From a virus (taxonomy: Duplodnaviria; Heunggongvirae; Uroviricota; Caudoviricetes): 64,000 nt of DNA. Both the position numbers and the translations under genes were made by a program. The stretch lies in the IMG/VR virus record IMGVR_UViG_2534681834_000006. One strand, 5' to 3'. The notes beneath the pieces were generated by a model that was given only the letters and a program-made list of their open reading frames with translations, did not search any database and was not told the origin of the DNA. Shown here in pieces: positions 1 through 64,000 of this stretch; position 1 is the first letter of the stretch, and each line of letters opens with the position of its first letter.

Positions 1-345
1 GAGCTTCCGGCGTCTCCAGTAGAGTGGCTGACGGATAATGGTTCATGCTACCGGGCTAATGAAACACGGCAGTTTGCCCGGATGTGGGCTGAACCGAAGA
101 ACACGGCGGTGCGGAGTCCGGAGAGTAACGGCATAGCAGAGAGCTTCGTGAAAACGATAAAGCGTGACTACATCAGTGTCATGCCCAAACCAGACGGGTT
201 AACGGCAGCAAAGAACCTTGCAGAGGCATTCGAGCATTATAACGAATGGCATCCGCATAGTGCACTGGGTTATCGCTCGCCACGGGAATATCTACGGCAG
301 CAAGCCAGTAATGGGTTAAGTGATAACAGGTGTCTGGAAATATAG
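1..345 (+). CDS. insD: IS2 transposase OrfB, C-terminal fragment (5' end outside window)
   Basis: Frame open from nt 1; translation ...[15 protein letters not shown]...[15 protein letters not shown]...[12 protein letters not shown]...NRCLEI is the IS3-family integrase-core C terminus. Confidence 0.8.
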
Positions 346-356
346 GGGCAAATCCA
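1..356 (+). mobile_element. IS2 (IS3 family) insertion sequence, right-hand portion; the rest lies upstream of the window
   Basis: Sequence matches the IS2 right end as I recall it, terminating ...tataggggcaaatcca at 356; carries the 3' part of the orfB frame. Confidence 0.8.
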
Positions 357-2681
357 ATAGGTTCCCAGGCTGTTACCCGAATTGGTCAACATGAAATATG
401 TCTTTGAGCCATCGTTTCGGATAAAGAATCCGTAGCTTCCATAGGCAATGCGGAAACCATTTGCATATCTTGAAACGATCTCACCAGTAGCCGTTAAACC
501 GCCGTTGAGATTTCCTCCGGTTATTGGTAATGCGCCGACATCCGTGGCGGTCGGTTTAATGTGCGAACTGTAAATAACATATACCGTTCCATCAGTAAGA
601 CCAGTTGGTTTATCTACTGTGTAATTTGGTGATGTATGAATCGTTACGCTGGCGTTACTGGTATAATCCCACTGGATATTTACACCCGTGGCGTAATTAC
701 CTATTTCAACATAAACATCATAGGTATCACCGGATGTATTCACCCATGCAAAATTAGTAAATCCAACCGATGTCCGTCGCCATAACGCACCAGTAAGACC
801 TTTTGGATTCCCATTTCCCGCACGAAGAACAAGTTCAGATATACCAGCCTGCATAGGGGAGTTAACATTATATCCAGAACTACCAATCAGGCTTATGTAA
901 ACTACGGAACTTGCCTGTGGCATGGTTACAGTTGCCAGCTTGAACCATCCTGCACCACCAATAAAAGACATGGTTGTTGAGTTGATCGTGCCTATAGACC
1001 TTGGAGTTAGCTCAATGTTTTTAGAACCGTCAAACGACACCCCATTTATAGTTCTCGCGGTTTGTAACTTGGTCGCTGTAGCCGCGTTACCGGATGTATT
1101 CTGATTCCCCGCAACGTTAACACCAGGTAAATTAATATTCGCAGTACCATCAAATGCCACACCGCCAATCGTGCGTGCTGTTTTCAATTTCGTCGCGGTG
1201 TCGGCGTTCCCTGTCAGCGCCCCGGTGATCCCACCGTTGAAAGTCTGGCGTGCACTCCATGTGTTAGCCGTGCTCAACAGGGGGATCTTTTCACCGCTGG
1301 TACCGATTTCTCTTAAACCAAGGTATTGGATAACAGCCAGTGTGCTTGTTTTAGCCAGGATATCGCGACCGACTGACGTTAAATCAGTCTGGGAAACAGT
1401 GTCTGTACCGGTAAAGTACGGCAATTTATTTGCGCCAGTCGTAAGGCCAGCGAGCGCTGTTAAAGTTGCATCAAGTGGCTGTTTCCCTGCCAGCGCATTT
1501 GTCATTGTTGTCGCAAAGTTCGGGTCATTGCCAAGTGCTGCTGCAAGCTCATTCAGGGTATCAAGAGCTTCTGGTGATGAGCCGACCAATGCAGATATAG
1601 CAGCCCGTACGTAAGCAGTCGTAGCGATCTGCGTATTGTTTGTGCCCTGTGCAGCGGTAGGTGCAGTAGGGATACCCGTTAATGCAGGGCTTGCCAAAGG
1701 CGCTTTGAGAGCCAGGGCATTGTTGATAGTTGTGCTGAAATTCGGGTCGTTATTGATCGCAGCCGCAATTTCTTTCAACGTATCCAGTGCTCCAGGAGCA
1801 CCATTGATAAGTGCTGTTATAGCTGCCTTAACAAAGGCTGTGTTTGCGATCTGCGTGCTGTTTGTACTTTGCGCTGCCGTAGGCGCGGTTGGCGTTCCTG
1901 TAAGCTCTGGGCTTTCTATTGGCGCTTTGGTATCAGCCAGCTCTTTTACAGACTTAACGGCTTTAGGGGTAGCCGCCATTGTTTCGCTGTCGCTGTTAGT
2001 TGCGCTACTGAGCTGAACTAATCCCTTTTGTGTTGTGCTTGCATCCTGCGCCGTATACTTGCTTTTCGCCAGATCGTAGGCTTTTTTAACCGCCAGCGAA
2101 CTTGCAGCGACATCACTTCTGGTACTGGTTACAGAGTCGGAAATTTCAATGCCTATCGTGAGATCGATGCGGTCGGATACATCTATCATTTCCTGAGTAA
2201 TAGCAGATACGCCAGCAGGGATATTCACCGTACAAACAAGCAGTTCCCCATCTCCTAACTGATATGAATCGGTATAGGTTCTGGCAACAAATTCAGCCGC
2301 ATGAATATGTGACGCGGTATTAACCTGATAAGAATCTTCTCCAAGGAGGTATCTTCCCTTCAGCACAATTGCATATTTCTTACCTGCGCTAAGTGCAAGA
2401 GAAATATCCTTACGCTGCTGAATAGTTACCTGGTAGAATTCACCAATATTCACTGACGCCGCGCCAGCGGTTTTATCACCATCCACTGAGGTGATTAACA
2501 GGTTCATCCCACCGCCAGGCTTCGGCAGGAAACCAGCATAAAATCCAGGGTCAACAATTCCCCTGAATTTTCGGTTTAGCGCGGCTGACAGATATGGTTC
2601 GTGGTATTGCACATCAGCCACCAGAGCCAACGACTCGGGTGATGGGTAAGTAACCGATGTAACAACTGTAACGTCATTCAT
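270..2681 (-). CDS. side tail fibre protein (lambda Stf / P1 S-like); distal end replaced by IS2-derived sequence (chimeric or truncated)
   Basis: ATG at 2681 after an aaggat RBS; about 775 aa with Stf-type segments ([58 protein letters not shown]); the ORF reads across the IS2 boundary at 356 and stops at 270. Confidence 0.75.
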
Positions 2682-2692
2682 CAAGCATATCC

Positions 2693-3127
2693 TTATGCTG
2701 TAGTCGTGTTTATGGCCATAACTGCGGTATATGTTTTGCCCACATACAGCGAGTCTTCCTGGACACAAATAATGGCGATTGGCTTGTTCTCGTTATCCAG
2801 AACAACCAGAGTGTTGAATGGGTAGTTTTTCCCTTCCTGCAACTGGCTTTGATCAAGGTCCATTCGGACAGTAATTATCCCGCCTGAGTAGGTTGGAACG
2901 AGGTCGATGGTGCAAAATTGACTTGTCAGTTCAGCCAGATCGAAAGCCTTTGGCAGTTCTCCAATCTCATAAGTACCATCTCCTTTCTTAGTAACCAGTG
3001 AACTGGTACCGAAAACGGCCTTACTGATTAAAAATCGAGAGCCTTTGTTAATGGACGATTCAGCGCGCCGCTGATAGTAATAGTCCAACAACTGACTCTT
3101 ATAGAGGTTTGTTGAGACGTCAGACAT
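2693..3127 (-). CDS. hypothetical protein immediately upstream of the tail fibre gene (tail fibre operon)
   Basis: 144-aa ORF, stop abuts the tail fibre start; no recognisable motif. Confidence 0.45.
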   Translation of the reverse strand: MSDVSTNLYKSQLLDYYYQRRAESSINKGSRFLISKAVFGTSSLVTKKGDGTYEIGELPKAFDLAELTSQFCTIDLVPTYSGGIITVRMDLDQSQLQEGKNYPFNTLVVLDNENKPIAIICVQEDSLYVGKTYTAVMAINTTTA

Positions 3128-3205
3128 GATTTTCCCTAATCAATGTTGTGAAGCCTCATTGTAAGAGAAGTAACTTGTCACCCCGCCCTACGGACGGGGT
3201 GATTG

Positions 3206-4045
3206 TCAGGCGTCGCTATCCAGCAACAAATCATCTGCGCGTGTGCGATCAAACGTAGGTGTCGCTTTCACAATAGTGCCACCAGGCGTTGCGGTGATCG
3301 GGGCGCTAATCGACGTAACTCCAGTAAGCGAAGTTGTATCCGAAGTTTCAAACCAGCAGAATGCTTTTTCGGTATCAGAAATCTCGTTCAAAGTGATCAT
3401 GTCGGCCTGTTCATTTACAACAACCGACAAATAGAGCGTAAGCCCATCAAACACTATATGCAGTGGCAGTAGAGGCTTTACGAACTGATTAAACTTTCTG
3501 AGAATTTCTTCTGTAATTGCGGACTGATCTATCGTGCCAGTAATACCCATTGTCCTAGCCAGGTCGTTTATGGGAATACTGATCATCCCTCTGGAAGTCA
3601 GAAACATCTCGCCGAATGTGCCGCCGGTAGTCTCCAGTGTGCTTTCTGGTATTAGAACTGTGCCATAGGGATGACGCTCAAGGTCCACCGGTGCATATAT
3701 CGGATCCCATAAAACAGAAATACCGTTAAATTCGCGGTAAATTGTCTGGTTTATAGGGCGTTCAGTTCCCTTAAAGTGGATCTCGTCAAGCCGCTGTTGT
3801 AACAGCATTGGTACGGAAGACGAATTCGACGTTCTGATAGTAAAGAACTGGCCAAGTTCATTTGTCCTGGTCTCCAGATCTTCCTTGCTCATGGAGAAAA
3901 TAGACTTCCGGTTGGTAATTCGCTCCAACCATGGGTCAACAAAAGTGTCCATCATTGACTGAACCAAATCAGCCAATGATTTATAGAGCAATGACTTTTG
4001 CTTAGCTGATGTAAGCCGGTTATTAAACCAGGAACGTTGCATCAC
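3206..4045 (-). CDS. phage tail/baseplate-module protein (function unknown)
   Basis: 279-aa ORF in a tightly packed same-strand operon; start overlaps the upstream stop (ATGA). Confidence 0.45.
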   Translation of the reverse strand: MMQRSWFNNRLTSAKQKSLLYKSLADLVQSMMDTFVDPWLERITNRKSIFSMSKEDLETRTNELGQFFTIRTSNSSSVPMLLQQRLDEIHFKGTERPINQTIYREFNGISVLWDPIYAPVDLERHPYGTVLIPESTLETTGGTFGEMFLTSRGMISIPINDLARTMGITGTIDQSAITEEILRKFNQFVKPLLPLHIVFDGLTLYLSVVVNEQADMITLNEISDTEKAFCWFETSDTTSLTGVTSISAPITATPGGTIVKATPTFDRTRADDLLLDSDA

Positions 4046-5475
4046 TCCTCCTCATACGAAATATTAAAGGTGGAGTTTTCTGTATCCAGATAAACGAAAT
4101 CGAAAAATCCGTTGGACTCATTCCACTCGACAAATTCCAGATAAAAATCGCGGAAATAGCCAAGCGTTTCGATATACGCCCAAACGTCTTTTTTCTTAAT
4201 CAGGATGTACTTACCAACGCGGTTTGGGTCGAAGAAAGCTGAGTCACGCCCGAATTTTGTTTCCAGCGCCGACGTCAGTTCATCGGTCACGTTTTCAATG
4301 GTCAGGCTTGCCGATATCCGCCCGGTGATTGTTATCTTAAATGGTAGTTTTCTGACCTCTTTATAAGAGAATTTCTTGTTCAGCTCATTCGGCACCTTCT
4401 TAAAGGCAGCCAGGATCATTTCTTCAAGTTCTGACTGACTTTTATTTGGATGCCACCCTGAAATAAATATCTTATTGATATTCTGAACATTATAAGCACC
4501 ATCTAATTTCTCTTGCTGGCCCTCACCCCATGCCTTTACCCAGGACAGGCCTGGGATGTTACGCACCAGAAAATACGTATAATCCCCGCCCCATACGACC
4601 TGATCATCATAGGCAAGGTAATATTGTGCACGGTTACGTGTGATCTCCGTTGTTTCAGCATCGGTACCTGCGGTTATAGGTGTCGTTGTCTTAACTGAAA
4701 TCAAATTAGCTAAATTAGCCGCAGAATCGACAGGCGTCAGGTTTTGGCCAGCAACCAGGGTTATATCGCCGTTGGTGCACCATACCTTAAGCGTAATTGT
4801 CGAGCCTTCTGGCGGTATTTGCCCAATTAGCCCATCGCCGAATCGAACCCCCAACTGCTCGGATGGTTTATAAAACTCAACGTAGACCTGGCTTTTACTA
4901 CCGGCTAACCGGAACATAGTGCTGGAAGACCACTGCGTGGTCTTACCATCGGTCGTCACGAATACTTCCAGCTTATAGCAGACAGCAGTGAGAGCCTTTG
5001 ATAACACGACTTCCAGAAATTCTTTGGCTGCCGTAACGGTATATGTCACCTCCTGGATTTCCAACTGTGCCACTTCTACCGTACCGGTGCCGTCAACCAA
5101 CCTGCATACATCCATAGTCATGTAAGGGTACTGGTCGTCAGATATTAAAGGCATGTTTTTGGGGATTACCGCTGGGGCGTCTTCACTTGTGGCAGTGATC
5201 TCAATCATCCCCGATGACGGTGTTGGCTTGGTACCAACGTAACTATTCGTTTCTGCCGCTGCCAGGATAGAGGAACGCCGCGTCGCGGTCGATATAAAGC
5301 CTTCAGCCAGCGCCGCATCGGCATACTGAAAGCACCTGTAGACAATCTGGGTAATAAACAATGTCAGCATCGAGACAAATTGAGAGCCGACAAACTTCGA
5401 CCAGAATGAATCTTTCTCGACAAGCTCTTCAAACTCTGCACGAATACTGTCTTTAGTCGGTGTTGTTTTACTCAT
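4042..5475 (-). CDS. phage tail/baseplate-module protein (function unknown)
   Basis: 477-aa ORF, translationally coupled to its neighbours between sit and the tail fibre gene. Confidence 0.45.
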   Translation of the reverse strand: MSKTTPTKDSIRAEFEELVEKDSFWSKFVGSQFVSMLTLFITQIVYRCFQYADAALAEGFISTATRRSSILAAAETNSYVGTKPTPSSGMIEITATSEDAPAVIPKNMPLISDDQYPYMTMDVCRLVDGTGTVEVAQLEIQEVTYTVTAAKEFLEVVLSKALTAVCYKLEVFVTTDGKTTQWSSSTMFRLAGSKSQVYVEFYKPSEQLGVRFGDGLIGQIPPEGSTITLKVWCTNGDITLVAGQNLTPVDSAANLANLISVKTTTPITAGTDAETTEITRNRAQYYLAYDDQVVWGGDYTYFLVRNIPGLSWVKAWGEGQQEKLDGAYNVQNINKIFISGWHPNKSQSELEEMILAAFKKVPNELNKKFSYKEVRKLPFKITITGRISASLTIENVTDELTSALETKFGRDSAFFDPNRVGKYILIKKKDVWAYIETLGYFRDFYLEFVEWNESNGFFDFVYLDTENSTFNISYEEE

Positions 5476-5831
5476 AGCACCACGTCCTGTGTGATAGTTA
5501 TATCCCTGATACGAATGGATATTTTCAACTTATCAAAAGCATCTCCCTCGGCAACTGACAAGCCAGAAATCGGTATGTCAGGTAAATCTACCGTCAGTTT
5601 TTGCAACAGCATTGCCTCAACCGCAATTTGAACATGCGACAAGTTGGTCGGTTCGTGTTTAAACTGCGGTAAAACATTGCCCCATGACGGATCCCCGTAT
5701 ACCTCACCCTGATAAGTGTTTAGCCACTCATATAAACGAGCGCCCCAGGCCTCCTCCTGGGACTCATACGTTTTTACGCCGGATAACTCCAGCGTCAGCA
5801 AAGGATCAATTTCGTTATTGTTGGCCATCAA
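5472..5831 (-). CDS. hypothetical phage protein
   Basis: 119-aa ORF overlapping the sit stop by 4 nt. Confidence 0.4.
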   Translation of the reverse strand: MMANNNEIDPLLTLELSGVKTYESQEEAWGARLYEWLNTYQGEVYGDPSWGNVLPQFKHEPTNLSHVQIAVEAMLLQKLTVDLPDIPISGLSVAEGDAFDKLKISIRIRDITITQDVVL

Positions 5832-8800
5832 TCAACTCTCGCGTAGTCATTCATCAACGGATCATCAATTGACAGTGGTACCGTGCGCATAACGCCCGGC
5901 TGAGGCGTGCTGACCTTTACGACAGTTCCCTGGCCTTTCGCCGAGTCTTTGGTGTGCTCTTCAATCCTGGCAAGTAATGAGGTCATCTGCGCAAACAGCC
6001 GCTTCGTTTCACCATCAAGTGAAACGGTATTATCAGCCAACTGCATTGTCGGCTTGGCACCGGAACCACCAAGGTCACTAATAACCTGTCCGTCTATCTG
6101 CATACGACCGGTTGGTTGCTGCAAATCGTTGGCGGCAGTCGTCACCTGGGACGTGGAGGCTGGTTCAGGCGCATTATTTTTCCGCATCCCCGGCGAGTTG
6201 CGGAGTTTATCGAATAGTCCATCAATCCCCATTTGTGCGCCGAGTTGGTCAAAGTAACTTGAGTTGCTGGTCACCGGACGCGCCTCTTCAACTGGCATCG
6301 GAGTATCAACATACACATTGCCAGCTGCTGTTGCGGTCCCCTTCCCTCGTGCACGTTCTTCGAGCGTTCCCTGAACGACTTCCCGACGCATACCCCGGCC
6401 ATTCATGAATTTGTTGACCAGATCGTTAACGCCAACAGCATTGCCGATTTTGTCTACCAGACCGCCTTTCTCAAACGGGCTATCACCAGGGGTAAACGCC
6501 AGGCCAGTAGACTGATCGATAACAGCGTTATCAGGCAGTGGTCCCCTCACTCCATATTGCGCCCCACCCTGTGCTCCTGCTCCAGGTGTATAGATTTCAC
6601 CACCTAAATAGCGAGCACGATGAGTATTGACCTTGATCGCGTACTCACGGTTTTCTTTCGATAAGTCACCTGTGCCTTTTTTCCACTTATTGATAGTGCC
6701 AAACCCAGCGTTATATGCAGTGATGGCCTCGTTTAAGTCTCCATTGGCTTGCTTCAGATACTTGCTCATGAGAAGAGCCGCAGCTTCTGCCGATTTCACA
6801 GGATCAAACGATTCACCTTCAGCTAAGCCAGTCTCTTCACGAGCAATCCCCGTGAACTGAAACATTCCCAGAGCACCGGTTTGGGATTTTGCATACGGAT
6901 TACCACCAGATTCAGTTGCAGCAATCGCGTAAAGAGTGCCTTCTGGAAGACCATATTTATTCTCTAGTTCAGCAAAATACGGAGCCAACTTATCGAGATT
7001 TGCCTTACCTTCAGATCCAAGACTTCCGACTTTTACATCCAAGCGGCCATTGTTGTAGGTATCCGCAGCTTTCTGAATGTCATTCCTGGTGCCAGTGGTA
7101 TTAAGCGACGATGATGACGAGCTATTTTGACCAATAGCTTTATCAATTTTCTGCAACGCGCTATTGCCCGTTTCTGCGGCATTTGCATTGATAATCTGAT
7201 TCGCAGTTTCTTTAACTGTTTTATTGCTATCTTTCGCCGTGTCCAGTGCCGCATTTATCACGCGGGTAACAATATTAGTCTGTTTGGCATCGGATTCAGT
7301 TTTAGAATCAGATGTCTCCTGGTGGCTATTAACCGGAGCTTTTAACTCTGGAGCGATTTCTTTCGCATTAGCCTCGCCGATCGGATTGGGTATTTTTGAT
7401 ACAATCATTGCCGCAGGGGTATTTTTAACGGCATCAACCGCTGCATCTAATGCTTTACCAGGTAAATTTTTAACCCCATCCCAAATATTACCAGCCGCCT
7501 CTTTAATGTGTTTCCCTGGGTTCTTAATGAAATCAATTGCACTATCAATTGCATCACTGAAAACCTGTTTCAGGTTATCAACAGTAAAGAAGTCTTTGAT
7601 GGCATCCAGCTTTTCAAGCAGCTTATTAGATGTATCGCTAAACCATGCTGAAACAGCATCACCAATCTTTGCTGTGTAATCTTCGAACTTGGTAGAAATG
7701 GTGTCGCCAAGGTTAGAAATATATGTTTCTAAGTTGGTAATCCCACTATCAATGGCCTGGGCAATACTTTCCGTCGAAAATGATTGCAACATATTGCCGA
7801 TATCCTCAAATCCAAGTGATTTGAGAACCTCACCAATGGCGCTGCTAATACCAGATACCAGTCCCCCCATATCAAGAACATTGGCTAACGTATAAGCGGC
7901 TTTTTGCTGGAATGATGGATCTTGTCCTGATTTAAGCCCAAACGCTCGACGTTGCGCTTCTGTATCATTCCAACCGGTTACCGCATCATAAATACCTCCA
8001 GCCACTGTGCCGACTAAGGGAATTGCGCGTAACGCCCCTTTACCAACTGCCTTTAATCCAAGTTTACCTGCTGCCCGGGCAGCCAAATCTCCACCTTCAT
8101 GGGCGATAGTCTTCTTGCCACCACCGCGTAGCATTCCTACAAGTTTCTTTGCCCCCAGAGCGCCAAAAGCGAGTGCTCCAGCTTTTTTCAGCATGCCACG
8201 CCCCATTAACAACGACGCGACGCCACCGGCCCCCTTCCCTAACAGGCTAAATAGTTTGGACAGCAAGCCGCCCTTCTTTTTCCCGGTGTTTTTGGCTATC
8301 TGATCAAGGGCGCTGAGAATCTTGTCATTGCCCTCTTTAATTTCGCTGGTCTGCTCCTGAAGTTCCTGAACTGTCCGTTTTTGGGTGTTAACCTGAACGA
8401 CATCGGCACTATTTTGCGATTTACGCCTAAAAAAACCTTTTCTACGGCTGTTATCGTCATTGCCACGAATCACATCGGCAATAGACTTTCTGGCACCATT
8501 AAGCGATCCACCAACTTCTTTTGATATCCCGCCAAGCTCCTTCCCTGCTGCCCACAATGGACCAGCAACGGCATAACCTAACGCATCAACGGCACGAGTC
8601 TCTGAAGGGTTACCTATGCCTTCAGCTACTTTTGACAGTTTTTTTAATAAACCTGATTCAGCATTTAGACGCTCATCATCCTCTTTGCGCCTGGCCTTTT
8701 CAGCACGTTCAGCACGGGCATCTTCCGCTGCGGCCTTACTCCCTGACTTTCCAATAAAACGACCACGCGCATCGCGTTGGTTTTGGCTTTTTTGCGCACC

Positions 8801-9517
8801 GCCTTTTTGATCGAACATTTCGCGAGCGTGTTCGGCTGCTTCGGTCCGTTGTGCCTTTATATCCTCTGGTATAGCCTTCCTGCGTCGTTTTTTACCCTTT
8901 GGTGTAGTTGATTTGGCCTGCTGTTCCTGTTGAGCAATGCCCTCCTGAACTACACGAGAAACGTCCCCTAAATTAAGCCGTTTCATTGCGTCAACAATAG
9001 GGTCTACTGATGGCGCATTGGCCACAAAGTCTGGCCGGGAATTTTCGATTGTTCGATTTAATGCCGACACACTGCGAGATACTGGGTCAACCGTTGCAAC
9101 GCGTTCCCCTTTCAAATCACGAGCGAGTTTGACCGTTTCTAACCGCTGTGCTTTAACATCCTCTGTTATTGCCTCTCTTCGTCTATTTGGGGGATTGTGC
9201 GCTGTTGGTGCAGCCTGCTGTGCACGGTTAGTGACTTTGTCCTCCCGTATACGAGAAACGTCCCCTAAATTAAGCCGTTTTATTGCGTCAACAATAGGGT
9301 CCACTGATGGCGCATTGGTCACAAAGTCAGGACGTGAATTTTCGATTGTGCGATTTAATGCCGACACACTGCGAGAGACAGGATCAACAGTTGCAACTCG
9401 TTCCCCTTTCAAATCTTCAACAGCTTCCCGAATACCTGCAAGCTCTTCCAGCTCTTTCGCGCTGGCGGTTTCAACTGTCCTTATAACATCGTCAATATTG
9501 GCGTTTTTTCTTTCCAT
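5828..9517 (-). CDS. sit: tail tape-measure / internal virion protein with soluble lytic transglycosylase domain (P1 Sit-like)
   Basis: 1229 aa; SLT motif ...ESGGNPYAKSQTGALGMFQF...AYNAG; Gly/Ala/Lys-rich central region; internal tandem duplication near the N terminus. Confidence 0.8.
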   Translation of the reverse strand: MERKNANIDDVIRTVETASAKELEELAGIREAVEDLKGERVATVDPVSRSVSALNRTIENSRPDFVTNAPSVDPIVDAIKRLNLGDVSRIREDKVTNRAQQAAPTAHNPPNRRREAITEDVKAQRLETVKLARDLKGERVATVDPVSRSVSALNRTIENSRPDFVANAPSVDPIVDAMKRLNLGDVSRVVQEGIAQQEQQAKSTTPKGKKRRRKAIPEDIKAQRTEAAEHAREMFDQKGGAQKSQNQRDARGRFIGKSGSKAAAEDARAERAEKARRKEDDERLNAESGLLKKLSKVAEGIGNPSETRAVDALGYAVAGPLWAAGKELGGISKEVGGSLNGARKSIADVIRGNDDNSRRKGFFRRKSQNSADVVQVNTQKRTVQELQEQTSEIKEGNDKILSALDQIAKNTGKKKGGLLSKLFSLLGKGAGGVASLLMGRGMLKKAGALAFGALGAKKLVGMLRGGGKKTIAHEGGDLAARAAGKLGLKAVGKGALRAIPLVGTVAGGIYDAVTGWNDTEAQRRAFGLKSGQDPSFQQKAAYTLANVLDMGGLVSGISSAIGEVLKSLGFEDIGNMLQSFSTESIAQAIDSGITNLETYISNLGDTISTKFEDYTAKIGDAVSAWFSDTSNKLLEKLDAIKDFFTVDNLKQVFSDAIDSAIDFIKNPGKHIKEAAGNIWDGVKNLPGKALDAAVDAVKNTPAAMIVSKIPNPIGEANAKEIAPELKAPVNSHQETSDSKTESDAKQTNIVTRVINAALDTAKDSNKTVKETANQIINANAAETGNSALQKIDKAIGQNSSSSSSLNTTGTRNDIQKAADTYNNGRLDVKVGSLGSEGKANLDKLAPYFAELENKYGLPEGTLYAIAATESGGNPYAKSQTGALGMFQFTGIAREETGLAEGESFDPVKSAEAAALLMSKYLKQANGDLNEAITAYNAGFGTINKWKKGTGDLSKENREYAIKVNTHRARYLGGEIYTPGAGAQGGAQYGVRGPLPDNAVIDQSTGLAFTPGDSPFEKGGLVDKIGNAVGVNDLVNKFMNGRGMRREVVQGTLEERARGKGTATAAGNVYVDTPMPVEEARPVTSNSSYFDQLGAQMGIDGLFDKLRNSPGMRKNNAPEPASTSQVTTAANDLQQPTGRMQIDGQVISDLGGSGAKPTMQLADNTVSLDGETKRLFAQMTSLLARIEEHTKDSAKGQGTVVKVSTPQPGVMRTVPLSIDDPLMNDYARVD
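9000..9420. repeat. internal tandem duplication (two units of about 0.3 kb period) inside sit
   Basis: Protein segment ERVATVDPVSRSVSALNRTIENSRPDFV.NAPSVDPIVDA.KRLNLGDVSR occurs twice; DNA around 9020-9120 and 9320-9420 is nearly identical. Confidence 0.6.
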
Positions 9518-9598
9518 GATCTTATCGCCTACCGTTTCGGTTTAAGTTTTTCTTCCAGTTTCTCCAACAGGAAAAACGCATAGGATTCAGTAAGCCTT

Positions 9599-10480
9599 TC
9601 AGCGTCCTGAATCGGTATACCCCCATACAAAACCAGGTTGGACACTAAGGTCTGATAGCTTTTCAATCCCCACCTGTGGAATGAAGTCGGTAGCCCGAAA
9701 GGGCACCCACAGACGGGTATATGCACCCTCTGTGGACTCCTTTTTATCCTGATTTGGGCATTTATGCGGCGGGAGACGAAGACGCATTTCACCTTTATCG
9801 ATGTAGCACGGTAAACCATGTTCGAGCTTTTCATGAGCCAGTCGGATGTGTGCCGCCAGCTTCATAAATTCAGTATCAATGGCCATCCGTTTAATCGTTT
9901 CATAACGACGCTCAGCCTGATCTTCACGAGTACCGCTAACATCGTTATAAAGCTCACACTGATAAGCGAATTCCCAAAAACGCAAATCAACGATCGCTTC
10001 TTTGAATTCCGCGTCGTCTTCAGGTGGCAATGCTGCACGGCGCATCTCCAGCATTTCCATTGCCCAACCATCAAGCGGCACGATACGCCATTGATAAGGT
10101 ACTCCCTCTACAGACACCTCAATATCGTCAATGAAAGGTTCCACTTCCAGGACCTGGATATCTTCAGCCAGAGCATTCATATCGCAATCGTAATAATGCT
10201 CTTTACCGCAATGTTTACAGGTGTAGGTGAATGTCTCGACCGGTGTTTCACGGGAGCCGGTAAATATCCACCATAACGCGGTAATCCGGTCCTGCGCCGT
10301 CCATGTCAGGGGATCATGTTTCGCGGGTTCAGCCAGCAAGGCTTTTAAATACGCCGTTGTCTGTTGTTCTTGTTCCTCCGGTGTTATCGAGTTGAAACGC
10401 ATCGCATCAGCAATATTTGGCTGACGGAACTGGATCAATTCAGTTGGCCGCGATGGTAGCGGGAAAAGAGGTAAAAGCAT
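9599..10480 (-). CDS. hypothetical phage protein
   Basis: 293-aa ORF, same-strand block upstream of sit. Confidence 0.4.
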   Translation of the reverse strand: MLLPLFPLPSRPTELIQFRQPNIADAMRFNSITPEEQEQQTTAYLKALLAEPAKHDPLTWTAQDRITALWWIFTGSRETPVETFTYTCKHCGKEHYYDCDMNALAEDIQVLEVEPFIDDIEVSVEGVPYQWRIVPLDGWAMEMLEMRRAALPPEDDAEFKEAIVDLRFWEFAYQCELYNDVSGTREDQAERRYETIKRMAIDTEFMKLAAHIRLAHEKLEHGLPCYIDKGEMRLRLPPHKCPNQDKKESTEGAYTRLWVPFRATDFIPQVGIEKLSDLSVQPGFVWGYTDSGR

Positions 10481-10494
10481 CCTTGCTCCTTAAT

Positions 10495-11106
10495 TCAAAG
10501 AGAAAAGCTAAAGCCCAGAAGGGAAGCCAAAGAACTTGAGGATTGGTTAAACGTGCTGTGCAATGCGAAGGTCATTGGGAATGACTTAAATTCAGTAACC
10601 TGATCTCGCGCATAGGTGACATCGCCGGTAGTGACCGGGAATACCGTCATCTCATTTTCCAGTTTGGTTAAGCCGGAAGACAGCAACCGATAAATACGCA
10701 CATTGAGCAAATATTTAGACGGTATATTCCCGGTACCGTCCGGATTGATCACCCGACTTTTTGCCGTCTTAAACCAGTCCAAAACGAGGCCATCAACGGT
10801 ATCCCTGACCATCATTGTTATCTGCCCAGGCGAACGCTCCGTTGGTTGAAGGATATTCCCTCCGCCGATTTTAATCGTTTCATATTCGATGCTGTAATCG
10901 TGGTAGGTAATATCTTTGGCAAAGAAGTCTGCCCCCTCCAGTCCATCAACTTCGACAGAGAACTGCCATCCTTGCGCGAACAGCATTTTGTTCATGATGA
11001 TTGACGTCAGCTTACCAACTTCCCGTTCACCAACGCCGGAGCCAAATAATGTCGTCGTTAATGCCGAAGATACATAAGACTTTACTGAAGCAACATTAAA
11101 CCCCAT
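10495..11106 (-). CDS. phage structural protein, possibly tail tube
   Basis: 203-aa ORF by size and position; no diagnostic motif. Confidence 0.35.
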   Translation of the reverse strand: MGFNVASVKSYVSSALTTTLFGSGVGEREVGKLTSIIMNKMLFAQGWQFSVEVDGLEGADFFAKDITYHDYSIEYETIKIGGGNILQPTERSPGQITMMVRDTVDGLVLDWFKTAKSRVINPDGTGNIPSKYLLNVRIYRLLSSGLTKLENEMTVFPVTTGDVTYARDQVTEFKSFPMTFALHSTFNQSSSSLASLLGFSFSL

Positions 11107-11116
11107 ATCAGCCCTC

Positions 11117-11707
<591 letters not shown>

Positions 11708-11763
11708 TTAACAGATTCTACGAGTTGTCATTTGTGACAGTATGCTCGCAATCGTAGTGATTA

Positions 11764-12303
11764 CTACCACCAACTGCTAGCTTTCTTCTCTCTAGCTTTT
11801 CCTTCGCTTTGCAGTAAATCTTTACTTCCTGTAGAAATATTTCTATTTGCATCAGCCTCAGACTGAATTACATCTGTCTTAGCTGCTCTCTCCTTCAACT
11901 CCTGCTCTATAAAATCGTTTTCTCGCTGGACACGAGCCGCTTTTGCTTGCAGTTCGAGTTTCATGCTTTCGAGTTGCAGCTTGCGAAGCTCATCCTCATA
12001 AGCTTGATCTCGCTTCTTGTCATTTGCTAGCTCGGCTTCTCGTTTCGCTCTACGTTCATTTTCTGCAGCAACACGCTGTTTTTCGCGTGCAGCAGCGGCA
12101 GATGCTGCTTTTTCTCTTCTAATACGTTCAGCTTGTGCTTGTTGGCGAATAAGTTCTTTTCTGGCATCCTCAGCTTGCTGCTCTTTAGCTCGCCCTTCAT
12201 TTTCCGCTTGAGCAATAGCAGCAATTTGACTTTGCAACGAGTTAGCCAAGGCAGTGCCTACACTAAACGTAGAAAAGATTAGAAATAAAATAATTTTATT
12301 CAT
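11764..12303 (-). CDS. secreted coiled-coil protein, TolA domain II-like (Ala/Glu/Lys/Arg-rich)
   Basis: N-terminal signal peptide MNKIILFLIFSTFSVGTALA then long charged helical repeat region. Confidence 0.55.
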   Translation of the reverse strand: MNKIILFLIFSTFSVGTALANSLQSQIAAIAQAENEGRAKEQQAEDARKELIRQQAQAERIRREKAASAAAAREKQRVAAENERRAKREAELANDKKRDQAYEDELRKLQLESMKLELQAKAARVQRENDFIEQELKERAAKTDVIQSEADANRNISTGSKDLLQSEGKAREKKASSWW

Positions 12304-12306
12304 AAA

Positions 12307-12828
12307 TTATTTCTTTTCTGGACAAGTAGCATTTGGCTGAATTCGAGTTTCATTATCTTTAGTTGAAATAAGCACAGCAAGCCCCGTTGTAAACTGGCAT
12401 GCTTTACCAACTTGAGTTGAAGTGAACACCTTAGTTCCTTCTTTATAAGTCAGTGAAACACCTTCAACAATTGTTTTATCACTAACCAAAGAACCAGCCG
12501 CTGCACCAAGAGCCGCACCACCAGTACCGCCAGCTACAGCACCCAGTGTCGATGTGCCTTTAACATTATAACCGGCAACGCCCCCAGCAACAGCTCCCAG
12601 TACCGCACCAAATGTCTGTGCCGCTTCTTTATTAGCTTTATTATCAACTTTCACTTTAGCTGGAAGCACAGAGATAATATTGACTGTCTTTGTTTCCTGC
12701 TTCGAATTCAATTGAGCGGTATCATAAACATCGGCAGCATAATCAGCACCGCTAGATTGACACCCAGAAAGAAGAATTGCAGATACAACAAGAGCGCATA
12801 AAGTATACTTTTTAGACATAAGAATCAT
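12307..12828 (-). CDS. outer-membrane lipoprotein with glycine-zipper (SlyB/Pcp-like)
   Basis: Lipobox LLSGC; Gly-zipper GAVLGAVAGGVAGY...GAVAGGTGGAALGAAAGS. Confidence 0.6.
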   Translation of the reverse strand: MILMSKKYTLCALVVSAILLSGCQSSGADYAADVYDTAQLNSKQETKTVNIISVLPAKVKVDNKANKEAAQTFGAVLGAVAGGVAGYNVKGTSTLGAVAGGTGGAALGAAAGSLVSDKTIVEGVSLTYKEGTKVFTSTQVGKACQFTTGLAVLISTKDNETRIQPNATCPEKK

Positions 12829-13109
12829 CCCAGAAAAACAAAAACCGGCGAGAAGTTACCACAAGAACGGAAAGTAAACAAGAATACTCCCATTGACTTA
12901 TATCAATTAATCAACTTTTTATAAGCTATCCCTAACTTATTGTGTATAGCTGAAAAGTCAGAGACAAGTTCACCATCTGCATTATTTCTTAAGTTAATAG
13001 TTTATTGCTAACTTAATTTATGTATCGACTATTGATATCCATCTTAAAGTTACAATATCCATCTGCATTATTTTTCATCACAAATAATATATCTATTGCA
13101 CGACACTAA

Positions 13110-13126
13110 TCTGCTCTAATAAATTT
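13110..13126 (+). promoter_or_regulatory. C1 repressor operator-like 17-mer upstream of the c4/icd/ant promoter
   Basis: tctgctctaataaattt, 15/17 to ATTGCTCTAATAAATTT. Confidence 0.5.
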
Positions 13127-13164
13127 GTATTTTTAAGTCGCGAATGCTATCTTTTTGCATCATA

Positions 13165-13193
13165 TTGACCTTTTAATCGTTCAGGCTTATAGT
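13165..13193 (+). promoter_or_regulatory. sigma70-type promoter for the c4-icd-ant transcript
   Basis: TTGACC - 17 nt - TATAGT. Confidence 0.5.
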
Positions 13194-13299
13194 TTCGCCG
13201 TCGTAGCAAATTCTGCGACCGGGTTTAGCAGCCTGAATACTTACGCGGACAACCGCAGATTTCCGATATTGCGGTATTTTTGTGTCCGTAAACCACGTT

Positions 13300-13400
13300 A
13301 CGCCCGAATTATGGTGGGGCGTGATGGGGAGGCTTCGGCCTGCTGGTTTCGTAAGTGCCAGTCTGCTAACCCCGTCACGTCCTGCCACCTGTTTAGCAGC
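13300..13400 (+). ncRNA. candidate c4-like antisense immunity RNA (approximate bounds)
   Basis: Position between promoter and icd; gtttagcag elements at 13223 and 13391 with a near-complementary ctgctaac at 13365; placement from P1 immI knowledge. Confidence 0.25.
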
Positions 13401-13438
13401 GGGTCGCAGGTTGTTTATCAACTTACGAGGCCGTAACT

Positions 13439-13660
13439 ATGGTTAATGCCAATCCTTGCGCACGCCAAGAATTCATCTGGCGTTTCTATTCCTGCAAAAA
13501 ACACCACTATCACTTCGTCATCGCAGCAACAGAAGACGAAGCACGCTCTCAATTGCCTGATGGCCCCTGCATTTTTACTGCCCGTTTTTCAACTAACTCG
13601 CGCAATTCACTTAGTTACTGGAACCTCCCCTTCTCTGCCGACGTTCAGGGGGTTTTATGA
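13439..13660 (+). CDS. icd: small protein upstream of and overlapping ant (icd-like)
   Basis: 73-aa ORF overlapping the ant start, as in the P1 immI operon. Confidence 0.4.
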   Translation: MVNANPCARQEFIWRFYSCKKHHYHFVIAATEDEARSQLPDGPCIFTARFSTNSRNSLSYWNLPFSADVQGVL

Positions 13661-14700
13661 AAAAACCTCTCGTCACCCGTAATGACATAGCCGAAGCGAT
13701 CGCCCTGCATACTGCCTGTATGCCGACACGGGAGATCCCCGGCGCAATTGCCAACTATTTCATGATAACCAGACGTTTTTATACCCGAACAGATAAGGCT
13801 GTGATCAACAGGCTACTGATAGCCGAGATCAGGGATTATTTGATTGAACAAGGACGTCTACGTTACGCAACGGTGGCAGCAGAAATGAGAAAGGAGGCAC
13901 ATAGAATGACCAGTAATAATTTGAATGTTAAAAAACCAGCATCTGTTGCTTCAGCTACGCCATCACCAGCTGTGAATGTTATCTCCAACACTGGAGACAC
14001 AATCGACAGCCAGACGCTGTTAAAGATGGTCAATGAAGCGCGTAAGTTATGTGGGGAACCAGAGGTTCGGAACAACAAATTCATCAAAAAAATACTCGAC
14101 GAATTAGAAGGTGAGGACGGTTACACAAAAAGTGCAACCGTGCCGCCAGGTGGCGGTACGCCTATGGTTGTCATAACCATGACCTACAAACAAGCCCTGC
14201 GAGTCGCCGCGCGCGAGTCAAAAGCAGTCCGCCGTTCGCTGATCGACAAACTGGAAGAATTGCAGCAGGCAAACTCCCCTGCCCCATCGATCCCCCAAAC
14301 ATTACCAGACGCTCTACGCCTGGCTGCCGAGTTGGCAGAACAGAAAATGCAGTTGGAACAACAGCTGGTGGCCGCAGCCCCTAAAGTCGATTTTGCCGAC
14401 CGGGTATCAGCGGCTAATGGAATCCTGATCGGGAACTTTGCAAAGGTCGTTGGACTTAAGCAAAACGCCCTTTTCTCATGGTTGCGCCAGAACGGCATTC
14501 TCATGGCTTTTGGTGCGCGCAAAAACGTACCGCGCCAACAGTACATCAACGCCGGGTATTTCACGGTGAAAGAAGTGGTGCTGGATGATGAAAATGGCTA
14601 CCAGATACGGCTGACGCCCCAATTAACGGGTAAAGGCCAGCAGTGGTTAACTCGCAAGCTACTTGATGCTGGTTTGTTAAAACCAGTAGCAATAGGTTAA
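13657..14700 (+). CDS. ant: phage antirepressor (KilAC C-terminal domain)
   Basis: C-terminal ...LPDALRLAAELAEQK...APKVDFADRVSAANGILIGNFAKVVGLKQNALFSWLRQNGIL... shared with the next gene. Confidence 0.7.
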   Translation: MKKPLVTRNDIAEAIALHTACMPTREIPGAIANYFMITRRFYTRTDKAVINRLLIAEIRDYLIEQGRLRYATVAAEMRKEAHRMTSNNLNVKKPASVASATPSPAVNVISNTGDTIDSQTLLKMVNEARKLCGEPEVRNNKFIKKILDELEGEDGYTKSATVPPGGGTPMVVITMTYKQALRVAARESKAVRRSLIDKLEELQQANSPAPSIPQTLPDALRLAAELAEQKMQLEQQLVAAAPKVDFADRVSAANGILIGNFAKVVGLKQNALFSWLRQNGILMAFGARKNVPRQQYINAGYFTVKEVVLDDENGYQIRLTPQLTGKGQQWLTRKLLDAGLLKPVAIG

Positions 14701-14777
14701 CAAAAGAAAAAACCTGCCAGCAAACTGGCAGGTTTCTGAGCAGATCGTCCAACCCGATCTGGATCGAGTTAGAAAAA

Positions 14778-14794
14778 TTTGCTCTAATAAATTT
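14778..14794 (+). promoter_or_regulatory. C1 operator-like 17-mer upstream of kilA
   Basis: tttgctctaataaattt, 16/17 to consensus. Confidence 0.55.
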
Positions 14795-14863
14795 CGTTTT
14801 CTAAGTGCAAAGAATCACCATTTCGAGCTGGTGATTGAAGGTTGATGCAAATTTGGAGAAAAA

Positions 14864-15664
14864 ATGCAACAAACATTCAATGCGGATATGAATATATCAA
14901 ACCTTCATCAAAATGTCGATCCTTCAACCACTCTGCCCGTTATTTGTGGTGTTGAAATTACGACCGACCGCGCTGGCCGTTACAACCTTAATGCTCTACA
15001 CAGAGCGAGCGGACTCGGTGCCCATAAAGCGCCAGCTCAATGGCTAAGAACGCTGTCAGCTAAACAGCTCATCGAAGAGCTTGAAAAAGAAACTATGCAG
15101 AATTGCATAGTTTCGTTCGAAGGCCGTGGCGGCGGCACTTTTGCCCATGAATTGCTCGCTGTGGAGTACGCAGGCTGGATTTCTCCCGCGTTTCGGCTGA
15201 AGGTAAACCAGACATTTATCGACTATCGAGCTGGAAGATTACAACCTGCTATTCCGCAGAGTCTCCCTGAAGCTCTCCGTTTGGCTGCCGACCTGGCAGA
15301 GCAAAAGCAACGGCTGGAGCAAAAAATGCTTATGGATGCACCTAAAGTCGAATTCGCCGAACGCGTTGCTACCGCCAGCGGGGTTCTAATCGGCAACTAT
15401 GCCAAAGTGCTCGGCCTGGGCCAAAACTATCTCTTCACCTGGTTGCGTGATAACGGAATTCTGATCGCAACCGGTGAACGCAGGAACGTCCCCAAACAAG
15501 AATACATATCCCGTGGGTATTTCACCCTTAAAGAAACCGTGATCGATACAAGCAATGGAAGCAGGATTTCTTTCACGACTCGTATAACCGGCAAAGGTCA
15601 GCAGTGGCTTATGAAGCGATTGCTTGATGCTGGTGTGCTGGTGCCTGTCGCGGCGACGCGCTAA
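14864..15664 (+). CDS. kilA: KilA-N / KilAC domain protein (P1 KilA-like)
   Basis: 266 aa; C-terminal half paralogous to Ant (LPEALRLAADLAEQK...APKVEFAERVATASGVLIGNYAKVLGL). Confidence 0.65.
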   Translation: MQQTFNADMNISNLHQNVDPSTTLPVICGVEITTDRAGRYNLNALHRASGLGAHKAPAQWLRTLSAKQLIEELEKETMQNCIVSFEGRGGGTFAHELLAVEYAGWISPAFRLKVNQTFIDYRAGRLQPAIPQSLPEALRLAADLAEQKQRLEQKMLMDAPKVEFAERVATASGVLIGNYAKVLGLGQNYLFTWLRDNGILIATGERRNVPKQEYISRGYFTLKETVIDTSNGSRISFTTRITGKGQQWLMKRLLDAGVLVPVAATR

Positions 15665-15693
15665 CAGACGTAGTAAGAACCACCAGCATTGTA

Positions 15694-16539
15694 ATGCTGG
15701 CTAAAGTCACTTTCCTGAGCTGTATAACGATGAGCGATTTTACTTTTTCTGGCTATGAATTGGCCTGCTTTGTAACACACTCCGGTCTATCCCGTAGCGC
15801 CGGGCATATCTTGTCGCAATGTGCAAATCTCGCGGCAACAACCAGTGAATACTTCATTCACAAGCCTCACCGCCTGATCGCGGCAGAAACTGGTTATAGC
15901 CAATCAACCGTCGTTCGTGCATTCCGTGAAGCTGTAAACAAAGGAATCCTGTCTGTAGAGATTGTTATCGGCGATCACCGTGAACGTCGCGCTAACCTGT
16001 ACCGGTTTACACCATCCTTTTTGGCCTTCGCACAACAAGCCAAAAATGCGCTGATTGAAAGCAAATTAAAGATCTCTTCAGCGGCAACCAAGGTTAAAGC
16101 TGTTCTCGCTAAGACATTGGCTTTATTTAATTTTTTATCCACACCCCCATGTCAAAATGATACCCCCTCCCCCTGTCAGGATGACGTGGCAATAAAGAAT
16201 AAGAAGTCACAAGTTAAAAAAACAAAAAGATCAGTTTCCGGCGGTGCCGGAACGACCAGACTCAAAAAATTGACTTCATGGATCGCTGAGGCAAAAGCAA
16301 AGGCTGACAATCTGCGGTTATCCAAAAAACGCGCTCAAAAACATGAGTTCAAGCAGAAAGTAGAGGCGGCAGCGCGGAAATATGCTTACCTGAAGGACAA
16401 GCGTTCTCCTGATATTGGCGGGATATCAAACTTCGATAATCTGCCGCATTGCATGACGGTAAACGAAGCTCTTAATGCGGTTTTAGCCAAAAATAAAGAT
16501 AACGAACAATGGGGTATACCGGCAGGATTCAGAGGGTGA
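15694..16539 (+). CDS. repL: putative lytic replication protein (RepL-like by position and size)
   Basis: 281-aa ORF directly after kilA; assignment from P1 gene order, not motif; alternative ATG at 15730. Confidence 0.4.
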   Translation: MLAKVTFLSCITMSDFTFSGYELACFVTHSGLSRSAGHILSQCANLAATTSEYFIHKPHRLIAAETGYSQSTVVRAFREAVNKGILSVEIVIGDHRERRANLYRFTPSFLAFAQQAKNALIESKLKISSAATKVKAVLAKTLALFNFLSTPPCQNDTPSPCQDDVAIKNKKSQVKKTKRSVSGGAGTTRLKKLTSWIAEAKAKADNLRLSKKRAQKHEFKQKVEAAARKYAYLKDKRSPDIGGISNFDNLPHCMTVNEALNAVLAKNKDNEQWGIPAGFRG

Positions 16540-16589
16540 TAGATTGCTCTAATCTGGAGTCACCTGGCGTTTTCGGTTTGAGGTCGGAG

Positions 16590-16835
16590 ATGCAATCTGA
16601 TTTTTTACAGTTAGCGATCGCTTTTGCAGGATATGTTTGTATTGGCTTCTGTGTATACATGATCAGCCGAAAAATGCTTGTCGATATCGACCGCAAAGAA
16701 CAAGCAGAGGAGATCTTAGTATGGATTTTCTTTGGCGCGGTCTGGCCATTAGGGATCATGTTTGCTGCAACATTTCTTCTGATGTGGATATTCACCCTTC
16801 CAGGTGATTTCTATAGAAAAAAAGCCAGACATTGA
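16590..16835 (+). CDS. small two-helix membrane protein
   Basis: ATG at 16590 after gaggtcggag RBS; hydrophobic stretches IAFAGYVCIGFCVYMI and ILVWIFFGAVWPLGIMFAATFLLMWIF. Confidence 0.4.
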   Translation: MQSDFLQLAIAFAGYVCIGFCVYMISRKMLVDIDRKEQAEEILVWIFFGAVWPLGIMFAATFLLMWIFTLPGDFYRKKARH

Positions 16836-17016
16836 TACAATCGTTGCGGGTGCTTGAGGCTATCTGCTTCAGGCATTACCCGAAAAGCAGATAGAAGAAA
16901 GCCCCAGATAACATTACGCGTCCTGCAAGACGCTTAACATTAATCTGAGGCCATATCTATGCTTAGCATACGTAGATTAGCCTCTTACCGACCAAAAGGT
17001 CAAGGAGAAGCAGGCT

Positions 17017-17172
17017 ATGAAGCAGCATAAAGCGATATTAATCGCTCTGATCGTCATCTGTTTAACCGTCATTGTGACGGCACTGGTAACGAGGAAAGAC
17101 CTCTGCGAGGTACGAATCCGAACCGGCCAGACGGAGGTCACTGTCTTCACAGCCTACGAATCTGAAAGGTAA
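17017..17172 (+). CDS. hok: Hok/Gef-family type I toxin
   Basis: 51 aa MKQHKAILIALIVICLTVIVTALVTRKDLCEVRIRTGQTEVTVFTAYESER after aaggagaag RBS; absent from the ORF track (below its length cut-off). Confidence 0.75.
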   Translation: MKQHKAILIALIVICLTVIVTALVTRKDLCEVRIRTGQTEVTVFTAYESER

Positions 17173-17194
17173 GAGACCTGGCGGGGAGAGATCC

Positions 17195-18532
17195 CATAAG
17201 CGCTAACTTAAGGGTTGTGGTATTACGCCTGATATGATTTAACGTGCCGATGAATTACTCTCACGATAACTGGTCAGCAATTCTGGCCCATATTGGTAAG
17301 CCCGAAGAACTGGATACTTCGGCACGTAATGCCGGGGCTCTAACCCGCCGCCGCGAAATTCGTGATGCTGCAACTCTGCTACGTCTGGGGCTGGCTTACG
17401 GCCCCGGGGGGATGTCATTACGTGAAGTCACTGCATGGGCTCAGCTCCATGACGTTGCAACATTATCTGACGTGGCTCTCCTGAAGCGGCTGCGGAATGC
17501 CGCCGACTGGTTTGGCATACTTGCCGCACAAACACTTGCTGTACGCGCCGCAGTTACGGGTTGTACAAGCGGAAAGAGATTGCGTCTTGTCGATGGAACA
17601 GCAATCAGTGCGCCCGGGGGCGGCAGCGCTGAATGGCGACTACATATGGGATATGATCCTCATACCTGTCAGTTCACTGATTTTGAGCTAACCGACAGCA
17701 GAGACGCTGAACGGCTGGACCGATTTGCGCAAACGGCAGACGAGATACGCATTGCTGACCGGGGATTCGGTTCGCGTCCCGAATGTATCCGCTCACTTGC
17801 TTTTGGAGAAGCTGATTATATCGTCCGGGTTCACTGGCGAGGATTGCGCTGGTTAACTGCAGAAGGAATGCGCTTTGACATGATGGGTTTTCTGCGCGGG
17901 CTGGATTGCGGTAAGAACGGTGAAACCACTGTAATGATAGGCAATTCAGGTAATAAAAAAGCCGGAGCTCCCTTTCCGGCACGTCTCATTGCCGTATCAC
18001 TTCCTCCCGAAAAAGCATTAATCAGTAAAACCCGACTGCTCAGCGAGAATCGTCGAAAAGGACGAGTAGTTCAGGCGGAAACGCTGGAAGCAGCGGGCCA
18101 TGTGCTATTGCTAACATCATTACCGGAAGATGAATATTCAGCAGAGCAAGTGGCTGATTGTTACCGTCTGCGATGGCAAATTGAACTGGCTTTTAAGCGG
18201 CTCAAAAGTTTGCTGCACCTGGATGCTTTGCGTGCAAAGGAACCTGAACTCGCGAAAGCGTGGATATTTGCTAATCTACTCGCCGCATTTTTAATTGACG
18301 ACATAATCCAGCCATCGCTGGATTTCCCCCCAGAAGTGCCGGATCCGAAAAGAAGAACTAACTCGTTGTGGAGAATAACAAAAATGGTCATCTGGAGCTT
18401 ACAGGTGGCCATTCGTGGGACAGTATCCCTGACAGCCTACAAAACGCAATTGAAGAACGCGAGGCATCGTCTTAACGAGGCACCGAGGCGTCGCATTCTT
18501 CAGATGGTTCAACCCTTAAGTTAGCGCTTATG
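17195..18532 (+). mobile_element. IS186 (IS4 family), complete copy with target-site duplication
   Basis: Terminal inverted repeats cataagcgctaacttaagggttg / caacccttaagttagcgcttatg; flanking direct repeat ggagagatcc; target GGGG-N6-CCCC. Confidence 0.85.
17250..18524 (+). CDS. insL: IS186 transposase
   Basis: MNYSHDNWSAILAHIGKPEELDTSARNAG... matches IS186 InsL as I recall it; alternative GTG at 17244. Confidence 0.85.
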   Translation: MNYSHDNWSAILAHIGKPEELDTSARNAGALTRRREIRDAATLLRLGLAYGPGGMSLREVTAWAQLHDVATLSDVALLKRLRNAADWFGILAAQTLAVRAAVTGCTSGKRLRLVDGTAISAPGGGSAEWRLHMGYDPHTCQFTDFELTDSRDAERLDRFAQTADEIRIADRGFGSRPECIRSLAFGEADYIVRVHWRGLRWLTAEGMRFDMMGFLRGLDCGKNGETTVMIGNSGNKKAGAPFPARLIAVSLPPEKALISKTRLLSENRRKGRVVQAETLEAAGHVLLLTSLPEDEYSAEQVADCYRLRWQIELAFKRLKSLLHLDALRAKEPELAKAWIFANLLAAFLIDDIIQPSLDFPPEVPDPKRRTNSLWRITKMVIWSLQVAIRGTVSLTAYKTQLKNARHRLNEAPRRRILQMVQPLS

Positions 18533-18636
18533 GGAGAGATCCCCGCCACTCTTCGTGTGTCAGGTATCCTCAATGCACCCTTTCCTCTCCAAATAAAAAA
18601 GCTCCCGAAGGAGCTTTAAAATACAAGGGATGACTC

Positions 18637-19146
18637 TTAATCCCAATCAATCCAGTTGTAGACGATACGAAGTGACGGGCGCACAGCAGCAGTCACATCT
18701 TCGGTACTAAAGTCGATTGCATCACTGTAGATTTTGCAGTCCAACATTTCAATTGTTGTAGCAGCTTTTGTCACAGCGTTAACCCCGGAAGATTTGGATT
18801 CAGGGGTAGCAGCCATCGTGATATCAACATAGTCCTTCGCCGCAATGCGATCTTTAATGAACTGAAGAATATCGCCTTCGATAGTCTCCACGCACTGGAC
18901 CTGGATTTCCCCGGAGTTACGGATTGGACCGTGCTGGTTGAACTTCACACCATTCGGACCATAGTCCTCCACATCCTCGCGGGTCATTTCAGGAATTTGC
19001 GACGTGCGAACCAGTACGCTGATATCTTCATGGCCTGCAAAAGTGAGCTGGAATTCAGAAGATACCAGTCGTTCGCCTTTGGCCGCGTTGGCAGTATAGC
19101 GGCCCTTAATAAATTTACGGTTTCCCTTAGTGTTATTGTGCCCCAT
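18637..19146 (-). CDS. phage tail/baseplate structural protein (function unknown)
   Basis: 169-aa ORF, last gene of the sheath-containing operon. Confidence 0.45.
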   Translation of the reverse strand: MGHNNTKGNRKFIKGRYTANAAKGERLVSSEFQLTFAGHEDISVLVRTSQIPEMTREDVEDYGPNGVKFNQHGPIRNSGEIQVQCVETIEGDILQFIKDRIAAKDYVDITMAATPESKSSGVNAVTKAATTIEMLDCKIYSDAIDFSTEDVTAAVRPSLRIVYNWIDWD

Positions 19147-19157
19147 ATAAAATCCTT

Positions 19158-19739
19158 TTACTGGAACGCCCGAACAATATCGGAGCTATTATATATCGAA
19201 GAACCGGTCAACTGGAGGTTGACGGTGTTTTTCAGGAAATGCCCATTGCTGTCCCTGGGCGCATCGAGATCGAAACTTATGTCCTGGATAGCGACATCAA
19301 TGATGTTGATCCGGCGACCAATGTTTAGCGTCACACGCTCCGGGATTCGACCACCAATGCTGGCATCTTTAAGTTCCGGGCTAATCATCGCTGACAATGC
19401 GGCGATAGCTCCTGAAACCTCCGTGAATGGGTCAAACAAAGCGATGAAAGTTACTGGCAGCGTGAAAGTCGGCGGTGTTCCCCCCTCCCAAACCATTAAG
19501 CTGTTCCAACGGGCCACCGACGTTGTTTCAGTACCAACCTGCGCAAAACCACTGAAAGCACCAGCAACAGACCCCATGGACATACCGGTAAACGGCGCTT
19601 CCCAATTCTGGGCCATGTTCATTGCTGCCCCCTGGCTGATATATCCGGTAACCTGGTACTGAGAGTTCGTTAAAGTAACTTTCAGAAATGGCGATACACC
19701 GTCAGCCTGGCTGTAAACCCCATAAGGTATAGGTGCCAT
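19158..19739 (-). CDS. phage structural protein (function unknown)
   Basis: 193-aa ORF. Confidence 0.45.
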   Translation of the reverse strand: MAPIPYGVYSQADGVSPFLKVTLTNSQYQVTGYISQGAAMNMAQNWEAPFTGMSMGSVAGAFSGFAQVGTETTSVARWNSLMVWEGGTPPTFTLPVTFIALFDPFTEVSGAIAALSAMISPELKDASIGGRIPERVTLNIGRRINIIDVAIQDISFDLDAPRDSNGHFLKNTVNLQLTGSSIYNSSDIVRAFQ

Positions 19740-19774
19740 TCAAGTTAAAGGCCGGAGTTCTCCGGCCTCCTCCT

Positions 19775-20590
19775 TTAGCCAAGGCGCTTACGGCGCAGTT
19801 TCATTGACTTTTTGCGGGCAAGTTTTGCCGCGCCGGTCTGGGCTTTTCGACGCGCTTTTTTCAGCGCCGATTTTTGAGCCGCAGTCAGACGTTTTTTACG
19901 CAGGCGTTTACGGATGAGTTTGATCTCACCGTTACGAACAACCTTCTTAAATGCTTCAGTCAGCATTTCATCAGAAGTGCCAGCAACAACAAACGCCGCT
20001 TCCAGTTCGTCGCGGTCGTCGCTATCTAAACCAGCGATAGAGGCACCAACATCAGCAGCAGCGTCGTCGTCTTCATCGTCAGCCAGTGCTTCGATCAGGT
20101 CATCATCTACACCGCATGCTGCGAGGAAGTCAGCAACATTTGCCCATGCTTCGTTATAGGCATCGTCCTGTTCTTCTGTAACTTCGGAGTCGTCGTCATC
20201 AGAGATACCAGCGATAGCCTGAACGAAACCATCAAGGGAGTCGAAAGTCAGATCACCGCTATCAGCCCAGGAGAAAACGGCGTCGGCCGCATCACTCAAC
20301 GCATTCTGCATAGCACTTCGATTTGCAGCTTCCAGAATCATCTGGTGCGCCTGTTCGACGGTCCATTCTTTACCATCTTTCCCTTCCAGGATTTGCTCAG
20401 GAGCCGGATCAGATGGAACATTATCGTTAGTCTGTGCCGCCGGTTCCGGATTATTATTAATAACCGGATCTGTTGGCGGTTCGGCGCTTGCTCGGGCAGA
20501 CTCCATCAGCTGCACAGGATCAGAGTTCAAAGCGAAACGGGACAGTCCATTCCCCAAAAATGCCCCGGATTGAAAAAAGTTTTTGCTCAT
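19775..20590 (-). CDS. strongly acidic protein with basic C-terminal tail (scaffold-like or DNA-mimic-like)
   Basis: Asp/Glu runs (DDDDSEVTEEQDD..., ADDEDDDAAAD) then Lys/Arg-rich C terminus. Confidence 0.45.
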   Translation of the reverse strand: MSKNFFQSGAFLGNGLSRFALNSDPVQLMESARASAEPPTDPVINNNPEPAAQTNDNVPSDPAPEQILEGKDGKEWTVEQAHQMILEAANRSAMQNALSDAADAVFSWADSGDLTFDSLDGFVQAIAGISDDDDSEVTEEQDDAYNEAWANVADFLAACGVDDDLIEALADDEDDDAAADVGASIAGLDSDDRDELEAAFVVAGTSDEMLTEAFKKVVRNGEIKLIRKRLRKKRLTAAQKSALKKARRKAQTGAAKLARKKSMKLRRKRLG

Positions 20591-20599
20591 TGTATTCCC

Positions 20600-22189
20600 T
20601 TACTTAATAAGCAGCGGTACGCCCTGGATACGACGGGCTACGCCAGTCGGGCAGCAGGCCCAGACTACTTCCCATTTATCGAATTCCGCCTGCGTAACTT
20701 TCAGCACATACGGTTCTGTACCGTCAGCATCGGGATCACGAGGAGCCACCAGAGCGCCGGAGGCGACAAAGCGATCTAAAAGTTTGGTCATCCCTTTAGT
20801 CAGGCCAGCCGCAGTAATACCGTCCGGGCTATGCTTCATCTGTCGGGCTAACTGGACAAAGAAACGGCTGATTGCATTCATCAGGGATGGGACGTGCTGG
20901 AAGTGCAGATAGTTATCCTGCGTGCAGCAAGTTAAAGCATCGTCGATGATCATCTGGCCAGAGGTGCCAACAGATACTTTATTGAGACGGCCCTTGACCA
21001 TTGCTTCTTCGTCCGGGGTATCTTCCGGATACAGCGGTTGAATTGACGCACGAGCAATGACGGCACGTTCTTCACCAGCCGGTGAGTAATGCCAACCGCC
21101 GACATCAGAGTTTTTCTTGACGCCATGAGCTTTCGCCGCATACGCCACGCCAGACAGACCAAAGACCACACGGGATTGGGTCCATTTGTCTTTGCAGGAG
21201 AACGGGTAGTGATAGACAGAACAGCTTACATAATCGGTACCAAGTAAACCGGTACCCTCAACAGCTGTTAGTGCTTCTGCGTACCTTAATGTCGGTTTGA
21301 CATCAAAGAAGCCATCAATCAGGCGATCTGCACAGATTTTACCTAATGCGGTGATAGCCGCATTGTCATAGCAGCCCAGGCCAAGAACAGCGGTGTACAT
21401 GTACGGCGCATTGTTCAGCACTTTCACCGCACGCAGGTACGCAGCGGTTGAGATTTTCGACTGATCACCGTTGGTACCACCAGTGAACGCCAACGATTTT
21501 TTGTTTGTTACTTTCGCTGTAGAAATCAGATCTTCATTAACAACCGCGCGCAGATATTTAGAACGAGCTTCCAGAGCCGTAGGCAGATAACACAAGCGGC
21601 CCATGTCATCTTTCGCTTCTTCCGCCAAAGACACAGTGTGTGTCTCCAGGGTCGTTACCACACCAAGCGAAGTCGTCTGGGTCAGTTTTAAGATGAAGCG
21701 TTCATTACTCGCGCTGTCCGCTGTTGCCGTTTCGATGGTTAACTCACGGGTAGGTGAAATACACGGATCACCATCATCAACGTAGATAGCAAAGGCTTCG
21801 CCGCTATCAAGTTCAATTTCAGAACCGTATGGCAACGCACTGTAAGCCGGTTCGCCTGATTCATCGAACATAATAATCGGGAACTTCGCATCATCCGGAA
21901 CAGCACGGACAACATAACCAGACGTTTGCTGAATAGCTTCGTATACATGGCGAATTGGTTCGAACTGTGGGCCGGAAGACGGCTTCAGCGGTTCGCCGAG
22001 AACATCTTCGTAATTGGACTCAGTAACCGCAAGAACAGTAAACGGCTTGCCACGCGCAAATACGCCAATACCAGCCCACAAGCTGCTATTTAATGCAACA
22101 CCGGTAGATAACGTCGCATCGGCATTGATCGGGCTAACCGCGACGCCGGATGCATTACCTAATGACTGTTGAATTGAATATTGAGACAT
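20600..22189 (-). CDS. contractile tail sheath protein (putative)
   Basis: 529 aa; sheath-like N-terminal pattern (GVAVSP...GIGVFARGKPF...VTE..YEDVLGEP) and C-terminal ...LLDRFVASGALV... Confidence 0.5.
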   Translation of the reverse strand: MSQYSIQQSLGNASGVAVSPINADATLSTGVALNSSLWAGIGVFARGKPFTVLAVTESNYEDVLGEPLKPSSGPQFEPIRHVYEAIQQTSGYVVRAVPDDAKFPIIMFDESGEPAYSALPYGSEIELDSGEAFAIYVDDGDPCISPTRELTIETATADSASNERFILKLTQTTSLGVVTTLETHTVSLAEEAKDDMGRLCYLPTALEARSKYLRAVVNEDLISTAKVTNKKSLAFTGGTNGDQSKISTAAYLRAVKVLNNAPYMYTAVLGLGCYDNAAITALGKICADRLIDGFFDVKPTLRYAEALTAVEGTGLLGTDYVSCSVYHYPFSCKDKWTQSRVVFGLSGVAYAAKAHGVKKNSDVGGWHYSPAGEERAVIARASIQPLYPEDTPDEEAMVKGRLNKVSVGTSGQMIIDDALTCCTQDNYLHFQHVPSLMNAISRFFVQLARQMKHSPDGITAAGLTKGMTKLLDRFVASGALVAPRDPDADGTEPYVLKVTQAEFDKWEVVWACCPTGVARRIQGVPLLIK

Positions 22190-22249
22190 AACTTTCCCTG
22201 TTATGCGCCCCGCACGGGGGCGCTATGTTAAACGGAGAACTTCCCCTGA

Positions 22250-23977
22250 TTACTCAGAGTCACCGGCATCAATCGTGTCGCCGCTAATGAAGTTAAGCCC
22301 GCCTTTTTTGGCCATTGTCAGCGTTACACGAGTGAAGTAATCAGCGCCGTTGCGTGGGTGCATATCGTTGATAGCCGAACCCCACAGCGTGGTACGGTTG
22401 ACCAGCGCCGGAGTGGTCGGATGCTGGAACGGGATGGCCGGGACAGCATCACCAGTCACGAAGCCTGCTTTACCCGGATTTTCATCACGGACGTAGCACA
22501 GCACATCCATCGAGCTGAACTGAATGTTCTCTGTCGTTAAGTTCTTACAAATACCAGCAGGTACTTCGTACACTTTCACGTTACCGAACAGGGTACCGAT
22601 GTAGTGAACATACGGAGTCTGGATATAGTCTTCGGCTGGCTGGAAGAAATCCTTCGGCAACTGTTTGAAGAAAGATGCTGCATCAGCACCAGCAAACATC
22701 CCCATCGCACCAGAAGATTTAACGCGCTCAATAATGTCGCGATATACAGTCTGGAATTTGCCACGAATGATGGTTGCCCATACATCAAAGGACTGGTTAA
22801 CCGGCAGAGCGATGTCAAAGGTGTCGGTCGCAAGAGTACGCCAGATCATGATGCGAAGACGCAGCATATCCTGTTCATGAGACAGGTATTCCTTCAGGGT
22901 GCGGAACTGTAGGGAACCCAGGTCCAGACCAAATTCACGCTGTGCTTCATACGCCGCCTGTACCGTGTGCTCAGCCGCGATAACGAACTGGCTTGGGAAC
23001 AGGGTGTATTTCTTCATTTCGTGGTTGATCAGCGGGATCAGCTCAGGAGCGGCTTCAATATTGATTTCCGTCTCAATTGCGATCTCAGTGCCTTTATCCG
23101 GCGCTTTGGAGAACGACAGGGCAATCTGACCAATGTTGTAGTTCAGAGAGCAGGTAACAGTGATTTGCTCACCAGCAGCATTAGTAAACGAGTGAAGTAG
23201 GCTGCCGGAACCGTTATCAACAACAGACTTAATACGGTTAACGTAGATGTTAGTACGACCTTTTCGGATTGGTACATTCTGGCCTTCGAAGTCTTCCATC
23301 TTGAAGGTTGCGGTTTTGCTGGTGCCATCGGAGCTTGCCACCAGCACATAGCGGCGACGTAACTGGCTGTACACACCGACGGATTGCATGTCCAGAACAT
23401 CACCAGCAGCATAAGAACCAAAAGAGGAACCTGCCACGTTAAAGACTTCATAGATGTCGGACTGGTCACGCGTAACCGGAATGAAGGTACACGCATCAGC
23501 GGTAGCTGCCCCCAACTGAACAGGCAGGATCATCGCGAGGAATAAAGGCAGACGCATAACACCGTCAGAAACGCTCATCATCTCTGCTGCGACGGATTCC
23601 AGCATCGCTTTATTAGTGGCATCCATGCTATTGCGGGTGGACTCAATCAGGCAGTTTTCCAGCGTCTGGTGGCAGGAGGCCAGAATTTCCGGACGCGGCA
23701 TAGATTTATGTGCTGCGGCGTAGTCAGCCAGTGCACTTGCCCACGCTGTAGCGATTTGAGCGGTGGCATTATCAGAGATACCCGCAAAAACCGGGTCTTT
23801 ACGTGCAGCTTCAAGGATAGATGCGGCACGCGCGGCATCATCTTTAATGAATTGGTTATCAGTACCGAACTGCGCAGTGCTTGCCCAGCCAAGCACAGCT
23901 TTAGAGCGTTTTGCGATATCTGCAATACGATTCTGGTATTCGCGTAAGTTACTCAATTTACTCTTCCTTAAACACAA
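22250..23977 (-). CDS. large virion structural protein (candidate major head protein); start codon uncertain
   Basis: 575-aa ORF adjacent to parS as for the P1 head gene; track start is a TTG. Confidence 0.4.
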   Translation of the reverse strand: MCLRKSKLSNLREYQNRIADIAKRSKAVLGWASTAQFGTDNQFIKDDAARAASILEAARKDPVFAGISDNATAQIATAWASALADYAAAHKSMPRPEILASCHQTLENCLIESTRNSMDATNKAMLESVAAEMMSVSDGVMRLPLFLAMILPVQLGAATADACTFIPVTRDQSDIYEVFNVAGSSFGSYAAGDVLDMQSVGVYSQLRRRYVLVASSDGTSKTATFKMEDFEGQNVPIRKGRTNIYVNRIKSVVDNGSGSLLHSFTNAAGEQITVTCSLNYNIGQIALSFSKAPDKGTEIAIETEINIEAAPELIPLINHEMKKYTLFPSQFVIAAEHTVQAAYEAQREFGLDLGSLQFRTLKEYLSHEQDMLRLRIMIWRTLATDTFDIALPVNQSFDVWATIIRGKFQTVYRDIIERVKSSGAMGMFAGADAASFFKQLPKDFFQPAEDYIQTPYVHYIGTLFGNVKVYEVPAGICKNLTTENIQFSSMDVLCYVRDENPGKAGFVTGDAVPAIPFQHPTTPALVNRTTLWGSAINDMHPRNGADYFTRVTLTMAKKGGLNFISGDTIDAGDSE

Positions 23978-24086
23978 GGCACTTGTGTGAATCCCTTTTC
24001 GGAAGAGATTTTATTGAAAGTCACTTGTTGACTTTCTCGTGACAAGCAATTTTTTTATTTTTTCGGGAGTAGGGGAGGAAGGTAAA

Positions 24087-24170
24087 ATCCAAGGTGAAGT
24101 CGTGGCGATTTCACCTTGAAATTTTAGAGGGATTTACTTTAAAAACAGTAGTTTAATAGTGAAATTTGAA
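24087..24170. promoter_or_regulatory. parS-like partition site (ParB heptamer and hexamer boxes)
   Basis: Directly downstream of parB: gtgaagtcgtggcgatttcacc...agtgaaatttgaatggcga with ATTTCAC and TCGCCA motifs around an AT-rich core. Confidence 0.6.
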
Positions 24171-24180
24171 TGGCGAAAGT

Positions 24181-25182
24181 TTAAGGCTTCGGCTTTTTAT
24201 CGAGGCTCTTTCTAAGGATATGCCCAATCATCCTGTCGAGTTCTTCCTGTAGCTCTTTTGAAAGTCGATTAAACTCATAAGAAAATGCACGGCCTTTCAC
24301 GCGCTTCCTTGCAAAGCGATCCTTGTCCTCAAATTTCCATAATTCAGTAACTACGGACTTATCTTTAGAACCTTTATCCGTGAGTAGTGAGGCTTCCTTT
24401 GTTATCAAGCGCAGGATTTTATTTTTAACTTCATCTTCGGCCATTTCTTCAATGGATAAGATGTCGTTTATTTCCGGGGATATATTTTGAATAAGCTGAT
24501 CAAACTCTAAATTCTTGTTCCCCATTTCGTCGCCAACAGCACAAAGCGTTTTGTAGTCCGAAAAGGTTAATTCCGACTGCACAGGGAAAAGGGCGACTAA
24601 TTCTTCCGGAGCACTCGCTGCCTGGAGAGCACGCGTGACCTTCGCCTGAGACAGCCCTTCTTTGGCTGCAATATCCTTCTGACTCATCCCATCATTTTTC
24701 ATTCGCATCAAACGCAGACCTATTTCTCGAATGCTGTGCTGCAATGCTGTCTGAACGTCTTTCGCTAAATTTAGCGCTTCCTGAACGCTGATCTCCTGGT
24801 CCGTGACTAAAACCCGCAACCCTACGTTCTCTAAGATGGCAGAAGCTCGACGCCGGGAACCATCCAAAATTTCAATTTTCCCTGTTGCCCGTCTAACACC
24901 TATTGCAGGGTAAAATTGCTGATGCTTAATAGTGCTTCGGATACTTTTTAATGATTTTGGCGTAAGAGATGCCTGGTCACGCCCGTTGTTATGCTGATCA
25001 ACAAAGGTATCGCTTTCTACCTGGTTCGGAGGTATTACCTCTTCAATAAATGTGGCCTGGCGACCAGTTGATAACTTGAATACCTGCTCGACTCGATCGC
25101 CAGAGGCTGAAGAACTATCAAATCCGCTTAATATTGAAGGATTAAGGGTTCGCCCAATTGTTGGTCTGTTTTTCTTTGACAT
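24181..25182 (-). CDS. parB: partition protein ParB (P1 type)
   Basis: 333 aa MSKKNRPTIGRTLNPSILSGFDSS... matching P1 ParB as recalled. Confidence 0.9.
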   Translation of the reverse strand: MSKKNRPTIGRTLNPSILSGFDSSSASGDRVEQVFKLSTGRQATFIEEVIPPNQVESDTFVDQHNNGRDQASLTPKSLKSIRSTIKHQQFYPAIGVRRATGKIEILDGSRRRASAILENVGLRVLVTDQEISVQEALNLAKDVQTALQHSIREIGLRLMRMKNDGMSQKDIAAKEGLSQAKVTRALQAASAPEELVALFPVQSELTFSDYKTLCAVGDEMGNKNLEFDQLIQNISPEINDILSIEEMAEDEVKNKILRLITKEASLLTDKGSKDKSVVTELWKFEDKDRFARKRVKGRAFSYEFNRLSKELQEELDRMIGHILRKSLDKKPKP

Positions 25183-25198
25183 GGGGGTTTCTTACTCC

Positions 25199-26395
25199 TC
25201 AGTTAGATCTGATAAATTCAATACGGTCAAAAACTGCTTTAGCAAAATCTTCCGCGGCAATTCGCGCGTTCTTCAATGCATCAGCACTACCAACATACGT
25301 TGCCGGGTTAGCTGAAATAACAGTGTCAAAAGACTCGCCGCAACGTTCAAAACCGTCAAGGCGAGGGAGGACGACATCGAGCATATCCCCACCGAACACT
25401 TCTTTAGCCAGGCTATGGCAATACTTATGATCTGCCTTGTTACTCAACTTGGACATAAAACCAATGTTAGTCGCAAGCTGGCACTCGCAGCCTTCATCCG
25501 AAATGAGTTTCACCAACTCAGGAAGGCGGGCAACGTATTTAAGCGATGAGTGGAAATCGACAGTTGCTGGCGGCAGAGGTGTAAACAGTATATTGGCCGA
25601 GGCCAAAGCATTTTTCAGGAAGGCGTCAAGGTGAGGACCACTATCAACGAGGATAAAATCATAATCGCTCTTCAGCTTATCAATCACATTTTCTTTCAGG
25701 ACAGCATGGATGTTCTGACCCGGTAGATGCTCATTGCACAGCTCTCTCCAATCGGATGCAATAAAGGCATCGTCAATCGACGCAGGCATAACGTCAACCC
25801 CAGGTACAACAGAAGGAACAATAAACTCCTCTAACAGCTCTTCACGGCTTACATTCTGCAACATAGCCTGTGCAGATGTTGCGTTTACGATACCAATAGA
25901 GTGTTTATGGCTTAAAAACATCGTTGCTGAAGATTGCGGATCAAGGTCAATAACCAGAATCCTTAAATCTTCCATCAGAAGATGAGGGTGAGCACGCATT
26001 GCATGCGCCAGAGAAACCGTCGATACAGTTTTTGACACACCGCCTTTAAGATTGGAGATGAAAATCACATACGCTTCGCTGTAGCGATCCCGGTATTTTG
26101 GCACTCCGCGATGTTCATATATGTCAATGATGTTCTGAATTGACATCGCATATTTCATTGAAGAGCCAGCAGGGCGCTTATCGAAAACATAACCCTTTTC
26201 TTCCATTTCACTTACAGCATAGTCAACGTTCGCTCGAGTCAGTAGAGGCAATTTTGCCAGTGCCGCTTTCGCATAGACCTGGTAAAACTCGTTCGCGTGT
26301 AGCTCATCCTTTTGCAACTGTACTTGTTCAGTCAGAACATTGAGCATTCTATTTGCTCTTTGAGCAACCTTGTGAAGCTGGCTGGAATCACTCAT
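25199..26395 (-). CDS. parA: partition ATPase ParA (type Ia, N-terminal regulatory domain)
   Basis: 398 aa; deviant Walker A IFISNLKGGVSKTVSTVSLA; upstream of parB. Confidence 0.9.
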   Translation of the reverse strand: MSDSSQLHKVAQRANRMLNVLTEQVQLQKDELHANEFYQVYAKAALAKLPLLTRANVDYAVSEMEEKGYVFDKRPAGSSMKYAMSIQNIIDIYEHRGVPKYRDRYSEAYVIFISNLKGGVSKTVSTVSLAHAMRAHPHLLMEDLRILVIDLDPQSSATMFLSHKHSIGIVNATSAQAMLQNVSREELLEEFIVPSVVPGVDVMPASIDDAFIASDWRELCNEHLPGQNIHAVLKENVIDKLKSDYDFILVDSGPHLDAFLKNALASANILFTPLPPATVDFHSSLKYVARLPELVKLISDEGCECQLATNIGFMSKLSNKADHKYCHSLAKEVFGGDMLDVVLPRLDGFERCGESFDTVISANPATYVGSADALKNARIAAEDFAKAVFDRIEFIRSN

Positions 26396-26563
26396 CGAAA
26401 GTCATCCTTTATGCTGTATTTTTGAATTTAATTAAAAAAGCTGCATAAAATAATAATGTATGCGTAGATGCTTGTACATAGCATTCTCTGCGTGTTTGGT
26501 TCATTTTGCACGATTGAGAGTTACAAGGAGGGCACAAAAAAGCCCCGTTCAGGGGCATCAGTG

Positions 26564-26824
26564 TTATTTGCTAAGAGCAGCGAATAATCGTTCGAAATCG
26601 ATAGTATCTATAGCACGCGTAAGCGCCGGAAGTTCAGCCTCAAAGTACCCATGTCGATCGTAAAAGATGGGACCGAAGAGCGAGGCATGTTGGATTCTAC
26701 TTCGCCCCAGCCCGGACACACAGTTAAGCCCATTACCGGCTAAAAGGCTAAAAAACTTCTCTGGATTATCGTGGTAAAGCTGGGAATCAATGGTGGCGGT
26801 TAACTCTTCCATAGGGAAGCACAC
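26564..26824 (-). CDS. hypothetical small protein (doubtful; lies in the parA promoter region)
   Basis: 86-aa ORF with GTG start and no convincing RBS. Confidence 0.2.
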   Translation of the reverse strand: MCFPMEELTATIDSQLYHDNPEKFFSLLAGNGLNCVSGLGRSRIQHASLFGPIFYDRHGYFEAELPALTRAIDTIDFERLFAALSK

Positions 26825-26845
26825 CCGCCCTGTATCCCAGGGATA

Positions 26846-27373
26846 TTAAGTCCGAAGCATAAACATTGCTTTCAGCAATTCACACTGAGCGCGGATCGCG
26901 TCCGGTTCATAGCCAGATATGGAGACATAAGCCACGTCCCTCATTCCTGCGTCATCTTTGAAAGTCACGATAGAAGTAACATCCAGCTCTTTTTCGAAAG
27001 AGCAAGCAGCATCTACTGGACGCTGAAGTAAATCATTCGACTTAATGCGCTCGAGAATCCCTCCCCACATATCATTTAGATATTCGATATGAGCCAAAAC
27101 CTTATCAAGACACTCTCGTGTAAACCATTCAGTATGCCCGCCACCTGCGCTTTTCTCCCACGGCGCATTCCAGGGGAAAAAGGTTGCGTGTAAAGCCCGC
27201 TCAAGATTAACCATTGCCAAACGCGTACCACGATAGACCCGTGAAAGCGCAAAATCGGGACTCACTTGTAGCCCTTTAAACCGTGCCAATGGACCACATG
27301 AAATGCCGATTTTAAAAGTATCTCCGTTCTCCGGCACCAGAACGTAGAGGTAGTGTTGTTTCTCTTCTTGCAT
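26846..27373 (-). CDS. T5orf172 / GIY-YIG-like domain protein
   Basis: N-terminal YLYVLVPENGDTFKIGIS...RF and later GGGHTEWF fit the T5orf172 pattern. Confidence 0.55.
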   Translation of the reverse strand: MQEEKQHYLYVLVPENGDTFKIGISCGPLARFKGLQVSPDFALSRVYRGTRLAMVNLERALHATFFPWNAPWEKSAGGGHTEWFTRECLDKVLAHIEYLNDMWGGILERIKSNDLLQRPVDAACSFEKELDVTSIVTFKDDAGMRDVAYVSISGYEPDAIRAQCELLKAMFMLRT

Positions 27374-27396
27374 ATCAATACCACTGCTTGATGAGA

Positions 27397-27665
27397 ACCG
27401 CGCAAATGTTGACTATGCGCGAAAGTTAATGTGAATAGTTGACTATGCGCGATGTGACTACAGTCAAAAGTTGACTGTAGTCGATTTAACTCCACCAAAA
27501 ATCGACTATGTAAGATATTGTCGGGAGAAACGTTGACTATACGCGATGAAATGACCCTAAAAGCCATCTCAATAGCGACTTGCAGAATATTGACGCCAGC
27601 AAAAATCCACCAGCGTCAACGAATGTCGCCTATAGTCAACTTCTCGCTATCGCATATAGTCAATA
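27397..27665. repeat. iteron cluster downstream of repA (incA-like)
   Basis: Repeated TTGACTATGCGCGA / TTGACTGTAGTCGA / TTGACTATACGCGA units, plus oppositely oriented TCGCCTATAGTCAAC and TCGCATATAGTCAAT at the repA 3' end. Confidence 0.65.
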
Positions 27666-28550
27666 TTATGGATTGCGCTTATGGATCTGGAAGCCGATTT
27701 TCCTGCCGTTTTTTATCTCTGAAAATTTAAGATATTCAATAGCTTCCAAATCTTTCATAGCTTTTCTGATAACGCTATTTTGCACGCTAACGGATGATTT
27801 GAGATTAAGCCTTGCTCTAAGGCGCTCAATGCTGACAGGTGCCGGGTTGGCGGGTAGAGCCTCAAAGAATGTATACAGCACCTTGGCCGTCTCTTTGCGC
27901 CCGAGCTTATCCAGCATCTTCAGCTTCAGGATTCGCTTATAGTCAACATAGTAAAGTTCAGATAGCTGTTTCTGCGGCTGGATCTCGATAACATCAAGCT
28001 CGGTATTCAGGCTGCTATATGCCAACAAGTTGACGTTAATGTTATTGAGATGACCTTTTGCCGCCGGGAAGCGGAATTTGACAACTGTCTGCTGAATGCG
28101 TGTCAGAGAGTCATCAATACTTTTACGGAACGCCTTTGAAAGGCGCTTACGTGGATAGCCGCATCGATCGGCAAACTCGGAGAATGGCAGGGTGATTATG
28201 CCGTCATCATCAGGTGCGTAGTCAAACAACGCGGAGGTTATGCCCACCCACACCTTAAAATCAGTATCCATATCCAGGCGTGGACCATGTATTTCAATTC
28301 CCTCATAGCCTTCCTGCTCAACAATTTTGAGGCTTGATAGTTCTTCGGTTGCGTTCGTTGTGTTTGTAGTAACTGACGATCCGCGACGTAGTGCCACATT
28401 GGTAGATTTTAAGGTTGGCACAAACACACCTAAGCGCAACAAAGCGATGGGTTGTATAGTGCTATTGTTATTGGGTTTCAGGCTGTGGATTTCTCCTGTA
28501 TTTCCTGCAACTTCTTCAACGCTAAGGAAGCCTTTATTTTCTTCCGGCAT
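27666..28550 (-). CDS. repA: iteron-binding replication initiator RepA (Rep_3 family)
   Basis: RepA/RepE-like sequence (LLRLGVFVP...GPRLDMDTDFKVW...); ATG at 28550 has a ggaga RBS; the ORF is open upstream to 28607. Confidence 0.8.
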   Translation of the reverse strand: MPEENKGFLSVEEVAGNTGEIHSLKPNNNSTIQPIALLRLGVFVPTLKSTNVALRRGSSVTTNTTNATEELSSLKIVEQEGYEGIEIHGPRLDMDTDFKVWVGITSALFDYAPDDDGIITLPFSEFADRCGYPRKRLSKAFRKSIDDSLTRIQQTVVKFRFPAAKGHLNNINVNLLAYSSLNTELDVIEIQPQKQLSELYYVDYKRILKLKMLDKLGRKETAKVLYTFFEALPANPAPVSIERLRARLNLKSSVSVQNSVIRKAMKDLEAIEYLKFSEIKNGRKIGFQIHKRNP

Positions 28551-28628
28551 CGTGGTTTCTCCATATGTGGCGCGGCCTGGCGTCATCTGGATTGCAGTTA
28601 TCAACAACTGTGAATAGTCAGGCTCTAA

Positions 28629-28731
28629 AATCGCGTACAGTCAATGTTTCTGTCGCGTATAGTCAACAATAAATCGCGTGCAGTCAACAATAAATCGTGC
28701 ACAGTCAACATAAAATCGCGTATAGTCAATG
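28629..28731. repeat. five direct iterons upstream of repA (incC/origin-like)
   Basis: aatcgcgtacagtcaa, tcgcgtatagtcaac, tcgcgtgcagtcaac, tcgtgcacagtcaac, tcgcgtatagtcaat at about 21-bp spacing. Confidence 0.7.
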
Positions 28732-28764
28732 TTGATCCCATTTCAGGCCAGAAATGGCGCGGCT

Positions 28765-28841
28765 TACAGCGATCCGGGATCTTCTTTGGATCTTCCTAGG
28801 TTCTCTTTAGGATCTGTTTATTGGATCTATGCTGTGGATAA
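28765..28841. promoter_or_regulatory. plasmid replication origin core: GATC cluster plus DnaA box
   Basis: Five GATC within 60 bp (gatccgggatc, ggatcttcc, ggatctg, ggatcta) and TGTGGATAA at 28833-28841 next to the iterons. Confidence 0.55.
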
Positions 28842-28884
28842 GTTGAATAAACCGGCCAATAAAGCCGGTTGGAAGGAAGCCGTA

Positions 28885-29277
28885 TTATTCTACGCTCTCG
28901 ATAAGAAGACCATGTTCATAACATTTAAGCTCATCGCCTTCGTACAGGAATTGGTATCCAACACCACCATCTTCATGGACATTAGGGAATAACTCATAAC
29001 TCACTGAAGAGCAAATCACACCAATGCAGCGATCAACTCCTTCTCGTTCTTCAGTGCAGAAAAAATCCTCTTCGGTAAGAACATGAGTACATTGCTCATC
29101 AGCATAGGTCGGAAATACATGCTCAATGCAATCCGGGTGTTTTAAACCAAGCTGATCGGCAAGCTCGAAAGCACGACGGTATTGTTCAGATCCTGGCTTG
29201 CCAACAGTGATTTGCTCAATTTTGTAGATTGAAGTCGCTTTGTTGATAGTTTGCTTTACTGTTACTTTATCAGACAT
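28885..29277 (-). CDS. hypothetical protein
   Basis: 130-aa ORF beside the origin; Cys/His-containing. Confidence 0.4.
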   Translation of the reverse strand: MSDKVTVKQTINKATSIYKIEQITVGKPGSEQYRRAFELADQLGLKHPDCIEHVFPTYADEQCTHVLTEEDFFCTEEREGVDRCIGVICSSVSYELFPNVHEDGGVGYQFLYEGDELKCYEHGLLIESVE

Positions 29278-29288
29278 AAAAATCCCTT

Positions 29289-29621
29289 TTAGTTACCGCT
29301 GATAGCGCGGTTGTAATCATTAACGTTGCGATTCTTCCTGTTAATCCCCATCAGCATCGTTTCTGTATCAAGGATATAGGCTGGCAGATCATCAAAATAT
29401 TCACTGCTAAACTCTGGCATCCTGCACATAAATGCACTTTTGGGGGCAGGGTGATTAACCTTTGTCGGCGTCGGCGTTAAATTCGCTGATCGACTCCCGG
29501 AGCAACCGCTGAGTGTCAACAGGAATGCGCTGGCGAACACTACCCGACGCAACCAGTTGTTTCTGAACTTCAGCTTTTCGTTCCATTTGTCTGTCTGCAT
29601 ACTTCGCTTGTTCTGATTCAT
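29289..29621 (-). CDS. outer-membrane lipoprotein, o-spanin-like (Rz1-like), overlapping the upstream gene out of frame
   Basis: Lipobox LLTLSGC then Pro-rich segment TPTPTKVNHPAPK; aggaag RBS; alternative start 29600. Confidence 0.5.
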   Translation of the reverse strand: MNQNKRSMQTDKWNEKLKFRNNWLRRVVFASAFLLTLSGCSGSRSANLTPTPTKVNHPAPKSAFMCRMPEFSSEYFDDLPAYILDTETMLMGINRKNRNVNDYNRAISGN

Positions 29622-29877
29622 TTTTCACTTCCTGGCTGTGAAAATGTTGATCCGCTTTATTCATCGTCTCAATGGTCTGGTTAAGATCAATGATTGACTT
29701 ATCGCGCTCCTTAACAGCCTGATCAAGGCTGCCAATTTTTTCCAAGGCTTGCTTTAACTGATAACGTTCCCATGCAAACCCAGCACCAACAAGTGCGCAA
29801 ATCAGGACAAGAACACCAGTAACAGCAAGTTTCTCCTTCAAAGACAAAGCTGTTTTTAACGTTGAAAAAAACGACAT
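29455..29877 (-). CDS. inner-membrane coiled-coil protein, i-spanin-like (Rz-like)
   Basis: N-terminal TM helix LAVTGVLVLICALVGAGFAW then charged helical region; partner lipoprotein gene overlaps its 3' end. Confidence 0.5.
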   Translation of the reverse strand: MSFFSTLKTALSLKEKLAVTGVLVLICALVGAGFAWERYQLKQALEKIGSLDQAVKERDKSIIDLNQTIETMNKADQHFHSQEVKNESEQAKYADRQMERKAEVQKQLVASGSVRQRIPVDTQRLLRESISEFNADADKG

Positions 29878-29916
29878 TTCTTCCTCCTGAAGAAAAATTA
29901 TCTGTGAAGTCCTTTG

Positions 29917-54263: not shown

Positions 54264-55520
54264 TTAATTACTGACAGTTTCAGGTTTCGGGAAACTGAAC
54301 AGTAAGTCACGATAGTACTCGTATTGTTTCTGGCGCAACTCGATTTCACGCGGGAGACCTTCGGTGATGGAGTTGGTCAGGGTGTCGAATTTATCGAGCA
54401 GAGCAGATATTCGCTCTTGTTTCTGTTTATCAGGCAATGGCACTGGTAATGTTTTTATAATATCTGCATTCAAGTTACTGACCGACCCGCTATTGATTTT
54501 ACTTTCCCAATAATTTTTCACCTTTTTTGATGAAAGATAGTGATACAGATAATCAGCATTTAATTTTTCACCAAAATTGCTGATTGATGCCCATCCATCA
54601 TGGATAGCTCCGGTTATCCTTAAAATATATGGTCTGCCAAAGCTCATAGAGTTAGAAATGACGAAATCACCGGGGTTCAAGATTCGCGATTTTTGGGCAC
54701 CCTCTGCAGTTATTTTTTGTAAGGTTTTGTCAATGTATTTAGAGCCGGGGATAGTATCTCCGATTTTAATCCATGGGATACCATTTCCTTGTTCAGTAAG
54801 ATAATTAACAATTGGCCTGGGGGATGCCCCACGTTGTATTTTGGCTACTTCTCCCAATGCCTTCCACTCAACCTCACCCTCTTTAAAACTCAGCAACTGG
54901 TCGCGATAGTAGTTGTACTGTTTTTTACGCATGTTAAGCTCAGCGGTAAGCTCAGCGGTAAGTGCAGTAAATTTGTCCAGAATCCGAACGATTTCAGACT
55001 GGATGGCGAGGGATTTTTCCGGATTATCCGGGCAGGGAATTGGGATGAGTAGTTTTGACATCAATGCATTTGAGCTTAGATTCGGTTGTGCTCCGCCCCC
55101 GGCGAGGATATAAATAGTCTCTGTATTTAACAATAAAAAATGGTATAAATAATTATTGTTTAGAATATTTTCTTTGGGTATGAATTTTCCAACCCGTTGG
55201 TTAAGATAACATTTTGTTCCTTTTTTATAAATTCCCACTTTTCCTGTAGTGGCACCTGACATTGCAATCAATATATTTCCCATAGATACCTCAAAGGAGG
55301 ATAAATCTTCCTTGTAATCATTTAGTGAAAAGTATTTCACCTCATCTAAGTCAACATTAAATCCATCTATATTTGTGATTCTAACTATCGGTAACCCAGT
55401 TTCTTTAAATAAGCTGCTTTTAAATGCAAATCCATTTTTAAAATCACAAACATCCTTCAAGGGTTTCCACTCAACCTCAACCCCATCCAGCAATTTTTCC
55501 AGATAACTCAACTCGCTCAT
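54264..55520 (-). CDS. hsdS: Type I restriction-modification specificity subunit (HsdS), two target-recognition domains
   Basis: 418 aa; central conserved ...[13 protein letters not shown]... with TAEL repeats as in Type IC (EcoR124-like) HsdS. Confidence 0.85.
54936..54959. repeat. 12-bp tandem repeat (2 units plus a degenerate third) encoding the TAEL repeats of hsdS
   Basis: aagctcagcggt aagctcagcggt aagtgcagtaaa. Confidence 0.7.
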
Positions 55521-57073
55521 TTCTGCACCTCGCAGCCTTCAATTTCAGCCACAATCGCATCAATATCTTTACGCAACTGGTCGATTTTGCTGACCGTGAT
55601 TTTCAGCTCTGCATTCAACTCAGCGATATCGATAATTTCGCGAGTATCTTTCGCTTCAACATAGCTGCTCACCGACAGGTTATAGTCATTAGCAACAACG
55701 GTCTCAAACGCGACTGATTTCGCCAGATGAGCAACATCTTCCTTGCTGGCAAATACCTGCATAATCTGTTCGATATGGGCATCGGTCAGGATATTGTTGT
55801 TGGTCTCTTTTTTGAATAGTTCGCTGGCGTCAATAAACTGAACTTTTGTATCTGTTTTATGTTTAGACAACACCAGAATGTTTACGGCAATGGTGGTGCC
55901 AAAGAACAGGTTCGGTGCCAGTGAAATCACGGTTTCGACATAGTTATTATCAACCAGATACTGACGGATTTTCTGCTCCGCGCCGCCACGGTAAAAAATA
56001 CCCGGGAAGCAAACAATCGCAGCACGACCTTTGGCAGAAAGATAGTTCAGCGCATGTAGTACAAAGGCGAAGTCAGCTTTTGATTTGGGGGCCAGAACGC
56101 CAGCCGGGGCAAAACGTTCATCGTTAATCAGCGTCGGGTCATCGCTGCCAATCCATTTCACCGAATACGGCGGGTTAGAAACGATGGCATCAAACGGTTT
56201 TTCATCTCTGAAGTGTGGTTCAGTCAGCGTATTGCCCAGCTTGATATCAAACTTGTCGTAGTTGATGTTGTGCAAAAACATGTTCATACGCGCCAGGTTA
56301 TAGGTCGTATGGTTGATTTCCTGACCAAAAAAACCTTCTTCGATGATATGGTCATCAAACTGTTTTTTAGCCTGCAACAACAGCGAACCGGAGCCTGCTG
56401 CCGGGTCGTAGATTTTGTTAACGTGGGTCTGCCCGTGCATAGCCAGTTGTGCAATCAGCTTAGAGACGTGCTGCGGTGTAAAGAACTCGCCGCCGGACTT
56501 ACCGGCATTCGCGGCATAGTTAGAAATCAGGAACTCATAGGCGTCACCGAACAGATCAATCTGATGTTCGGTGAAGTCACCAAGTTTTAACCCTTCAACC
56601 CCTTTCAGAACCGCAGCCAGGCGGGCATTTTTATCTTTAACGGTGTTACCCAGGCGGTTACTGGTGGTATCGAAATCAGCAAACAAACCTTTGATGTCTG
56701 CTTCTGAAGGGTAGCCGTAAGCAGAACTTTCGATAGCAACGAAGATACTGTTTAAATCTGCATTCAGTCTGTCATTGGTATTTGCTTTCGCAGCTACGTT
56801 GCAGAAAAGCTGGCTTGGGTAGATGAAGTAGCCTTTGGTTTTGATGGCATCGTCTTTAATGTCATCAGTAATTACGCTGTCATCCAGTGCTGCATAACAG
56901 ATGCTGTCATCATCGGCTTCCATATAGCTGGAAAAATTTTCGCTGATAAAACGATAAAAAAGCGCGCCCAGAACGTACTGCTTAAAATCCCATCCATCGA
57001 CTGAACCCCTGACATCGTTAGCAATTTGCCAGATCTGGCGATGAAGTTCTGCACGTTGTTGAATACTTGTCAT
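55517..57073 (-). CDS. hsdM: Type I restriction-modification N6-adenine methyltransferase (HsdM)
   Basis: NPPY(S) catalytic motif, AdoMet motif [10 protein letters not shown]; overlaps the hsdS start. Confidence 0.9.
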
Positions 57074-57611
57074 TTTCTTCCACTTATTTCAGGCTTAAGT
57101 AATTGGCGGTGATTCTACAGCAACTTTGATGCTTTAGCAGTTCGGACATTAGGCAACGAATGACCTAATTAGAGCTTTTTGGAAAAGCGGTATTGTCGGT
57201 GCGATGATAGCTATGTTTGGGTTCGCGATGGTGCAATACAATGACGGTGAAAAGGTAAGCATCCAGTCTGATGGCTGGTATGGGCTGGATAGCCTGCAAA
57301 AAACCGCAGATAAAGCCTGTCAGCAATATGGAAAGTCTAAAGCCGTATATCAGCATAGCGCGAACGCTAATCCACATCTCGCGCCCGGCACGGGCGTTCA
57401 GAACACTATTTGGAAATGCGAACCATAACGCAGGTTGGCTTTTTACATCTTGGGCCGAATACTGATTCCGCGCTAAGTTGTTTGTGCGGAAGTGACACTG
57501 TGGAGCTTAGAAATAGTAAATACTGGTGGGCAACAAATTGAGCCTTCACACGCTCACCAGCACACACAAAAAATGGTTAAACAGCAAGGGAATTAATATC
57601 TCAGCGCGACA

Positions 57612-57749
57612 TTAAATAAGCCAGCGCACGCCTCTGTTTATCACTGACTTGAAAAACCATATCAGAACCACGATGAAGACAATCGCCAGCACTTGGCTAA
57701 GAACAGGCGCATTTAAAAATGCACTTAGAAACTGAAAAAATACAATCAT
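57612..57749 (-). CDS. 45-aa hydrophobic peptide (candidate small membrane protein)
   Basis: GAGG RBS 9 nt upstream; MIVFFQFLSAFLNAPVLSQVLAIVFIVVLIWFFKSVINRGVRWLI; not in the ORF track. Confidence 0.35.
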   Translation of the reverse strand: MIVFFQFLSAFLNAPVLSQVLAIVFIVVLIWFFKSVINRGVRWLI

Positions 57750-58217
57750 CAGGGTAATCCTCGTCAAATGTAAAGCTGTGTGCTCTCACGTTGACGTAGA
57801 AACCCAACCTCTATATAGTTGGATTCGGTGAAAGAAAGTCGTTAACGTGAACTTACGGCACATGTTTTCGGTATAAAAATCAGGGAACTGTGAATTCCTT
57901 GATGTAGTTGGGGCCTGTAATGCAGGCCCTATCTATTAATGTCATGATTACATCTCAAATTTTCTCCTTATCATTATTATTTAATAAAATTCAATTAATA
58001 AAATATCCATTTCCTGTGTGTGCAAACACAGTATGAGGAAAATGGCCTCGTTGCAAGTGCATAACTTTGTGGATAACTCTGAAGGCGAATTTACATTTCG
58101 GCGCACCGCAAGCCAGATAAGCTGTGCGCAAAAAGCAATGGGGTGAGAAAAAAACTTTGAAGATATTGCGGCGACTAAATAATAGCCGTTATTCAATTAT
58201 TCTGGATGGGATTTAAT

Positions 58218-58457
58218 ATGAACGAATGGAACATAGCAGCCAAAAGCCAGGAAGAAAGGAATAAAGTTAACGTTGACCTGGCTGCCAGGGGGGTTGCCTA
58301 CAAAGAGCGATTGAACATACCTGTCATAGCTGAACAGGTAGCCCGCGAGCAACCAGAGAATCTGCGCACCTATTTCATGGAACGTCTACGGCACTACCGG
58401 CAGTTAAGCCTCCAGTTGCCAAAAGGGAACGATCCGGCATATCAGAAAACAGAATAG
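58218..58457 (+). CDS. hot: DNA polymerase III theta subunit homologue (HolE-like; P1 Hot)
   Basis: [38 protein letters not shown] parallels E. coli HolE as recalled; track start 58206. Confidence 0.75.
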
Positions 58458-58468
58458 TTGTTAGGCTA

Positions 58469-58831
58469 TTACGCAATGCCCGCGCCATTCATAGCGGGTT
58501 TTAAGCCATATTCACCGTTGTAGAAATTACTCATGTTCCATTCATTGGGAAGCTCTTTTCTGTCCAATGTATAGTGGCGTACGATATAACGATCTTCATC
58601 TTCTTCGATGGACAGGCGGACATAGCCAATGTGAATTACCGATACGGGCGGCGTCCGTATTGCATAGATGTCGCGGAGATATACCGGTAGCTCGACAAAT
58701 GCGTCAGGTGCATCTGTGATGCTCATTTTTTCACAGTATTCATATAACGCATCGTTGATATCGTTAAGAGATTCATGATCGTATATTTCCAGGTAATTAC
58801 CGCGATCGCGATGGTACTCGATTTTAGCCAT
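58469..58831 (-). CDS. hypothetical protein
   Basis: 120-aa ORF downstream of and coupled to the 194-aa ORF. Confidence 0.4.
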   Translation of the reverse strand: MAKIEYHRDRGNYLEIYDHESLNDINDALYEYCEKMSITDAPDAFVELPVYLRDIYAIRTPPVSVIHIGYVRLSIEEDEDRYIVRHYTLDRKELPNEWNMSNFYNGEYGLKPAMNGAGIA

Positions 58832-59416
58832 TCAAAATCCCCTGTTATCGTTTTGCATTTCTCTAATCCGGTTCAGAACTACTTCATGCTGGGCTTGGAT
58901 AGCGGCTTTTTCGTTTTCAAGTCGGGCAATAGACATCTCTAATTCTTTGCTGTACCAGGCGAGTTGGGCCAGGTTCATCCGGTTGTGGTCGAGAGTTGGA
59001 GACACTTCGACGCGATCCCTTTCTTCCTGCTTTAATGAGAAGAGATTCATCTCATCCCTAGAGGAAAATTCAGCAACAATTTCTTGTTGATGATCCGGTC
59101 GCTGCGGCATCCTCGCCAGTATAAATGGCGGTTCTTTTGAAAACATGAATGTCGGTTCATAACGTGTTTTTACCCAGCTTGCCTGCTGTCTTTCGGCAAG
59201 TTCACAGGCTTCATCATAGTTATTTGCCAAACCAAGCACGGATGGACGGTCCCACGCCCCACCATTCAGACAATAAACTACAATTTTCCCGTCAGGTTGT
59301 GTAACCCCATATGGATGGTCCCACCAGGCGTCCAACTGAGCTTTAGAGCGTTTCTCGTTAGGAGTGCAGTCAAAATTTTTGGGCAATACAGGATCGAGAG
59401 GAATGCGGGCAGGCAT
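58832..59416 (-). CDS. hypothetical protein, divergent from humD (possibly LexA-regulated)
   Basis: 194-aa ORF starting 138 bp from an SOS box. Confidence 0.4.
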   Translation of the reverse strand: MPARIPLDPVLPKNFDCTPNEKRSKAQLDAWWDHPYGVTQPDGKIVVYCLNGGAWDRPSVLGLANNYDEACELAERQQASWVKTRYEPTFMFSKEPPFILARMPQRPDHQQEIVAEFSSRDEMNLFSLKQEERDRVEVSPTLDHNRMNLAQLAWYSKELEMSIARLENEKAAIQAQHEVVLNRIREMQNDNRGF

Positions 59417-59553
59417 AGCTAATTCCTTATTAACTGATTGGCAACGAGGTTACGCTGATCCGTTGGTGATGAATAGTAGCAAAGCGCACAAAATCATCTG
59501 CGGTGGTTGATGTACATAACGCGTTTGCACCAAAGGTGTCTCTTTAATGTATG

Positions 59554-59569
59554 CTGTATAAATGAACAG
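59554..59569. promoter_or_regulatory. LexA (SOS) box
   Basis: CTGTataaatgaACAG, 22 bp upstream of humD. Confidence 0.7.
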
Positions 59570-59590
59570 TATTATTGAGGTGAAAACGCT

Positions 59591-59980
59591 ATGGGCTTCC
59601 CTTCTCCTGCGGCGGATTATGTTGAAAGCAGAATTTCTCTTGATCAGCAACTAATCAGGCATCCATCAGCGACCTACTTCATGCGGGCGGCAGACAGCCA
59701 TCACCGCGAGGGAATATTGCAGGGTGCTTTGCTGGTGGTTGATTCTTCGCTTACTCCAGTTGATGGTTCGCTGCTTGTGTGCGCTATGGAGGGTGAATAT
59801 CGCATAAAGAGATACCGAAAGTATCCGCGCCAGCACCTGGAGGATTTAAGCACCGGGAAGAAAGAGGCGTTACCAGTAGATGACGATGGTTACACGGGCA
59901 GTAATGCTGTTTTTGGTGTGATCACTCATGTCATCAATGATGCCCGAAGTGGGGAATTTGATGATTGTCCGGTTATTTAA
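59591..59980 (+). CDS. humD: UmuD-like S24 peptidase (P1 HumD-like)
   Basis: 129 aa; GFPSPAADY, catalytic-region pattern ...RIKRY...; SOS box upstream. Confidence 0.85.
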   Translation: MGFPSPAADYVESRISLDQQLIRHPSATYFMRAADSHHREGILQGALLVVDSSLTPVDGSLLVCAMEGEYRIKRYRKYPRQHLEDLSTGKKEALPVDDDGYTGSNAVFGVITHVINDARSGEFDDCPVI

Positions 59981-60046
59981 GCTGCAAAGTGCTGGTGCTT
60001 TATGCCTGTGAAGTTTATAATTGTGTACACATAACGAGTACACGAG

Positions 60047-60274
60047 GTGTTTATGCAATCCATTAACTTCCGTACCGCGCGCGGCAACCTTTCTGAAGTG
60101 CTCAACAATGTTGAAGCCGGGGAAGAGGTTGAAATCACCCGCAGAGGCCGTGAGCCAGCAGTAATTGTCAGCAAGGCTACTTTTGAAGCCTACAAAAAAG
60201 CGGCGCTGGATGCTGAATTTGCATCCCTGTTTGACACCCTGGACTCCACCAACAAGGAACTGGTTAACCGATAA
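60047..60274 (+). CDS. phd: Phd antitoxin
   Basis: [73 protein letters not shown] matches P1 Phd as recalled; GTG alternative upstream. Confidence 0.9.
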
Positions 60275-60654
60275 TGAGGCATATATCACCGGAAGAACTT
60301 ATTGCGCTTCATGATGCGAATATAAACCGCTACGGCGGCTTGCCGGGAATGTCAGATCCGGGTAGGGCAGAGGCCATTATCGGGAGAGTTCAGGCCAGAG
60401 TTGCCTACGAAGAGATCACCGACCTTTTCGAAGTCTCCGCCACCTACCTGGTGGCTACAGCGAGAGGGCATATATTCAATGATGCCAATAAGCGTACCGC
60501 GCTAAACAGTGCGCTGTTATTTCTACGCCGTAACGGGGTGCAGGTATTTGATTCACCTGAACTGGCAGACCTTACCGTAGGGGCTGCGACCGGAGAGATA
60601 TCTGTATCTTCTGTCGCCGACACGTTACGTAGATTGTATGGTTCCGCGGAGTAG
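60274..60654 (+). CDS. doc: Doc toxin (Fic-fold kinase)
   Basis: 126 aa, HxFx(D/N)(A/G)NKR motif ([11 protein letters not shown]); start overlaps the phd stop. Confidence 0.9.
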
Positions 60655-60658
60655 ATTA

Positions 60659-60838
60659 ATGGCACGTAAATACAACAAATTGTCCCGTGAAGCGTTAAAG
60701 ATGCTTCTTGATGGCGTGAGTCGCCGCGAGGTAAAGCAATACCTGGTTGGTAAGCAAATTGGTGCCAGGACCGCTATTGCTGTGTTATGCCGTCAGGAAA
60801 TGGTTGTGCTTAAACAGAGAATGCCGGGCAGCAGATAA
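60659..60838 (+). CDS. small basic hypothetical protein downstream of doc
   Basis: ATG at 60659 after ggag RBS; 59 aa. Confidence 0.35.
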   Translation: MARKYNKLSREALKMLLDGVSRREVKQYLVGKQIGARTAIAVLCRQEMVVLKQRMPGSR

Positions 60839-60865
60839 AGCCCAATCAGTGATTAAAGGTGTGAT

Positions 60866-61909
60866 GTGAAAGCCGTAATTACTCCATTTGTACAGAAAGA
60901 GCTTGGCCTCGCCACGTTCAAAGTGGACCAGGAGGTCAGAAAGCTGGTGGAGGCTGGCCGTAAATTTATTATGGAGCCGGTGCCGCGTGAGTTAATCGAG
61001 CACATGGACGACGGCCTCGTTGTTTCCGAGCAAACTATGGCAACAAATGAGGCGTTGCAGCCGTTTTTTAACAGCGATGAACTGTTTCGCCGTATTGGTG
61101 GAATTGACTCGCTGGTGGCGTGGTTGCGCAGGAAAGAGGGGCAATGCCAGGCCGCAGATCGTAGTTGGTGTGACAACCATATTGTCCACGCTGAACGAGA
61201 CAATAGCGCGGTGTTGTTGTGCTGGCATCACGATAACCATTACCGGATGCGTGGTTTTAATGAGCTGAAAGAAACGCTGCATAATAATCGCGTTAACTGG
61301 ATACTGGATGTCGCCCGTCAGGAAATGGGGCTTTCAGATGGCCATGATTTAAGTATTCAGGAACTGTGCTGGTGGGCTTTCATGCGCAACATGATGCACC
61401 TGATGCCGGAAGAAGTCTGCCGCATATCAATAAATAAGATGAAGGCTACTCCGCAGGATAGCGGACCTCTGAAAGAGGCGGATATTCGCCCGTATGACGA
61501 TCGCGCTATAGCATATGTTCAGATGATGGAAGAACGCGCCGCGCCGATGCGTGCAAAAGTATGTCCTGTGGATGTTGACTCCGACCCAGGTATGGCGCAT
61601 TTCAAAATACCAAAACTTCAATCGCTAAAATTACCTGAGTACATGGACTTTGTTGCTTCCCGTCCATGCTGTGGCTGTGGAGCTGCGGGAGCTGGCGCTC
61701 ACATTACGCCTTATATCGTTCGTCATAGTCGATTATGCGCGCATGACATTTATGCTATTCCTCTGTGCCAGTCATGCCAGCGTGATATTGAGCGTGACCG
61801 CGATAATTGGGAGAAAACACACGGTAGGCTGGCGATGCATCAACGATTGTTCTTTGATTACGCGCTTGGAGTCGGCGCTATCACAAGTCACTCGTCGAGC
61901 GTTAGATAA
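60866..61909 (+). CDS. hypothetical protein with C-terminal Cys cluster
   Basis: 347 aa; GTG start after aaagg RBS; PCCGCG...CQSCQ. Confidence 0.45.
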
Positions 61910-61910
61910 A

Positions 61911-61927
61911 ATTGCTCTAATGTATTG
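61911..61927 (+). promoter_or_regulatory. C1 operator-like site (partial match) upstream of the late-activator-like gene
   Basis: attgctctaatgtattg, first 11 nt match. Confidence 0.35.
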
Positions 61928-61997
61928 CTATTTATTTAATCGAGGGTATTATATTCCACGTTGATTAGTTGACATGGGCTAATCAGTAGGTGACAGG

Positions 61998-62450
61998 ATG
62001 TTACTTAACTGGCAGGGACGCCACTTCATGGAAATAAATCACTCACGAATAACATCGTACGAGATTGCGGATTACATGATCCGCACTAAATCTCTTCTAT
62101 CAGCGAAAGAACTCGCAGCAATTCTTGAAAAGGAATACCCGCATCTGGATGTCGATAAGCGCGATGTTTATCTGCGCTTAAAGGCTATCGCTGTGTCTAA
62201 GTATTCGTCTGTTTTGATTGATGACAGTACACGCCCACGTAGATTTCAGATCCACTCTCTGAATCCTGAATTCTTTCGCCGTAGCCGCGCTCCGCGCCGG
62301 TTTGATGAAAAACTCCAGAACGAACTCTATATGACGCAGGACGAAAAGGAACGCCGGGAGCACCAGCCTTGGGTAATGGCGCGTCAACTTTTCAATAAGG
62401 TGGCCCGTCAGCACCGTCATTACGGTAATGCCACATCCGCACGTATCTGA
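61998..62450 (+). CDS. lpa: putative late promoter activator (Lpa-like by position)
   Basis: 150-aa basic protein immediately upstream of pacA; assignment by synteny only. Confidence 0.35.
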   Translation: MLLNWQGRHFMEINHSRITSYEIADYMIRTKSLLSAKELAAILEKEYPHLDVDKRDVYLRLKAIAVSKYSSVLIDDSTRPRRFQIHSLNPEFFRRSRAPRRFDEKLQNELYMTQDEKERREHQPWVMARQLFNKVARQHRHYGNATSARI

Positions 62451-62535
62451 TTGATTGCTTGCCCGTTCCGGGCCTTTTGACATGTGACTTTCGTTACCCT
62501 CGCGTCAAAAAGAGTTTTTACGAAAGGAAGCATAA

Positions 62536-63729
62536 GTGACCTGGGACGATCACAAAAAGAATTTTGCTCGCCTGGCGCGAGATGGTGGTTACACCATCGC
62601 ACAGTATGCCGCCGAGTTTAATCTTAACCCTAATACCGCACGTCGTTATCTCCGTGCCTTCAAAGAAGACACCAGGACTGCGGACAGCCGCAAGCCAAAT
62701 AAGCCAGTCAGGAAGCCACTAAAAAGCATGATCATTGATCACTCTAATGATCAACATGCAGGTGATCATATTGCGGCTGAAATAGCGGAAAAACAGAGAG
62801 TTAATGCCGTTGTCAGTGCCGCAGTCGAGAATGCGAAGCGCCAAAATAAGCGCATAAATGATCGTTCAGATGATCATGACGTGATCACCCGCGCCCGCCG
62901 GACCTTACGTGATCGCCTGGAACGCGACACCCTGGATGATGATGGTGAACGCTTTGAATTCGAAGCTGGCGATTACCTGATAGATAACGTTGAAGCGCGG
63001 AAGGCCGCGCGCGCTATGTTGCGTCGGTCCGGGGCTGATGTTCTGGAAACCACTCTTCTGGAAAAGTCTCTCTCTCATCTCCTTATGCTGGAGAACGCCA
63101 GGGATACGTGTATTCGCCTGGTGCAGGAAATTCGCGATCAGCAAAAAGACGATGATGAAGGAACTCCGCCTGAATACCGTATCGCGAGCATGCTAAACAG
63201 CTGTTCCGCGCAGATAAGCAGTCTGATCAACACCATTTACAGCATCCGGAATAACTATCGAAAAGAAAGCCGGGAGGCGGAAAAGCACGCTTTATCTATG
63301 GGGCAAGCTGGCATTGTTAAGCTGGCATACGAACGAAAGCGTGAAAATAACTGGTCAGTGCTGGAAGCAGCTGAATTCATCGAGGCGCATGGCGGGAAAG
63401 TGCCGCCCCTGATGCTGGAGCAAATCAAAGCCGATCTGCGTGCTCCTAAGACCAATACCGATGATGAGGAAAGGCAAACAGCCGTCGGTGGCCCTTCTCT
63501 TGAAGATCTGGACAAAGTTGCGCGAGAACGGGCCGCCAACCGCCGCGCCGATGCCGCATTGTGGATTGAGCAGCGTAGGGAAGAAATCGCCGATATCGTT
63601 GATACAGGCGGTTATGGAGATGTTGATACTGAAGGTGTATCAAACGACCCATGGCTGGAACAAGACCTGGACGAAGACGAGGAGGAAGACGAAGAAGTTA
63701 CCCGCAAGCTATACGGGGATGATGATTAA
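62536..63729 (+). CDS. pacA: terminase small subunit PacA
   Basis: 397 aa; contains the pac hexamer cluster; coupled to pacB. Confidence 0.75.
62729..62887. promoter_or_regulatory. pac packaging site: two clusters of TGATCA/G hexamers (GATC-containing) inside pacA
   Basis: Four TGATCA at 62729-62768 and three TGATC(A/G) at 62859-62887. Confidence 0.65.
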
Positions 63730-64000
63730 TGGCCAGAAGTTGCGTAACGGATCCACGTTGGCGCGAGCTGGTGGCGCTATATCGTTATGACTGGATTGCT
63801 GCCGCTGATGTTTTGTTCGGCAAAACACCTACCTGGCAGCAGGATCTGATTATTGAGTCTGTGCAGGAACAGGGTAGCAAGACATCTGTTTCGTCTGGTC
63901 ACGGTACCGGGAAATCAGACATGACTTCTATCATGATCATGTTGTTCATAATCATGTATCCCGGTGCCCGCGCCATTATCGTTGCGAACAAAATTCAGCA
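63729..64000 (+). CDS. pacB: terminase large subunit PacB, N-terminal part (continues beyond window)
   Basis: ATG overlapping the pacA stop (TAATG); ORF open to the window edge. Confidence 0.7.

Follow-up and report, generated by a model that had tools for sequence, protein, structure and literature searches.

IS2 insertion in the tail-fibre gene S of a P1-like plasmid prophage from Escherichia coli DEC7

Introduction

Insertion of IS2 is a classical cause of spontaneous mutations in the P1 prophage. From the spontaneous mutants of the Arber laboratory, Sengstag, Shepherd and Arber are said to have described, in the EMBO J in 1983, a 'hot target for IS2 insertion' in this prophage. In P1-like phage-plasmids, the region lydC-cin-Sv'-U'-U-S is recognised as hypervariable, and tfa-type modules that take the place of U and part of S have been described, for example in JL22 (PMC9603915).

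The DNA analysed here, a stretch of 64,000 nucleotides (the window), comprises the initial 64 kb of draft contig AIGD01000003.1 (66,787 bp) from an E. coli DEC7 strain. The window and the contig are 100% identical and gap-free, base 1 of the one being base 1 of the other. A first-pass annotation, made from the sequence alone, had noticed that a tail-fibre gene close to the beginning of the window runs into the terminus of an IS2 element. It had proposed that the distal receptor-binding end of the fibre was replaced, that any invertible host-range segment or chaperone gene once following it was missing on this side of IS2, and that the element may be adsorption-defective, as a locked-in plasmid prophage, or may use an alternative fibre encoded elsewhere. 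Here, we compare this locus with phage P1, with sister assemblies and with relatives in which the fibre gene is uninterrupted.

Results

The ORF scan gave a minus-strand open frame at 270..2768, in which the P1-S-type start MNDVTVV corresponds to the ATG at 2681. The resulting truncated tail-fibre ORF, S::IS2 (270..2681, minus strand; 803 aa), which is supported by the ORF scan, Pfam and the alignment with P1, is made up of 775 native codons (357-2681), 28 IS2-coded codons (273-356) and a stop codon at 270-272. The last native fibre residues, ...NSGNSLGTY, reach down to base 357. The start at 2681, the encounter with IS2 at 356/357 and the termination within IS2-coded codons are as originally annotated, with 28 codons counted against the approximately 29 claimed. 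Residues 1-518 are 94.6% identical to P1 gpS, and Pfam detected Phage_fiber_2 repeats and a Gp34_trimer domain in the ORF. The best-scoring Phage_fiber_2 repeat (aa 215-254; 1920..2039, minus strand) is part of the P1 'a/b' repeat region, in which 219-bp repeats occupy 1489-1707 and 1711-1929.

The position of the gene is also that of S in P1, downstream of sit, pmgA, bplA, gene 16, R and a conserved late promoter. Directly upstream of S, in the same late operon, lies the intact gene R (2693..3127, minus strand; PF26881), encoding the 144-aa P1 tail-fibre R protein, and upstream of it a near-identical homologue of the P1 late promoter LPs (3158..3176, minus strand), which drives R-S. The gene shares with that of P1 gpS a homologous N-terminal constant part (Sc) and its place after R and gene 16/bplA/pmgA/sit; the whole distal receptor-binding part is not found in one frame with them, since IS2 ends the frame at codon 775 of 1394.

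Bases 1..356 of the window (plus strand) represent the 3' end of IS2, an insertion sequence of the IS3 family (IS2 nt 973-1331), the contig beginning inside the repeat. They match records annotated as InsD/IS2 at 98.6%, and the full IS2 copy found on the sister contig AIGE01000007.1 at 99.2%, with 359 aligned columns for the 356 window bases, which includes 3 small indels. This part contains the C-terminus of InsD (orfB; 82-345, plus strand), of which only the final 87 codons fall in the window, and its right inverted repeat finishes with ...GGGGCAAATCCA at 356. The adjacent bases, 357..361, are one copy of the IS2 target-site duplication, ATAGG on the plus strand and CCTAT on the gene strand. 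The element is oriented antisense to S. The full copy on AIGE01000007.1 has the length of IS2 (1331 bp, for about 1331 bp expected), is bounded by the imperfect terminal inverted repeats TAGACTGGCCCCC... and TGGATTTGCCCC..., and lies between two direct copies of CCTAT, of which the uninterrupted allele has a single one. The two overlapping transposase frames, orfA and orfB, are represented by an HTH_Tnp_1 gene (121 aa) and an HTH_21/rve/rve_3 gene (301 aa), both present on AIGE01000007.1 as well as on a second sister contig, AIGC01000010.1. The match to the full 1331-bp copy, together with the inverted repeat, upholds the assignment of bases 1-356 to IS2.

The exact 803-aa fusion protein occurs on five contigs that belong to a series of consecutive draft assemblies at NCBI (AIGA, AIGC, AIGD, AIGE and one more), for which the source names of the deposited proteins are E. 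coli DEC7A and DEC7E; judged by accession order, AIGD would be DEC7D. Its recovery from five sister contigs means that the junction did not arise as an artefact of a single assembly. No record among 72,556 plasmids and 5,426 complete E. coli genomes spans the IS2-fibre junction. Three of the five fusion contigs read further into or across IS2, and one of these, AIGE01000007.1 (DEC7E), crosses the entire element, a 1331-bp IS2 with CCTAT on either flank. Its order is fibre 5' part, ...GGGAACCTAT, followed by TGGATTTGCCCC...(IS2, 1331 bp)...GGGGGCCAGTCTA, followed by CCTATAATAATTTAAGG... of the fibre 3' part. In pSvP1_F, where the target is uninterrupted, the sequence is ...GGGAACCTATAATAATTTAAGG..., with CCTAT once. 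In a simple insertion the IS2 left end would adjoin CCTAT-AATAATTTAAGG of the fibre 3' part, of which AATAATTTAAGGCCGCTTATC is an internal stretch.

We considered the possibility that IS2 is absent from the fibre gene and that the end of the window contig was built of chimeric reads from other IS2 copies. The location of the IS2 part at a contig end and its 3 small indels are typical of low-quality or collapsed repeat ends. However, the same exact fusion ORF was recovered from separate assemblies, three of which read into or across IS2, the 5-bp target duplication in AIGE01000007.1 is perfect, and a complementary ORF joining IS2 to the fibre 3' part exists (see below). An assembly artefact of this kind is therefore exceedingly improbable.

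Past IS2, AIGE01000007.1 contains the other 619 codons of the fibre, a gene for tail-fibre assembly (Caudo_TAP), a cin remnant, lydC, lydA, lydB, hdf and darA, and this far flank shows 0 mismatches (substitutions) to pSvP1_F 33561-26738. The distal 619 codons include the Mu-S-like distal domain and the C-terminal glycine-rich domain. The first-pass proposal that the distal end of the fibre was replaced is not borne out by this contig, which has a simple insertion with a 5-bp repeat, and in which the remaining fibre is 100% identical to the uninterrupted allele. Nothing is visible past IS2 in the window because the contig breaks in the IS2 repeat, and not for a biological reason. Within the window, neither the receptor-binding half nor the chaperone gene is present, and to this extent the annotation was right about the window side of IS2. 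The inspection of the far IS2 end that it had recommended, carried out on the sister contig AIGE01000007.1, recovered the fibre 3' part and the chaperone gene; the cin-like invertase that was also sought there was not found intact, but as a cin remnant only.

The chaperone gene past IS2 in AIGE01000007.1 differs from that of pSvP1_F by three 1-bp indels within 46 bp (15737-15783), which break the frame and leave 79 aa versus 136. These clustered indels in DEC7E may be sequencing errors in a low-quality region, or they may be a second lesion of the fibre module.

The distal part of the split gene is called as a 630-aa ORF with a TTG start inside the IS2 left end. This IS2-left-end::fibre-3' ORF has been deposited from DEC7A and other genomes, and a 589-aa version of it with an ATG start is found under two accessions, one of them named DEC7E. 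The IS2-left-end::fibre-3' junction is represented by five accessions in the EHV/EHW block, a number that fits one per DEC7 genome. Based on the sister assemblies and the paired accession numbers, we inferred that the genome from which the window derives would also contain the fibre 3' part. A further 'phage tail protein' of the distal cluster, 631 aa long and found on 92 contigs, begins at an internal Met located just 11 codons before the IS2 site and is free of IS2 sequence; annotation may often split the long fibre gene, or the gene may carry another upstream lesion that is common.

A different continuation was found on AIGC01000010.1, which over 12326-22412 runs from the fibre 5' part through IS2 into chromosomal ynfB/speG/ynfC-H and has no CCTAT repeat on the far side. 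Such an arrangement would be expected if IS2-IS2 recombination had deleted or moved the distal fibre, the chaperone gene and the lysis genes, for example by chromosomal integration near ynfB, and the window contig, which stops in IS2, offers no direct contradiction of this rearrangement. Nevertheless, the IS2-ynfB junction is 100% identical in the complete chromosomes of the porcine ETEC strains CV839-06 and ETEC1731, and thus belongs to a resident IS2 that is an obvious spot for a mis-join. In addition, the reciprocal IS2-left-end::fibre-3' junction is deposited under five accessions, and the AIGE contig spans a clean simple insertion. On these grounds we consider the loss or relocation of the distal genes unlikely. 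The simplest reading of the AIGC contig would be a draft mis-join through the resident chromosomal IS2, and in some strains it may reflect an IS2-mediated plasmid-chromosome cointegrate or rearrangement.

The uninterrupted S encodes 1394 aa both in pSvP1_F (NZ_MN510446.1), whose nucleotide sequence is 100% identical to window positions 357-7135, and in NZ_CP116245.1, a 93-kb IncY P1-like plasmid that is 98-99% identical to the window; the 1394-aa protein is also recorded on dozens of other contigs. In both plasmids, the start of a 136-aa Caudo_TAP chaperone gene (PF02413, E 2.6e-20) overlaps the stop of S. A chaperone gene directly after the fibre stop is therefore present in the uninterrupted relatives and beyond IS2 in AIGE01000007.1, and absent from the window. 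The intact protein begins with the P1 Sc part, up to approximately aa 454, which is followed by Phage_fiber_2 repeats and by a segment (aa 707-807) with homology to residues 1015-1116 of T4 gp34 and residues 265-339 of Mu S. After additional repeats come a distal domain similar to Mu S/S' (aa 1036-1193) and, last, a glycine-rich domain (aa 1203-1391). IS2 cuts the protein at aa 775, inside the gp34-like domain, which spans aa 706-783 of the intact protein according to Pfam or aa 707-807 according to the PDB alignment, and of which the window retains the part encoded at 357..566 (minus strand). All parts expected to bind the receptor are downstream of the cut.

The in-frame ORF that runs from the IS2 left end into the distal part raises the question of whether the 775-aa proximal stump and the distal fragment (630 aa from TTG or 589 aa from ATG) could join non-covalently into a working two-piece fibre, as in T4, so that infectivity would be kept. 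The break does fall in a domain homologous to part of gp34, the T4 proximal half-fibre protein. However, it lies within this domain (aa 775 of 707-807) and not at its boundary, neither a ribosome-binding site nor a promoter is evident ahead of the distal ORF, no docking partner is known for the distal fragment, and there is no precedent for such a fibre in P1 or Mu. A functional fibre assembled from two pieces thus appears very improbable.

At 1308-1333 (plus strand), the window contains a cixR site for Cin recombination that is identical to P1 cixR in 26 of 26 positions and is located at the same codon position as in P1, at the border of the constant (Sc, approximately aa 1-454) and variable parts of S, and upstream of IS2 in the gene. 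With up to 6 mismatches allowed, no second cix site was detected in the window, pSvP1_F, AIGE01000007.1 or the sequence labelled L002, and tblastn with P1 Cin gave no match in the window. The relatives and AIGE01000007.1 keep only cin codons 1-74 or so, frameshifted, between lydC and the chaperone gene, a stub labelled by PGAP 'recombinase, frameshifted; incomplete'. Neither component of an invertible host-range switch of the type known from P1, P7, D6 and, with Gin, Mu was thus recovered, i.e. an intact cin or two inverted cix sites flanking alternative Sv/U sets, and the uninterrupted relatives have one fixed fibre end and one chaperone gene. The orphan cixR is a fossil of the invertible C-segment, and the lineage has lost cixL, the Sv'/U' set and nearly all of cin. 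Loss of an invertible host-range segment at the IS2 insertion does not agree with these observations, as the relatives without IS2 in S have no such segment and the sole cix site is upstream of IS2.

A search for a second fibre gene by tblastn, with the intact fibre, the chaperone and P1 S, U, U' and Sv' as queries, returned only the S locus in the window, and only S and its adjacent chaperone gene in pSvP1_F and NZ_CP116245.1. The suggested alternative fibre encoded elsewhere has accordingly no candidate in the window or in the complete relatives. The remaining morphogenesis ORFs of the window match those of the uninterrupted relative in length, and the fibre is the sole lesion visible in the 64 kb. 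Single-base indels relative to pSvP1_F were found at window positions 24064, 45393 and 49053, two of them in genes (VRR-NUC and a 420-aa pmgS-like gene). They were considered as possible further pseudogenes and rejected, since all three lie in A/T homopolymer runs and are probably draft sequencing errors.

In pSvP1_F a separate IS2 is present in sit, at the equivalent of window positions 7131-7135, with the duplication CCAAT; sit of the window (5828-9517, minus strand; 1229 aa) is intact. A rearrangement linking the two insertions, at which a common duplication would have hinted, was discarded because the duplications differ, CCTAT in S and CCAAT in sit. Two independent IS2 hits have occurred in tail genes (S in the DEC7 clone, sit in SvETEC) of one very young P1-like lineage of porcine ETEC O157, the backbone of which differs at about 1 in 8000 bases. 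Selection for the loss of virions, as part of a domestication from phage to plasmid, or a region of the tail operon that is hot for IS2 could account for this instead of chance, a tentative idea that we hold to be doubtful; with n=2 events the pattern is indistinguishable from chance. The 5' part of sit also contains two 168-bp direct repeats (8951-9118 and 9248-9415; 92% identical, 297 bp apart), which give the tape-measure/transglycosylase protein a duplicated N-terminal segment.

Several other features distinguish the elements of this group. An IS186/IS421-type element is located at window positions 17179-18548 (the IS itself at approximately 17195-18532), with the inverted repeat CATAAGCGCTAACTTAAGGGTTG and a 10-bp duplication, GGAGAGATCC, of a palindromic GGGG...CCCC target. 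In pSvP1_F the element occupies exactly the same site in the opposite orientation, which implies either an independent insertion into a hot spot or a flip in place. A 13-kb stretch of P1-like backbone (28919-41909) is absent from pSvP1_F and present in NZ_CP116245.1, where its equivalent contains rdgC, dmt, tRNA genes, a dnaB-type helicase gene and baseplate genes; its loss from pSvP1_F seems to have taken place at IS91-linked joints. Finally, positions 26497-28747 and 51029-57088 jointly cover a replication module with a RepB-family initiator, 40% identical to the IncY RepA of NZ_CP116245.1, and a type I restriction-modification cassette, hsdRSM, which takes the place of P1 tciABC.

Discussion

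Our analysis indicates that, very probably, a single 1331-bp IS2 split gene S in a P1-like (punavirus) plasmid prophage of DEC7, leaving its distal half beyond IS2, with the consequence that particles would not adsorb while the plasmid persists. In this course of events, IS2 jumped into the coding region for the variable, distal half of S, generating the CCTAT duplication and splitting the gene after codon 775 of 1394, with the other 619 codons placed directly past the element. Late transcription from LPs would then yield R and an 803-aa stump consisting of the baseplate-proximal Sc and following residues with a 28-residue IS2 tail, and devoid of a receptor-binding tip. With 1.3 kb of antisense IS2 in between, the distal fragment and the chaperone gene would be separated from their promoter and start codon. 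Particles that are formed would be expected to fail in adsorption, as the first-pass annotation reasonably supposed, and with replication, partition and immunity unaffected, the element could persist vertically as a plasmid. Particles of P1 and Mu fibre mutants of this kind do not adsorb, and judged from the sequence, non-adsorbing particles combined with plasmid persistence are the probable outcome here as well.

As the distal part has kept 100% identity with the intact allele, the insertion is recent, and a long 'locked-in' history cannot be claimed for the element. S::IS2 is an ordinary IS-disrupted prophage gene, and we found no description of this insertion in the literature on pSvP1_F and the DEC7 strains. 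Cargo for resistance, defence and virulence travels on P1-like phage-plasmids, and lesions such as S::IS2 bear on whether a given one can still spread as a virus. For annotation and for judgements on mobility, we suggest treating the element in the window as a plasmid prophage with a defective fibre that is probably inherited by vertical transmission alone; a label that implies a novel or exchanged receptor-binding end would not be appropriate. The locus also calls for caution in the interpretation of draft genomes: where a gene appears to break off at an IS in such a contig, its remainder may simply be found on the following one.

Among known systems, a close parallel is provided by the IS2 mutants of P1 from the Arber laboratory. 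In both cases a chromosomal IS2 enters a resident P1-type prophage and is reported (P1) or predicted (window) to abolish a lytic function while the plasmid is kept, and the insertion has the canonical form of 1331 bp with a 5-bp duplication. The Arber mutants arose in laboratory lysogens, whereas the window comes from a natural DEC7 lineage and the target is a variable part of S that is not that of P1. With P1 itself (NC_005856; gpS/gpS'), the window shares the LPs-R-S operon, the 94.6% identity over the first 518 residues and an identical cixR at the same codon position. In contrast to P1, its lineage has only a stub of cin and lacks cixL and the Sv'/U' set. S is 987 aa long in P1 and 1394 aa in the window lineage, where the distal module is different and has a glycine-rich end, and the fibre gene is followed by a lambda-type Caudo_TAP chaperone gene instead of U. 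A nearly identical relative, pSvP1_F, a P1-F hybrid plasmid of porcine ETEC O157 (SvETEC), differs from the window in the backbone by 6 substitutions and 3 homopolymer indels in approximately 49 kb; it departs from the window in having an uninterrupted S, the IS2 in sit instead, and IS91-linked insertions with F-plasmid and enterotoxin genes. Module swaps of the JL22 type leave the fibre gene intact, whereas in the window a swapped module has additionally been split by an IS.

Follow-up and report, generated by a model that had tools for sequence, protein, structure and literature searches.

One question raised by the variable regions of phage-plasmids is what kinds of function a prophage places beside its own immunity system. 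P1/P7-like phage-plasmids are common in human and livestock E. coli and Salmonella, and the slot considered here counts among the eight regions known to vary in P1-like phage-plasmids (PMC9603915). In the stretch of DNA that was analysed (the window, 64,000 nucleotides), this slot of a P7-type plasmid-prophage holds a cassette of two genes, and we ask what these genes are, where they come from and what their products might do in the envelope of a lysogen.

The cargo slot and its boundaries

The two open reading frames of the cassette lie on the minus strand with a gap of 3 nt between them, and the suggestion of a sequence-only reading of this DNA, that two envelope proteins are encoded beside immI, is borne out for both (12307-12828, 173 aa; 11764-12303, 179 aa). 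They are real genes and not chance ORFs, since the second product matches PF17358 (DUF5384) with E=3e-43 (147.8 bits, against a gathering cut-off of 25), near-identical copies occur in plasmids and phages, and the dN/dS of the pair lies between 0.02 and 0.16. The features of the locus, from left to right, are these:

11715..11734, minus strand: late promoter LPsit, at the left boundary of the block (position transferred from the annotations of P7 and P1)
11736..13111, no strand assigned: swapped cargo block of 1376 bp, whose P1 equivalent is simA-simB-simC (pairwise blastn, P1 annotation)
11764..12303, minus strand: gene for the YfgI-like (P7 Upf50.0) DUF5384 protein of 179 aa, a predicted long helix in the periplasm (ORF, PF17358)
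11767..12021, minus strand: conserved C-terminal half of the DUF5384 protein, residues 95-179, ending in -SWW (alignment and heptad analysis)
12244..12303, minus strand: residues 1-20 of the DUF5384 protein, a Sec signal peptide with the cleavage site between ALA and N (sequence; 60-nt signal peptide in the P7 annotation)
12307..12828, minus strand: gene for the YfgH-like (P7 Upf50.5) glycine-zipper lipoprotein of the SlyB family, 173 aa, predicted to reside in the outer membrane (ORF and homology)
12493..12609, minus strand: glycine-zipper helical hairpin of the lipoprotein, residues 74-112 (GxxxG/A repeats, PF05433 stretch)
12760..12771, minus strand: lipobox L-S-G-C of the lipoprotein, residues 20-23, Cys23 being the predicted lipidation site (regex match)
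12829..13111, minus strand: AT-rich region (30% GC) that accompanies the cassette upstream and is presumed to hold its promoter (GC content)
13110..13126, plus strand: operator Op(c4) of the C1 repressor, at the right boundary of the block, sequence TCTGCTCTAATAAATTT (mapped from the P7 annotation)

The boundaries of the block are sharp. In pairwise blastn with P1 and with plasmid pCREC20_3, homology ends at 11735/11740 and restarts at 13112, and the simABC genes of P1 occupy the same breakpoints, on the same strand, between LPsit and Op(c4). Beside the cassette, from ~13155, the plus strand carries the c4 RNA, icd, ant1/2 and kilA of the immI block. Every other cargo observed in the slot encodes exported or membrane-anchored proteins, with signal peptides in SimA, SimB, SimC and both slot proteins of pCREC20_3, and an N-terminal transmembrane segment in the extra protein of pLR-25. 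The cassette is non-structural accessory (moron) cargo, and the slot that it fills, with the late tail operon on one side and immI on the other, is exchangeable.

Since LPsit sits downstream of the cassette, it does not drive these genes. The upstream region that accompanies them has no homology to P1, is unrelated to the region upstream of chromosomal yfgHI, and contains two exact 15-mers (12973-12987 and 13059-13073); a promoter search within it returned a single weak sigma-70-like site (13095..13067), with no excess over shuffled controls.

The two gene products

The first product is 100% identical to P7 upf50.5 and shares 67% amino acid identity with K-12 YfgH over 171 aa (E=6e-73). Its N-terminus reads MILMSKKYTLCALVVSAILLSGC followed by QSS, such that the +2 residue is Gln and the Asp inner-membrane retention signal is missing, while the three cysteines (C23, C144 and C169) are invariant among 54 homologues. 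Overlapping GxxxG/A motifs cover residues 74-112, a stretch where the match to PF05433 falls below the cut-off (18.2 vs 24.2 bits); the same family is matched by 34 of the 54 homologues. The AlphaFold2 monomer has helices at residues 64-88 and 94-113, at low confidence (pLDDT 54.6), and, because this model is too poor for a fold search, a profile of the 54 homologues was compared with the PDB in its place. SlyB (7OJF/7OJG) was matched end to end, over positions 10-163 of 171 with E=1.7e-9, and the TraT chains were not recovered. Judged by this profile match, the lipoprotein is a true member of the SlyB family, in agreement with its previous description as a SlyB-like lipoprotein with a lipobox and a glycine zipper. 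In the databases the same protein is mislabelled as a DNA methyltransferase or a tail protein, annotations that the present identification would correct.

The second product is 100% identical to P7 upf50.0 and shares 47% amino acid identity with K-12 YfgI. Its signal peptide, MNKIILFLIFSTFSVGTALA, is followed by NS, and hence both products carry export signals, a lipobox in one and a Sec signal peptide in the other, as the proposed prediction check had been meant to establish. The mature protein of 159 aa contains 19% Ala, 14.5% Glu, 11% Arg, 10% Lys and 10% Gln, and is predicted by AlphaFold2 to form, together with most of the signal peptide, a single continuous helix (residues 3-178, pLDDT 87.9). 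A fold search of the PDB with this model gave zero matches, which is expected of a single helix, and a PDB profile search gave none at E<=1. The invariant residues (D104, A141, D144, S148, A150, D151, R154 and G159) all fall within residues 95-179, as do 19 of the 21 near-invariant ones, and a heptad-like hydrophobic pattern extends over residues 91-146. At the extreme C-terminus the phage copy ends in -SWW, whereas the chromosomal YfgI-type proteins end in -(S/G)WF(N/K).

This protein had been described from the sequence as a signal-peptide protein with a long charged helix resembling TolA domain II. The signal peptide and the helix hold good, and the resemblance to TolA holds for composition and helicity, domain II being likewise a long Ala/Glu/Lys-rich periplasmic helix, but it does not extend to homology: the BLASTP alignment with E. 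coli TolA (E=0.037, 30% identity over 74 aa with 20% gaps) is a low-complexity match that reflects composition only, neither a TolA Pfam family nor, at E<=1, any PDB entry being matched. Moreover, TolA keeps an N-terminal anchor and domain III, whereas the DUF5384 protein has neither after cleavage of its signal peptide, and, being devoid of domain III, it has no module for binding TolB/Pal or colicins. The further proposal that the protein acts as a TolA mimic is thus abandoned.

Descent and distribution of the gene pair

What the sequence-only reading missed is that the host has an operon, yfgH–yfgI, of which the pair is a diverged copy. The two genes are already annotated in phage P7 as upf50.5 and upf50.0, and homology places them in the yfgH–yfgI pair conserved among bacteria, in which a YfgH-like gene lies directly upstream of a DUF5384 gene in 79 of 79 evaluable loci from ~80 species. 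Chromosomal yfgHI was found by blastn in 5420 of the 5426 complete E. coli genomes, of which 182 carry the cassette. Identical or nearly identical cassettes occur in ~168 PLSDB plasmids and 11 phage records, the carriers being E. coli and Salmonella isolates of gut or animal origin; the cassette is missing from P1 and from many P1-like phages. The same lineage of the pair is also present at the ends of P2-like prophages of E. coli and Salmonella, where it adjoins tail-fibre genes and has a TTGACA-16-TATATT promoter.

In both gene trees the phage-borne copies form one clade, apart from all sampled chromosomal lineages, and on this phylogenetic evidence the phage-borne yfgH–yfgI lineage is an old one, separate from the chromosomal lineages sampled. 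The low dN/dS of the pair, at saturated dS, implies strong purifying selection. At the sites conserved among chromosomal copies, the phage clade has no fixed change in the lipoprotein and one in the DUF5384 protein, the C-terminal F to W.

Several apparent relatives were discarded. The prophage genes yfjS/yfjT were considered as the E. coli relatives and ruled out, as blastn leads to yfgH/yfgI. Lipoprotein–DUF5384 fusions at three Pseudomonas loci are artefacts of stop-to-stop ORF calling, the genes overlapping in different frames, and the 'phage' copies of 47% identity in IMG/VR and TL-2011b are not phage cargo but chromosomal yfgHI caught at the margins of predicted prophages. NCBIfam gave no informative match for the cassette proteins, and a literature search found nothing on upf50.0/50.5, on DUF5384 or on a phenotype of exclusion by P7.

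Functional interpretation

The identity of the genes, their export signals, homology, obligate pairing, slot replacement, phage mobility and purifying selection are established, and the cassette is probably an envelope-modifying accessory cassette. The most informative relative is YfgH itself, which by experiment is an outer-membrane integrity factor: it is located in the outer membrane, cells deleted for it lose outer-membrane proteins and become sensitive to SDS/EDTA, its overexpression rescues knockdowns of outer-membrane biogenesis genes, and it co-purifies with BamA, LptD, OmpF/C/A and LamB (preprint 10.64898/2025.12.22.696046; PMC3219608), much of this functional evidence coming from one preprint. 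Since the conserved residues of the family are kept in the phage copies, this integrity role of YfgH points in the first place to stabilisation of the outer membrane. We therefore favour, tentatively and with a probability of roughly 0.45, the reading that the cassette is a module, carried by the prophage, which stabilises the outer membrane in the way of YfgH/SlyB.

On this reading the lysogen would express the pair from the cassette's own AT-rich promoter region, adding to or replacing the YfgHI of the host. After export, the Upf50.5-like protein would receive its lipid at Cys23 and be delivered to the outer membrane, where its glycine-zipper hairpin would insert and, as in its YfgH/SlyB relatives, could oligomerise into rings that surround and stabilise outer-membrane proteins and lipids. 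The Upf50.0-like protein would be exported by Sec and cut after Ala20 to leave a helix of ~24 nm, of which the variable, Ala/Glu/Arg/Lys-rich N-terminal two-thirds would act as a spacer, while the conserved C-terminal 85 residues may contact the lipoprotein or the membrane, the contact between the two proteins being suggested by synteny alone. The outer membrane of the lysogen would then be sturdier and less permeable, and if other phages entered less readily, this would be a side effect. The near-universal presence of chromosomal yfgHI in E. coli means, however, that a redundant phage copy needs a reason, which could be sought in regulation, dosage or specificity, and the old, distinct phage lineage also fits specialisation for a phage-specific task.

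The role proposed in the sequence-only reading, superinfection exclusion, is, with its TolA mimicry set aside, a serious rival, although we consider it rather unlikely and its support is positional. In this dedicated function in place of Sim, lipoprotein rings and the helix beneath them would mask receptors or obstruct the tail tip or the Sit channel, such that incoming P1-like or other phages would adsorb poorly or fail to deliver their DNA. The positional argument, which is circumstantial, is that the cassette lies at the simABC breakpoints on the same strand, and all cargo alleles of the slot have N-terminal export or membrane signals. One slot allele encodes a 47-aa segment with 49% identity to the injected Sit protein (E=1e-8), which suggests that the slot may collect injection-interfering factors; neither the lipoprotein nor the DUF5384 protein shows similarity to Sit. 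Genes for lipoproteins that mask receptors, Cor and Llp among them, are found at the tail-fibre-adjacent position that the pair has in P2-like prophages. The passages of PMC8546580 and PMC9177967 that cite the work on P1 Sim, at the equivalent slot, report that it causes superinfection exclusion by blocking the entry of superinfecting DNA; sim is the sole characterised cargo of the slot, and its exclusion function counts against stabilisation. Phage receptors (OmpC/F/A, LamB and TonB-dependent receptors) co-purify with YfgH (preprint 10.64898/2025.12.22.696046), and the co-option of TraT by plasmids for surface exclusion offers a precedent (PMC11733297). Against exclusion, the cassette proteins lack sequence similarity to SimA, SimB and SimC (best BLASTP E=0.21), no family of the PADLOC-DB v2 defence models is matched by either protein at E<=0.1, and nothing in the family-conserved residues, all of which are kept, indicates neofunctionalisation. 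The receptor of P1 and P7 is the LPS core, which is not a protein that a ring could cage, and the positional analogy with sim is weak because virulence and fitness genes are also found in prophage-end slots. A still more speculative and somewhat less likely version would have the phage pair as a two-component exclusion device replacing Sim, SlyB-like cages and a helix of periplasmic length together blocking receptor or Sit channel, and, by extension, chromosomal yfgHI as an innate anti-phage envelope barrier repeatedly co-opted by mobile elements, as TraT was by plasmids.

It is improbable, although the carriers are gut and animal isolates of E. coli and Salmonella, that the cassette serves primarily in lysogenic conversion towards host interaction or virulence, conferring resistance to serum, complement, bile or antimicrobial peptides in the manner of Bor or of TraT in complement resistance. 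The S. Typhi orthologues of yfgHI, srgIL, belong to the SdiA/AHL regulon (PMC11619404), and 45 of the 54 lipoprotein family members are weakly similar to the Pfam TraT complement-resistance family; yet for the lipoprotein itself the match to TraT (PF05818, residues 59-145 on profile positions 74-160 of 214) reaches 23.1 bits, below the cut-off of 31, the PDB profile search finds SlyB and not TraT, and such a role would overlap heavily with outer-membrane stabilisation. A part in lysis, by which the two proteins would fuse the membranes as a two-component spanin-like pair, is effectively refuted. The likeness, an outer-membrane lipoprotein together with a ~24 nm helical protein with a hydrophobic N-terminus, is superficial, for the latter terminus ends at a canonical signal-peptidase site and gives no stable anchor; the lipoprotein gene comes first; the cassette lies outside the lydA/lydB lysis region with no late promoter ahead of it and is dispensed with by P1 and many of its relatives; and the orthologous pairs of ~80 species are chromosomal, with no phage context. 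Effectively refuted as well is a structural role in the virion, for which the only grounds are the labels in the phi456 record ('minor tail protein', 'tail tip protein') and the tail genes nearby: P1 manages without these proteins, their orthologues are encoded by a core operon of the chromosome, and the lipobox and the Sec signal peptide would export both from the cytoplasm, where virions are assembled.

Comparison with known systems

The wider interest of the slot is that it constitutes a clean natural experiment, in which one position is filled by the sim exclusion genes, by an operon for membrane protection copied from the host, or by other exported proteins. The cassette bears on whether nanodomain lipoproteins of the YfgH/SlyB type can be phage barriers, and is a possible first functional handle on DUF5384/YfgI, the partner of YfgH across Proteobacteria.

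Among the systems with which it can be compared, P1 simABC shares with the cassette the slot and the exported products, and is likewise non-essential cargo (PMC10695390), but comprises three genes with a reported exclusion phenotype where the cassette has two. TraT of the F plasmid is an outer-membrane lipoprotein, as the Upf50.5-like protein is predicted to be, and both are carried by mobile elements and have relatives on chromosomes; TraT forms rings and combines membrane helices with a beta-sandwich (PMC11733297), but is ~70 aa longer and has no helical partner protein. SlyB, which is induced by stress and forms rings around outer-membrane proteins and lipids, has in common with the Upf50.5-like lipoprotein the glycine-zipper hairpin and a C-terminal beta domain; it is nevertheless a distant paralogue and not an orthologue, its rings being known whereas those of the phage protein are hypothetical, and no DUF5384 partner gene is known at the slyB locus. 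The closest counterpart is the E. coli YfgH–YfgI operon adjoining guaBA, which has the same genes as the cassette in the same order, on the same strand and with a similarly short intergenic gap, and with which it shares the lipobox, the glycine zipper, the Cys pair and the DUF5384 domain; the difference is that the E. coli operon is part of the core chromosome, whereas the cassette pair belongs to phage-plasmids and prophages, in a separate and old clade.

The YfgH/DUF5384 cassette and its surroundings

Within the P1 phage-plasmid family the window is of the P7 type; across 11500-13200 it matches phage P7 at 98.8% identity and SJ46, RCS47, phi456 and other P1-like elements at 99.3-99.7%. Both envelope-protein genes that the sequence-only reading had placed at 11764-12828 are present as open reading frames.

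Features of the cassette, its neighbours and a comparison cargo
11764-12303, minus strand: helical-protein gene, 179 aa, protein 100% identical to P7 Upf50.0
12307-12828, minus strand: lipoprotein gene, 173 aa, protein 100% identical to P7 Upf50.5
12973-12987 and 13059-13073: the 15-mer CCATCTGCATTATTT, present twice without mismatch, 86 bp apart, in AT-rich DNA upstream of the lipoprotein gene
Plus-strand side of the cassette, plus strand: C1 operator Op(c4), c4 RNA, icd, ant1/ant2, kilA
Minus-strand side of the cassette, minus strand: late promoter LPsit, then pmgC/tubA, tub, pmgB, sit
2493-3167 of L006 (the pCREC20_3 comparison locus): 224-aa exported cargo protein with a SimA-like signal peptide

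The genes and their export signals are already known from P7, whose record annotates Upf50.5 as an outer-membrane lipoprotein and Upf50.0 as a membrane protein, each with a signal peptide. Elsewhere the names diverge: PHROG family phrog_1277 is labelled 'DNA methyltransferase', a label owing to which the lipoprotein bears that name in RefSeq NC_050152, NC_031129 and NC_042128, and in the phi456 record the two go by 'minor tail protein' and 'tail tip protein' (OR339795 is also among the misnamed records). All these names are wrong: the proteins are a SlyB-family lipoprotein and a DUF5384 protein. Beside the cassette, an 18-nt inverted repeat (11684-11701 / 11713-11730; 89% complementary, 11-nt loop), in the P1-conserved part of the window, overlaps LPsit and the pmgC leader.

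The two proteins and their host counterparts

In the lipoprotein, residues 20-23 form the lipobox LSGC, with Gln as the next residue, and overlapping GxxxG/A motifs fill residues 74-112, which bears out the lipobox and glycine zipper proposed from sequence; the proposed likeness to SlyB likewise holds, a profile of its homologues matching SlyB (PDB 7OJF/7OJG) at positions 10 to 163 (E=1.7e-9). Aligned end to end with E. coli K-12 YfgH, it shows 67% identity. Across 54 homologues C23, C144 and C169 are invariant, a pattern that fits a lipidated cysteine and a putative disulfide in an exported domain, and the AlphaFold2 monomer, of low confidence (pLDDT 54.6), gives strand, helical hairpin and beta domain in the expected order. 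The best Pfam match is TraT (E=7e-5, under the curated cut-off), a weak signal found too in 45 of the 54 homologues; the PDB profile search recovered SlyB and not TraT. We assign the lipoprotein to the YfgH/SlyB family and not to TraT.

The helical protein has the signal peptide claimed for it, a canonical Sec type ending ALA|N. It matches DUF5384 (PF17358; E=3e-43) and is 47% identical to K-12 YfgI. AlphaFold2 with 52 homologues predicts one uninterrupted helix (residues 3-178, pLDDT 87.9), about 24 nm long for the 159-residue mature protein. Residues 35-100, rich in Ala/Glu/Arg/Lys/Gln with very few large hydrophobics, differ in sequence and length between homologues; a heptad-like pattern occupies residues 91-146, and the C-terminal half, ending in -SWW, holds all the invariant and 19 of the 21 near-invariant positions.

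Blastn finds the chromosomal yfgH–yfgI operon, which adjoins guaBA and is about 69% identical in nucleotide sequence, in 5420 of 5426 complete E. coli genomes; the exact cassette occurs in 182 of the 5426, plasmid-borne. Defects in outer-membrane biogenesis induce YfgH, itself a lipoprotein of the outer membrane; its loss worsens lptD defects and makes cells sensitive to vancomycin and SDS/EDTA. BamA, LptD, OmpF/C/A, LamB and TonB-dependent receptors co-purify with it, and it has been modelled as SlyB-like rings (PMC3219608; preprint 10.64898/2025.12.22.696046). Mutation of yfgI causes hypersensitivity to nalidixic acid (PMC3536626), which, YfgI being exported, probably reflects permeability. 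The orthologous operon of S. Typhi is regulated by SdiA and is missing from Typhimurium (PMC11619404).

Pairing and spread of the genes

Our sample of DUF5384 loci numbered 80, from some 80 species that include members of Enterobacterales, Pasteurellales, Vibrionales, Aeromonadales, Pseudomonas, Nitrosomonas, Acetobacteraceae and further groups. A YfgH-like reading frame lies directly upstream on the same strand in 76, and three more, at first missed only through gene overlap in different frames, bring the pairing to all 79 loci that could be evaluated, the remaining contig being too short. The two genes are thus obligate partners.

The pair is also mobile among unrelated phages. Its closest non-P1-like relatives (64-68% identity for DUF5384, 72-75% for the lipoprotein) stand at the ends of P2-like prophages of E. 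coli (beside aspS/yecD) and Salmonella. There the pair immediately follows the tail-fibre and chaperone genes and is read from the other strand, and its promoter, TTGACA-16-TATATT, is close to consensus. In neighbour-joining trees of both proteins, made without bootstrap, the phage-borne copies form one clade apart from the Escherichia chromosomal genes; within it dN/dS is 0.02-0.16, synonymous change being saturated. At sites conserved in chromosomal homologues, the only fixed phage-specific change is terminal F to W in DUF5384, and the lipoprotein has none. Of these P2-like prophages or remnants, L008-L011 are from E. coli and L012-L014 from Salmonella, the chaperone being DUF4376; gene calling on the E. 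coli version placed no baseplate genes between its gpD-like and tail-fibre genes, and this prophage may be defective.

Many 'viral' hits of 47% identity, phage TL-2011b included, were set aside as chromosomal yfgHI edging prophages inserted between guaA and yfgI. The IMG/VR loci L064, L039, L042 and some 55 more, with TL-2011b (JQ011317) 41366-42436, are such chromosomal yfgH–yfgI ends; many of these contigs terminate in a yfgH–yfgI pair 98-99% identical to that of K-12. Homology to the host ends just past guaA, so that one prophage family has its integration site between guaA and yfgI, and the host pair is counted by prophage callers as phage genes. The small mobilizable ColE-type plasmid pYLMB10c (L005; 7.5 kb) bears a Kluyvera-like yfgHI pair alongside a phosphoethanolamine-transferase gene and IS1, and hence the pair is carried by non-phage elements as well; a near-identical copy comes from L102, a 7.7-kb contig attributed to Acinetobacter.

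An alternative cargo of the sim slot

Homology to P1 stops at 11735, just beyond LPsit, and restarts at 13112, within Op(c4); in P1 the corresponding interval holds simA-simB-simC, on the same strand as the cassette. Eight variable regions are known in P1-like phage-plasmids, the sim region among them (PMC9603915), and P1 grows without simABC (PMC10695390). Between the same breakpoints pCREC20_3 has two unrelated genes, and pLR-25_1 a 76%-identical variant of the pair with a DUF559/REase-like gene. In PLSDB the cassette (>=99%) occurs in about 168 plasmids, complete simABC in 137 and the simA 5' end alone, the pCREC20_3 pattern, in about 128.

Within the 224-aa pCREC20_3 protein, 47 residues are 49% identical (E=1e-8) to residues 1026-1068 of Sit, the tape-measure and injection transglycosylase, and it may be a periplasmic decoy of injected Sit. 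The PLSDB records NZ_CP083586.1 (372 kb) and NZ_CP083587.1 (94.5 kb), consecutive accessions of the same source (E. coli, meat), differ in slot allele (the variant yfgHI-like pair and the simA-5' type), which may point to a single strain harbouring two P1-like elements whose cargo differs. In the window, sit (5828-9517, minus) contains a direct duplication (8907-9118 and 9204-9415; 297-bp spacing, 84% identity) of a segment single-copy in P1 and P7, and Sit has 1229 aa vs 1130 in P7 and 1140 in P1; were Sit the tail ruler, the tail could be longer.

Upstream, not downstream, of LPsit, the cassette is therefore outside the late tail operon. With it travels a 283-bp upstream region of 30% GC containing both exact copies of CCATCTGCATTATTT, which are missing from the 76%-identical pLR-25 variant and may be a regulator binding site. 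One weak sigma-70-like site, no more than expected by chance, lies beside Op(c4). We infer that the cassette is expressed in the lysogen.

Function of the cassette

That the cassette is a moron encoding a SlyB-type lipoprotein of the outer membrane and its helical partner in the periplasm is well supported. As to its role, we favour stabilisation of the lysogen's outer membrane (probability roughly 0.45), given the high homology, the preservation of every conserved residue and the continued presence of the partner. A dedicated part in superinfection exclusion, as the sequence-only reading had suggested, is a serious but less likely rival: it has circumstantial support in the occupancy of the sim slot, the export or membrane signals at the N-termini of the proteins of every alternative cargo, the neighbouring tail-fibre genes where the pair occurs in other prophages and the precedent of TraT (PMC11733297); the cassette proteins show no similarity to the Sim proteins or Sit. 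If demonstrated, exclusion would raise the interest of the cassette. A role in serum resistance or virulence is a minor variant and quite improbable. We discarded spanin and virion structural roles because of the type of signal peptide, the order of the genes, where they lie, their absence from P1 and their chromosomal orthologues.

To the P7 annotation we add that the pair is a distinct phage-borne yfgHI lineage, that the cassette is allelic with sim and that the pairing of the lipoprotein with DUF5384 is universal, none of which we found in the searchable literature. The resemblance to TolA domain II earlier seen in the helical protein stands for composition and falls for homology: BLASTP gives a gapped 74-aa match at E=0.037, the TolA Pfam family was not found, and neither a PDB sequence search nor a Foldseek search with the model gave a match, so that the likeness to TolA domain II is one of composition only.

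Follow-up and report, generated by a model that had tools for sequence, protein, structure and literature searches.

A P1/P7-type C4 antisense RNA switch of a common allelic form upstream of icd and ant in a phage-plasmid

The stretch of phage DNA analysed here (the window, 64 000 nucleotides from a member of the Caudoviricetes; IMG/VR record IMGVR_UViG_2534681834_000006) carries a promoter and a long leader with repeated short elements ahead of icd and ant, and the question raised by this locus (13165-13660) is what that leader does. A preliminary description, made from the sequence alone, proposed that a c4-like antisense RNA is processed from the leader and blocks icd/ant translation. This reading is borne out by two Rfam matches and by homology to P1 and P7. 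In an Rfam scan of the whole window the C4 family (RF01695) matches 13307-13392 on the + strand over the full-length model with 70.8 bits (gathering score 45 bits), and the c4-a1b1 family (RF03163, 'a1, b1 targets of C4') matches 13187-13239 with 55.3 bits (gathering score 46.7 bits).

A megablast search with 13100-13700 matched 24 phage records, all of them P1-like. The identities are 98.3-98.7% for SJ46 and three 'P1' isolates, 95.5% for P7, 93.9% for P1 and 91.7% for a partial match to D6. The annotated immI features of P1 and P7 transfer one to one onto the window with none missing, in the order C1 operator, two c4 promoters, a1/b1, 77-nt C4, a2/b2, icd and ant1/ant2. The region is an already known P1/P7-type C4 antisense RNA switch in a common allelic form, and we hold with high confidence that the immI immunity operon of a P1/P7-family phage-plasmid is its best explanation. 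The preliminary account was right in outline and incomplete in that it missed a second complementary pair (b), the C1 operator with a second promoter, and a terminator-like hairpin in the leader.

Organization of the operon and its surroundings

The C1 repressor operator (Oc4, formerly Op51; TCTGCTCTAATAAATTT) was located at 13110-13126 (+) by homology to the P7 and P1 annotation, outside the coordinates covered by the preliminary description. It is exactly the P7 operator (L002 1511-1527) and shares 15 of 17 positions with that of P1 (L001 1499-1515). The operator overlaps the -35 element TTGTAT of P2c4 (formerly P51a; 13125-13153, +; -10 element TATCTT), a sequence which is identical to that of P1 (L001 1514-1542) and which, by homology, probably acts as a promoter. 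The promoter that had been noticed earlier, TTGACC-17-TATAGT, is real: it lies at 13165-13193 (+), agrees with the consensus at ten of 12 positions, is the sole promoter-like site found on the + strand within 12800-13800 in a consensus scan, and aligns with the annotated P1c4 (formerly P51b) of P1 (L001 1554-1582). As is characteristic of RF01695, and as judged by alignment to the P1/P7 annotation, C4 thus lies on the same strand as its targets in the leader of a c4-icd-ant operon served by a C1-controlled promoter and a second promoter.

Downstream of the leader, icd (13439-13660, +) encodes a 73-residue cell-division inhibitor that matches NCBIfam phage_ICD_like with 52.7 bits against a threshold of 25 and shares 96% of its residues with P1 Icd and 99% with P7 Icd. 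Its stop codon overlaps the start of ant1 in the sequence ATGA (13657-13660). The antirepressor ant1 (13657-14700, +; 347 residues) has a Pfam ANT/KilAC domain (E = 5e-31), and ant2 begins at an in-frame internal start at 13906, an offset of 249 nt from ant1 as in the P1 and P7 annotation. Both icd and ant are intact, and kilA and repL come next, as in P1 and P7.

The surroundings resemble P7 on the left. The left flank of immI (11764-12828, -) carries upf50.5 (a lipoprotein with a weak TraT-like match) and upf50.0 (DUF5384), as in P7, whereas P1 has the superimmunity genes simABC in this place. Directly after repL there is a hok/sok-type toxin-antitoxin locus (16848-17172), comprising an Rfam sok match of 114.9 bits at 16848-17022 and a 51-residue Hok-like open reading frame at 17017-17172; MokW is annotated at this position in MH422554, and rapA/rapB are found there in P7. 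Homology to the closest P1-like phages ends near 17195, and a 426-residue open reading frame immediately after the hok locus (17244-18524) looks like an insertion-sequence transposase. Further along, Rfam identifies three tRNA genes (35043-35115, 35121-35193 and 37402-37474). Genes for tRNAs are known in P1-family phages.

The C4 RNA, its targets and the leader

The mature C4 RNA (77 nt, 13313-13389, +) was placed by the Rfam match, with ends assigned by homology to the P1 RNA, and these ends are in register with the P1 misc_RNA (L001 1702-1778). RNA folding, which had been proposed as a check, gives a structure of -45.7 kcal/mol with a 17-bp closing stem enclosing two hairpins, and the C4 RNAs of P1, P7 and D6 have the same dot-bracket structure. 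Of the nine nucleotides in the loop of the second hairpin, seven belong to the recognition sequence b' (CGUAAGU, 13350-13356, +), and the 7-nt single-stranded joiner consists entirely of a' (CUGCUAA, 13363-13369, +). The molecule therefore has the structural marks of RF01695: a length of about 77 nt, a long closing stem, two hairpins, b' in a loop and a' in the joiner.

The a elements had already been picked out in the preliminary description. Its repeat GTTTAGCAG is present at 13223-13231 and 13391-13399, and occurs three times on both strands of the window together against 0.49 expected, a count reached in none of 100 shuffles. The element CTGCTAAC is also there, starting at 13363 and not at 13365 as given, and 'near-complementary' was a fair term for it, as CUGCUAA forms seven contiguous Watson-Crick pairs with UUAGCAG. 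The second set of elements, which was missed, consists of ACTTACG at 13239 and 13421 and its complement CGTAAGT at 13350. The composite TTAGCAG-N(7-22)-ACTTACG occurs twice in the window against 0.01 expected.

The downstream copies are homologous to the annotated targets of P1. The a2 target (UUAGCAG, 13393-13399, +; P1 'target site a2') begins 4 nt after the 3' end of C4, and the b2 target (ACUUACG, with pairing continuing through the icd Shine-Dalgarno sequence; 13421-13431, +; P1 'target site b2') follows it. As in RF01695, a2 and b2 are complementary to a' and b', and b2 lies at the icd ribosome-binding site. It is the b pair and not the a pair that covers the Shine-Dalgarno sequence: the predicted b'-b2 duplex extends to up to 11 bp (5'-ACUUACGAGGC-3' with 5'-GUUUCGUAAGU-3', -14.4 kcal/mol) and includes GAGG at 13427-13430, 8 nt upstream of the icd ATG. 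The flanking nucleotides behind the extension to 11 bp are invariant in the family.

The target-pairing prediction that had been suggested thus gives stable pairing between segments, and the energetic support for pairing consists of duplex calculations on isolated segments. When C4 and the icd initiation region were folded together with RNAcofold, no pairs formed between the two molecules (ddG 0.0). This result is expected because the loop-to-strand contacts cross the stem of C4 itself and are pseudoknot-like, which places them outside the scope of the program.

The leader measures about 239 nt from approximately 13200 to the icd ATG at 13439, in agreement with the 240 nt given earlier. Its first element is a hairpin (GUCGUAG...CUGCGAC, 13200-13219, +) present both in the Rfam c4-a1b1 consensus structure and in the minimum-free-energy fold. 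This is followed by the a1 target (UUAGCAG, 13225-13231, +), which is complementary to a' and homologous to the P1 'putative a1 target site', and by the b1 target (ACUUACG, 13239-13245, +), which is complementary to b', homologous to P1 b1 and unpaired in the minimum-free-energy fold of the leader. Upstream a1/b1 copies of this kind are a further mark of RF01695, and here they are covered by the RF03163 match above its threshold. In the P1 annotation a1 and b1 are labelled only as 'putative' targets.

A terminator-like hairpin (13252-13275), followed by AUUUUUG to 13282 (+), was found in the leader fold and matches the terminator of the isrK model. It is absent from the list of a simple terminator scan, probably because its loop exceeds the 8-nt limit of that scan. 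The position of such a hairpin between the promoter and c4 was counted against the immI explanation. The leader fold contained no convincing competing (antiterminator) helix through which C4 bound at b1 could switch this hairpin.

The leader also resembles IsrK. Against the Rfam isrK model (RF01394) the segment 13200-13281 gives an end-to-end match (47.9 bits, E = 4e-9) that covers the first hairpin, the a1 hairpin, the single-stranded b1 linker and the hairpin at 13252-13275 with AUUUUUG. We regard this as resemblance and not as membership of the family, the score being below the gathering score of 50 bits. The IsrK RNA of Salmonella Gifsy-1 is a 77-nt terminated leader RNA that acts in cis and in trans upstream of a small open reading frame coupled to an antirepressor (PMC4825925). 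It shares with the window leader the two hairpins, the linker and, in the window as a terminator-like structure, the third hairpin, as well as the position upstream of a small open reading frame translationally coupled to an antirepressor (PMC4825925). The two systems differ in that Gifsy-1 has no room for a c4 between isrK and orf45, which starts at nt 107, and in that IsrK activates translation whereas C4 represses it. The IsrK paper (PMC4825925) makes no mention of C4 or P1.

Covariation and allele types among relatives

Among the observations that would count against an antisense RNA, the preliminary description named elements that are not complementary in relatives. To find relatives, IMG/VR was scanned for exact matches to the 5' half of C4, which is conserved, and at least 120 loci were returned. 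The sample comprises 129 copies (120 listed IMG/VR loci, eight GenBank phages and the window), 123 of which have the full leader, and 54 distinct sequences were aligned. Variation among them is concentrated in the recognition elements, as three short blocks per element. The four intermolecular helices a'-a2, b'-b2, a'-a1 and b'-b1 are all 100% paired in the 54 distinct sequences, so the elements are complementary in relatives as well. Control alignments with slid partners give 25-53% pairing for the four helices; for a'-a2 and b'-b2, sliding the partner by one to three columns reduces overall pairing to 33-53%.

Compensatory changes are seen at eight of the 14 pairs of a'-a2 and b'-b2 (six of seven b pairs and two of seven a pairs), and the a'-a1 and b'-b1 helices behave in the same way (two a pairs and six of seven b pairs). 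The upstream targets a1/b1 thus keep their complementarity to C4 no less strictly than a2/b2. Of the 254 target sets that could be read in the 129 copies, 253 show perfect complementarity to the C4 of the same copy. The covariation counts refer to sequences and not to independent events, as alleles are shared by descent and by recombination. Even so, selection for pairing is needed to explain why two 'a' and six 'b' alleles have each changed in a coordinated way at three sites. The internal helices of C4 are also 100% paired in the 54 sequences but are almost invariant, so that covariation is little informative about them. The two leader hairpins (13200-13219 and 13252-13275) each have 99.7% of cells paired in the same set, with almost no variation in the second.

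The sole mismatched set belongs to one IMG/VR locus (L048, IMGVR_UViG_2565956613_000015, minus strand), in which b1 and b' are of the ACGAAT type and b2, about 100 nt after the C4 core, is of the P1 type GTTAGT. From its sequence this locus looks like a single-crossover recombinant with the crossover between a2 and b2, and the prediction is that its own C4 no longer acts on it at the ribosome-binding site.

Two 'a' alleles are found, UUAGCAG/CUGCUAA in P7, SJ46 and the window, and UUGACAG/CUGUCAA in P1 and D6. The 'b' target blocks of the known phages are GATTGT (P7), ACTTAC (D6, SJ46 and the window) and GTTAGT (P1), and other relatives have ACGAAT, GTACAT or ACTTGT, which makes six in all among the matches listed. 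Eleven of the 12 possible a/b combinations are seen among the 129 copies. The window has the P7 'a' with the D6 'b', as does SJ46, and this is the second commonest combination (21/129). The window leader is also widespread in Escherichia coli and Salmonella plasmids: 571 PLSDB plasmid records have a match to the segment 13200-13445, 117 of them at an identity of 99% or more, and the identity is 100% in every one of the 12 listed.

Comparison with the individual phages places the window closest to Salmonella phage SJ46 (KU760857), which has an identical C4 (77/77), agrees with it in the a and b alleles at each of the three sites and shows no detectable difference in the regulatory region; c4 and icd are unannotated in its record. 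P7 (AF503408, with c4 annotated as misc_RNA) shares the C1 operator, the 'a' allele and 73 of the 77 C4 nucleotides, but has the 'b' block GATTGT in place of ACTTAC, changed coordinately in b1, b' and b2. P1 (AF234172), in which the C4 system was experimentally defined, has the same order of features as the window and differs in both alleles (C4 69/77 identical). D6 (MF356679) shares the 'b' allele (ACTTAC/GUAAGU) and 74 of the 77 C4 nucleotides, whereas its 'a' allele is of the P1 type and its Icd is only 56% identical. Its c4-icd module lies after repL and has a different, Roi-like antirepressor under its control.

The differences in alleles are reflected in the predicted energies. On the window targets the summed a2 and b2 duplex energy is -23.7 kcal/mol for the cognate C4, -18.5 kcal/mol for a D6-type C4, -13.5 kcal/mol for a P7-type C4 and -8.3 kcal/mol for a P1-type C4. 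For b'-b2 taken by itself, the P7 C4 reaches -4.2 kcal/mol on the window target against -14.4 kcal/mol for the cognate RNA. On the basis of these energies the window immI is predicted to be heteroimmune towards P1, with cross-repression by P7 or D6 C4 incomplete or absent. Full repression of the window should come only from a C4 of its own (SJ46-like) type, and the C4 of P1 should give none.

Between two and four c4-icd modules are found on each of six IMG/VR contigs: one has four (L023/L057/L104/L125), two have three (L020/L081/L108 and L071/L097/L126) and three have two (L060/L068, L110/L114 and L103/L115). The copies that reside together all differ in their a/b combination. With random draws this would be expected with a probability of about 0.11, which is not significant, so that the differing alleles are only suggestive of selection for orthogonality.

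Proposed mechanism, alternatives and implications

The mechanism established for P1 and P7 is set out, citing Citron & Schuster 1990, in a 2025 review (PMC12197685) and also in PMC8198154, and the review attributes heteroimmunity to P1/P7 c4, an RNA of 77 nt that acts in trans (PMC12197685). The sequence features, fold, complementarity and covariation observed directly in the window and its relatives allow the same mechanism to be proposed here, with expression, processing by RNase P, action in trans, the coupling of ant to icd and the immunity phenotype attributed by homology. Transcription from P1c4 and from the C1-controlled P2c4 would run through the structured leader into c4, icd and ant1/ant2, and the 77-nt C4 would, as in P1 and P7, be excised from this same transcript. 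The excised RNA would expose b' in its hairpin loop and a' in its single-stranded joiner, and by analogy with P1 and P7 these would pair in trans with b2 and a2 of the mRNA. The b2 duplex would cover the icd Shine-Dalgarno sequence and leave icd untranslated. As ant1 overlaps the icd stop codon and, from P1 and P7, probably depends on icd translation, no antirepressor would then be made. C1 would stay active in its absence and lysogeny would be kept, with the identity of a' and b' setting the immunity type. In work by Hartmann et al. in 1995 and Biere et al. in 1992, RNase P is said to make the 5' end of C4, and blocked icd translation reportedly leads to premature transcription termination before ant.

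The sar RNA of P22 immI offers a useful comparison. [quoted passage not shown] C4 is unlike sar in that it lies on the same strand as its target and pairs through two short loops, and there is no sequence relationship between the two. What they share is that a small RNA blocks translation of the antirepressor (ant) mRNA (PMC12197685).

Three other readings of the region were weighed against that of a trans-acting antisense RNA. The C4 segment might act only in cis, with the unprocessed leader folding onto its own a2 and b2 in the manner of structure A of IsrK-orf45. C4 and its targets do lie close together on one transcript, a2 starting only 4 nt after C4, the IsrK leader works partly by intramolecular pairing (PMC4825925), and sequence analysis cannot separate pairing in cis from pairing in trans. 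The description of P1/P7 c4 as trans-acting, in the review (PMC12197685) and in the P1 annotation, nevertheless argues for trans action. The C4 of the window differs from those of P1 and P7 only in recognition nucleotides. The contigs with two to four modules, which always differ in their alleles, fit the avoidance of cross-talk in trans, and given the probability quoted above they are only suggestive. Purely cis action is accordingly considered very improbable.

A second reading takes the repeats as DNA binding sites for a protein regulator and not as RNA pairing partners. It draws on the two direct copies of a 7-9-nt motif that flank the region and on the presence of a genuine protein operator, that of C1, just upstream. 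Such sites would lead one to expect a1 and a2 to change together; they would not predict a reverse-complementary third copy that matches at both sets of targets in all but one of the readable cases, nor that the complementary copies should fall exactly on the stretches that the Rfam C4 structure leaves unpaired. Its probability is negligible.

The remaining reading, in which the region encodes a protein and the repeats are incidental, takes its support from annotation. The leader contains three overlapping open reading frames (13155-13436, +; 13173-13421, -; and 13282-13446, +), and coding sequences have been annotated here in X15639 ('c4: CDS') and, over the c4 RNA gene, as 'hypothetical protein' in phi456 (Orf29; L005 438-608) and JL22 (gp42; L007 439-609). 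None of the three leader frames has a Pfam match, all three are disrupted by a 1-nt indel polymorphism carried by 19 of the 54 distinct relatives, and the counterpart of the frame at 13282 varies in length from 24 to 55 codons among relatives. The substitutions fall in three mutually complementary blocks, the signature of RNA pairing and not of codons. We therefore give the protein reading next to no weight; these same observations uphold the earlier remark that the frames are probably not coding. The old 'c4: CDS' of X15639 is best read as a mis-annotation, and phi456 Orf29 and JL22 gp42 are probably spurious annotations.

Returning to the antisense RNA, the strict conservation of a1 and b1 calls for comment. 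Their complementarity to C4 is maintained although a crossover between the leader and c4 would spare repression at a2/b2, and the short leader may therefore be a partner of C4. As a hypothesis only, the short leader RNA (13200 to about 13282) may be a C4 decoy or a feedback element. The fuller proposal, that the leader serves as a decoy or sensor of C4 level which tunes the amount of free C4, and that the a/b loops form an address code letting up to four modules coexist, is put forward as a tentative possibility that we think somewhat unlikely as a whole. These observations on a1/b1 and on the allele code concern the C4 family and not the window locus.

For annotation, the analysis means that neither the open reading frames of the leader nor the coding sequences listed at this position as 'hypothetical protein' in phi456 and JL22 should count as genes, and that the window can be annotated as a P1/P7-like phage-plasmid whose secondary immunity circuit is intact. 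From the assigned immI specificity, which combines the P7 'a' and the D6 'b', heteroimmunity is expected towards P1 and possibly also towards P7. For the family as a whole, the natural covariation seen in the survey of relatives is unusually clean evidence that RNA-RNA recognition follows a two-contact code.

Follow-up and report, generated by a model that had tools for sequence, protein, structure and literature searches.

Does a hok-type toxin locus still serve as an addiction module when IS186 has inserted just behind the toxin gene, or has the insertion silenced the locus or released the toxin? We addressed this question for one locus in a viral DNA of 64,000 nt (IMG/VR record IMGVR_UViG_2534681834_000006; the whole stretch is referred to as the window). 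The reference type I toxin-antitoxin system is hok/sok of plasmid R1. In the uninterrupted hok mRNA, pairing of the fold-back inhibition element (fbi) with the tac element keeps the full-length transcript untranslatable and invisible to the antisense RNA Sok, and in the R1 paradigm the processed, active mRNA is the form that Sok binds fastest. An earlier reading, made from the letters of the window (the sequence-only reading), had placed IS186 in the expected 3' untranslated region of a hok-like gene.

A hok/mok/sok Cassette on a P1-like Phage-Plasmid

The reading frame at 17017-17172 (plus strand) encodes a peptide of 51 aa, MKQHKAILIALIVICLTVIVTALVTRKDLCEVRIRTGQTEVTVFTAYESER, with a strongly hydrophobic N-terminal stretch. 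The Pfam family HOK_GEF (PF01848) matched this peptide over 41 of the 42 model positions with an E-value of 1.3e-21 and a score of 76.3 bits, the cut-off being 22, and PHROG 251, 'MokW-like host killing', matched it at 3e-30. By these matches and the annotation of relatives, the product is a Hok/Gef toxin, as the sequence-only reading had held, and its toxicity is predicted. The strong ribosome-binding site noted in that reading was also found, as a Shine-Dalgarno sequence AAGGAG at 17002-17007, 9 nt before the ATG. The description of the gene as unannotated did not hold, since the identical gene is labelled hokD or 'Hok/Gef family protein' in public records; at 51 aa, the ORF would be missed by a listing with a 60-aa threshold. 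The mok frame (16959-17030, plus strand) is out of frame with hok in this locus and comprises 23 codons, ended by TAA at 17028-17030, as compared with 68 codons in relatives that carry CAA (Q4) at hok codon 4. A single T makes both the mok stop and the hok codon 4 CAT (His), and this allele was present in only two PLSDB records.

The leader of the hok mRNA was matched over its full length (1-157) by Rfam RF01794 at 114.9 bits, where the gathering score is 59. The Rfam matches to CRISPR-DR46, ceN48 and sbrA in the region were all under the gathering score and were dropped. The RF01794 match starts at the tac element (16848-16859, plus strand; GGGUGCUUGAGG), which forms the 5' end of the mRNA. 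It is followed by the first stem of the leader, a hairpin at 16860-16894 (CTATCTGCTT...AAGCAGATAG), which is paired both in the RF01794 consensus structure and in the minimum free energy (MFE) structure of the IS-less mRNA (nt 13-47). The suggestion that this hairpin takes part in the regulatory fold is thus borne out by its place within the RF01794 leader, with coordinates shifted by 1 nt from the 16861-16895 first given. A putative hok promoter, being a consensus match only, lies at 16814-16841, 7 nt ahead of the point at which the Rfam leader begins. It consists of a -35 TAGAAA (16814-16819) inside the 3' end of the upstream 81-aa ORF and an extended -10 TGaTACAAT ending at 16841, and it scored 9 of 12 matches in the consensus scan, with TG before the -10.

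A Sok-like antisense gene was located on the minus strand at 16891-17003 by local alignment to K-12 sokC as annotated, in the stretch where the sequence-only reading had proposed looking for an antisense promoter. Its predicted promoter comprises a -35 TTGACC (17003-16998) and a -10 TAATCT (16979-16974); the -10 is weak, and the consensus promoter scan missed this promoter. The RNA would run from ~16967 to ~16891, with ends inferred from homology, and is predicted to fold at -36.4 kcal/mol with a long terminator-like hairpin and a U-rich tail at its end. The putative antisense Sok gene spans the mok start codon and hence overlaps the translation start of mok.

An 81-aa hydrophobic protein is encoded just upstream (16590-16835, plus strand). 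Two hydrophobic stretches, at about residues 4-27 and 41-74, agree with its earlier description as a two-helix membrane protein. No Pfam family matched this ORF, and PHROG 3772, to which it belongs at 3e-54, has no assigned function. Since similarity to other hok loci begins at 16836, we regard it as a neighbor outside the cassette and rejected it as a part of the toxin system. The hok cassette itself lies between a repL-like gene and tail-tube/baseplate genes. The P1 backbone near the locus includes ant/kilA (Pfam ANT and KilA-N), the repL-like gene, a tail-tube PHROG, a C4 antisense RNA and tRNAs, and the region matches P1-like plasmids and phages at 99-100%. Judged from these genes and matches, the replicon is a P1-like phage-plasmid (Punavirus/IncY).

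IS186 Splits the Hairpin behind the hok Stop Codon

IS186, a member of the IS4 family, occupies 17195-18532 (plus strand; 1338 bp) and starts 22 bp past the hok stop codon (17170-17172), exactly as the sequence-only reading had placed it. Its terminal inverted repeats (17195-17217 and 18510-18532) are perfect over 23 of 23 bp, with two matches in the window against an expectation of 0.00, and both copies of the 10-bp target duplication, GGAGAGATCC, are present at 17185-17194 and 18533-18542. The transposase ORF (17250-18524, plus strand) runs in the same direction as hok and carries a DDE_Tnp_1 domain (E-value 2.4e-26). The element equals K-12 IS186A except for one missing C (a C6 run in place of C7, near position 18330), which extends the transposase ORF from 370 to 424 aa.

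The insertion point can be given to the nucleotide. IS186 cuts a GC-rich hairpin between GGCGGGGAGAGATCC (17180-17194, which includes the left copy of the duplication) and CCGCC, the right arm, which follows the right copy (18533-18547 together). When the hairpin is restored from 17180-17194 and 18543-18547, it reads GGCGGGGA-GAGA-UCCCCGCC. IS186 is known to target GGGG(N6/N7)CCCC and to insert in either orientation (PMC5009759). The restored target, GGGGAGAGATCCCC, is a perfect GGGG(N6)CCCC, and it is the sole GGGG(N6/7)CCCC site in the restored, IS-less window. Uninterrupted relatives read ...GGCGGGGAGAGATCCC(C/T)GCCACTCTTCGTGTGTCAGGTATCCTCAATGCACCC..., straight through the hairpin and fbi. 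In the hok mRNA, the insertion falls in the 3' untranslated region.

Predicted Pairing of tac and fbi with and without IS186

Beyond IS186, at 18568-18580 (plus strand), we found the fbi element, CCTCAATGCACCC, which is complementary to tac. From characterized hok/sok loci, the 3' end of the mRNA had been expected to fold back on its 5' end, and the comparison with uninterrupted homologues showed that they carry such a complementary element downstream of the hairpin. In the window, with IS186 in between, fbi stands 1.4 kb away from the stop codon of hok and 1.7 kb away from tac. The duplex of tac with the real downstream 80 nt had an energy of -20.6 kcal/mol, as compared with -10.2 ± 2.2 kcal/mol for random 80-nt stretches; only 1 of 500 random stretches from the window was as stable. 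A further hairpin at 18598-18617, AAAGCTCC-TTCG-GGAGCTTT, serves the minus-strand tail-tube gene as a strong terminator and likely marks the 3' end of the uninterrupted hok mRNA.

Folding of the transcript with and without the IS, which the sequence-only reading had suggested as a check, gave different partners for tac. In the IS-less reconstruction, nt 1-12 paired with CCUCAAUGCACCC both in the MFE structure and in the pair probabilities, which were 0.9-1.0 (~1.0 for tac-fbi pairing). In predicted folds of transcripts ending at 17194-17800, tac paired locally with nt 20-34 (16867-16881) or nt 52-58 (16899-16905). For a 1773-nt read-through transcript, tac-fbi pairing was still predicted, with P ~1.0. 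End-pairing of tac and fbi within one mRNA of ~400 nt is not found in the actual sequence; as the two elements are parted by IS186, the locus is an interrupted member of the hok/sok group.

Probable Consequences of the Insertion for Post-Segregational Killing

We consider it probable from this analysis that splitting of the hok/mok/sok cassette by IS186 has abolished post-segregational killing, with the toxin ORF left intact and repressed by Sok. IS186 has transposed into the GC-rich hairpin just past the hok stop codon, splitting the hairpin and putting 1338 bp between the toxin ORF and fbi. By the R1 paradigm and the literature on K-12 gef, transcripts ending within IS186 would be without fbi, and tac would pair with local partners instead. 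Such transcripts would be bound at once by abundant Sok RNA and then degraded, and no stable reservoir of inert hok mRNA would accumulate. The lack of this reservoir would mean the loss of post-segregational killing.

The picture would be different if transcription ran through the element. No strong intrinsic terminator was found by a scan of the plus strand inside IS186, and the transposase is co-oriented with hok, so that read-through to the old 3' end is possible. The terminal repeats of the IS could then pair with each other, tac and fbi would meet as in the read-through fold described above, and the long mRNA would be inert; the locus would still be an addiction module and, as a by-product, the hok promoter would drive the transposase. 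However, K-12 gef mRNA has been reported to end within its (oppositely oriented) IS186 (PMC3562002), and hokE, whose IS186 has the same orientation as in the window, is counted among the inactivated K-12 loci (PMC2654758). Furthermore, IS186 breaks up the 3' hairpin itself, transcription would reach fbi ~1.3 kb later than normal, leaving the 5' end time for local structures and Sok capture, and ribosomes on the 424-codon ORF would upset the long-range fold. On balance, we judge continued function as an addiction module to be improbable.

It is somewhat less improbable, though still unlikely, that the cassette of the window would be silent irrespective of the IS, because the TAA at 17028-17030 ends mok and removes the translation that hok needs. 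Translation of hok in R1 reportedly depends on mok, and the frame here is short and its allele rare, as noted above. However, only 9-11 nt separate the hok AUG from this stop, a distance at which ribosomes that terminate could re-initiate and so preserve the coupling, and the nucleotide responsible also gives His4, as in the functional-type HokC. The shortened mok also speaks against the opposite outcome, in which fbi-less hok mRNA would be constitutively translatable and Hok would cause a fitness cost, persistence or effects resembling abortive infection. The predicted fbi-less folds with local tac pairing do resemble the processed, active mRNA of R1, but it is this active form that Sok binds fastest, and here both the sok gene and the target of Sok are undamaged. 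The insertion also occurs in no fewer than 219 public plasmids, where it seems to be stable. We judge such deregulation very unlikely. Least credible of all is that the orientation, or even the presence, of IS186 in the window is an assembly artefact. NZ_CP122822.1 has the same flanks with an identical IS inverted, and the C6/C7 difference is one of homopolymer length, a typical long-read error; however, both junctions are present with a clean 10-bp duplication, and the same orientation occurs in 32 PLSDB records, two IMG/VR contigs and K-12 hokE. We therefore retain the loss of post-segregational killing through IS186 as the preferred explanation.

Occupancy of the Target Site and Hairpin Alleles in PLSDB

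The insertion at this site has recurred. Among plasmid hok loci in PLSDB, 219 were occupied by IS186 (counted by right junctions) and 217 were empty, i.e., about half were occupied, these being raw counts that include shared ancestry. The orientation of IS186 was as in the window at 32 loci and opposite at 161; the two IMG/VR contigs share the orientation of the window, and both orientations were found on both hok codon-4 alleles. Occupancy differed markedly with the hairpin allele. The intact GGGG(N6)CCCC allele was occupied at no fewer than 199 loci and empty at 41, as compared with none occupied of the 85 loci carrying a single C-to-T change (CCCT or CCTC) in an otherwise exact 46-nt context. 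Each C-to-T change keeps the RNA hairpin through a G.U pair and breaks the IS186 target.

These data raise the possibility, which we put forward tentatively and with more doubt than confidence, that the hairpin behind the hok stop codon is a built-in landing pad for IS186 and that variation there records a tug-of-war. On one reading, the wobble alleles may have been selected, or may merely survive, because they shield a working addiction module from IS186 while leaving the RNA structure unharmed. Conversely, insertion of IS186 may be read as a recurrent, possibly favored way for hosts or phage-plasmids to disarm hok. More speculatively, there are hints that IS186 can flip or re-insert at the site, from a near-identical plasmid, NZ_CP122822.1, whose flanks differ by 1 mismatch in 3.7 kb and whose IS186, identical over its 1338 bp, is inverted. 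The C6 run had been considered as a rare marker of such a flip in situ, with the window and NZ_CP122822.1 sharing one copy, and this idea was weakened; the exact 424-aa transposase product occurs in 270 index blocks spread over many E. coli chromosomes, and the C6 form is a common allele or else a homopolymer miscall that recurs.

As about half of the hok copies on P1-like plasmids in PLSDB are occupied, finding hok on such plasmids is not evidence of a working addiction system. The locus should be annotated as an interrupted hok/mok/sok, with fbi (18568-18580) assigned to hok across IS186. It is neither a new toxin nor a new regulatory arrangement: K-12 hokC and hokE are earlier instances of a hok split by IS186, and public plasmids carry such loci very often, so that the event is real but ordinary. 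The window adds an example from a plasmid and phage to the K-12 picture of hok loci that are repeatedly disabled by IS186 at one nucleotide position. The conserved RNA hairpin of hok happens to be the preferred DNA target of the IS186 transposase. Escape from an insertion sequence by target mutation was raised in general terms by Lee et al. 2016 (PMC5009759), and the pattern of alleles against occupancy offers a small, testable case.

Comparison with Known hok Loci

The closest chromosomal counterparts are K-12 hokC (gef)/sokC with IS186A and hokE/sokE with IS186B, in which the IS interrupts the post-stop hairpin, GCGGGGAG(T/A)(G/A)ATCCC, at the homologous nucleotide, before the last C. As at the window locus, these insertions are flanked by 10-bp duplications, GGAGTGATCC and GGAGTAATCC, respectively. 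The window locus, which lies on a P1-like phage-plasmid, is ~90% identical to hokC in nucleotide sequence. The 12 nt of tac are the same in the window and hokC, and differ at several positions in hokE. An fbi homologue, CTTCAACGCACCC, lies beyond IS186A in the same place as in the window, as compared with only a weaker complementary stretch beyond IS186B. The IS is oriented as in the window in hokE and oppositely in hokC, and mokC is in frame with hokC, unlike the 23-codon mok of the window. The tac duplex energies of hokC and hokE, -16.6 and -14.5 kcal/mol, are consistent with pairing, and one tac-fbi pair, U-A in the window and C-G in hokE, appears compensatory as read from the sequences. 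When the mRNAs of K-12 hokC and hokE were reconstructed and folded, tac-fbi pairing was not the MFE solution and local alternatives won; these folds were dropped as independent support, and the fold evidence therefore hinges on the structure prediction.

Published work on gef/sof attributes to the downstream IS186 a presumed disruption of fbi and of mRNA processing, with gef still transcribed and under the control of the antisense RNA (PMC3562002). Two papers describe insertion sequences as having inactivated hok loci of K-12 (PMC2654758 and PMC7232551, both citing Pedersen and Gerdes 1999). Our literature search found no paper that names IS186, hokC and hokE together.

Among plasmids, pSvP1 (NZ_MN510446), a P1-like IncY plasmid, is identical to the window over the 895 bp upstream of the IS (100%), the mok-stop allele included, and its IS186 shares both insertion site and duplication with that of the window. 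Its element has the opposite orientation and a C7 run, in contrast to C6 in the window. The paper on pSvP1 gives '10-bp direct repeats, GGATCTCTCC' and describes the IS and an 'antibacterial toxin' ORF without linking the insertion to the regulation of hok mRNA (Venturini et al. 2019, PMC6906374).

The window cassette (~16836/16845-17194) shows 87-92% nucleotide identity to hokW/mokW/sokW of the Stx phage 933W and to hok loci of lambdoid prophages, Rac among them. This similarity starts exactly at the cassette boundary, and the replicon context differs. Most of the lambdoid copies are uninterrupted, and at least one (L024) has IS186 at the same hairpin. The hok/sok locus of R1 (parB) shares the architecture of the window locus, i.e., a Hok/Gef toxin, an overlapping mok, Sok over the mok start, tac and fbi, and a GC-rich post-stop hairpin. 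R1 hok is uninterrupted, with proven post-segregational killing, whereas the window locus, known from its sequence, has fbi displaced by 1338 bp and a shortened mok.

Organization of the hok Locus

The 51-codon ORF at 17017-17172 matched the Hok/Gef family (PF01848, E 1.3e-21) and is preceded, 9 nt upstream, by the Shine-Dalgarno sequence AAGGAG, in agreement with the sequence-only reading that had proposed a hok-like toxin here. The gene had also been described as unannotated; the identical gene is, however, named hokD or "Hok/Gef family protein" in public records, and that label probably reflects merely an ORF length threshold. A promoter scan identified a promoter-like site (TAGAAA, 16 nt, TGaTACAAT) ending at 16841. 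The hok leader (16848-17022) matched Rfam RF01794 over its full length (114.9 bits; gathering score, 59), which places the 5' end of the mRNA at GGGUGCUUGAGG (16848-16859). This is tac, the 5' element of hok mRNA, and it is the same in the window and in K-12 hokC. The upstream hairpin suspected of belonging to the regulatory fold proved to be the first stem of this leader, although it lies at 16860-16894, one base off the position originally assigned. On the minus strand, where a sok-like antisense promoter had been anticipated near the toxin start, the promoter-like boxes TTGACC (17003-16998) and TAATCT (16979-16974) precede a Sok-like stretch (~16967 to ~16891) homologous to the annotated K-12 sokC. 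This stretch ends in a long hairpin followed by a U-rich tail and spans the mok start codon (16959), an arrangement shared with the R1 paradigm.

The mok frame, which overlaps hok, ends after 23 codons at a TAA (17028-17030) that follows the hok AUG by only a few codons. An A-to-T change at 17028 turns hok codon 4 into CAT (Gln4His; HokC likewise has His) and simultaneously creates the TAA in the mok frame; in relatives with CAA, mok has 68 codons. The truncated mok may change the coupling required for hok translation. We found the mok-stop T allele in only two PLSDB records (pSvP1_F and NZ_CP122822.1), both with IS186 in the hairpin described below.

IS186 Insertion, Site Occupancy and Hairpin Alleles

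IS186 (1338 bp, 17195-18532), whose 23-bp terminal repeats are perfect and which encodes a DDE transposase, starts exactly 22 bp past the hok stop codon and is bordered on each side by a 10-bp direct repeat, GGAGAGATCC (17185-17194 and 18533-18542), as first read. Uninterrupted relatives carry the sequence TAAGAGACCTGGCGGGGAGAGATCCC(C/T)GCCACTCTTCGTGTGTCAGGTATCCTCAATGCACCC, indicating that IS186 lies inside a post-stop hairpin, GGCGGGGA-GAGA-UCCCCGCC. Once restored, the site reads GGGGAGAGATCCCC, a perfect match to the published IS186 target GGGG(N6/N7)CCCC and the sole such target in the 62.7-kb restored window. The flanks of this target are palindromic, and both orientations are used (PMC5009759). 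The C run of IS186 (18318-18340) is C6 in the window versus C7 in K-12 IS186A and four plasmid copies, so that different residues take the place of the final 9 of the 370-aa transposase and the ORF (17250-18524) runs on to 424 aa. Exactly this longer product is listed in 270 index blocks, in many E. coli chromosomes, so C6 is either an allele in wide circulation or a homopolymer miscall that recurs.

Among PLSDB records, the left junction was found in the window's orientation in 32 (plus 2 hokC-like records with 91% identity) and in the opposite orientation in 161, the right junction in either orientation in 219, and the empty site in 217; about half of the plasmid hok loci are occupied by IS186. 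Each codon-4 allele is found with IS186 in either orientation (T/forward, the window and L016; T/reverse, L002 and L021; A/forward, L018 and L013; A/reverse, L017 and L020), which points to several independent events or to recombination. In L021, a pig ETEC plasmid (NZ_CP122822.1, 64917-69967), the flanks show 1 mismatch in 3.7 kb, the rare mok-stop allele is shared, and the 1338-bp IS186 is base-for-base the same as that of the window, though it points the other way. The element may have flipped between its 23-bp terminal repeats, or been excised and then re-inserted at this hot spot; a wrongly oriented assembly would also account for the difference.

In empty-site relatives (L001, 3384-3404, and L005-L015), the 3' arm of the hairpin is often CCCT or CCTC instead of CCCC. 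Typing of empty PLSDB sites by three exact 41-mers assigned the 3' arm CCCC to 41 records, CCCT to 15 and CCTC to 70, that is, 85 records with CCCT or CCTC versus 41 with CCCC. At occupied right junctions, 199 of the 219 were exact for CCCC, and none of the 219 was exact for CCCT or CCTC; the mismatch in the one variant junction inspected lay outside these positions. In a small IMG/VR sample, all 10 of 10 empty sites carried CCCT or CCTC. Both variants retain the RNA stem via a G.U pair, but interrupt the run of four Cs in the target GGGG(N6)CCCC at the DNA level. This pattern, an association in counts uncorrected for shared ancestry, fits the target-site escape envisaged in PMC5009759.

Replicon and Neighborhood

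By sequence, the window is assigned to a P1-like phage-plasmid. Rfam matches to P1 immunity-region RNAs (the antisense RNA C4 with its targets a1/b1) and to three tRNA genes of phage type elsewhere in the window (13187-13392, 35043-35193 and 37402-37474) confirmed this backbone, and the 895 bp immediately before the IS were 99-100% identical to hundreds of E. coli/Salmonella P1-like plasmids and to P1-type phages. Upstream of hok lie ant and kilA-type antirepressor genes (Pfam ANT, KilA-N) and a repL-like gene; downstream lies a minus-strand tail-tube gene (PHROG 1120). The 81-aa protein encoded at 16590-16835 has two hydrophobic stretches, belongs to PHROG 3772 of unknown function, and had no match in Pfam. 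P1-like plasmids retain its ORF, placed after the repL-like gene and before hok, and the putative hok promoter -35 falls in its 3' end. Since similarity to 933W hokW/mokW/sokW, Rac and other lambdoid-phage hok loci begins only at 16836, right after its stop codon, this ORF is a neighbor of the cassette.

In two IS186-occupied relatives (NZ_CP029493.1, 1-621; NZ_CP080123.1, 764-1461), other elements, an IS3-family element and IS1B, replace or adjoin the stretch with repL and the 81-aa ORF that precedes hok, suggesting that this neighborhood is a general site of IS-mediated rearrangement.

Predicted Effect on tac-fbi Pairing

In the hok/sok system of R1, pairing of tac with the 3' fold-back inhibition element (fbi) holds the full-length mRNA inert. 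Slow 3' trimming strips fbi, and the RNA that refolds can be translated and is also what Sok preferentially targets. A stable pool of the inert mRNA is required for killing once the plasmid is lost. A 3' element complementary to the 5' end, as expected by the sequence-only reading, is present beyond the IS: fbi, CCTCAATGCACCC (18568-18580), complements tac with one bulged base, and intact relatives run straight through. Paired with the actual 80 nt downstream, tac formed a duplex of -20.6 kcal/mol, as compared with -10.2 +/- 2.2 kcal/mol for random 80-nt stretches of the window, 1 of 500 of which was as stable. We folded transcripts that all start at 16848. When the IS was removed (16848-17194 joined to 18543-18620), tac (nt 1-12) paired with fbi in the MFE structure and with P 0.9-1.0; in transcripts ending in the IS (17194 to 17800), tac paired locally, with nt 20-34 or nt 52-58. 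These predictions indicate that the end-pairing of the hok family is present and that its halves are parted by IS186.

Transcripts ending in the IS, with fbi displaced, would adopt an active-like fold from the outset. Sok would clear them for as long as the plasmid stays in the cell, so that no reservoir builds up; the addiction function would disappear, with the toxin ORF intact and still repressed. Alternatively, some hok/sok function may persist through transcription across IS186: the transposase is co-directional with hok, no strong plus-strand terminator was found in a scan of IS186, and in the predicted fold of the full 1773-nt read-through RNA tac still pairs with fbi (P about 1.0). The proposed loss of addiction agrees with the description of the K-12 loci, in which the IS186 that follows gef is believed to disturb fbi and processing, and gef is still transcribed under antisense RNA regulation despite IS186 (PMC3562002).

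Comparison with Known hok/IS186 Loci

E. coli K-12 carries two examples of this insertion. One, hokC (gef)/IS186A, reads GGCGGGGAGTGATCC-IS-GGAGTGATCCCCGCC, with the fbi homologue CTTCAACGCACCC past the IS and the IS in the orientation opposite to the window's; hokE/IS186B reads GCGGGGAGTAATCC-IS-GGAGTAATCCCCGC, oriented as in the window. Other IS186 copies, found via the transposase sequence, likewise adjoin hok paralogues. A lambdoid-prophage hok (L024, 4306-4461) and hokC beside dnaJ (L029) show a clean 10-bp duplication and GGGG(N6)CCCC at the junction; for a cysH-side hok beside IS186 (L032, 4305-4457), neither target duplication nor motif could be reconstructed. The sister P1-like IncY plasmid pSvP1 (NZ_MN510446) has the identical locus with IS186 reversed; its paper gives the 10-bp repeat GGATCTCTCC and makes no connection to hok regulation (PMC6906374).

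Taken together, the finding is real and the reasoning that led to it sound, and its parts are an annotated gene family and a well-characterized insertion sequence. A mildly new angle arises only at the population level, from a hot spot about 50% occupied and wobble alleles at empty sites. The locus itself is one more instance of an arrangement known from E. coli K-12 and on record for the sister plasmid.

Follow-up and report, generated by a model that had tools for sequence, protein, structure and literature searches.

The window analysed here, a stretch of 64,000 nucleotides, contains two open reading frames on its minus strand, ppfA and mlp, which together fill positions 29289 to 29877 exactly. 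The two frames have 167 nt in common, with mlp read in the +1 frame. The features of the pair are as follows:

29883–29888, minus strand: Shine-Dalgarno sequence AGGAGG of ppfA, 5 nt before the ATG
29455–29877, minus strand: ppfA, candidate i-spanin gene, 140 aa, predicted type II inner-membrane protein (open reading frame and homology)
29773–29829, minus strand: codons of the predicted PpfA transmembrane helix, aa 17–35, LAVTGVLVLICALVGAGFA (Kyte-Doolittle and AlphaFold2)
29628–29633, minus strand: Shine-Dalgarno sequence AGGAAG of mlp, within ppfA, 6 nt before the ATG
29289–29621, minus strand: mlp, candidate o-spanin precursor gene, 110 aa, predicted outer-membrane lipoprotein with a 71-aa mature part (+1-frame open reading frame)
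29502–29513, minus strand: codons CTC AGC GGT TGC of the Mlp lipobox L-S-G-C, aa 37–40 (read from the sequence)
29455–29621, minus strand: dual-coding overlap of 167 nt, PpfA aa 86–140 and Mlp aa 1–55
29289–29454, minus strand: single-frame part of mlp, aa 56–110

The pair lies between a replicon and a group of tail genes, in the following surroundings:

30714–30998, minus strand: upfC, PAAR-like spike tip (PAAR in both PHROG and Pfam)
29917–30762, minus strand: upfB, baseplate 'tripod', separated from ppfA by a 39-nt gap
28885–29277, minus strand: upfA, last gene of the block, 11 nt after mlp, phrog_1453 (unknown function)
28626–28735: five iterons with 21-bp spacing, about 550 nt from the mlp stop
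27666–28550: repA, replicon gene

Across positions 27500 to 31500, identity is 96–97% with RCS47 and SJ46, both P1-like phage-plasmids, and with P1 isolates; repA, upfA, mlp, ppfA, upfB and upfC all lie inside this match. The whole window is collinear with RCS47, from approximately 41 kb to 100 kb of that element; judged by its sequence, the window is a P1-like phage-plasmid. The gene order repA-oriR-upfA-mlp-ppfA-upfB-upfC is kept relative to P1 and RCS47. The replicon next to the pair in the window has the RepFIB-like repA of RCS47 and SJ46 and not P1's own repA, and homology to P1 begins only at approximately position 28747. In a set of 77 P1-like phage-plasmids, mlp and ppfA were among 21 genes described as 'extremely conserved' (PMC9603915). 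More distant relatives were found in a clade that we refer to as D6-like, defined by PpfA proteins 57–62% identical to that of the window and by contigs of 90–97 kb from Salmonella, Cronobacter and Klebsiella. The four D6-like loci compared keep the synteny upfC-upfB-ppfA-(mlp)-...-repA-parA-parB, with upfA absent or exchanged for a gene of the gp49_66 family.

PpfA has the predicted features of an i-spanin. Its best 19-residue hydropathy window is aa 17–35 (Kyte-Doolittle 2.48), this segment is helical in the AlphaFold2 model, and no second hydrophobic segment was found in the hydropathy scan. The predicted periplasmic part comprises 104 aa, of which 36% are charged and none is Cys, and between aa 37 and 76 the heptad a/d positions are 75% hydrophobic as compared to 18% elsewhere. 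The AlphaFold2 model, a monomer of moderate confidence based on an 18-sequence alignment, exhibits a helix from residue 13 to 110, a break at 111–119 and a second helix from 120 to 139 (mean pLDDT 69). The heptads and this monomer model (pLDDT 69) predict a mainly helical or coiled-coil periplasmic domain with a linker, as spanins have. The protein is 94% identical in amino acids to P1 PpfA, with equal length, and matches phrog_89, labelled 'Rz-like spanin', with an E value of 6.6e-23; a search for relatives of solved structure found none. In Table S1 of Kongari 2018, P1 gp064 (PpfA) is listed as an overlapped i-spanin with 104 periplasmic residues and 0 periplasmic Cys, and P1 ppfA and mlp are given the same start codons and ribosome-binding sites as we find for the window genes.

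The Mlp precursor begins with a signal peptide composed of a basic n-region (net charge +6), the h-region VVFASAFLLTL and the lipobox LSGC, followed by Ser-Gly; at 39 aa this signal peptide is unusually long. The lipobox Cys, the acylated residue, is followed by Ser at position +2, and thus not by the Asp that signals retention in the inner membrane. In the mature part 6 of 71 residues are Pro (8.5%), four of the six within the first 25 residues and concentrated in TPTPTKVNHPAP. Besides the acylated Cys there is one other Cys, located within FMCRMPE[FY] and invariant in P1-like and D6-like sequences; it provides the periplasmic Cys, at least one of which spanins have for a homotypic disulfide, and it aligns with a Cys of P2 LysC. 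Mlp matches phrog_30284 over 110/110 positions (E 2.2e-74) and phrog_456 (6e-5), both labelled 'Rz-like spanin'. With P1 Mlp it shares 95% identity and its length, every substitution lying in the signal-peptide region; identity to the D6-like clade is 65–66%. Kongari 2018 (Table S1) lists P1 gp063 (Mlp) as an overlapped o-spanin whose mature part starts CSGSRS..., and the P1 GenBank record describes mlp as a 'membrane lipoprotein precursor... possibly involved in regulation of lysis (by homology)'.

A first-pass annotation of this DNA had described an i-spanin-like protein of 140 aa with an N-terminal transmembrane helix and a coiled coil, together with an overlapping out-of-frame lipoprotein, and both descriptions are borne out (PpfA by the hydropathy, heptads and AlphaFold2 helices, Mlp by the +1 frame, LSGC and the Ser at +2). 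The Pro-rich mature region that it attributed to the lipoprotein is present in modest form only, at the 6/71 residues given above. Its placement of the pair beside the replicon agrees with the positions of repA and the iterons. Its designation of the pair as embedded is wrong, because mlp runs 166 nt beyond the ppfA stop, as the o-spanin gene also does in P2 lysB/lysC; the architecture is overlapped.

In the mlp frame, the overlap encodes the signal peptide and the first 16 mature residues. If only the short open reading frame after this stop were real (a 43-aa 'mlp/Rz1'), or if the +1 frame were untranslated, the lipobox would be there by chance. Several records annotate only a 132-nt mlp, and gene callers return fragments of 46–52 aa on D6-like contigs. 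The +1 frame also stays open across the overlap when ppfA is recoded synonymously, in 44% of cases, so that an open overlap is by itself not significant, and for this reason we left it out of the evidence. The shortened product, though, would be without any export signal, and o-spanins are systematically mis-called, as gene finders avoid overlaps (Kongari 2018). At all four D6-like loci we found a 109-aa +1-frame open reading frame at the matching coordinates, with the lipobox L[SN][GA]C and the motif FMCRMPE[FY]. The lipobox Cys is invariant in all relatives, and the start codon, ribosome-binding site, h-region and second Cys are kept in this 57–62% identical clade. Furthermore, the alignment with P2 LysC spans the signal peptide, the ppfA stop and the downstream part. 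We therefore regard the short-frame reading as extremely unlikely. Conservation of the lipoprotein frame in relatives had been proposed in the first-pass annotation as a check on the pair, with loss of the frame counting against it; the frame is kept in all four loci.

Substitution patterns point in the same direction. In the mlp-only part, dN/dS is 0.09–0.11 relative to the D6-like clade where dS is computable, and all 5 changes relative to P1 are synonymous; the non-overlapped half of mlp is under purifying selection. The ppfA-only part has dN/dS of 0.16–0.22 relative to the D6-like clade. Within the overlap, the same comparison yields approximately 0.17–0.20 in the ppfA frame and approximately 1.5–2.1 in the mlp frame, with substitutions that are mostly silent for ppfA and that affect the signal-peptide n-region of Mlp, where change is tolerated. 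In relatives, selection maintains the ppfA frame as well as the mlp frame. The Mlp frame is thus strongly supported by its signal peptide and lipobox, its ribosome-binding site, conservation, selection and homology.

Cryo-EM of P1 has assigned UpfC as the spike and UpfB as a tripod attached to the spike (PMC12810830). The order upfC-upfB-ppfA-mlp is tight, with an overlap and the 39-nt gap, and is conserved in both clades, and the P1 tail ends in a membrane-piercing tip made of UpfC and UpfB (PMC12810830). From this arrangement it could be argued that PpfA and Mlp act with UpfC and UpfB at entry, in penetration or fusion of the envelope, instead of or besides lysis. PpfA and Mlp are, however, absent from the virion proteins identified by P1 cryo-EM (PMC12810830), and virions would not be expected to contain a Sec-exported lipoprotein or a type II membrane protein. 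Because P2 lysB/lysC likewise lie directly before the tail genes R and S, adjacency to tail genes does not carry a functional implication. A role at entry is in our view very unlikely.

We used published P1vir expression data to place the pair in time (log fold change; PMC8201110). The genes upfC, upfB, ppfA, mlp and upfA exhibit values of 4.1–5.6 at 10 min and 10.5–11.2 at 30 min (PMC8201110 Table S1). Over the same interval lyz increases from 6.1 to 11.3, lydA from 5.2 to 11.8, lydB from 3.4 to 11.0 and gene 23 from 5.4 to 12.1, while the flanking uhr, hrdC, dmt, repA and parA are already at 7.4–9.5 at 10 min and reach 10.2–12.0 at 30 min. These data show that the P1 block upfC-upfB-ppfA-mlp-upfA has late-gene kinetics like those of lyz and lydA. 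From the P1vir RNA-seq it follows that the scattered P1 lysis genes are coordinated in time. The spanin pair is near the end of this late-expressed block, which starts with the tail-tip genes upfC and upfB and abuts the replicon.

The promoter of the block was sought with an Lpa late-promoter motif, AAGTGACT-N5-[TC]ANNNT, derived from six annotated P1 late promoters. The motif has seven matches in the window; the minus-strand interval 29800–31400 contains none, even with 2 mismatches. An Lpa-dependent late promoter upstream of the block was therefore rejected, as there is no motif match there and none is annotated in P1. A scan of the upstream region for generic sigma-70 promoters and terminators gave nothing above the shuffled expectation, and in the P1 annotation only sigma-70 promoters are predicted at ppfA (P1ppfA and P2ppfA). 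A candidate promoter element is the following:

31031–31036, minus strand: candidate −10 hexamer TAAAAT, about 35 nt upstream of upfC (inferred)

The sequence TA[ACG]AAT is kept at this position in P1 and the four D6-like loci, without a good −35.

No match to P1 Lyz or to LydA, LydB, LydC, LydD or LydE was found by tblastn in the 64-kb window, in agreement with the first-pass annotation, which had seen no holin or endolysin gene. The tape-measure protein Sit has an SLT domain, following the P1 annotation, and the window encodes no other muralytic domain. In P1 the lysis genes occupy three loci: lyz-lydD-lydE at 20.0–20.9 kb (lyz 20325–20882), lydA-lydB-lydC at 30.4–31.5 kb (lydA/B 30414–31183) and mlp/ppfA at 63.4–63.9 kb. 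RCS47 has the same three-locus layout, with lyz at 14082–14681, lydA/B at 35350–36119 and mlp/ppfA at 69.2–69.8 kb. The window starts inside the tail-fibre region; because it begins approximately 5 kb past the lydABC locus, the absence of holin and endolysin genes reflects where the window was cut. Segments of the window without an RCS47 match contain a type I restriction-modification system, a DDE transposase and small ORFs of unknown function, and no lysis genes. From the sequences compared, the lysis cassette is split in the P1 family, with the spanin genes apart from those for holin and endolysin, and unlinked lysis genes are a known atypical feature of P1 (PMC9025707). Of the two possibilities left by the first-pass annotation, a split cassette or another role for these envelope proteins, the first is the right one.

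The second of these possibilities is that the role of PpfA and Mlp in the envelope has nothing to do with lysis but concerns, for example, exclusion, modification of the envelope or plasmid functions, and that their spanin-like architecture is coincidental. The pair sits beside the replicon, a long way from the genes for holin and endolysin, the P1 annotation has sigma-70 promoters and no late promoter there, knock-downs of ppfA and mlp do not abolish P1 plaques (PMC10695390), and spanin function in P1 has been predicted from features only (PMC9025707). On the other side, transcription of the pair in P1 is late, whereas the nearby genes rep, par, uhr and dmt have an early or plasmid-maintenance pattern, and unlinked spanin genes also occur in T4 (pseT.3/pseT.2; PMC6139136). 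Mlp is homologous to P2 LysC, and PHROG assigns PpfA as well as Mlp to spanin families. All the features that define spanins are present and conserved: a single N-terminal transmembrane segment, a helical domain, a lipobox, adjacency in the +1 frame, Cys, and retention of both frames. On balance a non-lysis role is improbable.

We conclude, with a probability of roughly 0.88, that PpfA and Mlp are the orthologues of P1 ppfA (gp064) and mlp (gp063) products and form the overlapped two-component spanin of a P1-like phage-plasmid. The spanin reading, already put forward in the first-pass annotation, is supported by the published P1 assignment, the predicted topology, the lipobox, the overlapped +1 frame, conservation and the similarity to LysC. 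By analogy with lambda Rz/Rz1 and P2 LysB/LysC, the N-terminal helix would anchor PpfA in the inner membrane, with the long helical domain reaching into the periplasm. Mlp would be exported, acylated on Cys40 and sorted to the outer membrane, given the Ser at +2, and would probably dimerise via its single conserved periplasmic Cys. Binding between the C-termini of PpfA and Mlp would then create a complex that spans the periplasm and is trapped within the murein mesh. Destruction of the wall by the holin LydA and the SAR endolysin Lyz, which are presumed to be encoded elsewhere on the element, with Lyz released through LydA, would free the PpfA-Mlp complexes, which may then disrupt or fuse the outer membrane and so complete lysis. 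We infer this membrane-disrupting activity by analogy.

Because lambda spanin mutants have a conditional phenotype, the outcome of knock-downs in P1 is compatible with a spanin role and is no proof of one. In CRISPRi experiments on P1 the efficiency of plating was 1.3/1.2 for ppfA and 0.24/0.19 for mlp, with plaque formation essentially intact (PMC10695390). Since spanin function is predicted only, the knock-downs plate and there is no recognisable late promoter, we assign a slight chance to two variants: that PpfA/Mlp are dispensable for P1-type lysis, with another envelope role tied to upfC/upfB, or that the block is switched on late without an Lpa box.

As a spanin pair, ppfA/mlp has been catalogued before and is an ordinary feature of P1-like phage-plasmids (Kongari 2018; Summer et al. 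2007, as reported in PMC9025707), and the novelty that the first-pass annotation had implied is not there. The value of the present analysis lies mainly in annotation hygiene, as many P1-like records have mlp shortened to 43 aa or ppfA left 'hypothetical'. In the RCS47 and MH445380 records mlp is annotated as 132 nt/43 aa only, without the signal peptide, and on D6-like contigs gene callers miss mlp where they do not return it as fragments. The P1 assignment itself is a prediction from features and homology.

Among known systems, the closest to the window pair is that of P1. According to PMC9025707, which cites Summer et al. 2007, P1 ppfA/mlp are equivalents of Rz/Rz1 by predicted features. 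The same paper describes the two genes as partially overlapping and located in a separate, unlinked operon; it swaps the i- and o-spanin labels of the P1 genes. P1 and the window have the same 167-nt +1 overlap, ribosome-binding sites and neighbours upfB and upfA, and the window pair belongs to the P1 PpfA/Mlp family by full-length match (phrog_89/phrog_30284) and kept synteny.

Similarity to P2 is confined to the lipoprotein. Mlp and P2 LysC are 37% identical over 68 aa (BLASTP, E 2e-8), in an alignment that takes in the signal peptide, continues past the ppfA stop and contains a common lipobox Cys, PTP, second Cys and MP. The P2 lysB/lysC genes are also overlapped, with the o-spanin continuing in the other frame past the i-spanin stop, and they directly precede the tail genes R and S, as the window pair likewise lies beside tail genes. 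The P2 pair, in contrast, belongs to the cassette Y-K-lysA-lysB-lysC, whereas tens of kb separate ppfA/mlp from the genes for holin and endolysin. PpfA compared with P2 LysB and lambda Rz gave BLASTP E values above 1 and hhalign probabilities below 2%. Scores against the NCBIfam models were 18.4 bits for LysB (TIGR03495; cut-off 92.75) and 14.3 for LysC (NF038368; cut-off 27), and neither PpfA nor Mlp matched the Pfam Rz/Rz1 families even at E ≤ 1. In the lambda comparison BLASTP gave E values of 1.1 for Rz and 0.008 for Rz1, the latter in the signal peptide only, and hhalign gave a probability of 1.8%. Membership of PpfA in the lambda Rz/Rz1 or P2 LysB families was rejected, with BLASTP, hhalign, Pfam and NCBIfam all below significance.

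The T4 proteins PseT.3/PseT.2 are a precedent for spanins encoded away from the lysis genes t and e (PMC6139136); pseT.3 and pseT.2 are separated genes that do not overlap, and they have no PHROG, Pfam or NCBIfam family in common with the window pair. Lambda Rz/Rz1 are of the same class and predicted topology as PpfA/Mlp, a type II inner-membrane helical protein paired with a small outer-membrane lipoprotein in the +1 frame. The two systems differ in arrangement: Rz1 is wholly embedded in Rz, whereas mlp is only overlapped; mature Rz1 has 40 aa, as compared to 71 aa with 8.5% Pro for mature Mlp; and Rz/Rz1 directly follow S and R, whereas ppfA/mlp are apart from holin and endolysin genes. The PHROG assignments and the LysC match, together with the negative results for Pfam, NCBIfam, Rz and LysB, place PpfA/Mlp in a P1 family of their own, outside the lambda Rz/Rz1 sequence families. 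This P1 family, distantly related to P2 through LysC, would resemble Rz/Rz1 in function.

The o-spanin gene of P1-like phage-plasmids and their D6-like relatives is widely mis-annotated, as a fragment of 43-52 aa that lacks the signal peptide and lipobox:

RCS47 (NC_042128), 69191-69322, mis-annotated o-spanin fragment
MH445380, 28653-28784, mis-annotated o-spanin fragment
D6-like loci L004, L005 and L007, about 4431-4589, mis-annotated o-spanin fragments

At the fourth D6-like locus, L006, the gene was left uncalled altogether. PMC9025707 calls ppfA the o-spanin and mlp the i-spanin; judged by the sequences, the two labels are swapped.

Codon 24 of mlp is a TTG (29550-29552), and the Leu24 it encodes aligns with Met1 of the homologous P2 o-spanin LysC; D6-like relatives carry an ATG one codon before this position. 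With initiation here, the lipoprotein signal peptide would have a canonical length of 17 aa, as compared to 39 aa from Met1, and such an internal start may be an alternative to Met1. We kept the long form of Mlp because Met1 is conserved and has a ribosome-binding site.

In the upfC/uhr intergenic region (30999-31170), the minus strand carries at about 31077-31093 a sequence resembling a C1 operator, AAATATTTATTAGAGCAAT, which is conserved in both the P1-like and the D6-like clade, as is a TA[ACG]AAT hexamer at 31031-31036. The Lpa late-promoter box is absent from 30999-31170, yet the P1 orthologues of the genes downstream are late-expressed.

Several segments of the window lack a match to the P1-like phage-plasmid RCS47. 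Positions 1-1005, which lie in the variable part of the tail-fibre region, had no megablast match to RCS47, nor to P1, which was compared only over 1-47500. Segment 16986-18594, with no RCS47 match, holds a DDE transposase inserted after repL. Segment 58448-59542, likewise without a megablast match to RCS47, encodes two ORFs with no Pfam family. The genes of these last two segments are:

17244-18524, plus strand, DDE transposase of 426 aa (Pfam DDE_Tnp_1)
58469-58831, minus strand, ORF of 120 aa
58832-59416, minus strand, ORF of 194 aa

A complete type I restriction-modification operon (51026-57073, minus strand) lies within a variable region of ∼7.3 kb (50951-58229), for which no counterpart was present at the syntenic position among the parts of RCS47 compared:

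51026-54202, minus strand, hsdR, with an EcoR124-type C-terminal domain
54264-55520, minus strand, hsdS
55517-57073, minus strand, hsdM

The plasmid replicon adjoining the spanin genes (27403-28750) is of the RCS47/SJ46 type, annotated as RepFIB RepA, and iterons (TCGCGTRYAGTCAAC) flank repA on both sides in opposite orientations. Homology to the P1 reference begins only at about 28747 (megablast), and the repA here is not that of P1 itself.
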